DNA of 64,000 nucleotides from Lachnospiraceae bacterium (lineage in GTDB: Bacteria > Bacillota > Clostridia > Lachnospirales > Lachnospiraceae): contig JAFWIM010000012.1 in the NCBI GenBank assembly GCA_017514845.1, positions 1,777-65,776 of the forward strand, read 5' to 3'. Of this stretch, positions 1 through 64,000 are shown one piece after another; position 1 is the stretch's first letter; each line of letters opens with the position of its first letter. Both the position numbers and the translations under genes were made by a program. The notes beneath the pieces are model-generated. The model made no database searches, was not told where the DNA came from, and worked only from the letters and a program-made list of their open reading frames with translations.

Positions 1-855
1 GCGCTTGATTCCGTCGAGGAAGAAAATACCGCTGCACAGGCGGAATGTGTGCTCAGCTACATTCCATATCTGATTTAGTTTTGGATCATCGCATGCAAAT
101 GCAGTTCGGACCGGAAAATCCACATACTGATAAACAGCCGTAAGTTCGACAGGTTCCCCCTCTATGAACACATATCGCAGCGCGCACCGCGGGCAGTGTC
201 CGACAGCTGACGCACCGGAGCCTGTAATCTCAGGTTCCCAGAAGAGATAGCAATCCTTGCCGGCCAAAGCTTCCGCGCGGGATTCACCGCAGTATACGGT
301 CATATGGCGAAGCCTTGTCTCGGGCGCCCGAATCTCAAGGCTGGCTGTAAGCTCCGTCTCGAACTTATAGAGAGTACCTCCGCATACCCTCTCAATACGC
401 ACAGGACGATACTCTGTTTCTGTATAATCCCATTCCGCCGGGTCCTGCGCCGGATCCGTATAGAGTTTATTGCAGCCCGCCGGGAGTTTCTCCGCATAGT
501 CATCCGAGAACCAGCCCGGGCCGGATGAAATGACGTCACCCTCAACAAGGGCGCTCGGCAGCGCATCGAGACGACCGAGGTGTACTGTCACCTTGACCTT
601 GCCGGGACCGCATTTTATCACAGATTCGAAGGAATGCTTTTCCTCATTGACGAGAACAAAACCTGAGCCGCGCGCATGGACTGTGAAACTCGTCTCCTCA
701 TCCAATACATATTCTCTTGAAAGGGCAATTCTGTTCCGAATGCCTTCACTCTTCCAGAAAGCCGGCCAGAAAAGCCCACGCTCCACGCGGCTGAAGTTCT
801 GCTTCATGGCATGCCATCTCTCAAAATCTCCCTGATACCATATCCAATAACTCAT
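1..855 (-). CDS. alpha-L-rhamnosidase (GH78-like), 5' part; runs off the window start
   Basis: Not in the ORF track. Manual translation from ATG at 855 (RBS AAGGAG at 861-866) is open to base 1: MSYWIWYQGDFERW...CDDPKLNQIWNVAEHTFRLCSGIFFLDGIKR. WIWYxGDF and FFLDGIKR(DR) are typical of Bacteroides-type GH78 enzymes. Confidence 0.8.
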   Translation of the reverse strand, partial: MSYWIWYQGDFERWHAMKQNFSRVERGLFWPAFWKSEGIRNRIALSREYVLDEETSFTVHARGSGFVLVNEEKHSFESVIKCGPGKVKVTVHLGRLDALPSALVEGDVISSGPGWFSDDYAEKLPAGCNKLYTDPAQDPAEWDYTETEYRPVRIERVCGGTLYKFETELTASLEIRAPETRLRHMTVYCGESRAEALAGKDCYLFWEPEITGSGASAVGHCPRCALRYVFIEGEPVELTAVYQYVDFPVRTAFACDDPKLNQIWNVAEHTFRLCSGIFFLDGIKR

Positions 856-944
856 ATTTTCTCCTTATCCGGACTTTGATTCCGTCCGCTCACACAAACT
901 GCCATAGTACGCAGGTAACAGTTCTTACAGGCTGTTGTCGGAGC

Positions 945-1127
945 TTAAGATCCGAGTTTCTCATCGAGATAATGCTTAAGGTCTGCAAGCATCTCATCGG
1001 AATAGAGGCTGTCCGCAGCGTGTCCCATGCCCGGGACCAGATGAAGGACTGTACTGTCATCTCCCAGCTTTCCCCGAAGCGCCTCATATAGTCTCTCCGA
1101 GTGCAGATACGGGACTGTCTTCATCAT
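945..1127 (-). pseudogene. C-terminal remnant of an alpha/beta-hydrolase (esterase)
   Basis: KTVPYLHSERLYEAL...LHLVPGMGHAAD resembles the HGxxDxxVPxxxS...GxGH C-terminus of esterases. The N-terminal half with GxSxG is absent and there is no clear RBS. Confidence 0.55.
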
Positions 1128-1178
1128 GGAATAGTTTCTGCGCTGGGAAATTACCCTTTTTATGATTTGTAATATAGC

Positions 1179-1204
1179 AAAAAAAAGCTGCCTAAACGGC
1201 AGCT
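1179..1204 (-). terminator. rho-independent terminator
   Basis: On the minus strand, AGCTGCC-GTTTA-GGCAGCT runs into a T8 tract. Confidence 0.75.
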
Positions 1205-1272
1205 GACGTGAAATGACTCAGTTTTGACCCGAAATGCAGCAGGGTATGACAAGGTCCGGGCAAGCTCTACGT

Positions 1273-1444
1273 CTAAGGCAGACTGAAGCTGATCTTTACG
1301 AGAAAGGTTCCGTTCTCCGCAGAAAAGTTCACCGTACCGTCATATCTGGCAACTGTATTTTTTATGCTCTTTGTACCATAGCCGTGGAATCGCTCATGCA
1401 TGTTCCTGTTCATCTTCCACAACGGCTATTCTGATTGTTGCCAT
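1273..1444 (-). pseudogene. collapsed two-component system: response regulator 5' end joined to a GHKL histidine kinase 3' end
   Basis: RBS GAAAGGGG precedes ATG at 1444, giving MATIRIAVVEDEQEHA* (receiver-domain start). A shifted frame continues ERFHGYGTKSIKNTVARYDGTVNFSAENGTFLVKISFSLP* (HATPase G2-box C-terminus). Confidence 0.7.
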
Positions 1445-1527
1445 CTATGCCCCTTTCACGCTGCCATGGTCAACGTAAGTCATAACTCCAAGTCAATAAT
1501 CCGCTTTTGTTCCACCGGAAAAAGCTT

Positions 1528-2181
1528 TCAGTCCCTTGACAGGACAAGAATCAGTATCCCCTCCCGAAAATCAATACGGGCGGTCTCGCCGGTCACCTCA
1601 TTGCTGACTCCGAGAGAACTTCCTCGGACAAGTGGGGCGTCCAGGAGCGGATATTTCATGCCGGTCAGGGTAACTCCGCTGACGAGATCAGTGAACGGCA
1701 GGAGCGATATATATCGTCCGGCCGCTTCATCCGCACAGAGAGTAATTCCTCTGTCAAGGAGCCTTAATTCGTTGTGCTCATCGACAAGTGTACATTTTAC
1801 TCCCCGCCGAAGGGGTATGAGACACAGATCCAGATTGGCAAGAAAGTGATCGAGCCGTCCTCCGGTCGCCCCGAGTATGACGATCTCTTCCGCTCCTTTA
1901 CGGAGGGCACACATGACTGCGGCCTCCGTGTCCGTAAAGTCTTTCTCCGCGGGATAAACCTCGACATAAGCGCCGGACTGCCTCATCTCATCGATACGTC
2001 CGCGCATGCCGGTGCTGTCATAATCACCCAGCACAATATCGGGCACGATTCCCGCGCGGACACAGGTATCGAGCCCTTTATCGGCGGCAATGACAATGTC
2101 ACTGCCGAACTTTTTAATATAGCGGGCGACGAAATCGGGATATGCCGGTCCGCCGCTCACAATGCTTATTCTGCCAGGCAC
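1528..2181 (-). CDS. thiN: thiamine diphosphokinase
   Basis: Motifs AADKG, GDYDS, EKDFTD, GATGGRLDH, LGVSNE; located downstream of rpe. Confidence 0.95.
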   Translation of the reverse strand: MPGRISIVSGGPAYPDFVARYIKKFGSDIVIAADKGLDTCVRAGIVPDIVLGDYDSTGMRGRIDEMRQSGAYVEVYPAEKDFTDTEAAVMCALRKGAEEIVILGATGGRLDHFLANLDLCLIPLRRGVKCTLVDEHNELRLLDRGITLCADEAAGRYISLLPFTDLVSGVTLTGMKYPLLDAPLVRGSSLGVSNEVTGETARIDFREGILILVLSRD

Positions 2182-2834
2182 CCCGGGAACACCTCTTTAA
2201 ATCTCAGAAGATTGGCTGCGATATCTCCCTTGTAGACAGCGCTGCCTGCCACAAGAATATTTGCGCCCGCTCCTGTAATTTCGGGGATATTTGCAAATGT
2301 CACCCCTCCGTCGACCTCAATCATGCACTCAGGATTCTTCTCCATTGTCATGGCCTTCACTTCCGCGATTCTCTCCGTGGATTCCGGAATATAGGACTGG
2401 CCGCCGAAGCCCGGCTCGACTGACATGAGCATAATATCATCGACTTTTTCAACGTAAGGAAGGAGAGCCTTCGTCGGGGTCTTCGGCTTGATGACGATGC
2501 CGACCTTCTTGCCTGCCGCGCGGATCTTATCTATCACAGCATCCGCGTCCTCTGTTGCCTCGAGGTGGAATGAAATGAGATCAGCGCCGGCCTTCGCGAA
2601 CTCATCAATGTAACGAATCGGATCGACGATCATAAGATGAACGTCAAAGAACAGATCCGTTGCCTTCCTGATCGAACTAACGACAGTCAATCCCAGAGAA
2701 ATATTCGGGACAAAAAGTCCGTCCATGACATCGACATGGAGCCATTTGACTCCGCCGTTCTCAAGGATCCTGAACTCGGACGACATATCCGCAAAATTCG
2801 CTGCTAGAATTGATGGGGCAAGTATGTTTTCCAT
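2166..2834 (-). CDS. rpe: ribulose-phosphate 3-epimerase
   Basis: Motifs APSIL, HVDVMDG.FVPN, DVHLM, MSVEPGFGGQ, EVDGG. Confidence 0.97.
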   Translation of the reverse strand: MENILAPSILAANFADMSSEFRILENGGVKWLHVDVMDGLFVPNISLGLTVVSSIRKATDLFFDVHLMIVDPIRYIDEFAKAGADLISFHLEATEDADAVIDKIRAAGKKVGIVIKPKTPTKALLPYVEKVDDIMLMSVEPGFGGQSYIPESTERIAEVKAMTMEKNPECMIEVDGGVTFANIPEITGAGANILVAGSAVYKGDIAANLLRFKEVFPGCLAE

Positions 2835-2852
2835 AATATCTCCTTTATACCT

Positions 2853-3740
2853 CTAATACTTTTGCTTTTCCTGCCGATACAGATCTTCGTAAATCAGGCA
2901 ATAGTTCTCGTATCTTTTGTGACTGATGAGTCCGTCCTTCAGAGCTTCTTTTACCCTGCAGTCCGGCTCATGAATGTGAACGCACCCGTCAAACCTGCAC
3001 TTTCCCTCATATGGTGCGAATTCCGCGTAATAATGCCGCAGCTCTTCCTTCTCTATGCCCTCAAGAAGAAGACTCGTGAATCCCGGCGTATCCATTATAT
3101 AAGTAGAATTACCGCACGGGATGAGCTCCGCGTGCCTTGTCGTATTCTTGCCGCGGGCAAGTTTTTTCGATATCTCGCCCGTCTCCATGTGGACGTTCGA
3201 CTGGCATGCGTTGGTCAACGTGGATTTGCCTACGCCGGACGGACCCGCAAGGAGGGTCGTCTTTCCGGCCATGAACTCTTTGATTTCTTCGATTCCGTCT
3301 CCCTCGGCAAAGCTGGCAAAAAATACCCGGTATCCGCATGCCGAATAGGTTTCACGCAGTTCTTCCTTGTCCTTACAGCTTGCCAGATCCTGCTTGTTAA
3401 AACATATGGCTGAAGGGATTCCCTTCATGTCCATGGATATAAGAAATCTGTCGAGCAGCACAAGATTCGGGTCAGGGCTCTTCAGAGCGAACAGAATGAG
3501 AGCCTGCTCCACATTGGCCGAAGCAGGGCGAATCAGTTCATTGACGCGGGGAGCGATAGCGACGAGACTTCCCTCGCGATCCTTCTCGTGGGTGATCTCA
3601 ATCTCCACATCATCGCCGACGAGAGGCTTCTTCCCGAGCTTCCGGAAGATGCCTTTCGCCTTACAAGCATAAATGCCGGATTCTACAGTATCGACATAGT
3701 AGAATCCGGCAATTCCTTTTATTATCTTTCCCTTAAGCAT
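2853..3740 (-). CDS. rsgA: ribosome small subunit-dependent GTPase A
   Basis: Permuted GTPase order NKQD, GPSGVGKS, TTR, DTPG; zinc finger CRFDGCVHIHEPDC. Confidence 0.97.
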   Translation of the reverse strand: MLKGKIIKGIAGFYYVDTVESGIYACKAKGIFRKLGKKPLVGDDVEIEITHEKDREGSLVAIAPRVNELIRPASANVEQALILFALKSPDPNLVLLDRFLISMDMKGIPSAICFNKQDLASCKDKEELRETYSACGYRVFFASFAEGDGIEEIKEFMAGKTTLLAGPSGVGKSTLTNACQSNVHMETGEISKKLARGKNTTRHAELIPCGNSTYIMDTPGFTSLLLEGIEKEELRHYYAEFAPYEGKCRFDGCVHIHEPDCRVKEALKDGLISHKRYENYCLIYEDLYRQEKQKY

Positions 3741-5890
3741 CAGCCGGCGGATGAGAATACTACCGGCCAGGAGGCACGGGAGATATAATCGCCGTCATAG
3801 AGCTCATACATGACGACTTTTCCTTCGGATACGCCTGCCGCACCCTTGCAGAGCAGCTGGTATGGGAAGTCAATATAGTCACCTTCATCAACAGTCGTCT
3901 CGACAGTCTGGCCATTAACGGTCTGCTGAAGTACCAGTCTGAATGGGCCGCCCTGATAATTGGAAGGAGCGTCCAGCGTGGAGTTCGTTGTCCAGCTTGC
4001 CGTCTGAATGGTCGCGCCGCCGCCTGTCGTTCCCGTCTGACCGATCATGTCAGGATTATTAACTGTCAGAGTGATCTCCGTGCCGACGGAAACTTCGGTA
4101 CCGCTGGAAATGCTCTGCTTGATGACATCGCCGACATTTACACGGTCGGAGGAGCCGTACTCGATCCTGACAATAAGGCCCATACCCTGAAGCGCGGCTA
4201 CGGCCTGATCCTCAGGCAGTCCGCCGTAGGAGCTGACAGTTACCTTTGCGGCATTCTCGGATCCGGTGCTGACGGTCAGTGTGATGAGGTCAGTCGGTCC
4301 GACGTTCTCTCCTACGCCCGGTGATACAGAAATGACGTTACCGATCGGTACTTCCTCGGACGGTGCGTTCGCCACCTGCAGGTTAGAGAATCCTGCGGAT
4401 GTCAGAGCGTTCTGCGCGTCAGTCAGGGATGCGCCAATGACATCCGGCATCGTGATCGTAGTGCGTCCGCTGCTTCTATAGTAGTAGATCGTCGTGTTCT
4501 TGTCGACCTTGGAGCCGGCTGCGGGATCCTGTTCCATGATGATCCCCGCTTCATACTCCTCTGACTCCTTCTCGCCCATATACTTGATGCCGAGATTGGC
4601 TTCCTGTGCTTTGGCAGCTGCCTCGCTCTCAGACATGCCCACGATGACCGGAACTTCCACCTGACTTGTGGATTCCGTTGTCCCGTTGTCACCCACTGCC
4701 GCCACAGTGCTCTCGACTGCGACCTGATTGCTCTCCTCGGAGCCTCTGCCCATGCTGAAGAGGCCGGCCGCCCGCGCGATGAAATAGATGAGGACGCAGA
4801 TGATCAGCGCGCCGATCACAAAGACTCCGATCGTCATGGCCTTCTCAAGTCTTCCGGAGAGACCGTCATCCGAATCATCATATGGGTCATCATATGGCTC
4901 ATCCTCCGGCAGCTCACGGCCAGACTTTGCGGCAGCTGTCGATGTATATGTTTTCTGGCTGATATCTGTGCGCGTATAGCCGTCGCTGCGGATGCGGTCC
5001 TGCTCTTCCGGTGTAATCACGACTGTTCTCGCGTGATCCGAGAGCGGTGTCAGCGTGACAAAACGACCGTCCGGTTCCACAAGCGAATGCTTCAGGTCAT
5101 TAATGACGTCGTTCATCGACTGATATCTTCTGTCAACGCTCTTCTGTGTACACTTATAAATGATCTGCTCCAGAGAGTACGGGAGATCCGGCGCGTATTT
5201 CGACGGCGGATCCATCTCATCCTGCAAATGCTTGATCGCGATGGCGACTGTCGTCTCTCCGTCAAACGGCACACGTCCTGTGACCATCTCGTACAGAGTG
5301 ATACCGAGAGAATAGATATCGGATCTGGAGTCGGAATAACCGCCCCTCACCTGCTCGGGAGAGCTGTAATGGACAGAACCCATCGCGTTGGCGCTGATGG
5401 TATTGGACGAAGCTGCCCGCGCAATACCGAAGTCAGTCACCTTGACTTTTCCGTCAGTGGAAATAATGATGTTCTGAGGTTTTACATCCCGGTGTACAAT
5501 ACCGGCCTGATGGGCTGCCGCGAGACCCATACAGACCTGAATGGCAATACTGGTCGCCTCGCGGACAGAAAGCTTGCCCTTTTTCGATATATACTCTTTA
5601 AGCGTAATGCCCTCGACGAGTTCCATGACAATGTAATAATTGCCCATGTCCTCGCCGACATCGAATACATTCACGATATTCGGATTGGCAAGACGAGCCG
5701 CTGACTGCGCCTCTCTCCTGAACTTGGAAATAAAGGTGCCGTCCTCACGGAACTCACTCTTCATGACTTTAACGGCTACGAACCTGTTCAGCTTATGGTC
5801 CTTAGCCTTATAAACATCGGCCATACCGCCCGATCCGACACGGCCAACAATTTCGTATCGTTCCCCTAAAACTGTCCCCGCTTTTAACAT
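3740..5890 (-). CDS. pknB: PASTA-domain Ser/Thr protein kinase (PrkC/Stk1)
   Basis: GSGGMA, VAVK, HRDVKPQN, DFGIA; one TM helix followed by about three PASTA repeats. Confidence 0.95.
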   Translation of the reverse strand: MLKAGTVLGERYEIVGRVGSGGMADVYKAKDHKLNRFVAVKVMKSEFREDGTFISKFRREAQSAARLANPNIVNVFDVGEDMGNYYIVMELVEGITLKEYISKKGKLSVREATSIAIQVCMGLAAAHQAGIVHRDVKPQNIIISTDGKVKVTDFGIARAASSNTISANAMGSVHYSSPEQVRGGYSDSRSDIYSLGITLYEMVTGRVPFDGETTVAIAIKHLQDEMDPPSKYAPDLPYSLEQIIYKCTQKSVDRRYQSMNDVINDLKHSLVEPDGRFVTLTPLSDHARTVVITPEEQDRIRSDGYTRTDISQKTYTSTAAAKSGRELPEDEPYDDPYDDSDDGLSGRLEKAMTIGVFVIGALIICVLIYFIARAAGLFSMGRGSEESNQVAVESTVAAVGDNGTTESTSQVEVPVIVGMSESEAAAKAQEANLGIKYMGEKESEEYEAGIIMEQDPAAGSKVDKNTTIYYYRSSGRTTITMPDVIGASLTDAQNALTSAGFSNLQVANAPSEEVPIGNVISVSPGVGENVGPTDLITLTVSTGSENAAKVTVSSYGGLPEDQAVAALQGMGLIVRIEYGSSDRVNVGDVIKQSISSGTEVSVGTEITLTVNNPDMIGQTGTTGGGATIQTASWTTNSTLDAPSNYQGGPFRLVLQQTVNGQTVETTVDEGDYIDFPYQLLCKGAAGVSEGKVVMYELYDGDYISRASWPVVFSSAG

Positions 5891-6627
5891 TATGCCTCCT
5901 CGTCCGAATCCGGTTCTACCAGAATGACTGCAATGTTATCTTTTCCGCCGTTTTCGTTCGCTGTTTCAACCAGCACTCTGGCTTTTTCTTCGATAGAAAC
6001 TGTTCGTCTGAGAATTCTTCTTATATCCTCATCCTCCACCATATTGGAGAGTCCGTCAGAGCACATGAGAATCATTCCCCCAGGTTCGACCTTATAGTCA
6101 AAGAAATCAATGTCCACAGCGGGAGTAGCGCCGACTGCTCTCGTGATGATATTCTTATCCGGATGGTTCCGGGCTTCCGCCTCTGTGATCTCTCCGAGTC
6201 TGACCATCTCCTCTACAAGACTGTGGTCTTTTGTGATCTGCTTCAGTGTATCGCCGAGAAGGTACAGGCGGCTGTCTCCGACATTTGCAGTATATGCGTA
6301 ATGGTCGATGATGGTCGTCACGACAATTGTCGTGCCCATACCGCGCATTTCTTCGTGCTCATCCGATTCCTTCAGTATACCCCTGTTGGCAAGCTCGATC
6401 GCGTCACGTATCAGCTTGATCGGATTGGTCTCACGGCTTGCACCGATCGATTCTCTGACGGCGTTGACCGCGAAACGCGACGCGAAGTCGCCGGCTTTAT
6501 GTCCTCCCATACCGTCTGCCACAATGAACAGATTGGGAAGATTTCCGACAGGGCCGGTCGATGCATACACGCAGTCCTGATTAATTTTTCTTCTCTGTCC
6601 CACATCAGTGAGTGCGAAAGCTTTCAT
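5890..6627 (-). CDS. stp1: PP2C-type Ser/Thr phosphatase (Stp1/PrpC)
   Basis: ADGMGGH, NVGDSR, CSDGL, GGKDN; TAATG overlap with the kinase gene. Confidence 0.95.
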   Translation of the reverse strand: MKAFALTDVGQRRKINQDCVYASTGPVGNLPNLFIVADGMGGHKAGDFASRFAVNAVRESIGASRETNPIKLIRDAIELANRGILKESDEHEEMRGMGTTIVVTTIIDHYAYTANVGDSRLYLLGDTLKQITKDHSLVEEMVRLGEITEAEARNHPDKNIITRAVGATPAVDIDFFDYKVEPGGMILMCSDGLSNMVEDEDIRRILRRTVSIEEKARVLVETANENGGKDNIAVILVEPDSDEEA

Positions 6628-7691
6628 AGTTTATCCGTTTCTGTGTACCTTTTTCTTAATTGTCCACAGGCCCCGTCAATATCACGGCCCATTTCCCTTC
6701 TAATAGTAACATTTATTGTATAATTTTCAAGTTTTTTCTGAAAGGCCGTCACCGCGCGGCGGTCCGGCGCCTTCATACCGGTCTCCCTGACCGGATTGAC
6801 CGGAATCAGGTTGACCAGACAATTCATGCCCGAAAGCAGCTGCGCGAGCTCTCCGGCACAGGTATCCGAATCATTAACTCCGGCTATCAGGCTGTATTCA
6901 AATGTAAGCCTTCTGTGCGTCGCCTCGTAATAGACTTTCAGTGCATCCATGATCTCGCGAAGCGTGAAGCTCTTCGCGACAGGCATGATTTTCCGCCTCA
7001 TCTCGTCATTCGGAGCGTGCAGGGACAGTGCCAGATTAATGCTCAGTTTTTCTTCCGCCAGTCTCAGGATACCCGGAACGATCCCGCATGTGGACACAGT
7101 GACATTTCTCTCACTGATATTGTGACCGTCCGCGTCCGTGAGCATCCGTATAAAGCGCACGACATTTTCATAGTTGTCGAGGGGTTCCCCCGTTCCCATG
7201 ACTACGACATTGGAGATTCTCTGTCCGAAATCTCTCTCGATCGCGTAGATCTGGCCGAGCATCTCGCCCGCCGTCAGATTTCTCGTGAGTCCTCCGATCG
7301 TGGAAGCGCAGAATGTACAGCCCATCCGACAGCCCACCTGGGAAGATATGCAGACCGTGTTCCCGTGATGATACATCATGAGAACGCTCTCTACGTAGTT
7401 TCCGTCATGCATACGGAACAGATACTTCCTGGTCCCGTCCACTTTGGATATCTGCACGGTCTCCCTGACCGGCAGAAGGAGCGGATACTGAGCCTCGAGG
7501 CGGGCACGAAGATCTTTCGACAGATTCGTCATCTCATCGTAGGATGCCGCGTTCTTCACGTGGATCCACTCATAAATCTGACGCGCTCTGAATTTCTTCT
7601 GCCCGATTTCCTCCATTAAAGAGGACACTTCAGGCATCGTCATATCTATTATATTGACATATTCCTGTGAATGTTCTGTGTTTGACTGCAT
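6624..7691 (-). CDS. rlmN: dual-specificity RNA methyltransferase RlmN
   Basis: Radical-SAM motif CRMGCTFC, MGTGEP, DIDGACGQL. Start moved to ATG 7691 (RBS GAGGAG) from 7790. Confidence 0.95.
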   Translation of the reverse strand: MQSNTEHSQEYVNIIDMTMPEVSSLMEEIGQKKFRARQIYEWIHVKNAASYDEMTNLSKDLRARLEAQYPLLLPVRETVQISKVDGTRKYLFRMHDGNYVESVLMMYHHGNTVCISSQVGCRMGCTFCASTIGGLTRNLTAGEMLGQIYAIERDFGQRISNVVVMGTGEPLDNYENVVRFIRMLTDADGHNISERNVTVSTCGIVPGILRLAEEKLSINLALSLHAPNDEMRRKIMPVAKSFTLREIMDALKVYYEATHRRLTFEYSLIAGVNDSDTCAGELAQLLSGMNCLVNLIPVNPVRETGMKAPDRRAVTAFQKKLENYTINVTIRREMGRDIDGACGQLRKRYTETDKL

Positions 7692-7786
7692 ATACTCCTC
7701 ACTTGTGATAGTGGCCAATGGACGTTCGCTTTTACCCGCAGGGCACGCATGCGCCGACCGCAGCAAAGCGGTGACCGCGCCAAGTC

Positions 7787-9139
7787 TCACTCATTTTTGC
7801 GGAATCTTGCAATAAAGAAGCCGTCGCACTCATGAATGCCGGGGACAAGCTGAAGATAGCCCTCCGCCGTCGTGTGCCTATGCAGCTCATGCGGGAGATA
7901 CGGATCCAGACTGTCCGGTGTCAGCGGATAATTCTCCGTGAGCCACCTGACATTCTCCTCGTTCTCCATGCGGCTGACCGTGCAGGTGCTGTAAATCAGA
8001 GTCCCGCCCGGTCTCACATAGCTCACCGCATTGTGCAGGATCCTCCTCTGGAGCTCCTGAAGCTCCTGGATCTTGGCGGGAGTGATTCTGTACTTGATGT
8101 CGGCCTTCCTGCCGATCACACCAAGCCCCGAACAGGGCAGGTCACATATCACAATATCCGCTTTCTCCTCAGATTCCTGATCATGCATGAGAGCATCCAT
8201 GACGACCGGTCTGATATTGATGAGGTCCGCGCGGGTCACGTTCTGAACGATGAGGGCGACCTTTTCCTCGGAGAGATCCCTCGCTTCGACCATGCCGTAG
8301 GATGCCATCTTGTCCGCTATGTGAAGGCTCTTCCCTCCCGGGGCTGCGCACACGTCGATGACGTAGTCGCCCTGTCTCGGGGCGGCCGCCTCGGCCACAA
8401 GCATGGAACTTACGTCCTGAGGGAAAATGAGTCCCTTCATGAACGCGTCCAGAGCGGGCAGATAATTGTAATCAGAAATATTGTAGGCATAGGGAAGATA
8501 CGGAGCTTTCTTTACCGTAACGCCCTGATTCCTTAAGCTGTTCAGTATATCCGCCCGGTTCACCCGGCTCGTCTTCAGTCTGATCGTCGTGGGCTTCACC
8601 TCGAGGAAACTTGCGAACATCTTCTCGGCAACTATCATGCCGTACTCTTTGAGCCAGGCTTCCGCCAGCCATTCCGGTACGCTGTAGGTGACAGACAGAT
8701 AGCTGACGGGCTCCTTTTCAGCGCTCGGATACTCGATCGACCCGGCGTTCCGAACTATGTTCCGGAGAACACCGTTCACGAACCCTTTCAGATTGTAGAA
8801 CCCTCTGGTCTGCGCGAGGCGAACAGCTTCATTGACCGCCGATGCGTTCGGAACACTGTCCATATAGAGGATCTGGTAGGTGCTCATACGCAGAATATTC
8901 TGGATGACAGGTTTCATGCGAGGCACGGGCAGCGTCGAATATCTGCTTATGCAGTAATCGAGCTCGATCAGTCTCTCAACAGTCCCCTCACAGACTTTAG
9001 TGATGAACGCGCGGTCTCTCTTCGAAAAATACTGTACTTTTTCCAGTGCGTTGTGAATCGCTATATTACTGTAGACACCATCTTTAAATATTGTTAATAG
9101 TATATCCAGTATAATTTCCCTAAGGTTGCTTGCCGGCAC
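7787..9139 (-). CDS. rsmB: 16S rRNA m5C967 methyltransferase
   Basis: NusB-like N-terminus, QDVSS, DVCAAPGGKS, DLPCSG, YSTCT. Confidence 0.95.
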   Translation of the reverse strand: MPASNLREIILDILLTIFKDGVYSNIAIHNALEKVQYFSKRDRAFITKVCEGTVERLIELDYCISRYSTLPVPRMKPVIQNILRMSTYQILYMDSVPNASAVNEAVRLAQTRGFYNLKGFVNGVLRNIVRNAGSIEYPSAEKEPVSYLSVTYSVPEWLAEAWLKEYGMIVAEKMFASFLEVKPTTIRLKTSRVNRADILNSLRNQGVTVKKAPYLPYAYNISDYNYLPALDAFMKGLIFPQDVSSMLVAEAAAPRQGDYVIDVCAAPGGKSLHIADKMASYGMVEARDLSEEKVALIVQNVTRADLINIRPVVMDALMHDQESEEKADIVICDLPCSGLGVIGRKADIKYRITPAKIQELQELQRRILHNAVSYVRPGGTLIYSTCTVSRMENEENVRWLTENYPLTPDSLDPYLPHELHRHTTAEGYLQLVPGIHECDGFFIARFRKNE

Positions 9140-9157
9140 TGTATATCCTCCCTGCCA

Positions 9158-10084
9158 TCACTTAAGAACGTTGTTTTTTATTGTATATCCTCTGAGGAAG
9201 TCGGACGTCTTCATGCGCTTCTTTCCCTCGATCTGAACTTCATCCGGGCACACATATCCCTTCCCGGTCTGAATCAGCATGCGTCCGCCCTCAACTGTTT
9301 GAACCGTTCCGGCCGCGCCGCGCGCCTCCGGCTCCTCCACATGGGCTTTGAAAATGCGGAAATTCTTTCCGTCGAGCGCAGTGAAAGCGCTTGGCCACGG
9401 ATCGTATCCCCTGACTTTTCTGCATATGGTCTCCGCGCTCTCCGTCCAGTCGATCCTCCCGTCCTCCTTCTTGAACATCTTCACATAGGAGACGTTCTCC
9501 ATAGGCTGCGGTGTCCTGACCGCCGTCCCGCTCTCTATAGCAGGCAGCGTGTCGACGAGAAGCTCTGCGCCGATGACAGACAGCTTGTCGAAGAGGCTCC
9601 CTCCGGTCTCCTCCGGAGATATGGGGCACTCTCTCACTGAAATAATATCCCCGGTGTCAAGTCCGACATCCATCTGCATGATCGTGACGCCTGTCTTCTC
9701 ACAGCCATCGATGATAGCCTGCTGGATCGGCGCCGCGCCGCGGTAAGCAGGCAGAAGCGACGCGTGTACATTGACGCATCCGAGGGGCGGCAGCTCAAGG
9801 AGTTCCTTCGGGAGGATCTGGCCGAAAGCGGCGACGACGATGATATCCGGCTTCATATCAGCGATCTCGGTGAGAGCCTCCTCGTTCCTGACTCTCCTCG
9901 GCTGGAAAACGCGGATTCCGCGTGACACAGCCAGCTCCTTGACCGGGCATGGGCACAGTTCTTTTTTGCGTCCTTTAGGGCGGTCCGGCTGAGTGACGAC
10001 ACCGGTCACCGTATATCCATTGTCAAGAATTGCCTTAAGTATACCGGCGGCAAAATCCGGTGTTCCCATAAAGACTATATTCAC
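9158..10084 (-). CDS. fmt: methionyl-tRNA formyltransferase
   Basis: IVFMGTPDFA, TQPDRP, NVHASLLP.YRGAAP. Start moved to GTG 10084 (RBS GGAGGTGGAG). Confidence 0.96.
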   Translation of the reverse strand: MNIVFMGTPDFAAGILKAILDNGYTVTGVVTQPDRPKGRKKELCPCPVKELAVSRGIRVFQPRRVRNEEALTEIADMKPDIIVVAAFGQILPKELLELPPLGCVNVHASLLPAYRGAAPIQQAIIDGCEKTGVTIMQMDVGLDTGDIISVRECPISPEETGGSLFDKLSVIGAELLVDTLPAIESGTAVRTPQPMENVSYVKMFKKEDGRIDWTESAETICRKVRGYDPWPSAFTALDGKNFRIFKAHVEEPEARGAAGTVQTVEGGRMLIQTGKGYVCPDEVQIEGKKRMKTSDFLRGYTIKNNVLK

Positions 10085-10100
10085 TGCGCTCCACCTCCAT

Positions 10101-10592
10101 TCAGGACTCGCTCTCTTCCTCTTCATCCTCCATGTCATTCACGTCGTAGATTTCGCCCTCGACGAGTTCCATGTACATATGGCCGTCGAGATGATCGATC
10201 TCATGGCAGAAATCTCTCGCCAGGAGACCTTCCCCCTCCATTCGGACGGGCTGCATGTCCCTGTCCAGGCCCTCAACGATGACGTGGTTCGGTCTTGTGA
10301 CCTTGCCGAACTTTCCGGGGTTCGAGAGGCATCCCTCGTCGCCCGTCTGCGTGCCGTCAGACTCCACAATGACCGGGTTGATCAGCACTCTCGGGTCATC
10401 TCCCGTGTCGACAACTATAATTCGCTTTAATACTCCGACCTGCGGGGCGGCAAGGCCGACTCCGTTGTTCTCATACATTGTGTCGAACATGTCGTCAATA
10501 AGTTCCGCGATCTTCGGTGTCATTTCCTTAACGTCTCTGCATTTTTTCTCAAGAACTCTGTCTCCGACTGTGCGTACGGTACGTATTGCCAT
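10101..10592 (-). CDS. def: peptide deformylase
   Basis: GVGLAAPQ, EGCLS, HEIDHLDG. Confidence 0.97.
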   Translation of the reverse strand: MAIRTVRTVGDRVLEKKCRDVKEMTPKIAELIDDMFDTMYENNGVGLAAPQVGVLKRIIVVDTGDDPRVLINPVIVESDGTQTGDEGCLSNPGKFGKVTRPNHVIVEGLDRDMQPVRMEGEGLLARDFCHEIDHLDGHMYMELVEGEIYDVNDMEDEEEESES

Positions 10593-10608
10593 CTCTTACT
10601 CCTTCTCG

Positions 10609-12819
10609 TTATACATTGATATCATATTCTATGCGTATTTCTTCAAATCCGCTGTTAATGCGGACATATTCCTCGATCATATGTCTGGCACGGATCAGGT
10701 TCTCCGTCTCCTTGTTGCGCAGATAAATGACCTGACGAAAGCGGTCCCTGACTTTGCCGACAGTCTGCGGCGCGGGGCCGATCGCGGCCAGGGCTCCCCT
10801 CTTATCGATCATATCGATATATTTTCTTATATATCCCATGCCCACTGTCAGAAGTTCCGAACTGGCGGCACTCCCGAGAATTGCCAGTAGACCGCCGATC
10901 GGCGGATATCGCATGATCTTTCGGTAGGCTATCTCCTCCCGGTAAAACGGTCCGTATGTCTGGGCGGCGGCGTACTTCAGAGTCGTATTCTCAGGCTGGT
11001 AGGTCTGGATCACGGCTGTGCCGGGCTTGTCCCCGCGGCCTGCCCTGCCCACCGCCTGTGTGATCAGCTGATAGGTCCGCTCCTGGGATCTGTAATCCGA
11101 CTCGTTGAGCGAAAGATCCGCCATCAGCACCCCGACCAGTGTGACGTTCGGGAAATCGTGGCCCTTTACGATCATCTGCGTTCCGACAAGGACATCCGCG
11201 TCTCCTCTGCCGAACTCCCGGAGGATCCTGCCGTGGCCTTCCTTGCCGCGCGTGCTGTCAAAATCCATGCGGAGCGTCCGGATCCCGGCAAATTCTTTCT
11301 GCAGGGCTTCCTCGACCTGCTGGGTCCCGACGGAGATTCCGCCGATGTGCCCTGACTTACATTCCGGGCACTCCATGTATTCCGGAATCTCATATCCGCA
11401 GTAATGGCAGATGAGCTTTCCGTTCAGATGTCTCGTGAGCGAGACATCGCAGTGAGGGCATTTCGCGACGAAACCGCAGGCTCTGCATGTCACGAACCCC
11501 GCGTATCCTCGCCTGTTAAGGAACAGCATGGCCTGCTCTCCCCGCTGAAGGCAGGTCCGAAGACGACCTGAAAGCTCCTCCGAGAACATCGACCGGTTGC
11601 CTTTGGCCGCTTCCTCCCTCATATCGACGATCAGTGTCTTCGGCAGCGACGCGCTGCCGTATCTCTGCGTGAGAGATTCTCCGGCATAGCGGCCCTCCCA
11701 CACCCGGTAGGCCGATGTTATGGACGGCGTTGCCGATCCGAGCAGAAGGTGCGCACCTTCGATCTCCGCCCTCTTTTCCGCAGTCTCCCTGGCGTGGTAG
11801 CGCGGCGTCATCTCGGATCTGTATGTCTCCTCATGCTCCTCATCGATGATGATGAGGCCGAGTCTTGTGAACGGGGTGAAGAGAGCCGATCTTGGGCCGA
11901 CCATGATTGAAACATCGCCGCGCTTTGCGGCCTTCATCTGATCGTACCGCTCTCCGTCGGACAGTCGCGAATGGAGAAAGGACACTTTCTCACCGAACCG
12001 TTTCACGAAGCGGGCGACCGTCTGTCTTGTCAGCGCGATCTCGGGGATAAGCATGATCACCTGTTTTCCCTCAGCGAGCACATCCGCGATGAGTTCCATA
12101 TAGACCAGCGTCTTTCCGCTGCCGGTGACCCCCTTAAGGAGGACCGGCCGGCCCTTTGTCGACCACTCCGTGCGTATCTTTCTGACCGCCATGGCCTGTT
12201 CGCCGGTCAGGACGTCCGGAGGCAGGGCTTCCGCCTCCTCAATGACCTTGCGATAGTTCTCCTGGGTCATAACACAGATGATGCCGTCTTTTTCGAGGCC
12301 GCGGATGATCTCAATGCTCACATTCTGCTCTCTCATCAGATCCGCGACGAGCTGATTATCATGCATGAGCAGTGAGTCGATGACTCTTGCCCTGCCCTGC
12401 TGCCGTTTTCCAAGGCGGCCCTTGTAGTAGATCGCCATATTTCTGTCGGTTATGGAGGCCCTTCGGATCGTGAGTGGGTTCACTTTTTTCCCGAGGGGCA
12501 GGACAGTTCGAAGCGACTGAGCCATGACTCCGCCGTAGGTCCGGCACATCCAACCCGCAAGGGCGATCAGTCTGGCTTCCACAGTCTCCTCGTCAGTGAG
12601 GACCGCGGCAATGTCCTTCACCTTGTCCGGGTCATAGTCACAGCTGTCCTTCAGCCTGATCACGTATCCGCGGACCATTCGCGCGCCGAACGGAATGGTG
12701 ACAAGACTGCCGACGCTGACAGAATCCTTAAGGACTTCCGGGATCCGGTAGCTGAAAGGTCTGTCCAGGGCCTGCACGGAAATATCGACGATAATATCAG
12801 CGTAAAGCTCGTTCATCAA
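10609..12819 (-). CDS. priA: primosomal protein N'
   Basis: GVTGSGKT, DEEH, SAT, four CxxC zinc motifs, QAVGRAGR. Confidence 0.96.
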   Translation of the reverse strand: MMNELYADIIVDISVQALDRPFSYRIPEVLKDSVSVGSLVTIPFGARMVRGYVIRLKDSCDYDPDKVKDIAAVLTDEETVEARLIALAGWMCRTYGGVMAQSLRTVLPLGKKVNPLTIRRASITDRNMAIYYKGRLGKRQQGRARVIDSLLMHDNQLVADLMREQNVSIEIIRGLEKDGIICVMTQENYRKVIEEAEALPPDVLTGEQAMAVRKIRTEWSTKGRPVLLKGVTGSGKTLVYMELIADVLAEGKQVIMLIPEIALTRQTVARFVKRFGEKVSFLHSRLSDGERYDQMKAAKRGDVSIMVGPRSALFTPFTRLGLIIIDEEHEETYRSEMTPRYHARETAEKRAEIEGAHLLLGSATPSITSAYRVWEGRYAGESLTQRYGSASLPKTLIVDMREEAAKGNRSMFSEELSGRLRTCLQRGEQAMLFLNRRGYAGFVTCRACGFVAKCPHCDVSLTRHLNGKLICHYCGYEIPEYMECPECKSGHIGGISVGTQQVEEALQKEFAGIRTLRMDFDSTRGKEGHGRILREFGRGDADVLVGTQMIVKGHDFPNVTLVGVLMADLSLNESDYRSQERTYQLITQAVGRAGRGDKPGTAVIQTYQPENTTLKYAAAQTYGPFYREEIAYRKIMRYPPIGGLLAILGSAASSELLTVGMGYIRKYIDMIDKRGALAAIGPAPQTVGKVRDRFRQVIYLRNKETENLIRARHMIEEYVRINSGFEEIRIEYDINV

Positions 12820-14287
12820 GGATTTCCTTTATCAGTACTCTCTCATCCATCGGATATTTGACGCCCCTTATCTCCTGATAATCTTCATGGCCTTTACCCG
12901 CGAGGACGATGATATCCCCCGGTTTCCCATGATCGATCGCGTAGGCGATTGCTTCTTTCCGATCGATGATCGTTATGTATTTTCCGTCTGTTTTCTTAAT
13001 TCCGGTCACGATATCCGCGATGATGGCCTCCGGCTCCTCATATCTCGGATTGTCCGAAGTGATGATAGTGAAATCGGCCATCCTGCCGGATATCTCGCCC
13101 ATCTCGAATCTGCGGTCTCTCGATCTGTTCCCGCCGCAGCCGAACAGACAGACGATGCGGTTCGGGTGATAATCCCGGAGCGTGGAGAGAAGGCTCTCGA
13201 GAGCCATCGCGTTGTGGGCGTAGTCGATCATGAGCGTGAACTTGTCCGAAACTTTGACCATCTCTATCCTGCCCTTGACAAATGCCGCCTTGAGCGCTTT
13301 CCTGATCGCTGCGACGGGTATGTCAAAATGTCTGCATATGGAGATGGCTGTCAGCGCATTATAGACCGAGAAGAGACCCGGGATATCGAGCTCTACAGGG
13401 AAAGATGCCTTTCCGACGAGATCGAAAGTCACGCCCAGGTAGCCCGGTCTGTGAATATGCTCTATGTTCACGGCCCGAAGATCCGCATCCGGGGAGGTAA
13501 TTCCGTAAGTCTCCACAGGGCAGACGCAGCCGGCGAGGACTTCCTGCGTGTGGGCATCGTCGGCATTGGCAACCGCTATCCGGCACTGCTTAAAGAGACG
13601 GCTCTTCATCTCAAGATACTCGGCAAAATCTTTGTGCTCCCCTGTCCCTATGTGGTCCGGAGACAGGTTCGTGAAGACACCGATCTCGAACATGATCCCG
13701 GCAGTCCGGTGCATCATGAGGGCCTGTGAGGATACTTCCATGACAGCGCAGGTACAGCCGGCATCGACCATCTCGCGAAGATATTTCTGTACGAGTGTCG
13801 ACTCCGGGGTCGTATTCTTCGACGGGATACGCGTATCGCCGATGATCGTCTCGATCGTCCCGATGAGGCCGACTCTGTGGCCTGCGTTCTCGAGGATCGA
13901 GCGGACCATGTAGGTCGTCGTCGTCTTTCCCTTGGTACCGGTGATACCGATGACCGGGATCTTCTCCGCGGGATACTCATACCAGGCAGCCGCGATGAGC
14001 GACATCGCGTATCTCGTGTCAGCGACACTCACGACAGTGCAGGTCTCCGGAATCTCCGAGATCTCCCCGTCGGACAATCTTCCGTCCTCCACCACGACCG
14101 CCGAGGCTCCGTCGCGTGCCGCCGAGACCGCGCAGGTATGCCCGTCGAACTTTGCTCCGACGATGCAGATGAACATACATCCCGGTGTCACCTCATTTGA
14201 ATTATTAACAATCTTCTCTATTTCTCTGTCCGCGCTCCCTTTCAGAATGCGGTACTCTGACCTTTCAAGCAGATAAGCAAGTTTCAT
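12797..14287 (-). CDS. murE: UDP-MurNAc-tripeptide synthetase (meso-DAP type)
   Basis: GTKGKTT, MEVSS, DYAHN, DNPR (mDAP specificity), AGKGHE. Confidence 0.93.
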   Translation of the reverse strand: MKLAYLLERSEYRILKGSADREIEKIVNNSNEVTPGCMFICIVGAKFDGHTCAVSAARDGASAVVVEDGRLSDGEISEIPETCTVVSVADTRYAMSLIAAAWYEYPAEKIPVIGITGTKGKTTTTYMVRSILENAGHRVGLIGTIETIIGDTRIPSKNTTPESTLVQKYLREMVDAGCTCAVMEVSSQALMMHRTAGIMFEIGVFTNLSPDHIGTGEHKDFAEYLEMKSRLFKQCRIAVANADDAHTQEVLAGCVCPVETYGITSPDADLRAVNIEHIHRPGYLGVTFDLVGKASFPVELDIPGLFSVYNALTAISICRHFDIPVAAIRKALKAAFVKGRIEMVKVSDKFTLMIDYAHNAMALESLLSTLRDYHPNRIVCLFGCGGNRSRDRRFEMGEISGRMADFTIITSDNPRYEEPEAIIADIVTGIKKTDGKYITIIDRKEAIAYAIDHGKPGDIIVLAGKGHEDYQEIRGVKYPMDERVLIKEILDERALR

Positions 14288-14338
14288 GCGCTTATACTCC
14301 CCCTTCTGTCCTCAAGACATAAATATCCATGTTGAAAT

Positions 14339-14367
14339 ATCATACCTTATTTGTGCCATAAAAGCAA
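14339..14367 (-). promoter_or_regulatory. putative sigma-A promoter for the murE-thiN operon
   Basis: TTGCTT-17bp-TATGAT about 50 bp upstream of murE. Confidence 0.55.
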
Positions 14368-14382
14368 ATAAAGCGTGAAAAA

Positions 14383-14470
14383 GTACCGCATGGGACCGCT
14401 CTGCCCGATAAGAACGTCTGACACCTGTTCCTGTCAGACCGCTTATCGGCCGGGGCGGCGCCATGCGGCA
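14383..14470. repeat. long imperfect palindrome (about 88 nt)
   Basis: Nested stems CCGCATGG/CCATGCGG, CCGCTCTG/CGGGGCGG, CCGATAAG/CTTATCGG and GTCTGACA/TGTCAGAC between uppP and murE. Confidence 0.75.
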
Positions 14471-14483
14471 CCCTGAACTTTTC

Positions 14484-15329
14484 TTATGCAAATACCGTTG
14501 TCACGGCGAAATACAGGAGAACTATGATTCCGAGAACGATCCGGTAAACACCGAAGACCTTGAAGTCATGTGTTCTGATGTACTTGAGAAGGAACTTGAT
14601 CGCGAAGATTGATACAAAGAAAGCCACGATCATACCCGCTGCCAGCAGCACGATCTCATATCCCGTAAAGAGAAGCCCGAATTTCAGGAGCTTCAGAAGA
14701 CTTGCTCCGAGCATGACCGGAACAGCCAGGAAGAATGTGTACTCCGATGCGGTCTTTCTGGACATTCCGAGTATAATACCGCCGAGGATGGTCGCACCGG
14801 ATCTCGATGTTCCGGGGATCAGGGCGAGCACCTGGAAAAGACCGATCATGAGGGCTGTCGTCCAGTCAATCTGAGCGATCGAGCGGATGAGCGGCTTCGT
14901 CTTTTTATTTCTGTTCTCAATAACGATAAATAATACACCGTAAACGATGAGCATGATCGCGACGGTAGGATAATTGTAGAAGTGCTCATCGAGCCAGTCA
15001 TCAAACGGGAAGCCGATCACGATAGCCGGGACACAGGAGACCAGTATCTTAAGCCACATAATGAATTTTTCCCGGTCCAGTATCTTGTAGACCCCTTTCT
15101 CCTTATCGTCCGGTCTGTGGAAAGGCCAGAGCCTGCCCCAGTACAGGAAGACAACAGCCAGAATGGCTCCGAGCTGAATGACGACCAGGAACATATCCCA
15201 GTAATCTTCGGATACCGAGAGTTTTAAGAACTGCTCGACCAATATCATATGTCCCGTTGAGCTGATCGGAAGCCATTCGGTAATACCTTCTACGATTCCA
15301 AGAATGACTACTTTAATAAAATCCAGCAT
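14484..15329 (-). CDS. uppP: undecaprenyl-diphosphate phosphatase
   Basis: GIVEGITEWLPISSTGH, IQLGAILA, PGTSRSGATI. Confidence 0.96.
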   Translation of the reverse strand: MLDFIKVVILGIVEGITEWLPISSTGHMILVEQFLKLSVSEDYWDMFLVVIQLGAILAVVFLYWGRLWPFHRPDDKEKGVYKILDREKFIMWLKILVSCVPAIVIGFPFDDWLDEHFYNYPTVAIMLIVYGVLFIVIENRNKKTKPLIRSIAQIDWTTALMIGLFQVLALIPGTSRSGATILGGIILGMSRKTASEYTFFLAVPVMLGASLLKLLKFGLLFTGYEIVLLAAGMIVAFFVSIFAIKFLLKYIRTHDFKVFGVYRIVLGIIVLLYFAVTTVFA

Positions 15330-15460
15330 ATACTCCTCTTTTGGGCTTGCGGCCGGAACTCACCGTTCCGCCATCTAAGGAGCTGTTTTCGCCCAATGCA
15401 ACGTCTGCCGCACAACTCCTGAATAACAGTTACTGCCTAACCGGTTCCACTGAGATAGGC

Positions 15461-15494
15461 AAAAGAAAAACCCAAGGATAATACCTCGGGTTTC
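15461..15494 (-). terminator. terminator downstream of tRNA-Leu
   Basis: Minus strand AAACCCGAGG-TATTAT-CCTTGGGTTT followed by TTCTTTT. Confidence 0.7.
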
Positions 15495-15495
15495 G

Positions 15496-15581
15496 TGCAG
15501 GAAAAGGGACTTGAACCCTCACTCTAACTGAATAGAACAGGCACCTGAAGCCTGCGCGTCTGCCAATTCCGCCATTCCTGC
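15496..15581 (-). tRNA. tRNA-Leu (anticodon CAG)
   Basis: GCAGGAA acceptor stem, GGCGGAATTGGCAGACGC D-arm, CAGGC-TTCAGGT-GCCTG anticodon arm, long variable arm, GGTTCAAGTCC T-arm; CCA is not encoded. Confidence 0.95.
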
Positions 15582-15612
15582 GAGTGCTGCGCTTACCGCG
15601 TCAACAATAGTG

Positions 15613-15641
15613 ATTCTACTATATGATGTCTGTTTCGTCAA
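15613..15641 (-). promoter_or_regulatory. sigma-A promoter of tRNA-Leu
   Basis: TTGACG-17bp-TAGAAT with A-rich UP-like tracts upstream. Confidence 0.8.
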
Positions 15642-15730
15642 CATCTTTTTTTATTTTTTAATGTGACAGTGTTCTCAGGTAACAGTTGCTTCAGCCTGCT
15701 CCTTGAACCCGCTCCCGACAGATAATAACT

Positions 15731-15766
15731 AAAAGCAGGAATTTTCAATAAAATTCCTGCTTTTTT
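15731..15766. terminator. bidirectional rho-independent terminator
   Basis: AAAAGCAGGAATTT...AAATTCCTGCTTTTTT downstream of the SpeE-like gene. Confidence 0.8.
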
Positions 15767-15828
15767 GATGTTTTTATTCGATACTTTTTAGTTTGTAAGA
15801 CAAAACGAAACCGCGTGTCACAGTTTCA

Positions 15829-17385
15829 TTACAGGAGACCTCCAACGCCTCCGTAGGCCTCAAGCGTGTCCGATATCAGCGTATCAAGTGCCTGCATACC
15901 GAGAATTTCTACCGGTGCCCTGTCATCTGTGAGTATGTGATCTCCGCCTTCCTCGATGCGCAGACCGCTAAGCACCGTCACAAGCTGATCCCTGAGTTCT
16001 GTATTATTTTTCAGGACATCGACGCGTTCTCTGAAGGTATCAAAAATTCCCTCATCCATACCGGCGAAAAGCTCCCTGTTCGTATTGTTGCCGACTGTAA
16101 CTGTCGCAACACCCGGGAAAACACTACAGATCGTATCAATCAGGCAGTCATTGATGCCGCCCTCTTCTTCCGAGCGCATGTTCATATTAACGACCATGAC
16201 TCCTCCGGGGTTCAGGTGGTCTCTCACCATAGTAAAAAACTCCACCGTAGACATCTGAAACGGGATCGTAATATCCTGGTACGCGTCTACCATGATAATG
16301 TCGTATGTGCCGGCATTCCTAAGATAGGCTCTCCCGTCCTCACATATGACAGGTATCTCATCCGGAAGTTCAAAATACTTTCTGGAAAGATCGACGATCT
16401 TCTGATCTATCTCCACTCCCTCCGAAGTGACACCGGGATAGTAGATCTCGCACTGCTTGGCATATGTGCCCGTCCCCATCCCGAGAACAAGCAGTTTCAT
16501 CTCATCGTTCTGTTCACCTGCCATGAGCGGTGCTGCCAGCGCATAATCATAATACATTCCTGTAAGGCCGCCGCTCTTTTTATAGATCGACTGAACACCT
16601 TCGAGGACATTTGTAGATAGAATAATGTCTTCTGCCGTCTCTTCTACCCTGAGATAGTTGTAGATCGATTCGTCTTCATAGAGGATATCATTCTCCCAGA
16701 AGGCGAAGCTGTAGTCAAAAGGGAGAAAGATAAGAGCGACGATCACGCCCGCTGCGATTCCTCCTCTCACCACATGCTTTTTAGCACTAATAAAATAAAT
16801 CAGTGATATGATTGCCAGAATAGCAGAAAAAATATAGAACGTAGCCGCTGTCCCAAAACTCGGGATCGTAACAAATGTAGGCAGAAATGTTCCCAGTATA
16901 CTGCCGATCGTACCGCACGCCTCAATCGTGCCCACTGTTCTCCCGTTATCGACAAGGTTTACCGTCGAATACTTAATGAGGGAAGGCGTTACCGTTCCCA
17001 GAAGACAGAGTGGGAACACAAAGAGTACAAGGCAGGTCGCAAATGAAGCCCACACAAGATAGCTTCCCTGCACGACCGTGACAACCAGCAGAGTGACTCC
17101 GAGGATCACATATCGACCGGCGATCGGCAGCGCGGCTGTCCAGACAGCCGCGACCATAAGTCTTTTATACAGTCTCGCCGGATCCGGATCTTTGTCTGCC
17201 GAGCGGCCTCCCCAGACGTTGCCGATTGCCATGGCAATCATGATGATGCCGATAATAATGGTCCATATGACCTGTGATGACGAAAAGTAAGGAGTCAGCA
17301 GTCTGCTGGCTCCCATCTCGATCGCCATAATGGACATTCCGGAAAAGAATGCCGTCGCATAGAGATAAAACCTGTTCTTAATCAT
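15829..17385 (-). CDS. membrane-fused spermidine synthase-like / SAM-dependent transferase
   Basis: About 7 N-terminal TM helices (FFSG...E...R...PYF.SS...W), then a Rossmann fold with VLGMGTG, VEID, EDGR, DIIMVDAY, LTDDRAP. Start set at ATG 17385 (RBS AGGGAG). Confidence 0.8.
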   Translation of the reverse strand: MIKNRFYLYATAFFSGMSIMAIEMGASRLLTPYFSSSQVIWTIIIGIIMIAMAIGNVWGGRSADKDPDPARLYKRLMVAAVWTAALPIAGRYVILGVTLLVVTVVQGSYLVWASFATCLVLFVFPLCLLGTVTPSLIKYSTVNLVDNGRTVGTIEACGTIGSILGTFLPTFVTIPSFGTAATFYIFSAILAIISLIYFISAKKHVVRGGIAAGVIVALIFLPFDYSFAFWENDILYEDESIYNYLRVEETAEDIILSTNVLEGVQSIYKKSGGLTGMYYDYALAAPLMAGEQNDEMKLLVLGMGTGTYAKQCEIYYPGVTSEGVEIDQKIVDLSRKYFELPDEIPVICEDGRAYLRNAGTYDIIMVDAYQDITIPFQMSTVEFFTMVRDHLNPGGVMVVNMNMRSEEEGGINDCLIDTICSVFPGVATVTVGNNTNRELFAGMDEGIFDTFRERVDVLKNNTELRDQLVTVLSGLRIEEGGDHILTDDRAPVEILGMQALDTLISDTLEAYGGVGGLL

Positions 17386-17427
17386 ATTGCTCCCTGTAAT
17401 ACACCTTTTCCCGGCTGCTACCGACAC

Positions 17428-17895
17428 TTATTTCTTTCTTCTGAACAAATTCAGAAGGATAAGCGTCACACCTCCGATCAGTATGAAGACATCTCCGAGA
17501 TTGAACACAATGCGCTGCACGCTCTTCACCCGACGGCTGACAAGGCTGATATAGTCCGTGACACTGCCTCTCACCCATCTGTCGTGGAGATTGCTCAGGG
17601 CACCCGCGAGAAAGAATGCGTAGGCACCTTTTTTGAGTGCACGCTTCTTCATGGGGAGCAGGAAGAGGAACCTGACGGCTGCAAGAGCTGCAGCCACGGT
17701 CGACGCTATCTTCACATAAGTGGACCTGCCGCTCAGTATGCCGCCGGCAGCCCCTTTATTCTCGGTCCTTCTGATAAGGACCTTTCCGCCCGCGGCGATT
17801 CTTGTGTCCCGGCCGGGCTTCATCTCGCTTTCAACTTTTCGCTTATAGTAATAATCTGCATAAAACAGAACCGCAATCAGTAACAGGTACTTCAT
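17428..17895 (-). CDS. lspA: signal peptidase II (peptidase A8)
   Basis: NKGAAGG, GALSNLHDR, GSVTDYI, VFNLGDVFI. Confidence 0.8.
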   Translation of the reverse strand: MKYLLLIAVLFYADYYYKRKVESEMKPGRDTRIAAGGKVLIRRTENKGAAGGILSGRSTYVKIASTVAAALAAVRFLFLLPMKKRALKKGAYAFFLAGALSNLHDRWVRGSVTDYISLVSRRVKSVQRIVFNLGDVFILIGGVTLILLNLFRRKK

Positions 17896-17932
17896 TCTAT
17901 CCCCCTACAAAAGAGCGCACAGAATCTAAGGC

Positions 17933-18403
17933 TCACATTTCCGGGAAATCCGGCTCCTCAGAAATCTCCGCTTCCTGGATTTCAACGCTTTCTTCAACAC
18001 TGACTTCCTGTGACTCCAGCTTAGGCGCGCGGGCGATCGGCATCGCGGATCCGCACCTCGGACAGAAAGCCGCGTCCACAGCGACAATTTCATGGCACTT
18101 CGGGCACAGTGTCTTTTTCTGTACTTCTGCCAGAGCTTTTCTCGCGTTCCTTATCACAACTCTGTGGGAATCAATCGCGCTGATGATATCGGCAAGGTCA
18201 TCGGACACCTCGATATCTCCGCTCTTAACACCCCTGTAGACAAGCTCCCCGATTTTCTGGTAAAGCTTCTCAACTTCTTTCTGCTCGCTGGATATCTGTG
18301 CATTGTATTTCGTCATCTCTACTACTTCGCCGGTCTTTCCGACCGCCTGCTGAGTAAATCTCGATAAAGATTTTCCGATCTCACTGAAAAAATCATCCGC
18401 CAT
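17933..18403 (-). CDS. coiled-coil and zinc-ribbon protein
   Basis: Helical N-terminus, CPKC...FCPRCG, acidic tail; RBS AAGGAGG. Confidence 0.75.
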   Translation of the reverse strand: MADDFFSEIGKSLSRFTQQAVGKTGEVVEMTKYNAQISSEQKEVEKLYQKIGELVYRGVKSGDIEVSDDLADIISAIDSHRVVIRNARKALAEVQKKTLCPKCHEIVAVDAAFCPRCGSAMPIARAPKLESQEVSVEESVEIQEAEISEEPDFPEM

Positions 18404-18486
18404 CTGTGCTCCTCCTTCTCTGCTCTGACTCTATATGGTTTTCGTTATTATACGATTCTGATGCGCAATTTGCCAGGATACGTACC

Positions 18487-18540
18487 ACCGGCAAAGAGCG
18501 TTCCACCGACAAAGAGCGCACTGCCGGCAAAGAGCGGTCC
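18487..18540 (+). repeat. 3 x 18-bp tandem repeat
   Basis: ACCGGCAAAGAGCGTTCC / ACCGACAAAGAGCGCACT / GCCGGCAAAGAGCGGTCC. Confidence 0.8.
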
Positions 18541-18553
18541 GCCCCGCACCTTA

Positions 18554-20035
18554 CTAACCTCTTAGTAAGATTCTCGGTCCTCCGGTATGATTTACATACT
18601 CCTTCGTGATCACGACCTCACCGATCGAATTGTCTTTTGGTATCTCGTACATGATGTCGAGCATGAACTCCTCGATAATGGACCTGAGTGCTCTCGCACC
18701 CGTATCCTTCTGCATCGCTTTTTCCGCGATCGCCTCGAGCGCGTCTTCCTCGAACGTCAGCTTCACCTCATCCATAGCCAGCAGAGCTTCATACTGTCTT
18801 AGGATCGCGTTCTGCGGCTCATTCAGGATGCGCACCAGCATATCCTTTGTCACCGCATCGAGAGAGAATACGATCGGGAGACGTCCCAAAAATTCCGGAA
18901 TCATGCCGAACTTTCGAAGGTCCTCCGTCGTCACCTTCTGCATGATGTTCTTGTCCGCATCGTAGGTGTCCTTAAGCTGCGCGGTGAATCCGATCGAGCT
19001 GTGCTTCATGAGCCGCTCTTTGATGATTTCCTCCAGATCCGGGAACGCGCCGCCGCAGATAAAGAGTATGTTCTTTGTATTGACCGTCTTCATGGGCACC
19101 ATTGCGTTCTTGCTGCTGGCACCTACCGGGACCTCCACGTCCGCACCCTCGAGCAGCTTGAGCATGCCCTGCTGGACAGCCTCCCCGCTGACATCCCTCG
19201 AGTGCGTGTTCTTCTTTTTGGCGATCTTGTCGATCTCATCTACGAAAATGATTCCGTGCTCCGCCCGGCTCACATCATTGCCTGCGGCGGCAAGCAGCTT
19301 GGAGACAACACTCTCAATATCATCGCCTATGTAGCCGGCTTCCGTCAGGGACGTCGCATCGGTCAGGGCGAGCGGAACATCGAGCAGTTTTGCAAGGGTC
19401 TGCACGATGTACGTCTTGCCGCTTCCCGTCGGTCCGATCATGAGAATGTTGGATTTTTGGATCTCAACGGGCTCAGGCACGTTCGGATCCGGTATCAACT
19501 CCTTTTCATCCCTCTCAGCTCTTCGCTGCTCGTCGATGATCCGCTTGTAATGATTGTAGACAGCCACGGACATGGCCTTCTTGGCATGCTCCTGACCCAC
19601 GACATAGCGGTCAAGCTGCGCCTTGATCCTGTGCGGGGGCATTATGTCCTGCATCGAGAATTTTTTCTCGGGTTCCCTCTTCTCCCGGGGGGCTTCCGCT
19701 GCGGACAGGCCGCCAAAGCCATCCAGATTCATGAACGAGATGTTCGGGAAATTTTTCAGTCCCTCAAAGATCGACCCGAGATTAAAAGAAGGGCTCTTAA
19801 TATAATCTGTCGTCTTCTTCAGGCAGTCATCGCAGACACACATACCGTTCGGCAGCTCTGTCAGCCTGCCGGTCACGCTCTCCGGCCTGTTGCACATCGA
19901 ACAGAACCTGGTCGAGTTTTTGAGGTCGTCCCCTCTGCCCTTCTTCTCTTCTTTCTTATCCGAATCAGACACATCGCTTATCTCCGCGAAATCCGCGTCG
20001 TAAACTTCATTGTCGTCATCATACTGATTGCTCAT
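18554..20035 (-). CDS. clpX: ATP-dependent Clp protease ATP-binding subunit ClpX
   Basis: C4 zinc finger, GPTGSGKT, TEAGYIG, FVDEIDK, RDVSGE, IGF loop, TGARALR. Confidence 0.92.
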   Translation of the reverse strand: MSNQYDDDNEVYDADFAEISDVSDSDKKEEKKGRGDDLKNSTRFCSMCNRPESVTGRLTELPNGMCVCDDCLKKTTDYIKSPSFNLGSIFEGLKNFPNISFMNLDGFGGLSAAEAPREKREPEKKFSMQDIMPPHRIKAQLDRYVVGQEHAKKAMSVAVYNHYKRIIDEQRRAERDEKELIPDPNVPEPVEIQKSNILMIGPTGSGKTYIVQTLAKLLDVPLALTDATSLTEAGYIGDDIESVVSKLLAAAGNDVSRAEHGIIFVDEIDKIAKKKNTHSRDVSGEAVQQGMLKLLEGADVEVPVGASSKNAMVPMKTVNTKNILFICGGAFPDLEEIIKERLMKHSSIGFTAQLKDTYDADKNIMQKVTTEDLRKFGMIPEFLGRLPIVFSLDAVTKDMLVRILNEPQNAILRQYEALLAMDEVKLTFEEDALEAIAEKAMQKDTGARALRSIIEEFMLDIMYEIPKDNSIGEVVITKEYVNHTGGPRILLRG

Positions 20036-20047
20036 CGGTTTCTCCTG

Positions 20048-22099
20048 TTATCGTTTTTCATCCGGGATCACGTCGAAGCCTCCGTTCTCCGTGTTATCCG
20101 AAGGGACGGATTCGTTTTTCTCCTCCTTGGAATCATCGATGCCCGAATCCTTGCGGCTTCCGAGTGTGATCGTTATCTTTTCTTTTTCAAATGCAGTCTC
20201 GTCCTCGTTCAGTCTGCTGATCGAGAAATCGATCTCTTCGCCCGCCGCATAATACTTAAGGTATGTTATGAGCTGCGTTGTCGACGAGATGGAGATCCCG
20301 TCCATGGCGGTTATGATGTCGCCTTCCCTGACTCCGGCCTTCTCCGCAGGTCCGCCCTTGGTAACTTCGCTGACATAGACGCCCGCCGGATACCCGGACT
20401 GAACATAATAGCCCGGCACATCGATGCACATGATTCCTATATATGAGGCTTGGTCATCATCGACAACAGATCTTGCGGACTTGCTTCCGAGACTTTCAAG
20501 AATAGGTTCGGCGGTAGCCATGGGAATAGCGTAGCCTACTCCCTCGACGTCGGTATTCACGTACTTGATCTCATTGATGCCGATCAATTCGCCGCGCATA
20601 TTGAGAAGAGCCCCTCCCGAATTGCCCGGATTGATGGATGCATCTGTCTGGATCAGCTGATGGGTCATTCCGTCCACCGTGACTTCCCTGCCCAGAGCGC
20701 TGATCACGCCGCGGGAAACCGACTGGCCGTAGCCGAGAGCGTTGCCGATCGCGACAACCGATTCTCCGACGGCGAGCGCGTTGGAGTCGCCGATCGTGAC
20801 CACGCGGATGGCATTCTTTGTATCCTCGCTGATATCGTCAAGTTTTACAGCCACGATCGCAAGGTCATTATCGGCATCCGTACCCTTTACCGTGCCGGCG
20901 ATGGCCTCATCATCAATGAATGTGACCGTGATTTCTGATGAGTTTGTTATGACATGGTTGTTCGTCGCAATGAGAAGCTCCGTTTCCGTCTCGCCGACAA
21001 TAATACCGGAGCCCGCGCTCACGTTCTCACGGGAATTCTGCCCGCCAAAGAAATCGTAGTACTGACTGATCGACGTGTTCGTGATCGATACCATGGACGG
21101 CATGCACATCTCGACGACCTGAGGAACAGTGAGCTCCGCCTCAGCCGCTGACGCAGTATCTGCCTTTCCGGCAGTCACAGCATTTTCCGAATTGCCGAGC
21201 ACCGGGATCTGAGTCGGAACATTCTGTGTCACTTCCTGCTCCTCCTGCTTCTGCGGCATCGCAAATCCGGTAATTTTAAGGGCACCGAGGAACACTCCCG
21301 CGGCAATTACGCCGAAGACCACCGCGAGCACAGCTGCCGACAGCAGTCTGCCGGGAAATCCCTTTTTCTTCTCTCCACCGTCAGAATTGCTTCCCTGAGT
21401 ACGCTGCGAGACAGACTTTTTCGGACTTTCGGCTGTGCCTTCCGGCGCCGTAAAGCGGTAGGCATCATATCTGCTCGTATACGGTCCCTTTCTTTCCGGC
21501 TCGCTCTCAGACGGAGCCTGTGCGTCCCCGGCCTTTTTTACGTCTTCCTCTGCCCGTGTCCCATAGTAGCTTCCGTACACTGGCTTGTCATCTTCTGTTC
21601 CGTTCGGATCATATAAATGATTAGCCGGTCCCTGATATGCCTCGCTGTTCTCATATCCGCCGGCGGCCGGGTCCGCCCCGCCGTCCGCGATTGCGGCGCT
21701 GTCCTGATTCACTGCGCCCACTGTCTGATCCCCTTCGGCATAAATGCCCTCCGGATACTCATCCGGGTACGAGTCGTCATAGTAGTCATCCTCGTACTCA
21801 TAATCCTCATCGGCGTAATCCGCGTCGTCATAGTACTCGTCGCTGTAATCCTCGCCGTCATAGTACGGTTCATCGTAGCGCTCATCCGCGTACTCACCGG
21901 GATCCGAATTCTCCCCTGTGTCCGGGAAGGAATAATCAACTGACGAGAAAGCTTCACCCTGATCCTCCGGATCGGCCTGAGGGATGGGATCCGCGGATTC
22001 GGACAGGACAGTAGTGTCTGCGCCTGGCTGCTCCTTCGTAACTATGTTTTCATCTGCCGGTACTTCCCCGGCAGGATCACGGCTTAATAAATCATCCAT
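20048..22099 (-). CDS. htrA: HtrA-family serine protease with PDZ domain and long acidic N-terminus
   Basis: One TM helix, GSGII, TNNHV, DLAIV, IQTDASINPGNSGG, C-terminal PDZ. Confidence 0.9.
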   Translation of the reverse strand: MDDLLSRDPAGEVPADENIVTKEQPGADTTVLSESADPIPQADPEDQGEAFSSVDYSFPDTGENSDPGEYADERYDEPYYDGEDYSDEYYDDADYADEDYEYEDDYYDDSYPDEYPEGIYAEGDQTVGAVNQDSAAIADGGADPAAGGYENSEAYQGPANHLYDPNGTEDDKPVYGSYYGTRAEEDVKKAGDAQAPSESEPERKGPYTSRYDAYRFTAPEGTAESPKKSVSQRTQGSNSDGGEKKKGFPGRLLSAAVLAVVFGVIAAGVFLGALKITGFAMPQKQEEQEVTQNVPTQIPVLGNSENAVTAGKADTASAAEAELTVPQVVEMCMPSMVSITNTSISQYYDFFGGQNSRENVSAGSGIIVGETETELLIATNNHVITNSSEITVTFIDDEAIAGTVKGTDADNDLAIVAVKLDDISEDTKNAIRVVTIGDSNALAVGESVVAIGNALGYGQSVSRGVISALGREVTVDGMTHQLIQTDASINPGNSGGALLNMRGELIGINEIKYVNTDVEGVGYAIPMATAEPILESLGSKSARSVVDDDQASYIGIMCIDVPGYYVQSGYPAGVYVSEVTKGGPAEKAGVREGDIITAMDGISISSTTQLITYLKYYAAGEEIDFSISRLNEDETAFEKEKITITLGSRKDSGIDDSKEEKNESVPSDNTENGGFDVIPDEKR

Positions 22100-22320
22100 A
22101 ATGTACCCTTCTTTCGAATACTAATCAGCAATATTTATAGAACATGATAAGCAGTAATTGTGAATAAAATGTGATAAAAAGACACGGCACCCCGCAGACC
22201 GATAAAGCGCATCAATCAATCTGGATGCCGGTCCTGGGATGCCTGTTTTCCAATCAAAGGCGCTCCGTTTAGCGCCGCCAAGTTCAGTTTTCTCCCGCAA
22301 GCATGCGACGGAGGACCGGA

Positions 22321-23256
22321 TCAGTCATCGCCGGCCTTATAAGCCCAGAACCCCGGGTTCATCGTGCACATGTGAATAAGCCAGCGCGGCAGCACCTTGT
22401 AAGCTCTGCCCATCCTGAAGCCCGCATACTTCGCGGCGCTGTGGAACAGAAGCCGCGGAACCATATATCCGTAACCGACACTTCGCAGATACTTTATCGT
22501 ATTTTTGACCAGTCTCCCGCCTTCTCCCTCTGTGTCGATCCCTCGGAAGATCTCGGGATGCATGGCCTGAGACACGCCGTTGTCAAAGTTTCGGCGGAAT
22601 TGCTGCACGGCGCTGTAATTATGAGAGTGGATCACGCGCGCCTCGGCCACATACGCGACCGAATAGCCGAGCTTTATGGCGCGGCCGGCAAAAATCATGT
22701 CCTCATTGAATATGCACGGTGCCGAAAATCCTCCCATTTCTCTGAGGAATACTCTGTCATAGCAGGCACACACGTTTGAGCAGAAAAAGGTCTTGATGCC
22801 GAGTTCCTCCAGGTCGTCGAACGATTTCACCCGCGATTTGGAGGGGTAATTAAAGCTTCGGGTATAGCCCTCGATGACCCTGCATTCCCTGCTCGGAAGC
22901 TGTCTGGCATATGAGATCTTGACCCGCGGGTCCCTGAATGCCGAAAGCAGCCGCTCGACCAGAGTCTTGTCGGCAGGCAGCGCATCCTGCGTCATATACA
23001 GAAGATAATCCGCGTCGGAAAAGCCGGCTCCCATGTTCCTGGTCCCGGCGTGATCGAACTCGGCTTTCGATATGTGAAATACTTCTGCCCGCGGGATACC
23101 CCTGACGACCGAACTGTCGAACTTTCGCTCATCCGTATTAATGATCAGTATGTTCCTCACGGGGTATGTCTGGTCAGAAAGACGCGAAAGCAGCGTTCTG
23201 AAAGACGCGCCCGGCTTATAGGACGGAATGACTACGTCTACCGTTGGATATTTCAT
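22321..23256 (-). CDS. GT2 glycosyltransferase, probable rhamnosyltransferase
   Basis: FDHAGTRN, MTQDA, FCSNV, FNEDM, VIHSHNY. Start set at ATG 23256. Confidence 0.8.
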   Translation of the reverse strand: MKYPTVDVVIPSYKPGASFRTLLSRLSDQTYPVRNILIINTDERKFDSSVVRGIPRAEVFHISKAEFDHAGTRNMGAGFSDADYLLYMTQDALPADKTLVERLLSAFRDPRVKISYARQLPSRECRVIEGYTRSFNYPSKSRVKSFDDLEELGIKTFFCSNVCACYDRVFLREMGGFSAPCIFNEDMIFAGRAIKLGYSVAYVAEARVIHSHNYSAVQQFRRNFDNGVSQAMHPEIFRGIDTEGEGGRLVKNTIKYLRSVGYGYMVPRLLFHSAAKYAGFRMGRAYKVLPRWLIHMCTMNPGFWAYKAGDD

Positions 23257-23315
23257 ATAGTATTTCTCCCCTGCATGCGGCCGGAGATATTCTCTCTGCC
23301 GCACAAATTGTTCGC

Positions 23316-23424
23316 GGAGATTTCAGAAATGAGTACGCAAATGCGACTCCCCTTCGTATTTCTTAAATCTCCTTTATAATCTAAGAAAAGTACCCCCTCC
23401 GCATACGCGTATGGTGTACTTTTC
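23316..23424. repeat. two adjacent intergenic hairpins
   Basis: GGAGATTT...AAATCTCC (23316-23372) and GAAAAGTAC...GTACTTTTC (23385-23424). Confidence 0.65.
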
Positions 23425-23433
23425 AAATTACTC

Positions 23434-24588
23434 TTATCGCGTGATATCGGCCTCCCCGCCGTTATCCTTTACAGTTCCGTACTCGATGGCGGACTCCCTG
23501 TACTCCGCACCGAAGCCGGAGGTCTCCTCGATCTCCCTGCTGTAATTATCAACTTCGTAAGAAACTTCGTAGTTCTCCTCATCAAAAAGGTAGTAGTGAA
23601 GTTCCACAACGTTGTCCTTAAGCGTTACCGGAACGATTGCGTCCAGGGACCCGATCTGGCACGGAAGCGTCTCGAACGGGAAACCGCTCGTCTTCTCGAT
23701 ATTATAGTTGAACATCTGAGCCGCCATTTTTGTCAACTGAGCGCTTGAGAAGGACGTCTTAATGAGCGGGAACACGTCATTGATGATCTTAGTAATAGAC
23801 GTGATGCCCTTGACCTTGGCCTTGTCAACGATCTTCTCGATGACAAGTCTCTGGCGCTGTGTTCTCTTTAAATCATCACCGACCGTATAGCGGATACGGG
23901 CGTACGCAACCGCCTGAACTCCGTTCAGGTGATACTCTGTGACTTCCTGACCGCGCTCATACTGAAGCGGCTCATATTCCATGCCGGTGACCTCAGCCGT
24001 CTCGACGCAGTAATTATTCAGGTGGATAATTTCTTCCTCTGTCAGAAGGATGTCAATGCCGTCAAGGTCATCTACAAGAGTCGCGACCGCGCTGAAGTCG
24101 ACGATCACGTACTCGGTAATGTTGAGATCGAGATTTCCGTTCAGCATGGAGAGGAACTGCTCCACTCCGCCGTACGCGTATGCGGAATTGCACTTGTTGA
24201 ACTTCCATGTGTCGCTCTCCGGATCGATGTTGAGATACGTATCGCGATACAGAGAAATCATCCGCACAGCGCCGGTATCGTTATTGATACTGGCGACAAG
24301 CATTGTGTCACTGTTTCCCTCGTTGATATTGTTGTATCTCGTGTCAATACCGACAAGAGCAACATTCGTATAGCCCGACAGAGTCTCATTGGTAGCTACA
24401 TTCTCATTGATCAGAATGTTATCCAGATTGCCTGTCTCGCCGGCCATCGTGCGGAATCCGTTGTTGATCTGCGCATACACGTAGATAAGGCCAACAAGAA
24501 TGACCAGTATGAGGATTTCGACGATAAATAATATTATGTTGCCGCGCTTTTTCTTCTTTTTCCTGTTTTTACCGGTATTATCAGCCAT
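23434..24588 (-). CDS. LCP (LytR-CpsA-Psr) glycopolymer-peptidoglycan ligase
   Basis: Basic N-terminus plus TM, GIDTR, SDTML, SLYRD, LNG.QA..YARIR, DLKRTQRQR. Confidence 0.92.
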   Translation of the reverse strand: MADNTGKNRKKKKKRGNIILFIVEILILVILVGLIYVYAQINNGFRTMAGETGNLDNILINENVATNETLSGYTNVALVGIDTRYNNINEGNSDTMLVASINNDTGAVRMISLYRDTYLNIDPESDTWKFNKCNSAYAYGGVEQFLSMLNGNLDLNITEYVIVDFSAVATLVDDLDGIDILLTEEEIIHLNNYCVETAEVTGMEYEPLQYERGQEVTEYHLNGVQAVAYARIRYTVGDDLKRTQRQRLVIEKIVDKAKVKGITSITKIINDVFPLIKTSFSSAQLTKMAAQMFNYNIEKTSGFPFETLPCQIGSLDAIVPVTLKDNVVELHYYLFDEENYEVSYEVDNYSREIEETSGFGAEYRESAIEYGTVKDNGGEADITR

Positions 24589-24605
24589 ATATTCTCCCTG
24601 CTACA

Positions 24606-26009
24606 TCAATACGCGTTATTATTTATAAATCCTTTAAAAACGGTCAGGAAGAGGATCTTAATATCCAGTCCGATCGACCAGTTTTCAATATAATACAGGT
24701 CGCAGTCAATGCGCCTGCGGATCGAAGTGTCGCCTCTGTAACCGTTCACCTGCGCCCATCCGGTCATTCCGGGTCTCACCTGGTGCTTGACCATATACCT
24801 GGGAATCTCTTCCTGGAATTTCTCCACGAAAAACGGGCGCTCCGGCCTCGGACCGACGAGGGACATCTCACCTTTCAGAACATTGAACAGCTGAGGCAGC
24901 TCATCAATGCTTGTCTTTCGCATAAATCTTCCGATCGGTGTGACTCTCGGATCATCCCTGACTGTCCACGCTTTCTTCTCCGTCTTTGCTTCCTGGACCA
25001 CCATGGAGCGGAATTTATACATCATGAACGGACGGTTGTGAAGGCCTACCCGCTCCTGACAGAATATGACGGGACCGGGTGAAGTGGTTTTTATGATCGC
25101 GCAGCAGACCAGCATGAGGGGCGCCGCAAGTATAATACAGATGATGCTTCCGACAATATCCATGAGGCGCTTGACCGCCGCCGGGAACGTGTTGGACAGC
25201 GGAACATACCTGATGTTGATGACCGGCATGCCCAGTATGTCCTCTGTATACGGTTTCGTCGGAATGATGTTGTTGTAGTCCGGAATGAACTTTGTATGTA
25301 CGCCGGATTTCTCACAGAGCGCTACGATTTCCTCCAGACGATAGTACTCGGAAAGACCGAGGGTAATCGCGATCTCATCCAAATGATTCTCCGGAAGGAT
25401 CACCATCAGGTTATCGATCCTGCCGATGACCTTGACACCCATATAAAGGGTACCCGATTCGACCTTGTCGTCTAAAATACCCCTGATATTATATCCCCAC
25501 TGCGGATTCTGCACTACCCTGTCGATATACTCCTCCGCTGCCCGGCTGTAGCCGACCAGGAGCACGTTCTTCAGGTTCCTGCCTCTCTTACGCATCCTGC
25601 ACACGCTTCCCCAGATGAAGAAACGGGCCCATACATCCAGCACGACATTGAACACAAAGAATATAAATATCATCGACCTGGACCAGTATTCCTGATGCAG
25701 GAGCTGCAGAGCAGTCATGAAAATAAGGCCGCCGGTGACATTTGCCTGAGTGATGGACGCGATTTCAACGCGCCGCCCCTTCAGACGATGTGTACTGTAC
25801 AGGTTGCATGCCGAGTACAGAATCAGCATCGCCGGTATCATGACGAACAGCGCGCGCATATAAACTGCATAAGGTACGGCTTCTACAGAGCTGGAAAAAA
25901 TCCCGCTCCGAAATCTCACATACCATGCAAGCCAGTAAGAAATTGTAAGAATGACAGCATCTACGACAGCAAGAAACCGATTATAGTATTTCTCATTTTC
26001 TTCTATCAA
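24606..26009 (-). CDS. undecaprenyl-phosphate hexose-1-phosphate transferase (WcaJ/CpsE family)
   Basis: Four N-terminal TMs, CoA-binding-like domain, KRLMDI, KFRSM, DELPQLFNVLKGEMSLVGPRP. Confidence 0.92.
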   Translation of the reverse strand: MIEENEKYYNRFLAVVDAVILTISYWLAWYVRFRSGIFSSSVEAVPYAVYMRALFVMIPAMLILYSACNLYSTHRLKGRRVEIASITQANVTGGLIFMTALQLLHQEYWSRSMIFIFFVFNVVLDVWARFFIWGSVCRMRKRGRNLKNVLLVGYSRAAEEYIDRVVQNPQWGYNIRGILDDKVESGTLYMGVKVIGRIDNLMVILPENHLDEIAITLGLSEYYRLEEIVALCEKSGVHTKFIPDYNNIIPTKPYTEDILGMPVINIRYVPLSNTFPAAVKRLMDIVGSIICIILAAPLMLVCCAIIKTTSPGPVIFCQERVGLHNRPFMMYKFRSMVVQEAKTEKKAWTVRDDPRVTPIGRFMRKTSIDELPQLFNVLKGEMSLVGPRPERPFFVEKFQEEIPRYMVKHQVRPGMTGWAQVNGYRGDTSIRRRIDCDLYYIENWSIGLDIKILFLTVFKGFINNNAY

Positions 26010-26123
26010 TGCGATTCACCTGCGTAAATTCTATTGTTTCACAGCTGACATTATCTGCTCTGCCCCGACACATGTCCTTAAGGGCGTTCAGTACGGGAGC
26101 AATAATCTGCACATTTCCAATCA

Positions 26124-26152
26124 ACTATACTATAGGAAATAAGTTTATGCAA
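26124..26152 (-). promoter_or_regulatory. putative sigma-A promoter for the initiating transferase-LCP-GT2 unit
   Basis: TTGCAT-17bp-TATAGT in an AT-rich spacer. Confidence 0.55.
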
Positions 26153-26301
26153 GGTGGAATTTTGATTAAATGTGGCATAATTGTGCAACCAAACGCTCAA
26201 TTTTCTGTCAATTTTATAATATAAATAAGTTAGTCACTATTTTATCTGAATCTTCCACGTATCTCACCGCGGAGTTTACAATCCCGGCGCAATATTCTCA
26301 C

Positions 26302-27270
26302 TCAGTCTATGAGCCTTCGGATACAGCCGATCCACAGCTCCATCTGGATCCGCATATAATTTCGGAAGTACTTTTTATCGTATCGGACTCTTCTGTCCCG
26401 GTTCCTGCCGCACAGGGCGAATCCCCTTCCGATTCCCAGTATGTACTCCCTGCCGAAGCCTTTCTTAATGAAGTAGGCAGCCTTGACAGTGAAGCCTGCC
26501 AGAAGCAGCGGCAGGTTCAGCAGGATCTGCCATGCCGGCATATTCTTGTAGACAAGATAAATACTGTTCCTTGAAGTATTTTTCACCTTAAAATCGTTGT
26601 ACTGCGAGCCGGTGGTGGCGCTGCCCACGTGAAGCACTTTTGCCCTCGGAGCGAAAATATTCCTGTAACCGTGAATCCTTGCCCGCCAGCCTATGTCCGT
26701 GTCCTCCAGGTAGGCGAAATGATTCTCGTCGAACATACCGATCTCCTCCATGACGGAAAGTCTGTAGATGGAGGCGCCGGCACAGCAGGAAAACAGCGCT
26801 TTCGGTTTTGTGTACAGTTCCGCGTTCTTTCCCTTTCCCCTCGCGAAGGCCCATCCGAACGCGCAGTAAAAGTCGCCCGCATCATCCATCTTCCACGGGT
26901 CATCCATCTTGAGCATCTTGGCCTGGCAGGAGAAAATATCCTTATTTACCTGAATCGCCCGGAGAAGCTCCTCCACAAAATGGATATCCGCCTCCGTGTC
27001 ATTGTTCAGCAGGATCACAAAATCAAAGCCTTTCGATGCCCTGATACCCGCGTTGACCGCACCGGTGAACCCGGTATTCTCCGGGAAACATATGAGTTCG
27101 ACCTCAGGATATTTTTCCCTGATCTCCTCGAGGCTTCCATCCGTCGATCCGTTATCGACGACAATAATCTTGTCAGCGGGCCTCGTCTGTCTTCTCATAG
27201 CGTCGAGACAGGTCCGGTTGAATTCTATACCGTTATAATTTGGTATTACAACTGAAACTTTGGGTTCCAT
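26302..27270 (-). CDS. GT2 glycosyltransferase (WbbL/WsaD-like)
   Basis: VSVVIPNYNG, VDNGSTDGS, LLNND, FAYLEDTD. Start set at ATG 27270 (RBS AAGGAG). Confidence 0.85.
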   Translation of the reverse strand: MEPKVSVVIPNYNGIEFNRTCLDAMRRQTRPADKIIVVDNGSTDGSLEEIREKYPEVELICFPENTGFTGAVNAGIRASKGFDFVILLNNDTEADIHFVEELLRAIQVNKDIFSCQAKMLKMDDPWKMDDAGDFYCAFGWAFARGKGKNAELYTKPKALFSCCAGASIYRLSVMEEIGMFDENHFAYLEDTDIGWRARIHGYRNIFAPRAKVLHVGSATTGSQYNDFKVKNTSRNSIYLVYKNMPAWQILLNLPLLLAGFTVKAAYFIKKGFGREYILGIGRGFALCGRNRDRRVRYDKKYFRNYMRIQMELWIGCIRRLID

Positions 27271-27391
27271 GCAGAATCTCCTTGCTATATCAATGAAACC
27301 AGTGTACGTACCGTTTTCGGAAAATCGGCGGCAGCTTATTCTCCTCACAGGCAAGCTGCTCTCACAGTTGGCTAGCGGCGGCAGCTTATCC

Positions 27392-29188
27392 TTAAACGCG
27401 AAGCGAATAATTCCACTTCTTGAGAGAAAGATTCGGATTATAGTTCGGGTCCCCGTTCTTTATAATGTTCAGCCAGTGGACTCGCATGTATTCAATCTCG
27501 CTCTGGAATCTTCTGACCTTCTCGGGAGTGTCCTCCGCGCCGCGCGTTCTCGACTCGTCATGATAGAGTTCCGCGAACGGGTCGTATACAATTCTGTATC
27601 CGCACTCTCCGATCTTAAGGCACAGATCGACATCATTGAACGCGACTGCGAGCTCCTCCGTGAAGCCTCCCGCCTTCTCGAAAGCCTCCCGCTTTACAAG
27701 CATGCAGGCCGCCGTGACCGCGGACAGGTCCTGCATAATGGCAGCCTTGTGCATGTAGCCGCCTCTGCCCCTTGGGAGATCCGTGAACATGGCTCCGGCC
27801 ACACCGCCGATGCCGATGACGATACCGGCGTGCTGGATCCTGTTGTTCGGATAATAAAGGCGCGCTCCGACCGCCCCGACATCCTTTCGCTGGCAGACAC
27901 CGAGCATTTCAGTCAGCCAGTCAGTCGAAATATCTCCTCTGACATCATTGTTGAGGAAAAGCAGATACTCTCCTTTTGCGCGTCGGACTCCATAGTTATT
28001 GATAGCCGAATAGTTAAATCCGTGCTTCCATCTGATGAGGCGCACCCTCGGGTCCTTTAACAGCTCCCGATAATACGCGAATGTCTCACGCTCGGTCGAA
28101 TTATTCTCGACGATGATGATCTCCACGTTCCGATAGTCATTGGCAAATACACTCTCGACGCACTTCCTCAGCATATCCGCATGATCCTTATTCGGGATGA
28201 TGACAGATACAAGCGGTGACCCTGACACAGGATACCTGACCCGGTAGAAACCGAAATCCGGAAGAGCTTCGACCGTGCCCTCCGTCCCTGCTCTCTCGAG
28301 ATTTTCGCGGATAGCGCGCGCTCCCGCCTCGTAGGCATACTGCTTGCTCATCGGGTTGTCGGCCGTGGACGTCTCGGATGTGCGCCAGTGATACAGGATC
28401 TCCGGGATCCTGACGATTGTTTCGGCTTTTTCGGCGCAGCGGAAAATGAAATCATAGTCCTGCGCGCCGTTCATCTCGTCCCGCAGCAGACCGGCTTCCT
28501 CCGCCAGTGTCTTCTTCACGACGAGGAAATGCGTAATGTAATTGTTGCTTCGAAGCAGGTCCAGATTAAATTCGGGCTTGAAGTGAGGCTGAAAATGCTT
28601 CTTTAGGTCCTCTGTGACCTTGTCCTCATCGGAATACAGCATGTCTGCACCGCGCCGCGCGACGGCCTCCGCCATGCGAAAGAGAGCCTGCGGAGCCAGA
28701 AGGTCATCGTGATCGAGGAGTCCTATGTATTCTCCCTCCGCCATCGCAAAAGCCGCGTTTGTATTGGCGGAAATGCTGATGTTCTCCTCGAGTTTTTTGT
28801 AACGGATCCTGGGGTCGGATAATGCGTACTCCCGAACGATCTCCTCCACTGTCCCGGTTCCCTCAGGGTATTCCTTATCCGACGCGTCCGCGATGCAGAG
28901 TTCCCACCGGGCGTAGGTCTGGGCCTTCACGGATTCAATCATCTGCCTGAGGAAGACCTCCCGGGTCATATACGTCGGCACAAGTATGGAGAACATGGGG
29001 CCACCCTCGATTTCTGTTTTTCTCTGGCGGTCAAGCTCCGCTCCATCGGGCTTATGGGATTCATACCACGGGCCGTACGGGACCTCCTCTGGCTCGAGTC
29101 TCTCAAAGAGATGATTCATGAATTCCTTCGGACCGAAATGTTTGAAATAAAGGAAAGCTTTTTTAATTTTATACGGTGTAATCAGCAT
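27392..29188 (-). CDS. bifunctional GT2-GT2 glycosyltransferase
   Basis: Domain 1 LDHDD, YSDEDK, GAQDYD, LYHWR; domain 2 IIPNKD, LNND, AFNDVD, YHDES. Confidence 0.88.
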   Translation of the reverse strand: MLITPYKIKKAFLYFKHFGPKEFMNHLFERLEPEEVPYGPWYESHKPDGAELDRQRKTEIEGGPMFSILVPTYMTREVFLRQMIESVKAQTYARWELCIADASDKEYPEGTGTVEEIVREYALSDPRIRYKKLEENISISANTNAAFAMAEGEYIGLLDHDDLLAPQALFRMAEAVARRGADMLYSDEDKVTEDLKKHFQPHFKPEFNLDLLRSNNYITHFLVVKKTLAEEAGLLRDEMNGAQDYDFIFRCAEKAETIVRIPEILYHWRTSETSTADNPMSKQYAYEAGARAIRENLERAGTEGTVEALPDFGFYRVRYPVSGSPLVSVIIPNKDHADMLRKCVESVFANDYRNVEIIIVENNSTERETFAYYRELLKDPRVRLIRWKHGFNYSAINNYGVRRAKGEYLLFLNNDVRGDISTDWLTEMLGVCQRKDVGAVGARLYYPNNRIQHAGIVIGIGGVAGAMFTDLPRGRGGYMHKAAIMQDLSAVTAACMLVKREAFEKAGGFTEELAVAFNDVDLCLKIGECGYRIVYDPFAELYHDESRTRGAEDTPEKVRRFQSEIEYMRVHWLNIIKNGDPNYNPNLSLKKWNYSLRV

Positions 29189-31511
29189 GTCTTCTCCTTA
29201 TGCCGATGATGAGGCAGAGCAGGAAAATGAGAGCGGACGCTCCGGATACAATAATTCCCTGCATGATACCCGGGCAGCTGTATTTAAGCTCAAAATCATG
29301 TTTTCCGCCGGGGACATTAATAGCAATAAATCCTTCATTTGCAAGCATCATCTCAGCCTGCTCCCCGTCGACCCAGGCGGACCAGCCGTACTCGAACGGA
29401 GCGGCGATGAACACGACCGAGTCCTTCTCACATGTGACGGAACCCTTGAAATAGTCATCGTTCACACTGTCGATGAGGCTCACCTCGGCATCGGTATTCC
29501 TGTTGTCGTATTCGACGTCGACGCAGACAGTGTTGCCGTCCGCCGCAGTGCTGTAGGCCGATTTCAGCTCATCCGCGTCGTAGACGGAGCAGATGTTCAC
29601 GACATCGTCCGCCGCGAGGATTTTTATATCTCCGAACTCCTTCAGCACTTCCATGCCGGGGAACTGGGATGCATCTTTGTCCGACAGGACATATTTTAGC
29701 CCCAGAAGGTCGGCCTGCGCTTCATTTGCAGTATCGTGGAGATACATGTAGTGATTGCGGTCGGGGTATATCACATCCGGCCAGTAGCGCGCCGCGTAAT
29801 TCTGCACATTGGCGTTCATGGTCGAATTGTAGACGCTTATGGAGTGGTACTCCTGGACCATGGAATCCATACAGAGCGTCGCGACCGTCTCCTTCTCAAG
29901 GCGGTAATACTCCGGATCCGTGCTCTTCAGATACTCAAGAGCCGCCTCGGCGTCCGGGTCGTACATGACTTCATAGTAAGTACCGCCTTTCCACACTGAC
30001 TCCCGATCGAGGAAGTTTGTGTAGCAGTCCAGCGTCTCATTAAATATGAGCAGCAGGCAGAGGGCTGCCGGCACGATATACCGGGCAGCTTTCAGAGATC
30101 GCAGCACCATAATGAGGAAGAGGACAAGGACCATAACAAGGCTCGTGAACATATGGATCCTGGATACCATTTTTATATTGGGAATCTCCGGGTGCTGCTG
30201 ATAGACCCGATAGAAGCGTATGCATACGGCCGCACCGATAACAAGTCCGATGACGCTCACTCTCCTCGCCCGCATGATCTCATTAAGCGTGACTGCAATG
30301 ACGATCGCGAAATACGGGAACGCGAGGAAGAGGTATCGGGCGAAAGGCGCCGTGAATCCGTTGAAGATCGTAGCTATGCCGGCGTGAGTGACAGACACGA
30401 CACAGACCGGAATGAGCAGATACTGCACTATATCGCGCTTTAAGCGAAATCCCCTTGTGCGGATGGGGCTCTCAGGATCACTCTTCATCCTCGCTCCGGA
30501 AATGAACGGGATCAGGAATATGTACTGGGCTGCCAGGAGAACTGCAAGCGTGGAGAACCACAGACACGGATCTTCATAATAATTCAGATAGCCGTTGTAC
30601 ATCGAGATCCCGCGGCTCGTAGTCGAAAAAATCCGACCCATGAGCACCCAGTTGTAGATGCCCGGATAGTGAGTATCAAAGATCCGCGTGAAAAGGTCCT
30701 TCTCGGCCTGCATGCGTGACGACACGTGCATCAGCGCTTCCACGAAAGGCATCAGCGCAATGCCGCCGAGCCCTACCCCGAGAAGCATGGTGACTGCGAG
30801 GCGGAACACATTTTTTACGTAGTCGAAGAAAGATCTAAGGGGCAGTATGAAGAGTCTCACCACCACATAGCACCCGCAGAAAATGAAGATCATGTAGGCT
30901 ATATAGCAGCTGCTCAGCATGATCACAAATGACTGCAGGGTGAGCAGCTTCCACTTCTTCGGGTATCGGATACAGCGCTCTATGAGGAGCAGCTCCACCA
31001 TGAGCAGGGTGGGTATGATCGCGAACTGATAGTGCTGGCCCCAGACGATGATAAATCCGTTGAAGGCATACATGTACGATGCCATCGCCTTGGGAAACTC
31101 CCTGAGGCGGAATGCGGAAAGGAACAGATAGCAGGAAATACCGGCGAGCAGAATCTCTCCGATATACACGTAGACCAGAAAATAGGTCATCTGCTCCGTC
31201 CCGAAGAAATAGCCGAGCGCGTAGAGGACCACCAGGGCGGGGTTCGTCATATTGAGCAGGAACATATTGATTCCGAAGCCTTCACTGGAATTCCAGAGCG
31301 CGAACGTGCCGTTCCTCAGCATATTGACAATTGAAGAGTACTGGGGCACGTACTGCTGGATCGTGTCCGAACCCACGTCGAAAAACGCCATGACCCGACC
31401 GCCGAAAACATACTCGTGAAGCACAACGAGACACGTTGCGATCACCGCGGCAGCCAGGATGAGGATCGTCCAAATATTCACCTGCAGAAACTTCTCTTTG
31501 CGCTGTTCCAT
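29169..31511 (-). CDS. YfhO-family GT-C membrane glycosyltransferase
   Basis: DVGSD...QY.P first loop, about 12 TMs, YRLEK, C-terminal P(F)EYGWSAWVDG...G.H...L.Y and final TM. Confidence 0.82.
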   Translation of the reverse strand: MEQRKEKFLQVNIWTILILAAAVIATCLVVLHEYVFGGRVMAFFDVGSDTIQQYVPQYSSIVNMLRNGTFALWNSSEGFGINMFLLNMTNPALVVLYALGYFFGTEQMTYFLVYVYIGEILLAGISCYLFLSAFRLREFPKAMASYMYAFNGFIIVWGQHYQFAIIPTLLMVELLLIERCIRYPKKWKLLTLQSFVIMLSSCYIAYMIFIFCGCYVVVRLFILPLRSFFDYVKNVFRLAVTMLLGVGLGGIALMPFVEALMHVSSRMQAEKDLFTRIFDTHYPGIYNWVLMGRIFSTTSRGISMYNGYLNYYEDPCLWFSTLAVLLAAQYIFLIPFISGARMKSDPESPIRTRGFRLKRDIVQYLLIPVCVVSVTHAGIATIFNGFTAPFARYLFLAFPYFAIVIAVTLNEIMRARRVSVIGLVIGAAVCIRFYRVYQQHPEIPNIKMVSRIHMFTSLVMVLVLFLIMVLRSLKAARYIVPAALCLLLIFNETLDCYTNFLDRESVWKGGTYYEVMYDPDAEAALEYLKSTDPEYYRLEKETVATLCMDSMVQEYHSISVYNSTMNANVQNYAARYWPDVIYPDRNHYMYLHDTANEAQADLLGLKYVLSDKDASQFPGMEVLKEFGDIKILAADDVVNICSVYDADELKSAYSTAADGNTVCVDVEYDNRNTDAEVSLIDSVNDDYFKGSVTCEKDSVVFIAAPFEYGWSAWVDGEQAEMMLANEGFIAINVPGGKHDFELKYSCPGIMQGIIVSGASALIFLLCLIIGIRRRHADYTV

Positions 31512-31586
31512 GTATTACCTCTTAGGTCCTCCCGGCTTTTTCCGCGCCCGGCGGATCATGCAGCGCGGGAGGACAGCTGAAAACTG

Positions 31587-32498
31587 TTATTCCATTTCCT
31601 TAAGAATCTTGACGTATCTGGACAATGCGTCTCTCCAGTCCGGAAGCGGCTCAAAGCCCATCTCGCGGATCTTAGAACGGTCGAGGCGGCTGTTGTACGG
31701 TCTCTTTGCCGCGGCGCCGTACTCCACGGAAGTGACCGGATTGACGGTCACGTGCGTGACGCCGGCAGTCTCGAAGATTGCCAGTGTAAAGTCATACCAG
31801 GAGATGTAGTCTCCTTCATTTGTCACATGATAAATTCCGTACTTGTCTGTCTGGATCATATCCACGACGAGGCGGGCAAGGTCATAGGTGTAGGTCGGTG
31901 TGCCAATCTGGTCGTTAATGACCCTGAGCGTGTCGTGCGTCTTGGCCAGATTCAGCATAGTCTTGATGAAGTTCTTTCCGTTCGTTCCGAAGACCCATGC
32001 GATCCGCAGGATGAAGAATTTTTTAACATGCTCGCGGACAGCGACCTCGCCCTCCGCCTTTGTCTGACCATAGACATCGAGCGGCTCGTACTCGTCATCC
32101 GGCTGCCAAGGTCTCGTTCCGTTGCCGTTAAATACATAATCCGTGGAGAAGTACATCATCGGGATATCCAGCTCCTCACAGACCTTAGCGATATTCTCCG
32201 TTCCGTAGGCGTTGACCCTGCGGCATGCTTCCGGCATCTCCTCCGCCTTGTCGACGGCCGTCCATGCCGCGCAGTGGATCACAGCGTCACATCCGGAGGC
32301 AAGGATCGTGCTCCGGACGTTCTCCGGATTCGTGATATCCATCGGAAGGTACGGCATGCTGCACACCGGCGTCCCGTCCTGCATACCGCTGTAGTTTTCG
32401 GCAAGATCGCTTCCCACGCCTTCCATTCCGCGTTTTGCCAGCTCATTCATCACATCGTGGCCCAGCTGACCGGCCACACCCGTTACAAAATATTTCAT
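31587..32498 (-). CDS. rfbD: dTDP-4-dehydrorhamnose reductase
   Basis: GVAGQLG, AAWTAVD, STDYVF, YGQTK, DQIGTPT. Confidence 0.93.
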   Translation of the reverse strand: MKYFVTGVAGQLGHDVMNELAKRGMEGVGSDLAENYSGMQDGTPVCSMPYLPMDITNPENVRSTILASGCDAVIHCAAWTAVDKAEEMPEACRRVNAYGTENIAKVCEELDIPMMYFSTDYVFNGNGTRPWQPDDEYEPLDVYGQTKAEGEVAVREHVKKFFILRIAWVFGTNGKNFIKTMLNLAKTHDTLRVINDQIGTPTYTYDLARLVVDMIQTDKYGIYHVTNEGDYISWYDFTLAIFETAGVTHVTVNPVTSVEYGAAAKRPYNSRLDRSKIREMGFEPLPDWRDALSRYVKILKEME

Positions 32499-32527
32499 GT
32501 GTCACCTCTCGTATAATTCACTTAAGC

Positions 32528-32636
32528 TTCCCACGCCAAGCTCAAGGAACAGTCTCATCGCAAAATGTACTTTCTCAGGAACGCCCTGCGAAAGTATCAT
32601 TTTCGATTTCGACTGGCCGAGTATTGGTAAGTGGAA
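32528..32636. repeat. long imperfect palindrome
   Basis: CAGTC..ATCG.AAAATG.TACTTTC.CAGG pairs with CCTG.GAAAGTA.CATTTT.CGAT..GACTG, with outer extensions. Confidence 0.7.
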
Positions 32637-32648
32637 AATATTTGGTAA

Positions 32649-35075
32649 TCAGTTTCTCTTTAATGAAAAGTCCTGCGTGACCATCGACAGATTCGGGTTG
32701 TAGTAGGGATCGCCGTCCCGGAGGATCTCCGGCCATCTCTTCTGGAAAATCGCCATCTCGTTCTGGAACCTGGCGACCTTCTCGGGATTCCCCTGATCAA
32801 GGCCTCTCGACTTTGATTCATAGTGATAGAGCTCGGCGAACGGGTCGTACACGATGAGATAGCCCGCGCGCCTTATCTTCATGCAGAAGTCGATGTCGTT
32901 GAACGCGACCGCAAGCTCCTCAGTGAGCCCGCCGACCTCGTCGAAGACGCTCTTCTTCACCATAAGGCACGCGGCTGTGACCGCCGAGAGATCCTGCTGG
33001 CAGATGATCCTGTGCTGGTAGCCGGTCTCACCCCTGTTCTGGTTGACGAACGCGTGGCCGGCGATGCCGCCCCAGCCGACAATGACGCCGGCGTGCTGGA
33101 TCGTATTGTCCTCATAATAGAGTCTCGCGCCGACAGCACCCACATCATCTCTGCGGCAGAAGCTCAGCATCTCTCCGATGACATCGTCGCTGATGAACTC
33201 CGTGTCATTGTTGAGCAGGAAGAGGTACTCGCCTTTGGCCTCTTTCGCTCCGAAATTGTTGATGGCCGAGAAATTGAACCCGCCCTCATAGTAGACGACT
33301 TTCACGCGGTCATCCCTGGCGATGAGGTCCCTGTAATAGAGGAATGTCTCCTCCTCTGTCGAATTATTCTCAATGATGATGATTTCAAGGTTCGGATAGC
33401 GCACGCCGCGGTCGATACTCTTTAAGCACTTGTCAAGATCATCAATATGGTCCTTGTTCGGGATCAGAATCGAGACACAGGGCGTTCCCTCCCAGTGATA
33501 GACTGTCCTGTAAATGCCCGGATACTCTCCCATCTCCACTGTGGCCGGGAGTCCGAGCCGGCTGTAGTGGGCTTCGATCGCGCGCCTTCCTGCTTCAAAG
33601 GCATAGGTCTTGCTCTCCGGGTTGGCCGCCGTCGAGCCCTCGAAGAATCTCCAGTGGTAGAGGATCTTCGGAATGTGGACGATGTTCTCCGTAGCCTCTG
33701 TGCATCTCAGAACAAAATCATAATCCTGTGCTCCGTCATAGTCCGGATCCAGCATTCCCACCTTATCGATAAGGCTTTTCTTAACGACGAGCAGATGGCA
33801 GATATAGTTGACCGACCTCAGGAAATCCGGGTCAAAATCAGGCTTCATGTTCGGCTGCATATACTTCTCGCCGATGCCGATCTTATCCTCATCGCTGTAG
33901 AGGAGCTCTGCCGCCGGATTCTCGCGAATGGCTGCGGCATTCTCGTAGAGCGCATTGGGGGCAAGCAGATCATCGTGGTCTGCAAATGCAATATAATCGC
34001 CCTGCGCTGCCGCAATCGCCGCATTGGTATTCTCCGCGATCCGGAGCTGCCTGTTGTTCCGAACTACCCGTATCCTTGTATCGGAAGCTTCGAGTCTGTC
34101 CAGCACATCGTTAAGCGGTGTATCCTCACCGCTGCCGTCCGACAGGATGAGTTCCCAGTTCGCGTAGCTCTGCGCTTTCACCGAATCGACCAGCTGCACA
34201 AGGAAGTCTTCCGGCGTCTTATAGAGCGGTACGACGATCGAAATGAGCGGTGCCGGATCGAACACATCCTTCCTCTGCTTTGCGAGGACGCGCTCGCTGG
34301 GCAGATGCTTCTTTATCCAGTCCGCGTAGATCACCGGTTTCATTGCCGGGTTAAAGAGCTTGTCGTAGGTCTTCTCCGCAAGCGGACGAAGGCCGTGGTA
34401 CTTGAAGTACTCAATGCCCTTTCTGCCAAGCCGCATATATTTATCGGCTTTGGCGGAAACCGGGTCCGTGCGGTAGGAAAGCATGAGCTTCGCCTCCCCG
34501 GAGCGAAGGGCGACATAAATCTTCTTTTTCGGGATCGGCCGAAGTTCGATATGGAAGCCGCACTCGGGATCGATCTCGTACTCGTCGAAGAGGTCAGCAA
34601 CGTCGAGTCTCTTGTAGCGCTCGATATTGCACTTGATTTTCTTTTTCCGCGCGTCCAGGACGGCCATCTCGACAGGCTCCGTGGAAACTGCCCATCCCTG
34701 AAGGCGAAGGTATCCGTCCTTTGTATTGACCGTAAAGTCATCGACAAAGAGCTTGATGCCGTTCATCTTTACTGCAAGGTCCGCGGCGGAGATTTCAAAG
34801 CACAGTCTCCTGCCCTGATCCCGCACTGCGTAGACCTTCAGTTTTCTGTGAGTGTCTATGTCTTCCGGAATTCTGAAATTCACGACGCACTCGCTGCCGC
34901 CGTATCTCTCGTCCACATTCTGAGTGAGCTTTTTCACTTCGAGCGGGAACGGCTCACCGTCAAGAAAAGCCATGAGGTCTGTCCCCGGAGCCAGATGACC
35001 ACGCAGGACATAGAGGTCCTTTTCTGTGAGCGAAAATCTGTCGTTCTTTATTAAAAAACCGTCATTCCTTATCAT
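32649..35075 (-). CDS. bifunctional GT2-GT2 glycosyltransferase with N-terminal accessory domains
   Basis: Same two GT2 motif sets as 27392..29188, preceded by about 230 aa of beta-rich sequence. Confidence 0.88.
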   Translation of the reverse strand: MIRNDGFLIKNDRFSLTEKDLYVLRGHLAPGTDLMAFLDGEPFPLEVKKLTQNVDERYGGSECVVNFRIPEDIDTHRKLKVYAVRDQGRRLCFEISAADLAVKMNGIKLFVDDFTVNTKDGYLRLQGWAVSTEPVEMAVLDARKKKIKCNIERYKRLDVADLFDEYEIDPECGFHIELRPIPKKKIYVALRSGEAKLMLSYRTDPVSAKADKYMRLGRKGIEYFKYHGLRPLAEKTYDKLFNPAMKPVIYADWIKKHLPSERVLAKQRKDVFDPAPLISIVVPLYKTPEDFLVQLVDSVKAQSYANWELILSDGSGEDTPLNDVLDRLEASDTRIRVVRNNRQLRIAENTNAAIAAAQGDYIAFADHDDLLAPNALYENAAAIRENPAAELLYSDEDKIGIGEKYMQPNMKPDFDPDFLRSVNYICHLLVVKKSLIDKVGMLDPDYDGAQDYDFVLRCTEATENIVHIPKILYHWRFFEGSTAANPESKTYAFEAGRRAIEAHYSRLGLPATVEMGEYPGIYRTVYHWEGTPCVSILIPNKDHIDDLDKCLKSIDRGVRYPNLEIIIIENNSTEEETFLYYRDLIARDDRVKVVYYEGGFNFSAINNFGAKEAKGEYLFLLNNDTEFISDDVIGEMLSFCRRDDVGAVGARLYYEDNTIQHAGVIVGWGGIAGHAFVNQNRGETGYQHRIICQQDLSAVTAACLMVKKSVFDEVGGLTEELAVAFNDIDFCMKIRRAGYLIVYDPFAELYHYESKSRGLDQGNPEKVARFQNEMAIFQKRWPEILRDGDPYYNPNLSMVTQDFSLKRN

Positions 35076-37425
35076 CGCTTGTCACCTCGTTCCTCGCTTT
35101 CTGCAAGGCGGAATAGTTCGGAGGCATCGTTCCCCTCAGCACATAATCGGAAGTGTCATAGTCAAGATTCGGGTTGAAGTAAGGATCGCCGTTCTCAAAG
35201 ATATCCTTCCATCTTTCGCGAAGCTTTCTGGCCTCCCGCATCTGACGCTCGTGCTTCTCCGGGTTCTTCTTTATGTCATCGGAGCCGCGGGACAGCGATT
35301 CATGATGATAGAGCTCCGCCCAGGCGTCGTAGACGATCAGATATCCGGCAGCCCTCACCTTGAGGCAAAGATCGACGTCGTTGTAGGCTACAACGAAATC
35401 CTCGTCGAAACCGCCGACCTCCTCGAACACGTGCCTCGGCATCATCATGCAGGCCGCCGTGACGGCGCTGACATCCTGGCTCTTTACTATGCGGCCGAAA
35501 TATCCGCCGGAATCACGCTTTTCCATATGGCAGATGTGGCCGGCAATGCCGCCGATGCCGACGACGATGCCGCAGTGCTGCAGCTTGTCGTTCGGGTAGT
35601 AGAGTCTCGCTCCGACCGCGCCGACGTCGCCTCTCTGACAGTAACCGAGCATCTCCTCGATCCAGCGGTCGGTAATGACCTCGACGTCATTGTTCAGGAA
35701 GAGCAGGTACTCCCCGCGGGCTTGCTTCACCGCGAAATTATTGATCGCGGAGTAGTTGAAGATATCCTTCCAGTAGACGACCTTCACGTTGCCGTGCTCA
35801 GCCTGGATCTTCTCGTAGTAGGCAAATGTCTCCGGCTCCGTCGAATTATTCTCGGCGATGATTATTTCAAAATTCCTGTACGTTGATTTTTCAAATATTG
35901 ATACGAGCGCCCGATCCAGAACATCCCTGAAATCCTTGTTGGGAATGATGATCGAGACCAGCGGCTCTCCCTGTATCTCATACTTCGTCCGGTAGGACCC
36001 GATGTCCTCAGCCAGCTCGCACGTCGCATGGATGCCGCAGCGGTCGTAATGAGCCTGGATGGCTTTCCTGCCGTTGTCGTACGCGTACATCTTGCTCTCC
36101 GGATTTCCGGCGGTCGATGTCTGGTGCGCTCTCCAGTGATAGAGGAACTTCGGGATATGATGTACTTTTCTCGATTTCTCGACGCAGCGGAGAATAAAGT
36201 CGTAGTCCTGGGCTCCGTCGAATTCGCTCCTCTCGTATACCCGGTCCTCGCCTCCGATCTCATCGACGATAGACTTTCTCACGCAGAAAATGTGCGTAAT
36301 ATAGTTGTTCGAGCGAAGCAGATCCGGACTGAAATCCGGCTTGAAGTTCGGGCTGTAGTACACGCCCGACGTGTACATGATCTTATCCTCGTCGGTGTAG
36401 AGGGCGTCGATCTCCGGATCCTCATTAAGAGCCTTCACGATCTCGTAGCAGGCATTCTTCTCGACTGTGTCATCGTGGTCGCACAGCATGATGAAATCGC
36501 CGGTGGCCATCTTGATGGCCTCGTTGGTGTTGCCGGAAATGCCCGCATTCACCGCAAGTCTCTGGTAGACGACGCGGCTGTCGGACAGATACTGCTCCCT
36601 GACGTGCTCCTCGACCTCATCTTTGGTGCTGCCGTCAGCGAGACATACCTCGATGTTCCTGTATGACTGGCCGAGCAGGCCGTCCATGAGCTCATCGAGG
36701 AACTTCTCCGGCGTGTTGAAGAGAGGAATGACGATGGAGATCTTCGGCTCGTACGCAAACTTTACCTGCGCCTCGCGCGAAAGCTCCTCATCCGTCACCA
36801 TCTGATCGTGGATCCAGTCGTCGTAGCCCGCGCTGTCGATTGCGTAGGTCGGAATAGCGTGTCTCTTTATATAGGCAGCCCGCTTCTTATCGTCAAGTAT
36901 GATTTTGAGCTCCCTCGCAACATAGCCGAGCTCATTTTCAAGCTCGAACGTGATGATCGGATGCTTGATCTGGGCAAGCGGCAGTCTGACGGAGAAGCCT
37001 GTCAGGAATTCGCCGTCTATGCCGAGAAGATCATTTACGTCCGCTCTCGGATATCGCTGCACATCAAATGTGAGGATACGGCTCCTGTCGCGTATCACGA
37101 TCTCCGGAATGAGTCCGCCGTGCTCATAGCTCCAGCCGCGGATCACCAGATGGTCACCCTTGTAATATCTGTTGTCGATATTGTAGAGGATTCCGGCCTC
37201 AGCCTGGGAGAGCACCGGGCGGAGCTTACTGAACGGGTCCTCGCGTCCGGCTTTCACAGAGAGCTTCCGGTAGGCCATCATGGCTTTATTGCCGGACAGG
37301 AGGGCGGCGTAGCTGCCCCTCTTGATCCCCTCGTTTCTGGCCTTGTAATAGCGCTCCTTGAGAGTCTCCATCTCCTCTTTCAGCTTTTCATATTCCTCTT
37401 TATAATTGATCGTGTCCTGGCTCAT
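35062..37425 (-). CDS. bifunctional GT2-GT2 glycosyltransferase with N-terminal coiled coil and accessory domain
   Basis: YKEEYEKLKEEMETLKERY coiled coil, then CDHDD, YTDEDK, GAQDYD and LNND, AYNDVD. Confidence 0.88.
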   Translation of the reverse strand: MSQDTINYKEEYEKLKEEMETLKERYYKARNEGIKRGSYAALLSGNKAMMAYRKLSVKAGREDPFSKLRPVLSQAEAGILYNIDNRYYKGDHLVIRGWSYEHGGLIPEIVIRDRSRILTFDVQRYPRADVNDLLGIDGEFLTGFSVRLPLAQIKHPIITFELENELGYVARELKIILDDKKRAAYIKRHAIPTYAIDSAGYDDWIHDQMVTDEELSREAQVKFAYEPKISIVIPLFNTPEKFLDELMDGLLGQSYRNIEVCLADGSTKDEVEEHVREQYLSDSRVVYQRLAVNAGISGNTNEAIKMATGDFIMLCDHDDTVEKNACYEIVKALNEDPEIDALYTDEDKIMYTSGVYYSPNFKPDFSPDLLRSNNYITHIFCVRKSIVDEIGGEDRVYERSEFDGAQDYDFILRCVEKSRKVHHIPKFLYHWRAHQTSTAGNPESKMYAYDNGRKAIQAHYDRCGIHATCELAEDIGSYRTKYEIQGEPLVSIIIPNKDFRDVLDRALVSIFEKSTYRNFEIIIAENNSTEPETFAYYEKIQAEHGNVKVVYWKDIFNYSAINNFAVKQARGEYLLFLNNDVEVITDRWIEEMLGYCQRGDVGAVGARLYYPNDKLQHCGIVVGIGGIAGHICHMEKRDSGGYFGRIVKSQDVSAVTAACMMMPRHVFEEVGGFDEDFVVAYNDVDLCLKVRAAGYLIVYDAWAELYHHESLSRGSDDIKKNPEKHERQMREARKLRERWKDIFENGDPYFNPNLDYDTSDYVLRGTMPPNYSALQKARNEVTSDDKE

Positions 37426-37429
37426 CAGA

Positions 37430-38548
37430 TTACCCTTTCTTTCTGCCTATGCCCTTGACGGTCTGAAGTGCTTTGTATGATTTGGATCCGGTCACGTCCT
37501 CGAACATGTGCTTCCATGTATCCCGGTCTGTCTCCATCGCCTTGTAAGAGTATTCCATGTGGGCTTTCTCCGCGGCGTAAGCCTCCCTGTTCGTGACCAG
37601 CTCATTTCTCACTTCGTCATAACGGCGGAACCACTCGTCATCCAGATGCGCGTATCTGCTTCTCGCTTCGGCAAGCTCCGCCTCGAGCCTTCCGATCCTG
37701 CCCTGCAGGACCGCGACGGCCCTGTCGCACTCGCGCCACATGTCGTAGGCGGTACCGCCCGCATTTCCGGATGGCATCACAGGCTTTTTGAGGTCCCTGA
37801 GGTCTGTGTGCTCTTTGAGGGACGAGTGCTTGGCAACCGCGAAGCTCGTCCCGTCAGGCTCCGTGATCACGTACTCAAAGAAATGCTCGTAGCTCCGCTG
37901 CATCACATGCATGTCCGTCCTGATGCCCAGAAGCTTCAGAGCGCTCCTGAGGGGCAGGAGCTCCTCAAGGCCGGCTATATGATAGTACGCATCCCTTATG
38001 CAGTGATAGAGGACGAGATCCTTCGGCATGATAAAGGTCATCACCCACTCATAATCGATGAAATAGATGTCATCCCCCTCGAAGATGATGTTGCCCGCGA
38101 TGCCGTCGAAATTCGAGATCTTGAAGCCGGGAAGCCCGATGTAGGGTTCCGCGTCGCCGAAGACTCTGGTGAACTCATCGGACGGGACAAACTCCGTTTC
38201 GTTGTCGGGACTTACCGTGAGGATGGATTTCTGCCTGACAAAGAGGTCCTTCACAAGACCCTCGTCGCCGTCCTTCACCGCCTCCCTGAGCTTTTTCTCG
38301 AGAGAGTCGCCTGTGAGGTATGCAAATATCAGCTTCTCCCCGTCATATTCCACAGGGCAGGCCTTTGCCGGAGCGTAGACCTTCTCAAGGATGTCCGCGT
38401 AGGAAGCCACGCGGGAAAGATGCTCGCGGCCCTCCTCGTAGCAGGCCTCCTTGAAGACGCGCATTCCCTCATCCGTCCGGGCAATCGTTGTTATGATTGA
38501 AAATCTTCTGCTCCTCTCGTCGGAGCATTTTATGAACAGCTTTCTCAT
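37430..38548 (-). CDS. putative kinase-fold protein with C-terminal coiled coil
   Basis: VFK, DGIAGN (DxxxxN catalytic loop) and YFIDYEW (metal-binding motif of APH/choline-kinase-like folds); heptad-rich C-terminus; basic amphipathic tail. Confidence 0.6.
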   Translation of the reverse strand: MRKLFIKCSDERSRRFSIITTIARTDEGMRVFKEACYEEGREHLSRVASYADILEKVYAPAKACPVEYDGEKLIFAYLTGDSLEKKLREAVKDGDEGLVKDLFVRQKSILTVSPDNETEFVPSDEFTRVFGDAEPYIGLPGFKISNFDGIAGNIIFEGDDIYFIDYEWVMTFIMPKDLVLYHCIRDAYYHIAGLEELLPLRSALKLLGIRTDMHVMQRSYEHFFEYVITEPDGTSFAVAKHSSLKEHTDLRDLKKPVMPSGNAGGTAYDMWRECDRAVAVLQGRIGRLEAELAEARSRYAHLDDEWFRRYDEVRNELVTNREAYAAEKAHMEYSYKAMETDRDTWKHMFEDVTGSKSYKALQTVKGIGRKKG

Positions 38549-39475
38549 TCAGGCCTCCTCCCCGCACACAGCTTCGATGAGGAATGAGTTGGCAAACGCT
38601 GCTCTCTCCTCTGTGCCCTTAAGACCCGCAAATGCCCTATTCTGCGAGAACAATGTCATCACATCGAGATCGTAGTTGGCATTCTCCGGGAAATCTATGT
38701 CGGCATCCTTAATATTGTCGTCGCTGTAGATGACCGTCGGAAGCTTGTAATCCGGGAAGGGATAATAAAAATATATGTCCCTGAATCCCGCGGCGGACAG
38801 CATCTCCGTAAGCTCCGATCTCGTGAATGTCCTCACGTGATCCCCCTGCCTGTAGCCCTCGATACCGACGAACGGGACAGAGAGGTGGTCCTCGTGACTT
38901 CCGTTGAAATACTTCATGCCGAGCTTATTCTCGATCGCTATATAGAGACGGCCGCCATCTTTCATGACAGAGCGCACCTTCTCAAGGAAATCTTCGTAGG
39001 GTCTTTCGCTGTCGATATAGTAGCAGCCGTACTCCAGGACCCCGATCAGCGTGACGACATCGTACTTCTTTTCTATCTCAATGTCCTGAAAATTGCCGAC
39101 GATGATCTCGATATTATCCATATCTTTATGCCGGGTCGCGTTGATAAGGGACCTTCTGCGGGACAGTTCGATGCAGTCGACCTTCTTCACATAGGGGGCG
39201 ACACCTCCGGTGACCGCACCCATGCCGGCTCCGATCTCGAGGACCTCGTCATCTCTCCGAAGGTCCATTGGAAGGCAGATGTTCTCCCTCTGGCGGGTCA
39301 GGTGATAGAGCACCGGCCAGCTGTTCATATCCGGATGATAGTAGCCAAAGCCGGATTCACCGGAGACAATATCAAGGATATGGTTCTCGACCTCATCGCC
39401 GTCGCTGTAGAGGTCCGTCCCCTTATACCACTTGTAATTCAGTTTTACTTTGCCGATCAGTTCTTGAGATTCCAT
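38549..39475 (-). CDS. class I SAM-dependent methyltransferase
   Basis: VLEIGAGMG, CIELS, YDVVTLIGVLEY, GGRLYIAIEN. Confidence 0.9.
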   Translation of the reverse strand: MESQELIGKVKLNYKWYKGTDLYSDGDEVENHILDIVSGESGFGYYHPDMNSWPVLYHLTRQRENICLPMDLRRDDEVLEIGAGMGAVTGGVAPYVKKVDCIELSRRRSLINATRHKDMDNIEIIVGNFQDIEIEKKYDVVTLIGVLEYGCYYIDSERPYEDFLEKVRSVMKDGGRLYIAIENKLGMKYFNGSHEDHLSVPFVGIEGYRQGDHVRTFTRSELTEMLSAAGFRDIYFYYPFPDYKLPTVIYSDDNIKDADIDFPENANYDLDVMTLFSQNRAFAGLKGTEERAAFANSFLIEAVCGEEA

Positions 39476-41166
39476 CAGGGTGCCTTTCCTCGTATTTTAT
39501 CAAGTTCGGTCCAGTAGAAATCCGGTCCGAAGCGTTTAAAGACAACTTTATTATTCTCCCGCAGAGCAAGATCGAGATTTGTCGCGTGGGTAGACGCATA
39601 GCCGCTGCCGCAGGCGACACCTGTCATGAAAAGCTGTTTCTGCATAAGATACGGAAGAAGAAGCCTTGTCATGTCGCGGGATACACATTCTCCTTCGTCG
39701 GTTAAAGTGTTGATCTCGCTGACTGCATTTGCAAATGCATCGGCGCGCGCGACAAAACTTCCGCCGTACGGATAGACCGGCAGATCATCTCCCCTGATGA
39801 TCGGGAAGGTCATGCCCAGCCTTGCCGCAAATGCCTTGAGCTCATCGTAGTGTCCGGCATAGCCGTCCATGAGCGTCTCAAAATACGCCCCGTACATCGG
39901 AAGCGGCGGGATCAGAAGACCGATGTGGGCTTCCTCATCCAGCGTGTCCAGAATATTTCCGATGACTTCCCTGCTGCCGAAGAGGGCTTCCATATCCCCG
40001 TAAAGAAGGCTCGCCTCTCCGCTCTTCATCACGTCCCCTACCGGCTGCGGCAGATCGAACGGGTCAAGGACGAGCACGTACTTCGCGCCGATCGCCATCA
40101 TGGCGGCCTGTCTCAGCTTCTCCGAATAGGATTCATTCCCGTCGAGATAAATGATCTTGATCTCTTCCGGAATGCTGCGGAGATAGCGCCCGCAGACGGC
40201 TCTGAATCTCCCCTCGTCCCCCAGAATAAAGGCACAGGCCTCTCCGGGGACAAACGCGTGCTCACTGACCTCGCTGTCCGGGTAAAAATTCACATGCATG
40301 GTCTGGTGGATCTGGGCGAGATCCTGCAGACGAAGAATATTCTCCCACATGAGAGTGGGATCGTAGCCCGTGTGGGCAAGGACTGCCTCATAGGCGCGGA
40401 CCTGGCTCTCGCCCGCGTTATTCTGCAGATTGATCATGTAGTCGGAGAAGAAGTTCCTGCGCTTCAGGATCGGACACTTTTTGTCCCTTATGAGTTCGGC
40501 CGCGTGGTAGGCAAACGGCGCGGGCGAGTACTCTTCATACTCGTCCGAGTCCACATAGGCCTCCCACTTGTAGCCGAGATCCGCAAAGTATTTTGTGAAA
40601 ACAGCCTCGTAGCCCGCAATAGAGTCCACATAGGAGTCAGGGTTCTTCATGTTCATGATGAAATCCCGGTAGGAAAAACTCATGAAGAAATCCCTGCGCA
40701 TCGCTATGAAATGCGAATTCAGATGCTCCGGCATGTAGCCGTAGGGAATGGCACCGTAGGGATCGACCGTCAGGCGGTAATGCTCCGTGATCCCCCAGAA
40801 ATCAAGATCCCGGACGTTCATCTCCCGGAACATGTCCGAAAATGAATCCAGCGGTCCGAAGAACGTATAATTCATGAGAACAAGCTCGTCGTACTTTGAC
40901 AGTTCGTGAAAGCCCAGATCAAATATGCCTTCCCTGTATCCAGCCACGTCGAACCCCGTGTTCGGGCGGTAGAGCACCCGGTCGCAGCAGGCGGAAAGCT
41001 CCGTGCCCGCCTCCTCGGTGAGAAAGCCGTTGACCACCGTAAGGACATAGGCGGCATCCTCGCGGATCGACCGCAGCATATTTTTCATATAACGGTCGAC
41101 AAGCCCGTCTTTGTCGAAATACAGGACGATGAAGCACCGGTTCCTGTTATTCTTTTCCAATTTCAT
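39475..41166 (-). CDS. rgpF: RgpF-family rhamnan synthesis protein (degenerate C-terminal domain)
   Basis: N-terminal NTGFDVAGY, FFGP, DFWGIT, HLNSHF, YE..FT, CPILKRR; clear paralogue of the neighbouring gene. Confidence 0.78.
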   Translation of the reverse strand: MKLEKNNRNRCFIVLYFDKDGLVDRYMKNMLRSIREDAAYVLTVVNGFLTEEAGTELSACCDRVLYRPNTGFDVAGYREGIFDLGFHELSKYDELVLMNYTFFGPLDSFSDMFREMNVRDLDFWGITEHYRLTVDPYGAIPYGYMPEHLNSHFIAMRRDFFMSFSYRDFIMNMKNPDSYVDSIAGYEAVFTKYFADLGYKWEAYVDSDEYEEYSPAPFAYHAAELIRDKKCPILKRRNFFSDYMINLQNNAGESQVRAYEAVLAHTGYDPTLMWENILRLQDLAQIHQTMHVNFYPDSEVSEHAFVPGEACAFILGDEGRFRAVCGRYLRSIPEEIKIIYLDGNESYSEKLRQAAMMAIGAKYVLVLDPFDLPQPVGDVMKSGEASLLYGDMEALFGSREVIGNILDTLDEEAHIGLLIPPLPMYGAYFETLMDGYAGHYDELKAFAARLGMTFPIIRGDDLPVYPYGGSFVARADAFANAVSEINTLTDEGECVSRDMTRLLLPYLMQKQLFMTGVACGSGYASTHATNLDLALRENNKVVFKRFGPDFYWTELDKIRGKAP

Positions 41167-41254
41167 CTCTGAGAATTCTCCTCATTAGGGTTCGCAGTAT
41201 TCAGTAAGACCGCAGTCAACTGTGCGGTCTCAGTCAGACCGCGCCGGGAAATTA

Positions 41255-43129
41255 TCAGCTGTTTTCAATGCGGGACAGGAATTCCCTGAACGGTTTCCAG
41301 CCCCCGGTGCGCTCCGCCTCCGCCTTGACAAGTCCGTTATTCATATATGCCCAGTTGTCCATATGAATGCGGGCGTAGGAATCGGACATGATCCATGCTG
41401 AATAGAACCCTTCGCTCTGGGCAGCGAACGGATACAGCCTCTCAATCGCGTGCAGCACCGTTCCGTCGATATCCACAGGCTCCGCCGGGAATTCCTCATA
41501 CTGCCAGTCGTGGTCAAAAAGGCTCTTCAGTGCTTTTGTCCTGACCCAGAATTCAGAGCCGAGCGGGGCCACCGGCTCGCGTTTATCATCCATCGGCGCG
41601 CGGATTCCAAGCTTCTCCGCGGTCTCTTTGGTGACCGCAAAGTTCTCTCCCCACTCTCCGAGGCCAGTGGTCGGAAAATACGGACCGTGGACGGGGACCG
41701 GCGGACTGAGCAGTCCGAGATCCGGGTGATCCTCAAATAATTTTATTATATTCTTTACGTACGTCTCCGTCGGGAGAAGACATTCAAAGCAAAGAATCTC
41801 CCATGCCCTGCCGATCGACCGGAGCGGGATCTGCTTTACCTTCTTGTCATGGATCTTGAGGACGAGATCATACTTCATGAAAATGTCCTTGCAGGTCACG
41901 AGGAAGGGAGCTACGTCCCTGCCCCTGTTGCCGGATACGCGGAATTCGACCCTGTGGCTCTTTTTGATCTCATCAAAATACGGCTCTACGATTACACGCT
42001 TTCTCTCATCCGGGACCGTGACATACATGTCGATGCCCTCCGGCATGTTGGAGGCGTAGGCAGCGCACTCCTCCGCGAGATCATCGTAGTAGATGTGGAG
42101 GATCAGGGCTGTCCTCAGGGAACCCGCAAAGCTTCCGACATGCGTCAGATCTTCTGTCGATTCTCCTCTCCTGCCGTCTGCCGGACCCTGGCTCGCATGG
42201 GGCATGCCTTTCTTCCCCGCTGTCCGATCGAGCTTTGTCGGGACAACGTAGGTGAGGCCGAGACGCTTTCTGAGATCCGCCATGTTGCAGGTGCGGATCA
42301 GGTTCTTTGTGATAAGCCTCTCGTCGTAGTCCGTCTCATCCTTTATATAGGCAAAGGCTTCCTTCGCGGCCTCGCCGCCGCTTCGCTCAAAGGCCTCCAC
42401 ATAGTCATGATAAAAAGTCCGCTTCTTCATGACCGGACATCTGAGAGTCTCCATGCAGTATCTCGGGAAGTCCCTCAGCGGATCCCATGTGTACTCGGAT
42501 ATGGCGTCTCCGTCGCAGTAGACGTCCCATGTGTAGCCCAGGTCCTCCATGGCCTTTGTGAAGACGGCTTCGTGGGTGCCGATCGCGTCCTCGTACTTCG
42601 TGATGGCGGGCATCTCCTCCCACCATTTTCTGAAATCCTCTGTCCTCATAAAGTCTTTTCTGAAGACCTGGAAAAAGCTCTGGATATGTTTCGGCAGGTA
42701 CCCGTAAGAGATGGTGCCGAAGGGATCGAAGGGCGCGCCGAAAAAGGCGGTGATCCCCCAGAAATCGAGGTCCCTGCCCGCCATCGCTCCGAACATTTCG
42801 GAGAACGGGTGGATGGGACCGTAAAGTGTGTCGTTGCAGATCACGGCCTCGTCATACGAGCAGAGATCATCATAGCCGTGCGCAAGAAGCCCTTCTTTAT
42901 ACGCTGTGATGTCATAGCCCACATTCGGCCTTACGATCACCTCGTCGGCGATCTCCCTGATCCGGGCTTCTCCCTCCGCCTCCACGTTCCCGTTTATGAC
43001 AACGCGAAGGCATGCGGTCTCACTTCGAAGGCCCGCAAGGAACACGTCAATATATTTATCCACAATGCCGTCATCGTCATGCATGACATAGACGGCAAGT
43101 CTTTTTACGCCGCTGTCTTTAAGGATCAA
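41255..43129 (-). CDS. rgpF: RgpF-family rhamnan synthesis protein
   Basis: NVGYDI.AY, DFWGIT, HIQSFF, LHIYYDD, NRGRDVAPF, KIHDKK, FWVR, LHAIERL. Confidence 0.87.
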   Translation of the reverse strand: MILKDSGVKRLAVYVMHDDDGIVDKYIDVFLAGLRSETACLRVVINGNVEAEGEARIREIADEVIVRPNVGYDITAYKEGLLAHGYDDLCSYDEAVICNDTLYGPIHPFSEMFGAMAGRDLDFWGITAFFGAPFDPFGTISYGYLPKHIQSFFQVFRKDFMRTEDFRKWWEEMPAITKYEDAIGTHEAVFTKAMEDLGYTWDVYCDGDAISEYTWDPLRDFPRYCMETLRCPVMKKRTFYHDYVEAFERSGGEAAKEAFAYIKDETDYDERLITKNLIRTCNMADLRKRLGLTYVVPTKLDRTAGKKGMPHASQGPADGRRGESTEDLTHVGSFAGSLRTALILHIYYDDLAEECAAYASNMPEGIDMYVTVPDERKRVIVEPYFDEIKKSHRVEFRVSGNRGRDVAPFLVTCKDIFMKYDLVLKIHDKKVKQIPLRSIGRAWEILCFECLLPTETYVKNIIKLFEDHPDLGLLSPPVPVHGPYFPTTGLGEWGENFAVTKETAEKLGIRAPMDDKREPVAPLGSEFWVRTKALKSLFDHDWQYEEFPAEPVDIDGTVLHAIERLYPFAAQSEGFYSAWIMSDSYARIHMDNWAYMNNGLVKAEAERTGGWKPFREFLSRIENS

Positions 43130-43141
43130 AGCTCCACCCTC

Positions 43142-44431
43142 TCAGTATGTATGTCCGTCGATCGTCGTCACGGACTCCATGTCATAAAATCCGACAGTGT
43201 TCTTGTCTGAGATCACATTGATATCACAGACATCATACAGTCTGTTATATACAGTGAATCTGTTGTTCGCGAATCCGACCACGCCCAGAGAGAGCAGATA
43301 ACTCCTGCCCTGAAGCGTCATGCGCTGTCTGAAATCGACCACGTGCTCGGTCCCTGCCTTGTAGACGCCGGTATCGATCCGCTCAAGCATAGTGTTGGTC
43401 CCTGTCACCTCGGTCCCCTGCGGATCCTTGATCGTGAAGCAGAAGAGCGGATCCTGTATGTCCTCATTGAAATGAACTTTCATGCGGATTATAAATTCCG
43501 AGCCCTTCACGATACCCGAGTTGATTTTTCCGTCCTCATCGATCAGGGCGAAATCTACGATCTCCGCCTGCTTCTCACCGTAGTCCAGCAGCTGCGGATT
43601 TACCTCCAGCTTGCCGTACCATCTGCCCTCGGCGTTCTCCGGTTTCAGATAGCGGGATATCTCCTCCTCGAGGTTCTTCCTCTGCTCAGCTGCCGGGACC
43701 GTGACAAGGATCTGCTTGTAGATATCGATGACTTCCTTGGGCTCACCCTCGCAGTTCTTGACGCCCTTATTGAGAAGTACGACTCTGTCACAGTACTTAG
43801 CCACCGATCCCAGATCGTGGCTGACGAAAAGTATCGTCTTGCCCTGCTTCTTGAACTCCTCGAACTTGTGATAGCACTTTGCCTGGAAGAACACGTCGCC
43901 GACACTGAGAGCCTCATCGACGATCAGAATCTCAGGGTCGATGTTGATGGCCACCGCGAACGCGAGTCTTACGAACATTCCGCTCGAGTAGGTCTTGACC
44001 GGCTGGTTGATAAAGTCGCCGATGTCAGCGAAGGAAATGATTTCCTCCAGCCTGGCATCGATCTCCTCGCGGGAGAAGCCCATGACCGTACCATTGACAT
44101 AAATATTCTCCAAACCGGTGTATTCCGGGTTGAAGCCCGCGCCGAGCTCTAAAAGAGCTGAGATCCTGCCATATACCTGAATACTGCCCATCGTCGGCGA
44201 CAGCACGCCTGTGATGATCTTCAGGATCGTGGACTTGCCGGATCCGTTGGTGCCGATAATTCCCACGCACTCGCCCTTCTTGACATCAAAGCTGACGTCA
44301 TTCAGCGCGAGGATCTCTTTATATCTTTTCTGCTTTGACAGGCCGAGGGACTCGCGAAGGCGGTCCGTCGGCTTATCATATAGCTTATATGCTTTTGTAA
44401 TATTGTTGACAGCGATTGCTATTTCCTGCAT
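43142..44431 (-). CDS. wzt: polysaccharide ABC exporter ATPase with C-terminal Wzt_C-like domain
   Basis: GTNGSGKS, YSSGM.VRLAF, VDEALSVGD, VSH; about 170-aa beta-rich C-terminal extension. Confidence 0.92.
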   Translation of the reverse strand: MQEIAIAVNNITKAYKLYDKPTDRLRESLGLSKQKRYKEILALNDVSFDVKKGECVGIIGTNGSGKSTILKIITGVLSPTMGSIQVYGRISALLELGAGFNPEYTGLENIYVNGTVMGFSREEIDARLEEIISFADIGDFINQPVKTYSSGMFVRLAFAVAINIDPEILIVDEALSVGDVFFQAKCYHKFEEFKKQGKTILFVSHDLGSVAKYCDRVVLLNKGVKNCEGEPKEVIDIYKQILVTVPAAEQRKNLEEEISRYLKPENAEGRWYGKLEVNPQLLDYGEKQAEIVDFALIDEDGKINSGIVKGSEFIIRMKVHFNEDIQDPLFCFTIKDPQGTEVTGTNTMLERIDTGVYKAGTEHVVDFRQRMTLQGRSYLLSLGVVGFANNRFTVYNRLYDVCDINVISDKNTVGFYDMESVTTIDGHTY

Positions 44432-44470
44432 AAATCCTCCATGCAGGACCTATAGATCCCGCATTCTGTA

Positions 44471-44544
44471 AAGGTGGGGTATGCCCGCCTTTTATCAGTG
44501 GGAAATACCCGCCTTGTGTGGGTGGAATATTCCCACCTTTTATC
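44471..44544. repeat. three tandem degenerate palindromic units (about 24-26 bp)
   Basis: AAGGTGGGGTATGCCCGCCTT / AGTGGGAAATACCCGCCTT / GGTGGAATATTCCCACCTT between wzm and wzt. Confidence 0.65.
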
Positions 44545-44568
44545 GAGTATTCGCATAGTAGCGCCGGA

Positions 44569-45969
44569 TCAAAGCGTGTCCGCGAAGTGTATCTTGAGAC
44601 GTTTGAAGATGAACGCTCCGACCACGAAGAAGACCGCCGTCACCGCCCAGAAATAGAAGGTGAGGTCGAATCTCTCCCAGAACCAGACCTTGTTCATCAT
44701 GGAGTCACGGTAGCCGTTCACGATATAGAAAATCGGATTCAGCTTGAATACCGTGATCAGCCAGCCCGGCATTCTCGCGCTCATATTGTCGATATTCCAC
44801 ATGATCGGCGTCATCCACACCTGGATCTGGATAATGATCGAAATGATCTGCGAGAGGTCGCGGAAAAAGACGACGATCGAGCAGGTCGCGTAGCACACAC
44901 CCAGACTGTACATGAACAGGCAGAACGAATAATAGAACACCTGCAGCGCATAGAGGTCCGGGAAGTGACCGCTCAGGGTAAAGAGCGCGAGCATCAGGAA
45001 AATGAAGAAAAGATGCACGAACAGCGCGGAGATCTCCTTTACGATCGGCAGGATGGAAATCTTGAAAACGACCTTTTTTACCAGATACGTGTACTCCAGA
45101 AGAGCGTTCGTTCCGCCCACGAGAGTATCCTGGAAGAAGAACCAGGGGACAAGACCGCATATGAGCCAGAGCACGAACGGGTAAGTGATCCCCGTCGGGG
45201 CTGTGACGTCAGCCGCGCCGAGTCCTACCTGAAATACGAACCAATAGACGACGATCGTGATTGCCGGCTGAATAAAAGCCCATACGATGCCGAACACGGA
45301 TCCTGCGTATTTTGTCTTAAAATCATTGCGCGCGAGCTGCATGATGAGCACGCGGTTCTGAATGAGCTCCATAGGAAGCGTAGAAAACTTCTTTCTAAAG
45401 ACAAAAGCTGCCGCGCACATAAGGTCGAGAAGCACCGCGATGATGACGTTCTTTACGGTATTTTTCGTGCGAAGTCCCGGCAGCACCTGAGCGTAGATTT
45501 GATCCGGTCCCTGCTCGAAGACGACAAACGGATCACCGCTTTTCGTCGTCACAGTGAAGCTTCCCCCGGCGCTCTCGAACGAATCGATGTCGTTGTCACG
45601 AAGGACCGCCGACGCGTCAAAAGACTGTTCCTTATCTCCGAGGACGAACCTGGCATCGGAGACGCTGTACTTCGCCTCCGCGGCGCCGAAGTCGATCCTC
45701 ACATACCTTGTCGTGAGCGGAAGGGCAAATTCCATTGTGACGTCCTTCCCGATGTCCCCGCTCTCGTACCCGACAGTTTTCTGGGCAGACGGGGCAAAAT
45801 CCGTCGTGTCACTGTAATATACCTGAATATTGTCCGAGACAGTGCCGTTCAGGGAGAAAATGAGATTTGCCGTCCCGTTCGCTCCCCCGTCATGTGTCAG
45901 AATAAAATAGTTCAGCAAAAGCACCAGCACGGCGAGGCATGCCAGCACGATCTTCTTTTTCAAAGACAT
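44569..45969 (-). CDS. wzm: polysaccharide ABC exporter permease with extra N-terminal TM, soluble domain and TM
   Basis: The canonical ABC-2 part (LARNDFKTKYAGS.FG..W..IQP, W.TPI.W, LNP, FADTL) begins only at about aa 205. Confidence 0.88.
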   Translation of the reverse strand: MSLKKKIVLACLAVLVLLLNYFILTHDGGANGTANLIFSLNGTVSDNIQVYYSDTTDFAPSAQKTVGYESGDIGKDVTMEFALPLTTRYVRIDFGAAEAKYSVSDARFVLGDKEQSFDASAVLRDNDIDSFESAGGSFTVTTKSGDPFVVFEQGPDQIYAQVLPGLRTKNTVKNVIIAVLLDLMCAAAFVFRKKFSTLPMELIQNRVLIMQLARNDFKTKYAGSVFGIVWAFIQPAITIVVYWFVFQVGLGAADVTAPTGITYPFVLWLICGLVPWFFFQDTLVGGTNALLEYTYLVKKVVFKISILPIVKEISALFVHLFFIFLMLALFTLSGHFPDLYALQVFYYSFCLFMYSLGVCYATCSIVVFFRDLSQIISIIIQIQVWMTPIMWNIDNMSARMPGWLITVFKLNPIFYIVNGYRDSMMNKVWFWERFDLTFYFWAVTAVFFVVGAFIFKRLKIHFADTL

Positions 45970-45983
45970 AAATGTTCCCCGTA

Positions 45984-46544
45984 TTATTTTCGATTCTCAG
46001 TGTAATCCCTGAAGCTGCCCCACTTCTTATCCTTGTCGGACAGGTTCAGCTCCATTCCCTCCGGAATCGGCCACTCGACAGCGATATCCGGGTCATCATA
46101 GGCAAGTCCGCCCTCATCGTTCGGATGATAAAAATCAGTGCACTTATAGCAGAACTCGGCATGGTCGGAGAGGACGAGAAAACCGTGAGCAAAGTTCTTC
46201 GGGATAAAGAACTGTTTCTTATTCTCTGCGGAGAGAAGTACGCCGTGCCACTTTCCGTATGTCGCGGAACCCGGTCTCAGGTCAACGGCGACGTCGAAAA
46301 CTTCACCGGCCACCACGCGGACCAGCTTGTCCTGTGGAAAATTGATCTGGAAATGAAGTCCTCTCAGAACACCCTTTGAACTCGAAGACTGGTTATCCTG
46401 AACGAAGATTTCAGGAATGCCGGCAGCTTTGAAGTCATTGTAATTATACGTTTCCATGAAGTAGCCGCGAGTGTCTCCGTAGACAGCCGGTGTAATGATC
46501 TTCAGCCCTTCGATATCGCATGTTTCCACATTGATCTTACCCAT
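45984..46544 (-). CDS. rfbC: dTDP-4-dehydrorhamnose 3,5-epimerase
   Basis: GDTRGYFME, VQDNQS, LRGLHFQ, FAHGF, YKCT. Start set at ATG 46544 (RBS AAGGAGG). Confidence 0.95.
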   Translation of the reverse strand: MGKINVETCDIEGLKIITPAVYGDTRGYFMETYNYNDFKAAGIPEIFVQDNQSSSSKGVLRGLHFQINFPQDKLVRVVAGEVFDVAVDLRPGSATYGKWHGVLLSAENKKQFFIPKNFAHGFLVLSDHAEFCYKCTDFYHPNDEGGLAYDDPDIAVEWPIPEGMELNLSDKDKKWGSFRDYTENRK

Positions 46545-46555
46545 GATTTTCCTCC

Positions 46556-47407
46556 TTAGTTCAGGCAGCCGCATGGCCTGTCGTTTCTCATGATTTTGTT
46601 TATTTTTTCCGGATCGCCCCATACTTCCGGCGAGGCATCTGCCCTGTCAGGGAATTTGCCGTAGTCGAGCCGGATCTTCATGTTGTTCTCCCGGATATAC
46701 CGCTCCGCCTCCTCCGCGAGGGGGATTGCCAGACCACTGCAGCAGTTGATGATACCGGTCACCTCCCGCTGGCTTGCGACCGCCGCGATCTGTCTTGCCA
46801 GATCTTCGACTCTGATGAAGTCGAATTTGTTTTTTCCGGTCGTAAACGGGAAGAGCTCGTCGCCCCTCTCCTCGGCCTCTGTCATCTTTGAGAAGATGGA
46901 ATGATTCTTCGCGTCATCGCCCAGAATATAGTAGCCCCTGAGCCACTGCAGAGTGACGCCCTTCTTCTTCGCGTAGACCGTAACGAGTTCCCTGAGGGCG
47001 TTCTTGGCGATCCCGTAGGGTGTTACCGGGTTCGTGGGGACAGTCTCATCGATGGCTCCTACATGGTAGCCGACCTCGTGCATTGTTCCCATGACGAGAA
47101 GCTGCGGAAGTCCTCCGTCCATCATGTTCACAAGGAATTCATAGTGGGACGGCAGCTCTGCCACATGGGACATGTTATAGTGATCAAAGCCGTTCCTCCA
47201 CGCGAGATGTATGAGCGCGTCCGGGCGTCCGAGCTCGTCGTAGATTTCCCTGCTGCCGGAAAAAATGTCCGCGAGGGTCCGCTCTGCTCTCCCGTCAACG
47301 CCGTCGAACATAACGTCACAGGCAAGGACACTGTGTCCGTGTTCTATGAGGGCTGTGACTAGGTGCCTGCCGATATAGCCGTTGGCACCGGTTACAAGAA
47401 TCTTCAA
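46556..47407 (-). CDS. NAD-dependent SDR sugar reductase/epimerase, Tll-like (possible dTDP-6-deoxy-L-talose synthesis)
   Basis: GANGYIG, HLAW, YGIAK; located between rfbB and rfbC. The Tll assignment is from recalled family resemblance only. Confidence 0.6.
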   Translation of the reverse strand: MKILVTGANGYIGRHLVTALIEHGHSVLACDVMFDGVDGRAERTLADIFSGSREIYDELGRPDALIHLAWRNGFDHYNMSHVAELPSHYEFLVNMMDGGLPQLLVMGTMHEVGYHVGAIDETVPTNPVTPYGIAKNALRELVTVYAKKKGVTLQWLRGYYILGDDAKNHSIFSKMTEAEERGDELFPFTTGKNKFDFIRVEDLARQIAAVASQREVTGIINCCSGLAIPLAEEAERYIRENNMKIRLDYGKFPDRADASPEVWGDPEKINKIMRNDRPCGCLN

Positions 47408-47439
47408 AATCTGTGCTCCTTTTATCTCAGCGGGTCTGG

Positions 47440-47510
47440 AATAATGTCAGCTTATGCTGACCCGAATCCCGCGCTTTCGTCTCGCAGGCGAGACTTGAAT
47501 GACATATTAA
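47440..47510. repeat. multi-hairpin intergenic element
   Basis: GTCAGC-TTAT-GCTGAC and GTCTCGC...GCGAGAC; shares the 13-mer AATAATGTCAGCT with 58246-58258. Confidence 0.55.
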
Positions 47511-47555
47511 AACCACAATAAGGAGACAGCCATAAGGACCATCTCCTTTCGTTAC

Positions 47556-48638
47556 TTATTTGTTTGCGTACATATCCTCGTAATACTTCTGATAATCGCC
47601 GCTTGTCACGTGCTCCATCCACTCCTGGTGATCGAAGTACCAGCGGATCGTCTTTTTAATGCCGACTTCGAATGTCGTCTCCGGATACCAGCCCACCTCA
47701 GCCTTGATCTTATCCGGCGCGATCGCGTACCTTCTGTCGTGACCCTTGCGGTCCTCTACGTACTTGATCAGGTCCTCGGTAATGTGCTCTTTTCTCGGAT
47801 CGCTGTCCGACAGTTCCTCGCGGAGAGTCGAGATGATCGTCTTTACGATCTGGATATTCTCGCGCTCATTGTGGCCGCCGATGTTGTATGTCTCAAAGAG
47901 TCTGCCCTTCTCCTGCACAAGGTCGATGCCCTTGCAGTGATCCTCGACGTACAGCCAGTCACGGATGTTCTTTCCGTCGCCGTATACCGGGAGAGCCTTG
48001 CCGTGAAGAGCGTTGTTGATCATCAGCGGGATCAGCTTCTCCGGGAACTGATAGGGGCCGTAGTTGTTGCTGCAGTTGGTGATATTTGCAGGGAACCTGT
48101 AGGTATCCATGAAAGCCTTGACCATGAAATCGGAAGAGGCCTTGCTCGCTGAGTACGGGCTGTGCGGATCGTACGGCGTCGTCTCATAGAAATAATCGTC
48201 CGGGTTCGACAGGGATCCGTAGACCTCGTCCGTCGAGACGTGAAGGAATTTCTTTTCCTCCTTAAATGTGCCGTCCGGGAGTTCCCATGCCGCCTTGGCT
48301 GCCGCCAGCATCGTGAGTGTTCCGAGCACGTTCGTTCTTGCAAATACGCCCGGGTCCTTGATACTGCGGTCGACATGGCTCTCTGCCGCGAAATGTACGA
48401 CGCGGTCGACATCATTTTCTTCAAATATCTTATTGATTGCTTCAGTATCGCAGATATCAGCTTTTACAAATGTATAATTGGAGCGGTCCTCGACGTCCTT
48501 AAGGTTCTCGAGATTACCTGCATATGTAAGTTTGTCGACATTGATGATACGGATCTCATCGCCGTATTTTTTGAACATATAATGAATGTAATTTGAGCCG
48601 ATAAATCCGGCACCGCCTGTGACGACATATGTTCTCAT
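47556..48638 (-). CDS. rfbB: dTDP-glucose 4,6-dehydratase
   Basis: GGAGFIG, DKLTYAG, AAESHVDRS, STDEVYG, YSASK, HDRRYA. Confidence 0.96.
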   Translation of the reverse strand: MRTYVVTGGAGFIGSNYIHYMFKKYGDEIRIINVDKLTYAGNLENLKDVEDRSNYTFVKADICDTEAINKIFEENDVDRVVHFAAESHVDRSIKDPGVFARTNVLGTLTMLAAAKAAWELPDGTFKEEKKFLHVSTDEVYGSLSNPDDYFYETTPYDPHSPYSASKASSDFMVKAFMDTYRFPANITNCSNNYGPYQFPEKLIPLMINNALHGKALPVYGDGKNIRDWLYVEDHCKGIDLVQEKGRLFETYNIGGHNERENIQIVKTIISTLREELSDSDPRKEHITEDLIKYVEDRKGHDRRYAIAPDKIKAEVGWYPETTFEVGIKKTIRWYFDHQEWMEHVTSGDYQKYYEDMYANK

Positions 48639-48682
48639 AGTTTCACCTCATTAAACGTTGTTATGTATAGACAGTTAAAGAC

Positions 48683-48711
48683 AGTATACCATTCAAAGCA
48701 CCATCGCGCAA
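48683..48711 (-). promoter_or_regulatory. sigma-A promoter of the rfbB backbone operon
   Basis: TTGCGC-17bp-TATACT with an extended TG. Confidence 0.65.
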
Positions 48712-48717
48712 GAAGGC

Positions 48718-48746
48718 TTGCCACGTCCGAATGTTGATAGTATACT
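48718..48746 (+). promoter_or_regulatory. sigma-A promoter of the plus-strand decoration operon
   Basis: TTGCCA-17bp-TATACT. Confidence 0.65.
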
Positions 48747-48783
48747 ATTAAAAGTTGCTTTTCAAGACAAAAGGTGCAAATTT

Positions 48784-49734
48784 ATGGTTATTTTAGAAAA
48801 CACTCCGATCACAAAACTGAACGTCCCCGGCAACAATTTCTACATTAAGAGAGACGATCTGCTCCCCTTCTCATGCGGCGGTAACAAAGTGCGCATTGCC
48901 CGTGAATTCCTTGCGGACATGAAGGCAAAGGGCGGGAACTGCCTCATCATGTACGGAAACAGCCGGTCAAATCTCTGCCGGGTCCTTGCAAATGCATGCT
49001 TCATGGAAAATATTCCATGCATGATGATCTGCTCCGACGACCCGGACGGCGTACATAGAAGGACCGGAAACAGTGTCCTTGTCGATCTTCTCGGGTCAGA
49101 GATCATCTACTGCGCAAAAAACGCGATTGCCCCCGCGGTGGACGAAGCCATGAGGAGAGCATCCTCCCGCGGTCTCACGCCATACTACATCTACGGAAAC
49201 CGACTCGGCACCGGAAATGAGGGCTGTGCCGCCAGAGCCTACGCCAAGGCCTATGGGGAGATCTGTGCGCAGGAGGAGGCCATGGGTATCCGCTTTGACT
49301 ACATTTTCCACGCCTCGGGCACCGGCGCGACCCAGAGCGGTCTCGTCTGCGGACACCTTGTCCGGGAAGATGAACGAAAGATCGTCGGCATCTCCGTCTC
49401 AAGGGACAAAGAGCGCGGGACCCGGATCATAGAAAACGGAATCACCGAGTGGTTCCGCGATGAGGGAAGGACTCTTCCGCCGCGCTATGCGGATGAGATC
49501 ATCCTTGCGGATGACTATCTCGCCGGCGGATACGGGGAATACAGTGAGGAGATCCTTGAGACCATCCGCACGGAGTGGCGGCGCGACGGGATCTGCCTCG
49601 ACCCGACCTACACCGGAAAAGCTTTCACCGGCATGCTCTCCTATGTAAAGGAGCATGCTATTCATGGCAAGAATATCCTCTTTATCCACACGGGCGGCAC
49701 TCCGCTCTTCTACGACGCGCTGGAGCTGCTGTAA
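48784..49734 (+). CDS. PLP-dependent enzyme, D-cysteine desulfhydrase / ACC deaminase family
   Basis: TPI, KRDD, GGNKVR (PLP lysine), SGTGAT..GL, LDPTYTGKA, IHTGG. Start set at ATG 48784. Confidence 0.85.
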   Translation: MVILENTPITKLNVPGNNFYIKRDDLLPFSCGGNKVRIAREFLADMKAKGGNCLIMYGNSRSNLCRVLANACFMENIPCMMICSDDPDGVHRRTGNSVLVDLLGSEIIYCAKNAIAPAVDEAMRRASSRGLTPYYIYGNRLGTGNEGCAARAYAKAYGEICAQEEAMGIRFDYIFHASGTGATQSGLVCGHLVREDERKIVGISVSRDKERGTRIIENGITEWFRDEGRTLPPRYADEIILADDYLAGGYGEYSEEILETIRTEWRRDGICLDPTYTGKAFTGMLSYVKEHAIHGKNILFIHTGGTPLFYDALELL

Positions 49735-49819
49735 GCGGGGGCTCTCGCCCTGCGGTTGCTTCGGCTGTCTTTATAAAGAGCAGACATTCTTCCACATAGA
49801 TATGACAGGAGAGGAACAA

Positions 49820-50842
49820 ATGCTGGTTTCAATTATCATTCCATGCTACAACTCGGAAGCCACAATAGAAAAAGTCGTCACGATGGTCATGGACGAGTTC
49901 CGTCAGCACGATGAGTATGACTGTGACTTCTTTCTCGTGAACGATTATTCACGCGACGACACATTCGGGGCCATCACACGCCTTGCCGAAAAATACCCGA
50001 CCGTGCACGGCATCAATCTGATGCGCAACTTCGGTCAGCACAACGCCCTCATGGCAGCCCTCAACTATGCCGACGGCGACTACGTCCTCGGTATGGACGA
50101 TGACATGCAGACGCACCCGTCACAAGTCTTCAAGCTGCTGGGCAAGATGTCGGAAGGCTATGACCTCGTGTACGGCCAGTACGCTCAAAAGAAAAACGGA
50201 TTCCTGAAGAACCTGACAAGCAAGTTCAACGAGGTCTCATCCCGCATTCTGCTCGGACGGCCGAAGGAGATCGTTTCCAGCAATTTCTGGGTCATCACCA
50301 GAGCTGTCCGCGATGAGGTCATCCTCTACAAGAACTTCAACCCTTACGTCGACGGCCTCTTCTACCGCACGACGTCCAACATAGGAAATGTCATGGTCGA
50401 ACACCACAAGCGCGAGGTCGGCACATCCAACTACACGCTGCGAAAGCTCATGCGGCTCTGGCTCGCCTATTTCAATTATACGGTCCTGCCGCTCCGCATA
50501 TCGTTCTTCCTCGGCGTGATATTTTCCATGATCGGCCTTGTGTCCGCGCTCGTGACCATTATACGAAAGCTGGTCACCCCGGATATGACCGTCGGCTGGG
50601 CATCCCTAATGGCCTGCCTGCTGATCTTCAGCGGTGTGATCATGCTGATTCTGGGTATTCTCGGAGAATATATCGGAAAACTGATTCTCTCCATCAACGG
50701 AACCCCCCAGTATATCATCCGCGAGACAGTGAACCTCGACATGCCTGTCCATCGCAGGCACGATAAGGCATCGGAGACAGAAACTGTCCGCTATCACGGG
50801 CTGGCCGAGAACTATATAGACAGGGAACAGACCGGCCGGTGA
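49820..50842 (+). CDS. polyprenyl-phosphate glycosyltransferase (ArnC/GtrB-like GT2)
   Basis: IPCYN, VNDYSRD, RNFGQHNAL, MDDDMQ, two C-terminal TMs, LGEYIG. Start set at ATG 49820 (RBS AGGAGAGG). Confidence 0.88.
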   Translation: MLVSIIIPCYNSEATIEKVVTMVMDEFRQHDEYDCDFFLVNDYSRDDTFGAITRLAEKYPTVHGINLMRNFGQHNALMAALNYADGDYVLGMDDDMQTHPSQVFKLLGKMSEGYDLVYGQYAQKKNGFLKNLTSKFNEVSSRILLGRPKEIVSSNFWVITRAVRDEVILYKNFNPYVDGLFYRTTSNIGNVMVEHHKREVGTSNYTLRKLMRLWLAYFNYTVLPLRISFFLGVIFSMIGLVSALVTIIRKLVTPDMTVGWASLMACLLIFSGVIMLILGILGEYIGKLILSINGTPQYIIRETVNLDMPVHRRHDKASETETVRYHGLAENYIDREQTGR

Positions 50843-50868
50843 TTTGCAAAAGCTGTCTGTATATTTAT

Positions 50869-50890
50869 GAATCCGGCTTCGGCCGGATTC
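50869..50890 (+). other. stable hairpin with cUUCGg tetraloop
   Basis: GAATCCGGC-TTCG-GCCGGATTC between the GT2 and ATP-grasp genes, with no strong U tract. Confidence 0.6.
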
Positions 50891-50910
50891 CTTGCTGAAA
50901 GGAAATAATT

Positions 50911-52092
50911 ATGACGAACAACCTCATGATCCTCGGAGCGGGCATCTATCAGGTCCCCCTTATCAAGAAAGCAAAAGAGCTCGGCTATCACACCATCGTT
51001 GTGAGCTACCCCGGACCGTATCCCGGATTCGACATCGCTGACGAGGCGCTCTACCTCGACACGACAGACGCATCTTCGATCCTCGGCGCTGCCGAAAAAC
51101 TGAACATTGCCGGGATCTGTACGACCGGGACCGATGTCGCTATGGGCTCCATCGGTCTGGTCAATGACACGCTCGGTCTTTCCGGCATCTCCGGGCAGGC
51201 CGCCCTTGTGCTCACGGATAAATCCGTCATGAAAAAAAGATTTGCGGAAGCCGGGGTCCGGACCGCCGCTTTCGAGAAAATATACTCAATGGATGAGGCC
51301 ATCGCCGCATTCAGGAAAATCGGTCCGCCCTGCGTCATCAAAGTGACGGACAAATCCGGCAGCCGGGGCATCATCAGAGTCGACTCGGAAGACGAGATTC
51401 CCGGTGCCTATGCGGATGCCATGAAAGTCACAAATAAGGAATACCTCCTTGTTGAAAAGTGTATCATCGGCCACGAGATCGGCATTGACGCCTTTGTGTC
51501 AGGGGGACGCCCCGTTCTGCTTCTGCCCCACGATAAGCTCGTGTACAGAGGCCGTTCGACGACAGTCCCCGTAGGCCATATCTTTCCCTACGAGGCCTCC
51601 CCTGCCCTCTATGACGACATAAAGGAGCAGGTGGAAAAAATCATCCTGGCCTCCGGCATGGACAACTGCGCGATGAACATCGACGCCTTCGTGTGCGGTG
51701 ACGAGCTCTACGTGATCGAGGCGGGCGGCCGATGCGGCGCGACCTGTATCCCGGAGCTCATTTCCATGTACGGCGGGATCGACTACTACGGCCTCATGAT
51801 AAAAGCCGCCTGCGGCCTGCCGACAGACTTTTCTCTTCGGACAGCCGTTCCCTGCATGGCCAGTCTCCTCTATGTGACGAAAGAATGCCGGGTCGTCTCT
51901 TACGACAGCGATAAGATCAGTGCGCTCAGGGACCGGGGCATCTTCGTATCCTTTGATTATGCCGAGGGTGCTTTACTTCCCGCCATGCACAACGGAACCG
52001 ACCGGATCGGCCAGGTCTACGCGCCGTGTTCCTCCGCCTCGGAATTTGAAAAAATCCGTGCAGAAGCTCTTTCCGCCTGCCATATGGAATAA
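50911..52092 (+). CDS. ATP-grasp domain ligase
   Basis: LGAG..Q, DKSVMK, VIK..D.SGSRGI, VEKCI.G.E, NIDAF, VIE...RCG. Confidence 0.85.
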   Translation: MTNNLMILGAGIYQVPLIKKAKELGYHTIVVSYPGPYPGFDIADEALYLDTTDASSILGAAEKLNIAGICTTGTDVAMGSIGLVNDTLGLSGISGQAALVLTDKSVMKKRFAEAGVRTAAFEKIYSMDEAIAAFRKIGPPCVIKVTDKSGSRGIIRVDSEDEIPGAYADAMKVTNKEYLLVEKCIIGHEIGIDAFVSGGRPVLLLPHDKLVYRGRSTTVPVGHIFPYEASPALYDDIKEQVEKIILASGMDNCAMNIDAFVCGDELYVIEAGGRCGATCIPELISMYGGIDYYGLMIKAACGLPTDFSLRTAVPCMASLLYVTKECRVVSYDSDKISALRDRGIFVSFDYAEGALLPAMHNGTDRIGQVYAPCSSASEFEKIRAEALSACHME

Positions 52093-52177
52093 ATCTTACC
52101 CGCCTTGCTTCATGACTTGCGCTATGCCTATAATTAGTAGTAGAATATTACTACTTATGACTATAAGGAGCATTACT

Positions 52178-53308
52178 ATGATTGATTTTAACATTCCCCC
52201 ATTCACGGGCAGGGAAATCGAATATATGGAACAGGCAGCCCGCGGCGGCAAGATCTGCGGTGACGGTCCGTTCACGAAAAAATGCCAGGCATGGATCAAC
52301 GAGCATTTCAATTTCCCGGCTTCGTACCTCACCACCTCCGGCACCGCTGCCCTCGAGATGGCAGCCCTTCTCACAAAGATCGGTCCCGGCGATGAGGTCA
52401 TACTCCCGTCCTACACGTTCTGCTCCACGGCAGACGCATTCGTACAGCGGGGAGCCACTCTGGTTTTTGTCGATATCCGTCCGGACACTATGAACCTCGA
52501 TGAAAAGAAAATCGAGGCAGCGATCACCGAGCGGACAAAAGTCATTGCGACCGTCGACTACGCAGGCGTCGCGTGCGAAATGGACACGATCAACAGCATC
52601 GCCGCCAAACACGGGCTTCTCGTCGTCGAGGACGCCGCGCAGGGATTCGGCTCGACATACAAGGGACGTCCTCTCGGAAATCTCGGCGACTTCGGCTGCT
52701 TCTCCTTCCATGAGACAAAGAACTTCTCTATGGGTGAGGGCGGCGCTCTTGTCCTGCCGAACCTCGATTACCGCGACGAGGCCGAGATCTACCGCGAGAA
52801 AGGTACGGATCGAAGCAAGTATTTCCGCGGCCAGATCGACAAGTACACCTGGGTCGACTACGGTTCATCCTACCTCCCGAGCGATCTGAACGCAGCTTAT
52901 CTCTGGGCTCAGCTGGAGAGCTATGATCTGGTCTACAATGACCGCATGAAGACCTGGAACACCTACCACGCCGCATTCGAGGATCTGGAAAAAGAGCATC
53001 TCATCGAGCGGCCCACGATTCCGGAAGAATGCGAGCATAACGCCCACATGTACTATATCAAGCTCCGCGACATTGAAGAGCGCTCTGCCATGATCCGTCA
53101 CCTGAAGGAGCACGGAATTCTTGCGGTATTCCACTATATCCCGCTCCACTCCGCTCCTGCCGGTCTCAAATTCGGCAGATTCGACGGTGTCGATGAATAC
53201 ACGACAAAGGAGAGCGAGCGCCTCCTGCGCCTCCCGCTCTACTACGGAATCGGAGACGAGAACAGACAGACTGTTATACGGGAAGTCCGCGCCTTCTTCC
53301 ACCGCTGA
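52178..53308 (+). CDS. rffA: dTDP-4-amino-4,6-dideoxygalactose transaminase
   Basis: IDFNIP, CGDGPFT, SFHETKN, GEGG, REKGTDRS..FRGQIDKYTW (WecE signature). Start set at ATG 52178 (RBS AAGGAG). Confidence 0.92.
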   Translation: MIDFNIPPFTGREIEYMEQAARGGKICGDGPFTKKCQAWINEHFNFPASYLTTSGTAALEMAALLTKIGPGDEVILPSYTFCSTADAFVQRGATLVFVDIRPDTMNLDEKKIEAAITERTKVIATVDYAGVACEMDTINSIAAKHGLLVVEDAAQGFGSTYKGRPLGNLGDFGCFSFHETKNFSMGEGGALVLPNLDYRDEAEIYREKGTDRSKYFRGQIDKYTWVDYGSSYLPSDLNAAYLWAQLESYDLVYNDRMKTWNTYHAAFEDLEKEHLIERPTIPEECEHNAHMYYIKLRDIEERSAMIRHLKEHGILAVFHYIPLHSAPAGLKFGRFDGVDEYTTKESERLLRLPLYYGIGDENRQTVIREVRAFFHR

Positions 53309-53438
53309 AACGCTCCCAAGCCTTCCCCTCTGATATGAGAATGATATCCCCCCGCCGCCAGAAAGCGGGGGGCTTCCACTAATAAGATAAAGAAACGGAT
53401 CCCCAAGCCTTCATTCCGCAGGATCCAAAGGAAAGAGG

Positions 53439-56210
53439 ATGGATATGACCTTCTTTAAAAAGCACAGAATTCTCCTTCTGCTTATACTGTCTTCCGCGAT
53501 TTTCCTCGCGCTCTACCGGCGTTTTATCTTCGGCGACGCGATCTTCATGTATACCGATCTCGGCTCGGACGGTATGTCGTCCAGCTATCCGATCATAACC
53601 ATGCTGTCCCGCCTTCTGATGAACCGCGACTTTTCCGCTTTCACACTGGAATCCGGTCTGGGCAGCGACACCACCGCGACATTTCTTCAGTATATAAATC
53701 CGCTGAAATTATTCCTTCTGGTCTTCGGAAGGGATCGGTTCCACATCGGTATTCTCATTTTTCTGTATATACAGCATACTCTGACCGCCCTCCTCGGATA
53801 CGGTTATTTCAGCATACTCCTTAAAAATAAAGATGCAGCCGTGATCCCCGCCCTCATATGGGCCTATGCAAGCTATATTGTCCTCTGGGGACAGAACTAC
53901 AGCTTCGGCACCTGCATTTTGATGTTCACTCTGGTCATGTATCTTCTGCAGGGAGCCTATGACACAGGGCTGAAGAGATTTTATTTTCTCCTGATTCCCG
54001 CCCTTGCCCTCTCCCTGATATCCAATTACTATTTCTACTATATGATCGCTGCGTTCACAGCCGTGTACACATTCCTTTATACGCTGATTGCAGGCGACAG
54101 GCGGGATCTGCCCGAAGGCGCAAAAAGAGAAAATCGTATCCTCACAGTAGTCCTCCGTCTCATGAGGCTTCTGCTCATAGGCATTTTCTCTGTCGTGATC
54201 GGTGCCGTATCGGTGCTCCCGATTATTTCATCTTTCCTGACCAGCAATCGCACGGAGACTACGCAGCAGTACAGCTTTCGCATTATAACGCACCCGTATG
54301 ATCTTCGGACATACCTGACATTCATCGGCAGATTTTTTTCGACCGATCTCTTCGGTACAGGAAATGCCTTCACAGGTCAGCTGAATTACTACGAAATAGC
54401 GATCCTGTTTGTCAGCACGCTGTTCTTTTTCTCCGTCATCTACCTGCTTTTCAGCAAAAAAGGTGTGCTCCCGGTAGTACTGCTCACTGCCTTGTGTGCC
54501 GTCATGCTCTATTTCCGCGGGGCTGCCTGGCTGCTTACATTCAACATTTCAGCTCAGCGCTACTCTTTCATGATCTGCTTTGTGGAAGTCATCGCTATTG
54601 CTTTCTTTGTCCGCGCTCTCACAGAAGGTCCCGATAAAGTCCGTCTGGCTCTGTCGGTAATCATCGCTCCGGCAGGATGCGCGGCCGTACTCTACGGTCT
54701 GCATCACTATGCACCGCTGTTCAATTTTGACCTCTCAAGGCGCGCTGTTATCATTGCTGCCGGTTCAGTCGCTCTCTACGCCCTTCTGCTCTTCCTTCAG
54801 ATATTCGATAAAATCAGAGGCGGAGTCAGAGTACTTCTCGTGCTGGCAGTGTGCGCTGAACTTGTAATCGCCAATTCAGCTTCTCTGTACGAGCGGGATT
54901 ACGTCACCCGCGAAGAATACGCGTCGTCACTCTATAATGACGGAACACAAAAAGCGGCGGAATATCTATCCACACTGGACAACAGCCTCTATCGAATCAA
55001 TGCCTCGACAGAATATAATTATGCAAATGAAGGCATGGTCGACGGTTTCAATTCCACGACCAGCTATTCAAGCGTCAACCCCGCCAGCCTTCACACGCTG
55101 AGCAGAGCACACAGGGTCAATCAGCTGTCCGACAACTTCTTCATTGTCAGCTACGACGATTACTACCTTTTCACTCTCCTCAGCGGAAAATATCTGATCA
55201 CAGATAACGGGAAGGACCGCATCGGCGACTCGATGGAGACTTCCCTCTTTACTCAGGTCGATGTGACCGACACGAATAAAACATTTGTCAACAACAATTC
55301 GCTTCCGTTCGGATATCTGTATCACGATCAGATTCGCAAATCCGCCTTCGAGGAACTTGACTCATTTGAAAGAATGAAAATCCTCACACAGGCCTATTAC
55401 AAGACCAACGGCGGAGACGGCAACATTTCCCTTCGGGAATATGACATTCGCCGCGGCAAGTCGATGGCGCTCATCGACAAGATCAGTCACATCAATAACT
55501 GCAGTATTGAAAAGAACGAGGACGGCACATTTACAGCGACCGCCCAGGGTGAAGATCCGTTTTTCATTATGGCACTGAATGATGCCCTGACCGATGACGA
55601 ATTCGAGGTCCAGTATCTGCACATCGCGGTCGACCCGGCAAAAACTGTCGGTGACGGTACCCTCCAGACATTCATACTGACTGAAGCCCACCCCGATCTC
55701 TCAGACTGTGACAATGAGATTATTCCCATGAGCCAGGCTCTGCCTGACATGACCAAGCTTCTTCCGGACCGGACCAACAATATCCGTGTGGATCTCAGTG
55801 ACAACAGTTCGGTAACCTTCCTGGATCTGAGTCTCATAACGGATATAAATGCCGCACTCGAATTCCAGGATCTCAAGGCGACCGATATCAGCGATATCTC
55901 ATTTGAAAATGACGTCTACAGCGCTGTTGTGAAGAACCCGGAAGAATCAGGTATGCTCTGCGTCCCGATTCCCTATACATCGGGGTGGACAGCGACCGTT
56001 AACGGCAAAAAGGTACAGGTCCAGAACATAAACGGCGGTCTGTGCGGTGTCGAAGTTCCGAAAGGCAGCTGCAAGGTCAAAATGACCTATCGCCTGCCTT
56101 ACCTCGAACTGGCGGCGATGATCTCAGCCGGAGGTCTGGCCGTGTGGTTCATACTTTTCATTCTGCCGTTCGGGCGAAGAAAAAAGCCAAAACAGTCCGT
56201 TGCACAGTGA
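53439..56210 (+). CDS. YfhO-family GT-C membrane glycosyltransferase
   Basis: DLGSD...YP first loop, about 12 TMs, YRI, IPYTSGWTATVNG C-terminal motif, final TM. Confidence 0.85.
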   Translation: MDMTFFKKHRILLLLILSSAIFLALYRRFIFGDAIFMYTDLGSDGMSSSYPIITMLSRLLMNRDFSAFTLESGLGSDTTATFLQYINPLKLFLLVFGRDRFHIGILIFLYIQHTLTALLGYGYFSILLKNKDAAVIPALIWAYASYIVLWGQNYSFGTCILMFTLVMYLLQGAYDTGLKRFYFLLIPALALSLISNYYFYYMIAAFTAVYTFLYTLIAGDRRDLPEGAKRENRILTVVLRLMRLLLIGIFSVVIGAVSVLPIISSFLTSNRTETTQQYSFRIITHPYDLRTYLTFIGRFFSTDLFGTGNAFTGQLNYYEIAILFVSTLFFFSVIYLLFSKKGVLPVVLLTALCAVMLYFRGAAWLLTFNISAQRYSFMICFVEVIAIAFFVRALTEGPDKVRLALSVIIAPAGCAAVLYGLHHYAPLFNFDLSRRAVIIAAGSVALYALLLFLQIFDKIRGGVRVLLVLAVCAELVIANSASLYERDYVTREEYASSLYNDGTQKAAEYLSTLDNSLYRINASTEYNYANEGMVDGFNSTTSYSSVNPASLHTLSRAHRVNQLSDNFFIVSYDDYYLFTLLSGKYLITDNGKDRIGDSMETSLFTQVDVTDTNKTFVNNNSLPFGYLYHDQIRKSAFEELDSFERMKILTQAYYKTNGGDGNISLREYDIRRGKSMALIDKISHINNCSIEKNEDGTFTATAQGEDPFFIMALNDALTDDEFEVQYLHIAVDPAKTVGDGTLQTFILTEAHPDLSDCDNEIIPMSQALPDMTKLLPDRTNNIRVDLSDNSSVTFLDLSLITDINAALEFQDLKATDISDISFENDVYSAVVKNPEESGMLCVPIPYTSGWTATVNGKKVQVQNINGGLCGVEVPKGSCKVKMTYRLPYLELAAMISAGGLAVWFILFILPFGRRKKPKQSVAQ

Positions 56211-56256
56211 TTTACGCATCAAGACCATTTGACAATTAATAGTCAGGGGGGAGAAA

Positions 56257-58194
56257 GTGAAAAATAAAAACAGGAACGCGGACACGACCGTCTATATATT
56301 ACTGGCTCTGCTTCTCGTTGCTGCCTGGCATTTTGCCTGCGGGCTCCCATACAACCAGGGCACGGCAGATTTTCCGGTGAACTTTAACCTTTTCTTATTT
56401 GTCGTCTCCATTCTCGGGATCTGTGCCGCCGCAACCTTATGCTTCCTGATTACCGATCTCATCGGGAGGAACCTGCCCTCCGACAGCACTCCGGCAAGGG
56501 TAATGAATGCGCTCCTCGTTCCGGTCCATCTGGCGGCGGGAGCGCTGATCATCGCGCTCATTTACAAAGTCTATCTTAACGAGAACACACTGTTCCCCGG
56601 TGATGCCGCTGCCTACGCGATGAGGCATTATTTCCCGCACCCGGTCTACTTCGGCTTCATTCTTGTTCCCGCCCTCATCCTGTATGTTTTCGGCAAATTC
56701 GGTACCGGCAAAAACAGAGCCTTCCGCGTTGTGACAGCTTCTTGTGTGTCGGCATTGTCGGCAGTTTACGTCTGGTGTCCCAATCCGTTCGCGGACACAG
56801 GGGCCGGTGTCCTTCATGTCGACGCCTACACCACTACAATCATCAACACCGCAAGGATGATTCCCTTCGACAGCCATCACATCAACATCTACGGTCATCA
56901 GGGTATTTTATATCTCCCGCTGGTCAGACTCTTCGGCAGTGACTACAGGGCTGTCACTCTTGCGATCTGTGTGTTTACTTTCATCGCGTTCATGGCTGCC
57001 TCTTACGCGGCTGACGCCCTGATCGGTAAAAACATCGTCTTTTTCTTTACAATGCTCGCAGTTCTGGGTACGACCACGCTGCTGACCAGAAGGGGATTGT
57101 ACTACCAGATCAACCCGCACAGGCTGCTCTTCCCGATGCTTGCCCTCGCATATCTGGCGTGGGAATTGAAGCACCCCGGAAAAGTCACCTCCGCTCCGAG
57201 GCTCATCGTCAGGTTTGTGATCACATCGCTGGCATTTGTATGGAACTTCGAGACCGGTCTCTTCACCGCGGTCATGTTCGCGTTCTGCCTGTTCCTTAGG
57301 ACACACTATGGCGAGAAGTGGTTTTCATTCGCAGCTTTAAAAACGTCGGTTCTGCTTATCGTGTTCGTAGTCATGTCTCTGGCATGCGCAGTCGGCATCG
57401 TGGAAGTTTACAACATGGCGGCCGGAGGAGGGCTTATATCGTTCAGGCAGTTCATATATCCCCTGTTCTCCGGAACGTACAATGTCAACAACCTCAGTCT
57501 GCCGCTGCCGTCAGTCGGACATCTCTACTTTCTTCAGATTCTCCTCTTCGGTTTCACGCTGCTTCCCATTCTTCGGGGAAGAACGGAGGCTTCCGACGAG
57601 GAGCGTCAGGTGGGAGTATTTGCTGTCGGTATCGCCCTATCCGGCTTCTCCTCGATGATATATTTCATCAACCGCCCTGCTTACGGAAACATGTCCATCG
57701 CGTTCATTCAGATGGCTCTGCTGGCAGGATACGCGGCGGACAGATTCATGGACAGAGACACTCTTTTTGAGGGAGGCGTCAAGGCATACAGGCTGTGCCG
57801 CTATGTCATCGGCTGTGCCCTCTTCTTTGCAATATTCTGGATTTCGATTGAGAGTGTGCTGTATATCCAACAGGGAGTATCCTTCCGTCAGGGAGGCGGA
57901 TGGAATATGACCGCGGAGGAGGAAACGCTTTTGAAGATCCGGAGTGATGTGCCTGCCGATACGTTCGCGGTCGGCATGGGCGTTCCCCAGCTGTACTATG
58001 AGCTCGGCTGGGATCCGCAGATCTATCCGACGGATTTCCCGGATATGAACGACGAGAACCTGAACTTTATACGAAGTGAGCTCAAAAATCAGAAAGCTGT
58101 CCTCACTTCTTATCCCGATATTGTGCCCGAAGATTTCACTCTCCGGGAGACCTACGTCATAGGACCGATCGAGTTCGGGTATTACACAAAATAA
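56257..58194 (+). CDS. polytopic membrane protein, possible GT-C fold glycosyltransferase
   Basis: About 14 hydrophobic segments, HVDAY loop, YG.QG, INPHR, WNFETG, small soluble C-terminal domain. Confidence 0.55.
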   Translation: MKNKNRNADTTVYILLALLLVAAWHFACGLPYNQGTADFPVNFNLFLFVVSILGICAAATLCFLITDLIGRNLPSDSTPARVMNALLVPVHLAAGALIIALIYKVYLNENTLFPGDAAAYAMRHYFPHPVYFGFILVPALILYVFGKFGTGKNRAFRVVTASCVSALSAVYVWCPNPFADTGAGVLHVDAYTTTIINTARMIPFDSHHINIYGHQGILYLPLVRLFGSDYRAVTLAICVFTFIAFMAASYAADALIGKNIVFFFTMLAVLGTTTLLTRRGLYYQINPHRLLFPMLALAYLAWELKHPGKVTSAPRLIVRFVITSLAFVWNFETGLFTAVMFAFCLFLRTHYGEKWFSFAALKTSVLLIVFVVMSLACAVGIVEVYNMAAGGGLISFRQFIYPLFSGTYNVNNLSLPLPSVGHLYFLQILLFGFTLLPILRGRTEASDEERQVGVFAVGIALSGFSSMIYFINRPAYGNMSIAFIQMALLAGYAADRFMDRDTLFEGGVKAYRLCRYVIGCALFFAIFWISIESVLYIQQGVSFRQGGGWNMTAEEETLLKIRSDVPADTFAVGMGVPQLYYELGWDPQIYPTDFPDMNDENLNFIRSELKNQKAVLTSYPDIVPEDFTLRETYVIGPIEFGYYTK

Positions 58195-58195
58195 C

Positions 58196-58294
58196 AGGGC
58201 TGTCGCATAAGACCGGGTCCGCGCTCAGTATAGCAGTCATTAAAAAATAATGTCAGCTATACTGAGCGCGGACCCTTTTTTATGCAGCAGCCCT
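58196..58294 (+). terminator. large stem-loop terminator between convergent genes
   Basis: Perfect 20-bp inverted repeat GGGTCCGCGCTCAGTATAGC (58215-58234 / 58256-58275) followed by T6, nested in an outer stem. Confidence 0.75.
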
Positions 58295-58344
58295 TTAGTC
58301 TGATGCGCCCCGGCGTTATTGCCGCAGGCCTTTATTCAGTGAAT

Positions 58345-58572
58345 CAAGAACGCCTCGGCGTTCTTGCCGCGCCGCGCAGGGTGCGAAGCACCTTCCCTGT
58401 TGCGCGGCTGCGATCCGCCGTGCCTAAGCATGCGTAACAATGCTCCAGTGGAGCATTGTGCAGCTGAGGCTTTAATCTCTGACGCGGGTTTGCATCCCAC
58501 GTCAAAGACGGGTTACACTTTGCGCATTCATCTCACGACTAAAGTCACGAGAATTCTGCGTCAGAGATTAAA
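58345..58572. repeat. cluster of palindromes including an element bounded by a 15-bp inverted repeat
   Basis: Hairpins at 58345-58366, 58371-58408, 58437-58459; IR TTTAATCTCTGACGC at 58471-58485 / 58558-58572 enclosing CTCACGAC-TAAA-GTCACGAG. Confidence 0.7.
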
Positions 58573-59609
58573 AATGAGCGGATCGTTCTCTCGAAACCTT
58601 TCTCCAGCGAATACCGGCAATGCCATCCGAGCTCACTTATCTTAGCTGTATCCAGCATCGTATACACATTCTTTCCGCGTCCGATGTAGCCCGCATCCTC
58701 CGCTTCGATGCGCACTTTCGCGTCACCCGGCGCAAGCCGCGTGACCAGCCGTGCAAGATCGCCGATCGAGCACCTGCCCTCCGGGTTCGTGACGTTGTAG
58801 GCCTCCCCAATCTCCCCGTCCAGAAGCACCTTCATATACGCGCAGGCGGCGTCAGCCAGATAGATAAAATTCCTGGTCGCCGTCCCGTCGCTCTTCATCA
58901 CTATGTCGCGGCCGCGGACCGCATCCGCGACGAAGGACGCAAAGACTCGATCGTCACCGACAAGATCCATCGTCGGGCCGTACGTGTGGGAGGGTCTCAC
59001 AATTTTGGCCGGCACGCCGTACTGGTGGGCGTACGAGACGCACAGCGTCTCCCCTGCCCTCTTGCTCTCGCCGTAGCAGCTGCGAAGGTTCGTCGGATCA
59101 TAAGGTCCGAAATCGTGTTCCCCGACAAGGGGTACCTGACACGCGCCGTAGACCTCACCGCTACTGAAAAAGAGATATCCCAGCGACTTCTTTTCCCTTG
59201 CCAGCTCCAGGGTGCGGATCGTTCCCATAAGGTTGGGTCCCATGACACCGACGGGGTTCGTGCCGTAGTATTTGGGGCTTGCATGGGACGCTGCATGGAT
59301 TATGTAATCGACAGGACCATCCACACTGATCTCCCCGGTCACATCTCTCTGAAGAAAATCGAAATAATCCCGCTCCATATACTGGCCGAAGCGCGCCTCC
59401 ATCTTCTCCCGGTTCCTGCCGAGGGCTTTGATCTGTATCCGTTCCTCCGCGTCTGACTGCTCATTCAGATATATCATCATGAACACCAGATAAGAAGCCA
59501 GCATACCGTAGGCGCCTGTGATCAGTACAGTTTTTCCCCTGAGTCGCTCAAAATCGATTATTCCCGACTCGAGGATCTCTTTCATATCCTCTCTGATAAT
59601 AGGATTCAT
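58545..59609 (-). CDS. NAD-dependent epimerase/dehydratase (extended SDR)
   Basis: TGAYGMLA, HAAS.ASP, SSGEVYG, YGESK, SDG.A.R.F.Y. Confidence 0.85.
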   Translation of the reverse strand: MNPIIREDMKEILESGIIDFERLRGKTVLITGAYGMLASYLVFMMIYLNEQSDAEERIQIKALGRNREKMEARFGQYMERDYFDFLQRDVTGEISVDGPVDYIIHAASHASPKYYGTNPVGVMGPNLMGTIRTLELAREKKSLGYLFFSSGEVYGACQVPLVGEHDFGPYDPTNLRSCYGESKRAGETLCVSYAHQYGVPAKIVRPSHTYGPTMDLVGDDRVFASFVADAVRGRDIVMKSDGTATRNFIYLADAACAYMKVLLDGEIGEAYNVTNPEGRCSIGDLARLVTRLAPGDAKVRIEAEDAGYIGRGKNVYTMLDTAKISELGWHCRYSLEKGFERTIRSFLISDAEFS

Positions 59610-60574
59610 GCCGACTCCTTTTGAGGCTCATCAAAGTTCAGTCTCTCCTCCTCCACGACAAGAGGACGATCGAGAACTCTTGAATTGATGGCCAGAATGT
59701 ACTCTCCGAGCAGTCCTGTGAAAAACAGATTGATACCGCCGAGGAAGAAGACGCCGATGATGAGCGGCGCGATTCCTGAGCGGAACCAGTCCCAGTGGAT
59801 AAGCTTCAGGATCGTATATATGATCGCTACCAGGAAGCTGAGTCCTCCGATGGTAAATCCCATGAATGTCGCGAGGCGCATAATCACTTTCGAGTAGGAA
59901 GTGATACCGTTCATGGCGACATCATACAGGCTGTAGAAATGATTTTTGCTCTTTCCCGCTCTCCGGTTCGGACGCTCGTAGGGGACGATCGCGTAATCGA
60001 AGCCGAACTCTGCCACCATGCCGCGGAAGTACGGCATCGGATCATGAATATTCCTCACAACGTCGACGAACGCCTTGTCAAAAAGACCGAAACCTGTGAA
60101 ATTCTCGATATGTCCAATATCCGTGATCTTTCTCAGGAATTTATAGTATTGCCGTCTCACGAAGGCCATGATCGGCCCCTCTTCCGTCTTGTCCTTGATG
60201 CACAGAACAATCTTGTTGCCCTCCTCCCATTTGTGGACAAGGGTCGGGATGAGTTCCGGCGGATCCTGAAAATCCGCATTCAGCCGGATCACGCAGTCCC
60301 CCCTGGCCTGCTTGAATCCGTGGACCGGAGATCGCATCTGTCCGAAATTTCTCGCGTTGAATATCGCCTTCACGTGCCTGTCTTCTTCGCAGATATGACG
60401 GATGATCCTTTTCGTTCCGTCCTGCGAATGATTGTCGATAAAAATGATCTCGTAATCATATTCCGGCAGCTCACTCGTTATGATCCGCGTGACAGTGTCC
60501 GTCATCGCCTGCACGTTTTCTTCCTCGTTATAGCAGGGAATGACGACAGAAATCAATTTCTTATTCTCTTCCAT
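59606..60574 (-). CDS. bactoprenol glycosyltransferase (GtrB-like GT2)
   Basis: IPCYNEE, RNFG, ADFQDPP, two C-terminal TMs, LGEYI...RP. Confidence 0.88.
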   Translation of the reverse strand: MEENKKLISVVIPCYNEEENVQAMTDTVTRIITSELPEYDYEIIFIDNHSQDGTKRIIRHICEEDRHVKAIFNARNFGQMRSPVHGFKQARGDCVIRLNADFQDPPELIPTLVHKWEEGNKIVLCIKDKTEEGPIMAFVRRQYYKFLRKITDIGHIENFTGFGLFDKAFVDVVRNIHDPMPYFRGMVAEFGFDYAIVPYERPNRRAGKSKNHFYSLYDVAMNGITSYSKVIMRLATFMGFTIGGLSFLVAIIYTILKLIHWDWFRSGIAPLIIGVFFLGGINLFFTGLLGEYILAINSRVLDRPLVVEEERLNFDEPQKESA

Positions 60575-60607
60575 AATATCTGGCAGCCTCTCTAATTATT
60601 TGCGCTC

Positions 60608-62437
60608 TCAATCCGTATCCTCATCCGGTGTGAGCGGAATCAGCATATTGGCCCTCAGCTCCTCCCTCGAGAGGAACGGAGCCATATCCTCGAGCGGTGA
60701 CGACACCATAGTTCCGTCCGCGAGCTTTCTCGACGCCGCTTTCGGCTCTGTCTTCTGGGTCGTAGTAACTTCGACCCGGATGAGTGCCGGGAGCGGAAGC
60801 TCCATTGCCCGGGCAAGATCTTCGGCGATGGTCTCATTTGACACGCACTCCCCATAGGAAAAACCGAAACAGTCAGCAATTTTTCCCGTATCCGGGAAGG
60901 AGAGATCGCCGCTCTCCGGACCTATGCCGATGAGGGGTTTGCCGAAGTACGCGTTCTGAGTCTGACGAATCGAATGGTAACCGCCGTTGCAGATCATGAA
61001 GACCCTGACCGGCAGATTGTTCGTCCGGATCGTCTGCATCTCCTGCATATTCATCATAAAGCTTCCCTCGCCGGTGACAAGGGTGATTTCCTTCCCCTCA
61101 CATGCGCGGGCCAGTCCCTCCACTGCGGGGAGACCGTAGCCCATGGATGCCGTGGAGGAGTTCGTGATGAATCTCTGTCCCTTCTTTATGCGGAATGTCT
61201 GGCTGCCGGCGACGCGGGAGGTTCCGCAGGATACACAGAGAAGGTCATCCTCTTTCATGAGGTCAGAGAGCACGTCATAGAACCTGTACGTGTTGGCAAG
61301 TCCGTCCGGCTGCGGACCTTTCTCGCTCTCGGTGACAATGGGGTATTTTCGTCTCCACTCATGGATTCTCGCGATCCATTCGTCCACAGCGAATATCCCG
61401 TCACCCTCCGTGCGGTCAAGCAGCTTTGTGATGAGTTCCCTGACATCGCCGCAGACCGGCAGGTCCACATGCAGGTTCGGCTTTCTGATCTCATTCATGT
61501 CAATGTCATTGATGATCGTGTACGCTTCCCTCGCCCATGTATCGAAGGAAAAACCGGTCTGGTGGATGCTCTGACGGCTGCCGAGTGAAAGGAGTACGTC
61601 ACAGTTCTGCAGGGCAAAATTTCCTGCCCGGCTGCCCGTCATGCCGCTTCTCCCGGCATAGAGAGGATGATCCTCTTCCATGAGATCCACGCTGGACATA
61701 CCGTCTATGACAGGAATACCGAGCCTGATCACAAGTTCCTTAAAAAGATCATAAGCACCCGATGCCCTGATGCCGAAACCGCCGAAAATAAGCGGTCTCT
61801 CCGCGCGCAGAAGAATCTCGAGAATCTTTGTGATCGTCTCATCCGGAATCGAGGGAACGTTCTTAAGTCCTTCCTCCTCCGGATCAAATGCTTTGAGAGC
61901 CTGCGGCTCCACTCTGGCAGCCTGAATGTCCATAGGAACGTCCAGCCATACCGGTCCCCGTCTTCCGTACATCGCAAGGAACATGGCTTTTTCAAGGTGA
62001 TAGCGGATATCTTCCGCCCTCTCCACCATGACCGCATACTTTGTCATCGGGGCGGCACTCTCTGTAACATCATATTCCTGAACGCCCATAGTGCGGAGGT
62101 CGAGGCCTGTGCTCCTCACCGTGATCTGTGTCCTGACCTGACCGGTCAGAACGATCATTGGCAGTGATTCCATATATGCGCACAGAACACCGGTCATGAC
62201 ATTCGTGGCACCGGGTCCGCAGGTCGCGCACACGCAGGCAGGTATGTTATGAATCCTCGAATAGGCCTCTGCCGCCATGGCGCAGGCCTGTTCATGGTGA
62301 TGATATGTCGCGCGAAGACGCTTTGAGTGTCCGAGCGCGTCATCGAGGTGCATTGCTCCGCCGCCGGTGACCATGAACACTTCACGGACACCATGGTCGG
62401 CCAGAAATTCAGCGATATAATCAGATACTTTTATCAC
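60608..62437 (-). CDS. thiamine-diphosphate-dependent enzyme (acetolactate-synthase-like, YerE-type)
   Basis: VTGGGAMHL, HHEQ, GPGATN, GPVWLDVP, MGYGLP, GEGSFMMN...NGGY.SI..TQ. Confidence 0.85.
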   Translation of the reverse strand: MIKVSDYIAEFLADHGVREVFMVTGGGAMHLDDALGHSKRLRATYHHHEQACAMAAEAYSRIHNIPACVCATCGPGATNVMTGVLCAYMESLPMIVLTGQVRTQITVRSTGLDLRTMGVQEYDVTESAAPMTKYAVMVERAEDIRYHLEKAMFLAMYGRRGPVWLDVPMDIQAARVEPQALKAFDPEEEGLKNVPSIPDETITKILEILLRAERPLIFGGFGIRASGAYDLFKELVIRLGIPVIDGMSSVDLMEEDHPLYAGRSGMTGSRAGNFALQNCDVLLSLGSRQSIHQTGFSFDTWAREAYTIINDIDMNEIRKPNLHVDLPVCGDVRELITKLLDRTEGDGIFAVDEWIARIHEWRRKYPIVTESEKGPQPDGLANTYRFYDVLSDLMKEDDLLCVSCGTSRVAGSQTFRIKKGQRFITNSSTASMGYGLPAVEGLARACEGKEITLVTGEGSFMMNMQEMQTIRTNNLPVRVFMICNGGYHSIRQTQNAYFGKPLIGIGPESGDLSFPDTGKIADCFGFSYGECVSNETIAEDLARAMELPLPALIRVEVTTTQKTEPKAASRKLADGTMVSSPLEDMAPFLSREELRANMLIPLTPDEDTD

Positions 62438-62449
62438 GGTCTGTCCCCC

Positions 62450-63769
62450 TCATCTCTTCCAGCGGTTCTCGCACACCATCGTCTTGCCCGACTGCTGGAT
62501 CGGAATTCTGCCTTCAAGGTATTCTACTGTGATGACAGCGTCATCACCGAGGTAATGGCGGTAAGCAGATACGACCTTTTCCTCGTCGATCGGAAGCTTC
62601 AGCGCGTTGATCTCAAGCGTATACTCTTTCTCTCCGGTCTGTATGCACTTGGCCTGCTGGATCTCTCCTTCAAAGTTCAGCAGAACATTCATAAATACAT
62701 GGATCGAGAGCGGTTCGCCCTTCGTGTTGTAGAGAAGGGAGCCACGCCGGCCGTAGATCTCGGTGAAGCAGGCGTGGAGCCGGCCTTCATCATCCTTATA
62801 TTTTCGGATCTTTCCTGTATCCCCCGTATCATAGCGGATCATGGGGAACGCGCGGTTATAGAAGTCTGTCACGACGATCCTGCCGAGTTCACCCTCATCC
62901 GCCGGCTCGTCGCTGTCCATCTTGAGTATCTCGACATAATAATTGTAAAGGTCGATCGTATAGAGATCGCTGCCGTCAAGGCTTACCGCGACGAATCCGT
63001 TCTCGTTATTGCCGTACGAGAGGACCGGGGTGATGCCAAAAAGCTCCGCCGCCTTCTTTCTCGTGCCGGCAGGGAGGGCTTCTCCCATCGTAAAGATCAT
63101 CTCGACAGACCATCCCGCTGTGTCATAGCCGCTTCTATCCACATAGTCACACAGAGCCTGAATTGCGCTGGAGTAGGCGACCAGGACCTGGATCCGATCT
63201 CTCTTTATGCGGTCAAGAATCGCTTTGACGCTCTCGTCGCCCATATTGGATATGTCGATCATGAGAAGATTATTCTTCACAGAGTGCCACTTGCTGATGG
63301 TATTCTTTCCCTTGATCCAGGCGCGGAACTCGCCTCTCTTCATTCCGAGCCGGAAGCCGTTCAGCTCCATGACGGACATGAAATTCATATACACGTGGGA
63401 CATCTTGTCCTTATCTGCAAGAACGGTGAACGGTGTTCCGGTAGAGCCGCTCGTGGAAAGCTTAGTCAGCTTGTCCCGGTCATCCCTGAATTCATCGCTG
63501 AGGATCCCCTCATAGTGCTCGATAAAGTCACCTTTGTTCTGGACAGGGAAATCGGTCAGAGATCCATTTGCAGGAAGATTCCTGTAAAATTCACAGTTCT
63601 CTGCGGCATAGGTCAGGATCTGATCCAGCCTTCTGTCCTGATACTCCTGCGTGATTCCGCGAACTATTTCACTCTTATTCACTTCCAGCAGTCTTTTCAT
63701 CTTACCGCCGCGCATCATATCGAGCCCGAAAAACGCGACCCGGCGGAGAACTTCACCTGCCTGTTTCAT
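62450..63769 (-). CDS. phenylacetate-CoA ligase / CapK-family adenylating enzyme
   Basis: STSGSTG.P, YGNNE, VVTD..N..FP.IRYDTGD, GR, C-terminal SGK. Confidence 0.82.
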   Translation of the reverse strand: MKQAGEVLRRVAFFGLDMMRGGKMKRLLEVNKSEIVRGITQEYQDRRLDQILTYAAENCEFYRNLPANGSLTDFPVQNKGDFIEHYEGILSDEFRDDRDKLTKLSTSGSTGTPFTVLADKDKMSHVYMNFMSVMELNGFRLGMKRGEFRAWIKGKNTISKWHSVKNNLLMIDISNMGDESVKAILDRIKRDRIQVLVAYSSAIQALCDYVDRSGYDTAGWSVEMIFTMGEALPAGTRKKAAELFGITPVLSYGNNENGFVAVSLDGSDLYTIDLYNYYVEILKMDSDEPADEGELGRIVVTDFYNRAFPMIRYDTGDTGKIRKYKDDEGRLHACFTEIYGRRGSLLYNTKGEPLSIHVFMNVLLNFEGEIQQAKCIQTGEKEYTLEINALKLPIDEEKVVSAYRHYLGDDAVITVEYLEGRIPIQQSGKTMVCENRWKR

Positions 63770-63784
63770 TGTTAGTCCCTCCTG

Positions 63785-64000
63785 TTACTTTGATTTTGCA
63801 AATCCGAGAATAAGCACCGCTGCGATTCTCAGCGCGTTGGCCGCAAGAACCGCCGCAGAGAATGTGAGAAGCGACCCGCTGCCGACAGTCATGAAAATAA
63901 GCAGACAAAGCACGACAAGATGAGCGGTCTGCAGGGTAAGCTGCCATTTCTCCCCGGTGAATGTGAGTACCAGAATAAAAAGGTAAGCCGACAGCATACT
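63785..64000 (-). CDS. 3' end of a membrane protein (possible flippase); starts beyond the window
   Basis: Hydrophobic open frame to the window edge, stop at 63785, followed by RBS AGGAGG for the CapK-like gene. Confidence 0.5.
   Translation of the reverse strand, partial: SMLSAYLFILVLTFTGEKWQLTLQTAHLVVLCLLIFMTVGSGSLLTFSAAVLAANALRIAAVLILGFAKSK

What the first reader, a model, noticed from the sequence alone, without database searches (positions are those of the whole stretch)
37430..39475. Split WbdD-like chain terminator and ruler (methyltransferase + kinase + coiled coil) in a Gram-positive wall-polysaccharide locus
Seen: a SAM methyltransferase is followed immediately by an unannotated ORF with kinase-fold motifs (DGIAGN, IDYEW), a ~90-aa heptad region and a basic amphipathic tail (SKSYKALQTVKGIGRKKG). 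The pair sits among RgpF and GT2 polymerases, and Wzt has a C-terminal extra domain. Established: E. coli O9a WbdD has the order MTase-kinase-coiled coil-amphipathic anchor, caps the glycan with methyl-phosphate, measures length with the coiled coil, and the cap is read by the Wzt C-terminal domain. Inference: a methyl-phosphate capping and length-control system on an RgpF-type, LCP-anchored rhamnan, which I do not know to be described.
Basis: partly seen in the sequence, partly recalled or inferred. Interest (0 to 1): 0.82.

Follow-up and report, generated by a model that had tools for sequence, protein, structure and literature searches.

The report
Two-gene glycan capping enzyme, Lachnospiraceae
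Two adjacent genes in a gut Gram-positive bacterium encode a methyltransferase and a kinase-fold protein on a helical stalk that likely cap finished surface sugar chains with methyl-phosphate for export, as a Klebsiella O7 enzyme is known to do.

Summary
In detail: a SAM methyltransferase is followed by a kinase-fold protein with a ~89-residue heptad helix and a basic tail, in a wzm/wzt(Wzt_C)-RgpF-GT2-LCP locus.

The closest prototype is Klebsiella pneumoniae O7 ORF6, not E. coli WbdD. ORF6 is shown to put methyl-phosphate on a terminal rhamnose and to gate export. All six of its published methyltransferase residues have equivalents here; ORF6 itself was not retrieved.

The split is real and common: 55 of 80 GTDB loci are split and 22 fused. 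The kinase occurs in 35 of 50 family genomes. This copy belongs to a subclade tied to an RgpF gene pair that lacks ORF6's carbohydrate-binding domain.

Cap chemistry, ruler function, polymer identity and LCP anchoring are inferred. I found no paper describing this family in Firmicutes, but a key 2019 survey was unreadable. Gram-positive caps are known (WsaE methyl; C. difficile cyclophosphate). The scan found similar modules before on other DNA.

Verdict: new variant of a known mechanism.

The parts
38549..39475 (-). SAM methyltransferase subunit, 308 aa (P0002), ORF6(O7)-type; SAM loop LEIGAGMG at residues 79-86 (about 39218-39241); Y23, Y57, G82, G84, E103, Y149 correspond to ORF6 Y28, Y66, G91, G93, E112, Y158
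   Evidence: ORF6 residues from PMC11231755 section 11
38554..38561 (-). Shine-Dalgarno-like GGAGGAGG inside the end of the methyltransferase gene, 5 nt before the kinase ATG (in-frame TGA-ATG junction)
   Evidence: sequence directly
37820..38548 (-). Kinase domain of P0001 (residues 1-243), APH/AmiN-like fold; K33, D148-x4-N153 (38090-38107), D165-Y-E-W (38045-38059); residues 2-8 predicted to pair with methyltransferase residues 246-251
37754..37819 (-). Pro/Gly-rich linker (residues 244-265), low model confidence
37487..37753 (-). Heptad helix, residues 266-354, about 89 aa (about 13 nm if one continuous helix); putative coiled-coil stalk
37430..37486 (-). Basic C-terminal helix (residues 355-372, net +6), putative membrane anchor; similar S-K/R-x-W/Y-K/R tails in many relatives
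43142..44431 (-). Wzt ATPase with Wzt_C domain (about 43178-43585), putative cap reader
   Evidence: PF14524 E 1.5e-38; weak hits to solved Wzt C-terminal domains, 8dku E 5e-4 and 2r5o E 4e-3
44569..45969 (-). Wzm permease, 466 aa, with an extra N-terminal beta-sandwich domain between two hydrophobic segments
41255..43129 (-). RgpF-family glycosyltransferase 1
   Evidence: PF05045 E 1.5e-177
39475..41166 (-). RgpF-family glycosyltransferase 2; its stop overlaps the methyltransferase start by 1 nt
35062..37425 (-). Double-GT2 protein whose first ~60 residues look like a short coiled coil plus a basic helix resembling the terminator tail
   Evidence: resemblance judged by eye
32649..35075 (-). 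Second double-GT2 protein (45% identical to the first)
23434..24588 (-). LCP family protein, candidate ligase to peptidoglycan
24606..26009 (-). WcaJ/WbaP-type initiating phosphoglycosyl transferase

Best explanation
The two genes encode a methyltransferase and an aminoglycoside-kinase-fold protein that are predicted to dock into one two-subunit enzyme, which likely caps the non-reducing end of a lipid-linked, probably rhamnose-rich wall glycan with methyl-phosphate so that the neighbouring Wzm/Wzt exporter likely accepts it. Shown here: the domains, fold, intact catalytic residues, conserved gene context, and homology to the ORF6(O7) family. Inferred steps: (1) the basic tail holds the kinase protein at the inner membrane face, and the ~89-aa helix oligomerises into a stalk that lifts the kinase away from the polymerases; (2) once a chain reaches it, D148/N153/D165 with Mg-ATP phosphorylate the terminal sugar at the hydroxyl needed for elongation (O3 of rhamnose in O7); (3) the docked methyltransferase methylates the phosphate; (4) Wzt_C binds the cap and licenses export; (5) the YfhO GT-C decorates the chain outside and LCP links it to peptidoglycan. 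My odds by step: capping kinase plus methyltransferase ~0.8, export gating ~0.75, stalk sets length ~0.6, capped block built by the RgpF pair ~0.55, LCP anchoring ~0.6.

For: Residues: K33, D148, N153, D165, E167 and W168 are present in 150 of 150 best representatives and as a full set in 76 of 80 GTDB loci.

ORF6 link: ORF6's six named methyltransferase residues match number for number in 68 of 238 long proteins fetched, with the catalytic Asp at 445-450 versus ORF6 D441. The natural fusion P0020 aligns to one of these proteins at E 3e-54. The kinase profiles match by HHalign at probability 96.6-98.7. In O7 the product was 3-O-methylphospho-rhamnose, and D441A blocked export.

Context: the methyltransferase is adjacent or fused in 77 of 80 loci, and Wzt_C lies within 8 kb in 66 of 80.

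Complex: score 0.91 against best control 0.00; runs agree in at least 94% of contacts; partner pLDDT 93. That mark was reached by 116 of 157 solved complexes and 2 of 215 mismatched pairs; the counts hold only roughly with my own alignments.
Against: No glycan structure or assay exists for this organism. ORF6 itself was not retrieved, so the link runs through Pseudomonas homologues and published residue numbers. The kinase halves are far apart: BLAST did not align their catalytic part, and the HHalign segments were cut around the shared motif. Residue conservation is partly circular, because hits were chosen with a profile that contains those residues. A ~20-residue low-confidence linker lies between kinase and helix, which weakens a rigid ruler. 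The tail's amphipathicity is borderline. Four relatives (L057, L058, L062, L068) show no wzm/wzt in the DNA held, three of them with about 8 kb on each side, and 12 of 77 methyltransferases have a degenerate SAM site, so the family is not uniform. Split halves tend to pass the complex test easily.
Confidence: 0.72

Rival explanations
1. The pair caps and gates export, but the helix is only a membrane anchor and oligomerisation or recruitment rod; chain length is set by enzyme ratios, not by helix length.
For: A flexible linker precedes the helix. The distance between two conserved anchors in the helix varies from 35 to 71 residues among close homologues with the same gene set. Many relatives have a CBM-like domain and only a short helix. 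The downstream GT2 carries a similar short helix plus basic tail.
Against: Coiled-coil rulers are established for WbdD and WbbB (PMC11231755 discussion). Some of the length differences are whole heptads (71, 64, 50).
Confidence: 0.12
2. The mature cap is plain phosphate or a 2,3-cyclic phosphate rather than methyl-phosphate; methylation is partial or only activates the phosphate for ring closure.
For: The C. difficile SLCT-11 S-layer glycan ends in 2,3-cyclophospho-rhamnose, and its cluster has a stand-alone SAM methyltransferase (orf10) next to a Wzt_C-bearing exporter (PMC6254364). Methylation by ORF6 was incomplete in vitro. Twelve of 77 relatives have lost the SAM site.
Against: This copy keeps all seven methyltransferase positions checked. 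Whether C. difficile orf9/orf10 belong to this family was not tested by sequence.
Confidence: 0.09
3. The pair adds a phosphate or methyl-phosphate decoration at a non-terminal position, or on another glycoconjugate, and has no role in termination.
For: A sister clade (L057, L058, L062, L068) lacks a nearby wzm/wzt; in the two members scanned with Pfam the next gene is a GT-D.
Against: In this subclade the pair sits two genes from Wzt_C and carries the helix-plus-basic-tail architecture of known terminators; the sister clade's C-termini look different.
Confidence: 0.05
4. The methyltransferase O-methylates the terminal sugar directly (WsaE or E. coli O8 style), and the kinase-fold domain is a non-catalytic scaffold.
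For: This is the characterised Gram-positive precedent: WsaE makes a 2-O-methyl-rhamnose cap (PMC2943079). The kinase lacks a classical Gly-rich loop, and neither candidate helix-C glutamate (E39, E42) is invariant.
Against: Catalytic Lys/Asp/Asn/Asp are invariant. In some relatives it is the methyltransferase that decays, not the kinase. The ORF6 homologue needs its kinase Asp.
Confidence: 0.02

Closest known systems
Klebsiella pneumoniae O7 ORF6 N-terminal methyltransferase-kinase terminator (Kelly et al. 2024, PMC11231755)
   Same: Homologous methyltransferase (six of six named residues have equivalents), an unannotated kinase domain whose fold matches AmiN/APH, the order methyltransferase-kinase-coiled coil, double-GT2 partners, and a rhamnose pathway with an ABC exporter.
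   Different: Here there are two genes instead of one polypeptide, no CBM-like domain between kinase and helix, GT2 modules on separate proteins, an RgpF pair upstream, and a Gram-positive host with LCP instead of LPS ligation. The paper's text lists orthologues only in alpha- and gammaproteobacteria, cyanobacteria and Methanoculleus.
E. coli O9a / K. pneumoniae O3 WbdD (PMC3482155)
   Same: Same proposed chemistry (phosphorylate, then methylate) and the same layout of kinase, coiled coil and C-terminal membrane region without polymerase domains; a Wzt C-terminal reader.
   Different: WbdD is one 708-aa protein with a ~210-aa methyltransferase and a eukaryote-like kinase acting on mannose. Here the methyltransferase is ~300 aa and the kinase best matches APH-type enzymes; WbdD was not among the PDB sequence hits.
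Geobacillus stearothermophilus WsaE S-layer rhamnan system (PMC2943079)
   Same: Gram-positive, rhamnan, Wzm/Wzt export, a capping methyltransferase with two rhamnosyltransferase domains.
   Different: The cap is 2-O-methyl with no phosphate, the enzyme is fused, and the glycan goes onto protein via WsaB. The sequence was not compared here.
Clostridioides difficile SLCT-11 S-layer glycan cluster (PMC6254364)
   Same: Gram-positive phospho-capped rhamnose end; gene order wzm, wzt (Wzt_C-like), stand-alone SAM methyltransferase (orf10), then a weakly annotated glycosyltransferase (orf9).
   Different: The cap was solved as 2,3-cyclophosphate, no kinase was identified by the authors, and the glycan is protein-linked. 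Homology to this pair was not tested.
Streptococcal/lactococcal Rgp rhamnan pathway (PMC9574508, PMC5596347)
   Same: RgpF-family transferases, rml genes, ABC export, GT-C side chains and LCP.
   Different: There the proposed terminator is a sugar cap by RgpE, without experimental evidence, and initiation uses TagO/RgpA. This locus has a WcaJ-type initiator, two RgpFs, double-GT2s and Wzt_C.

Membership tests
K. pneumoniae O7 ORF6-type terminator | Methyltransferase with SAM-site residues Y28, Y66, G91, G93, E112, Y158 | tested here: met
   P0002 has Y23, Y57, G82, G84, E103, Y149; four of five spacings are identical and Y23-Y57 is 4 shorter. Homologues match ORF6 number for number. ORF6 itself was not retrieved.
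K. pneumoniae O7 ORF6-type terminator | Unannotated APH/AmiN-like kinase domain after the methyltransferase, with a catalytic Asp (D441) | tested here: met
   [not shown]
K. pneumoniae O7 ORF6-type terminator | Coiled coil after the catalytic domains | tested here: met
   Helix 266-354 with heptad periodicity, p=0.016; oligomerisation not tested.
K. pneumoniae O7 ORF6-type terminator | Methyltransferase and kinase in one polypeptide | tested here: not met
   Two genes; predicted to dock; 22 of 80 relatives are fused. Hence a split variant, not a strict member.
K. pneumoniae O7 ORF6-type terminator | Ig-like CBM between kinase and coiled coil (in ORF6 itself; not stated for all orthologues) | tested here: not met
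   No such domain in the model and no profile hit in P0001; present in 34 of 80 relatives.
K. pneumoniae O7 ORF6-type terminator | Makes methyl-phosphate on terminal rhamnose and is required for export | not testable with these tools
   Needs assay, NMR and mutants.
E. coli O9a WbdD | Sequence homology to WbdD | tested here: not met
   WbdD is not named among the PDB sequence hits with P0001 (9 hits, E<=10), the kinase profile (10 hits, E<=10) or P0002 (13 hits). For the methyltransferase profile only 60 of 71 hits were shown.
E. coli O9a WbdD | Eukaryote-like (Src-type) kinase fold | tested here: inconclusive
   Best matches are APH-type; no direct superposition with WbdD was made.
Cap-gated ABC transporter-dependent glycan assembly | Wzt with a C-terminal carbohydrate-binding domain in the same cluster as the terminator | tested here: met
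   PF14524 E 1.5e-38; 66 of 80 related loci.
Cap-gated ABC transporter-dependent glycan assembly | Wzt_C binds capped but not uncapped glycan | not testable with these tools
   Needs a binding assay.
Rgp-type rhamnan wall polysaccharide | RgpF-family transferase, rml genes, ABC exporter, LCP | tested here: met
   RgpF x2, rmlB/C/D, wzm/wzt, LCP; no rmlA hit among the 46 proteins scanned.
Rgp-type rhamnan wall polysaccharide | RgpA/TagO-type initiation | tested here: inconclusive
   No GT4 hit among the 46 window proteins scanned and a WcaJ-type transferase instead; the rest of the 83%-complete genome was not searched for RgpA or TagO.
WsaE-type O-methyl terminator | Homology to WsaE and absence of an active kinase | not tested
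   The WsaE sequence was not obtained; the kinase here looks intact.

The most novel reading that the evidence does not exclude
This two-subunit kinase/methyltransferase is the general chain terminator of Lachnospiraceae wall glycans. In this subclade it is the missing stop signal for RgpF-built rhamnan, with its helix pairing with the similar N-terminal helix of the GT2 polymerase to form a two-protein ruler. The same enzyme family would explain the orphan cyclophosphate cap of the C. difficile SLCT-11 glycan.
Probability: 0.3. Interest if true: 0.65.

Novelty: new variant of a known kind. Interest (0 to 1): 0.42.

Why it matters
How Gram-positive rhamnan-type wall polymers stop growing is open: a 2022 review says the proposed RgpE cap has no experimental evidence (PMC9574508). 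This module names a concrete kinase, a catalytic residue (D148), a partner and a predicted cap. It occurs in 35 of 50 sampled genomes of this family and in cultured Blautia isolates, so the question becomes directly testable. A terminal methyl-phosphate would be a widespread, so far unlooked-for surface epitope on dominant gut commensals (relevance to phage or immune recognition is inference). A specialist would not be very surprised, because the chemistry and logic are established in Klebsiella and capped ABC-exported glycans are known in Gram-positives.

Tried and rejected
Assembly error or readthrough as the cause of the split: rejected.

WbdD orthology: no sequence support. WbdD was not listed in the 50 rows of the wide fold search or the Foldseek rows shown, which does not exclude a shared fold.

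Library scans: Pfam and NCBIfam gave nothing for P0001, and only 1 of 20 kinase domains hit APH, weakly. The ESM Atlas gave unnamed clusters, with APH/RIO1 only below 0.9.

Retrieving K. pneumoniae ORF6 itself failed: the search returned Pseudomonas proteins, the plasmid search gave two partial hits, and the paper's supplement with Fig. S9 was too large to read.

Retrieving the C. difficile SLCT-11 cluster failed: 5 of 112 genomes of the Tepidibacter family had the methyltransferase; I fetched two of them, and neither reproduced that cluster's full gene list.

The promoter scan was at chance level (13 found against 13.1 expected). Metatranscriptome contigs cover parts of both genes but do not show transcription. 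The careful tree did not finish, so only the quick tree was used.

Papers not held: Mann, Kimber and Whitfield 2019 Glycobiology, the survey most likely to mention Firmicute terminators; PMC7397119; PMC6791312.

Full report
What is there. The finding covers two minus-strand genes: a 308-aa class I SAM methyltransferase (38549-39475, P0002) and a 372-aa protein with no Pfam or NCBIfam hit (37430-38548, P0001). Read in their direction, the cluster runs rmlB, an NAD-dependent epimerase, rmlC, wzm, wzt with Wzt_C, RgpF, RgpF, the pair, two double-GT2 proteins, rmlD, a YfhO GT-C, two more GT2s, a WcaJ-type initiating transferase, LCP and a GT2. No O-antigen-ligase-type (Wzy_C) hit was found among the 46 window proteins scanned. 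Each of the methyltransferase, kinase and Wzt_C has one copy in the 83%-complete genome. The closest homologues are labelled Lachnospiraceae, several from ruminant gut assemblies.

The split is real. The genes are in frame and separated by one TGA, with GGAGGAGG five bases before the second ATG. A contig from an independent study spans the junction with one difference, elsewhere. Among the best 80 of 549 GTDB matches, 55 are split and adjacent, 22 fused, 2 have no detectable methyltransferase and 1 is cut off. In 38 of the 55 split loci the genes are in different frames. In 20 loci fetched from the 28 matches among relatives, 15 are split and 5 fused; these overlap the 80 and are not independent. 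Of the best 150 representatives among 3102 clusters at 50% identity, 137 begin with the kinase. The kinase was found in 23 of 24 genomes of the genus, and in 35 of 50 of the family and 60 of 301 of the order sample. The split form is thus ordinary in this lineage.

Which family. Kelly et al. 2024 (PMC11231755; I read section 11 whole, part 1 of 2 of the Discussion and passages; the supplement was unreadable) characterised K. pneumoniae O7 ORF6. It is a methyltransferase, an unannotated AmiN-like kinase, a CBM-like domain, a coiled coil and two GT2s. It puts methyl-phosphate on O3 of the terminal rhamnose, and D441A blocks export. The paper names Y28, Y66, G91, G93, E112 and Y158. A search with a natural fusion from a relative (P0020) found 348 long homologues, and a second search centred on a Pseudomonas hit found 1272. 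Of 238 long proteins fetched, 68 carry those six residues at exactly those numbers, with the kinase Asp at 445-450; that set is enriched by the second search. P0002 has the equivalents Y23, Y57, G82, G84, E103 and Y149. The methyltransferases align at E 3e-54, but BLAST does not align the catalytic part of the kinases. Profile comparison does, at probability 96.6-98.7, on segments cut around the motif. ORF6 itself was not retrieved. E. coli O9a WbdD, with its eukaryote-like kinase (PMC3482155, passages), was not named among the PDB sequence hits. So the pair works like WbdD but belongs with the O7 type, as a split variant lacking the CBM.

The subclade and RgpF. A quick methyltransferase tree was built from 75 of the 80 loci (five left out for a missing or short match), plus the window and five outgroups. 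It places the window in a 25-row clade (support 99) with 22 split rows and 3 fused rows nested inside, which suggests re-fusion. Of loci L031-L055, 24 of 25 have RgpF directly upstream (the other is cut off) and none has the CBM-like domain. Of the other 55, 34 have that domain and none has an upstream RgpF gene. Three of the RgpF loci (L050, L051, L053) show no double-GT2 homologue in the DNA held. This favours, but does not prove, that the cap goes on an RgpF-built block; these are kin and count as roughly one event. The distance between two conserved anchors in the helix varies from 35 to 71 residues in close homologues, which fits a tunable ruler but also a tolerant tether.

Against the reading. 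There is no glycan structure. The linker before the helix is flexible. Twelve of 77 methyltransferases, nine of them Roseburia-labelled, have lost the SAM site; the window copy has not. Four loci of a sister clade show no exporter in the DNA held. The locus is not a canonical rgp cluster, and RgpF members need not transfer rhamnose (PMC9574508, passages), so 'rhamnan' and 'LCP-anchored' are inferences from gene content.

Prior knowledge. Capped, ABC-exported glycans are known in Gram-positives. WsaE adds a 2-O-methyl cap (PMC2943079, passages). The C. difficile SLCT-11 glycan ends in 2,3-cyclophospho-rhamnose; its cluster reads wzm, wzt with Wzt_C, stand-alone SAM methyltransferase, glycosyltransferase (PMC6254364: passages, Discussion and Table S1). 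That is the gene order seen in many of my loci, but I could not test homology. Ten full-text searches (listings only, apart from the papers named) turned up no description of an O7-type or split methyltransferase-kinase terminator in Firmicutes or beside RgpF. PMC7188991, PMC11127046 and PMC5596347 were read as passages and did not describe it. The 2019 Glycobiology survey of terminators was not held and may cover such loci. Earlier notes of this scan reached similar readings on other genomes; my O7 reading was recorded before I saw them.

Verdict. Best explanation: a two-subunit O7-type methyl-phosphate terminator gating Wzm/Wzt export of a Lachnospiraceae wall glycan (0.72). Novelty: new variant of a known kind. 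Interest 0.42.

Noticed in passing
[not shown]
   Followed up: partly
window 37246-37425 (-), start of the double-GT2 gene: The N-terminal ~60 residues look like a short coiled coil followed by a basic helix resembling the terminator's tail, conserved in the 17 loci printed; possible docking partner or second membrane anchor.
   Followed up: no
L057, L058, L062, L068 (match near 8001 in L057/L062/L068): Methyltransferase-kinase pair followed by a ~415-435-aa gene (GT-D fold in the two scanned) with no wzm/wzt in the DNA held and a different C-terminus; may modify another glycoconjugate.
   Followed up: partly
L072, L077, L081, L085, L087, L089, L091, L098, L108, L109, L056, L067: Degenerate SAM motif in the methyltransferase while the kinase set is largely intact, mostly Roseburia-labelled; suggests phosphate-only caps.
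   Followed up: partly
L063 (Schinkia azotoformans) and L095 (Tepidibacter thalassicus): The same split pair sits in clusters with a Wzy_C ligase-type gene upstream, resembling S-layer protein glycosylation loci.
   Followed up: no
L092, L097; proteins P0053, P0091-P0093: The kinase, or methyltransferase-kinase, is fused to RgpF-family domains in one polypeptide, a further link between this terminator and RgpF.
   Followed up: no
window 48718-58194 (+): A divergently oriented block: PLP enzyme, GT2, ATP-grasp, DegT aminotransferase, a second YfhO GT-C and an unannotated 645-aa ORF (56257-58194); could supply an amino-sugar or acylated side chain.
   Followed up: no
L059 and L104: Loci labelled Holdemanella and Tidjanibacter are nearly identical in the tree to Blautia and Fusicatenibacter loci; binning contamination or transfer.
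   Followed up: no
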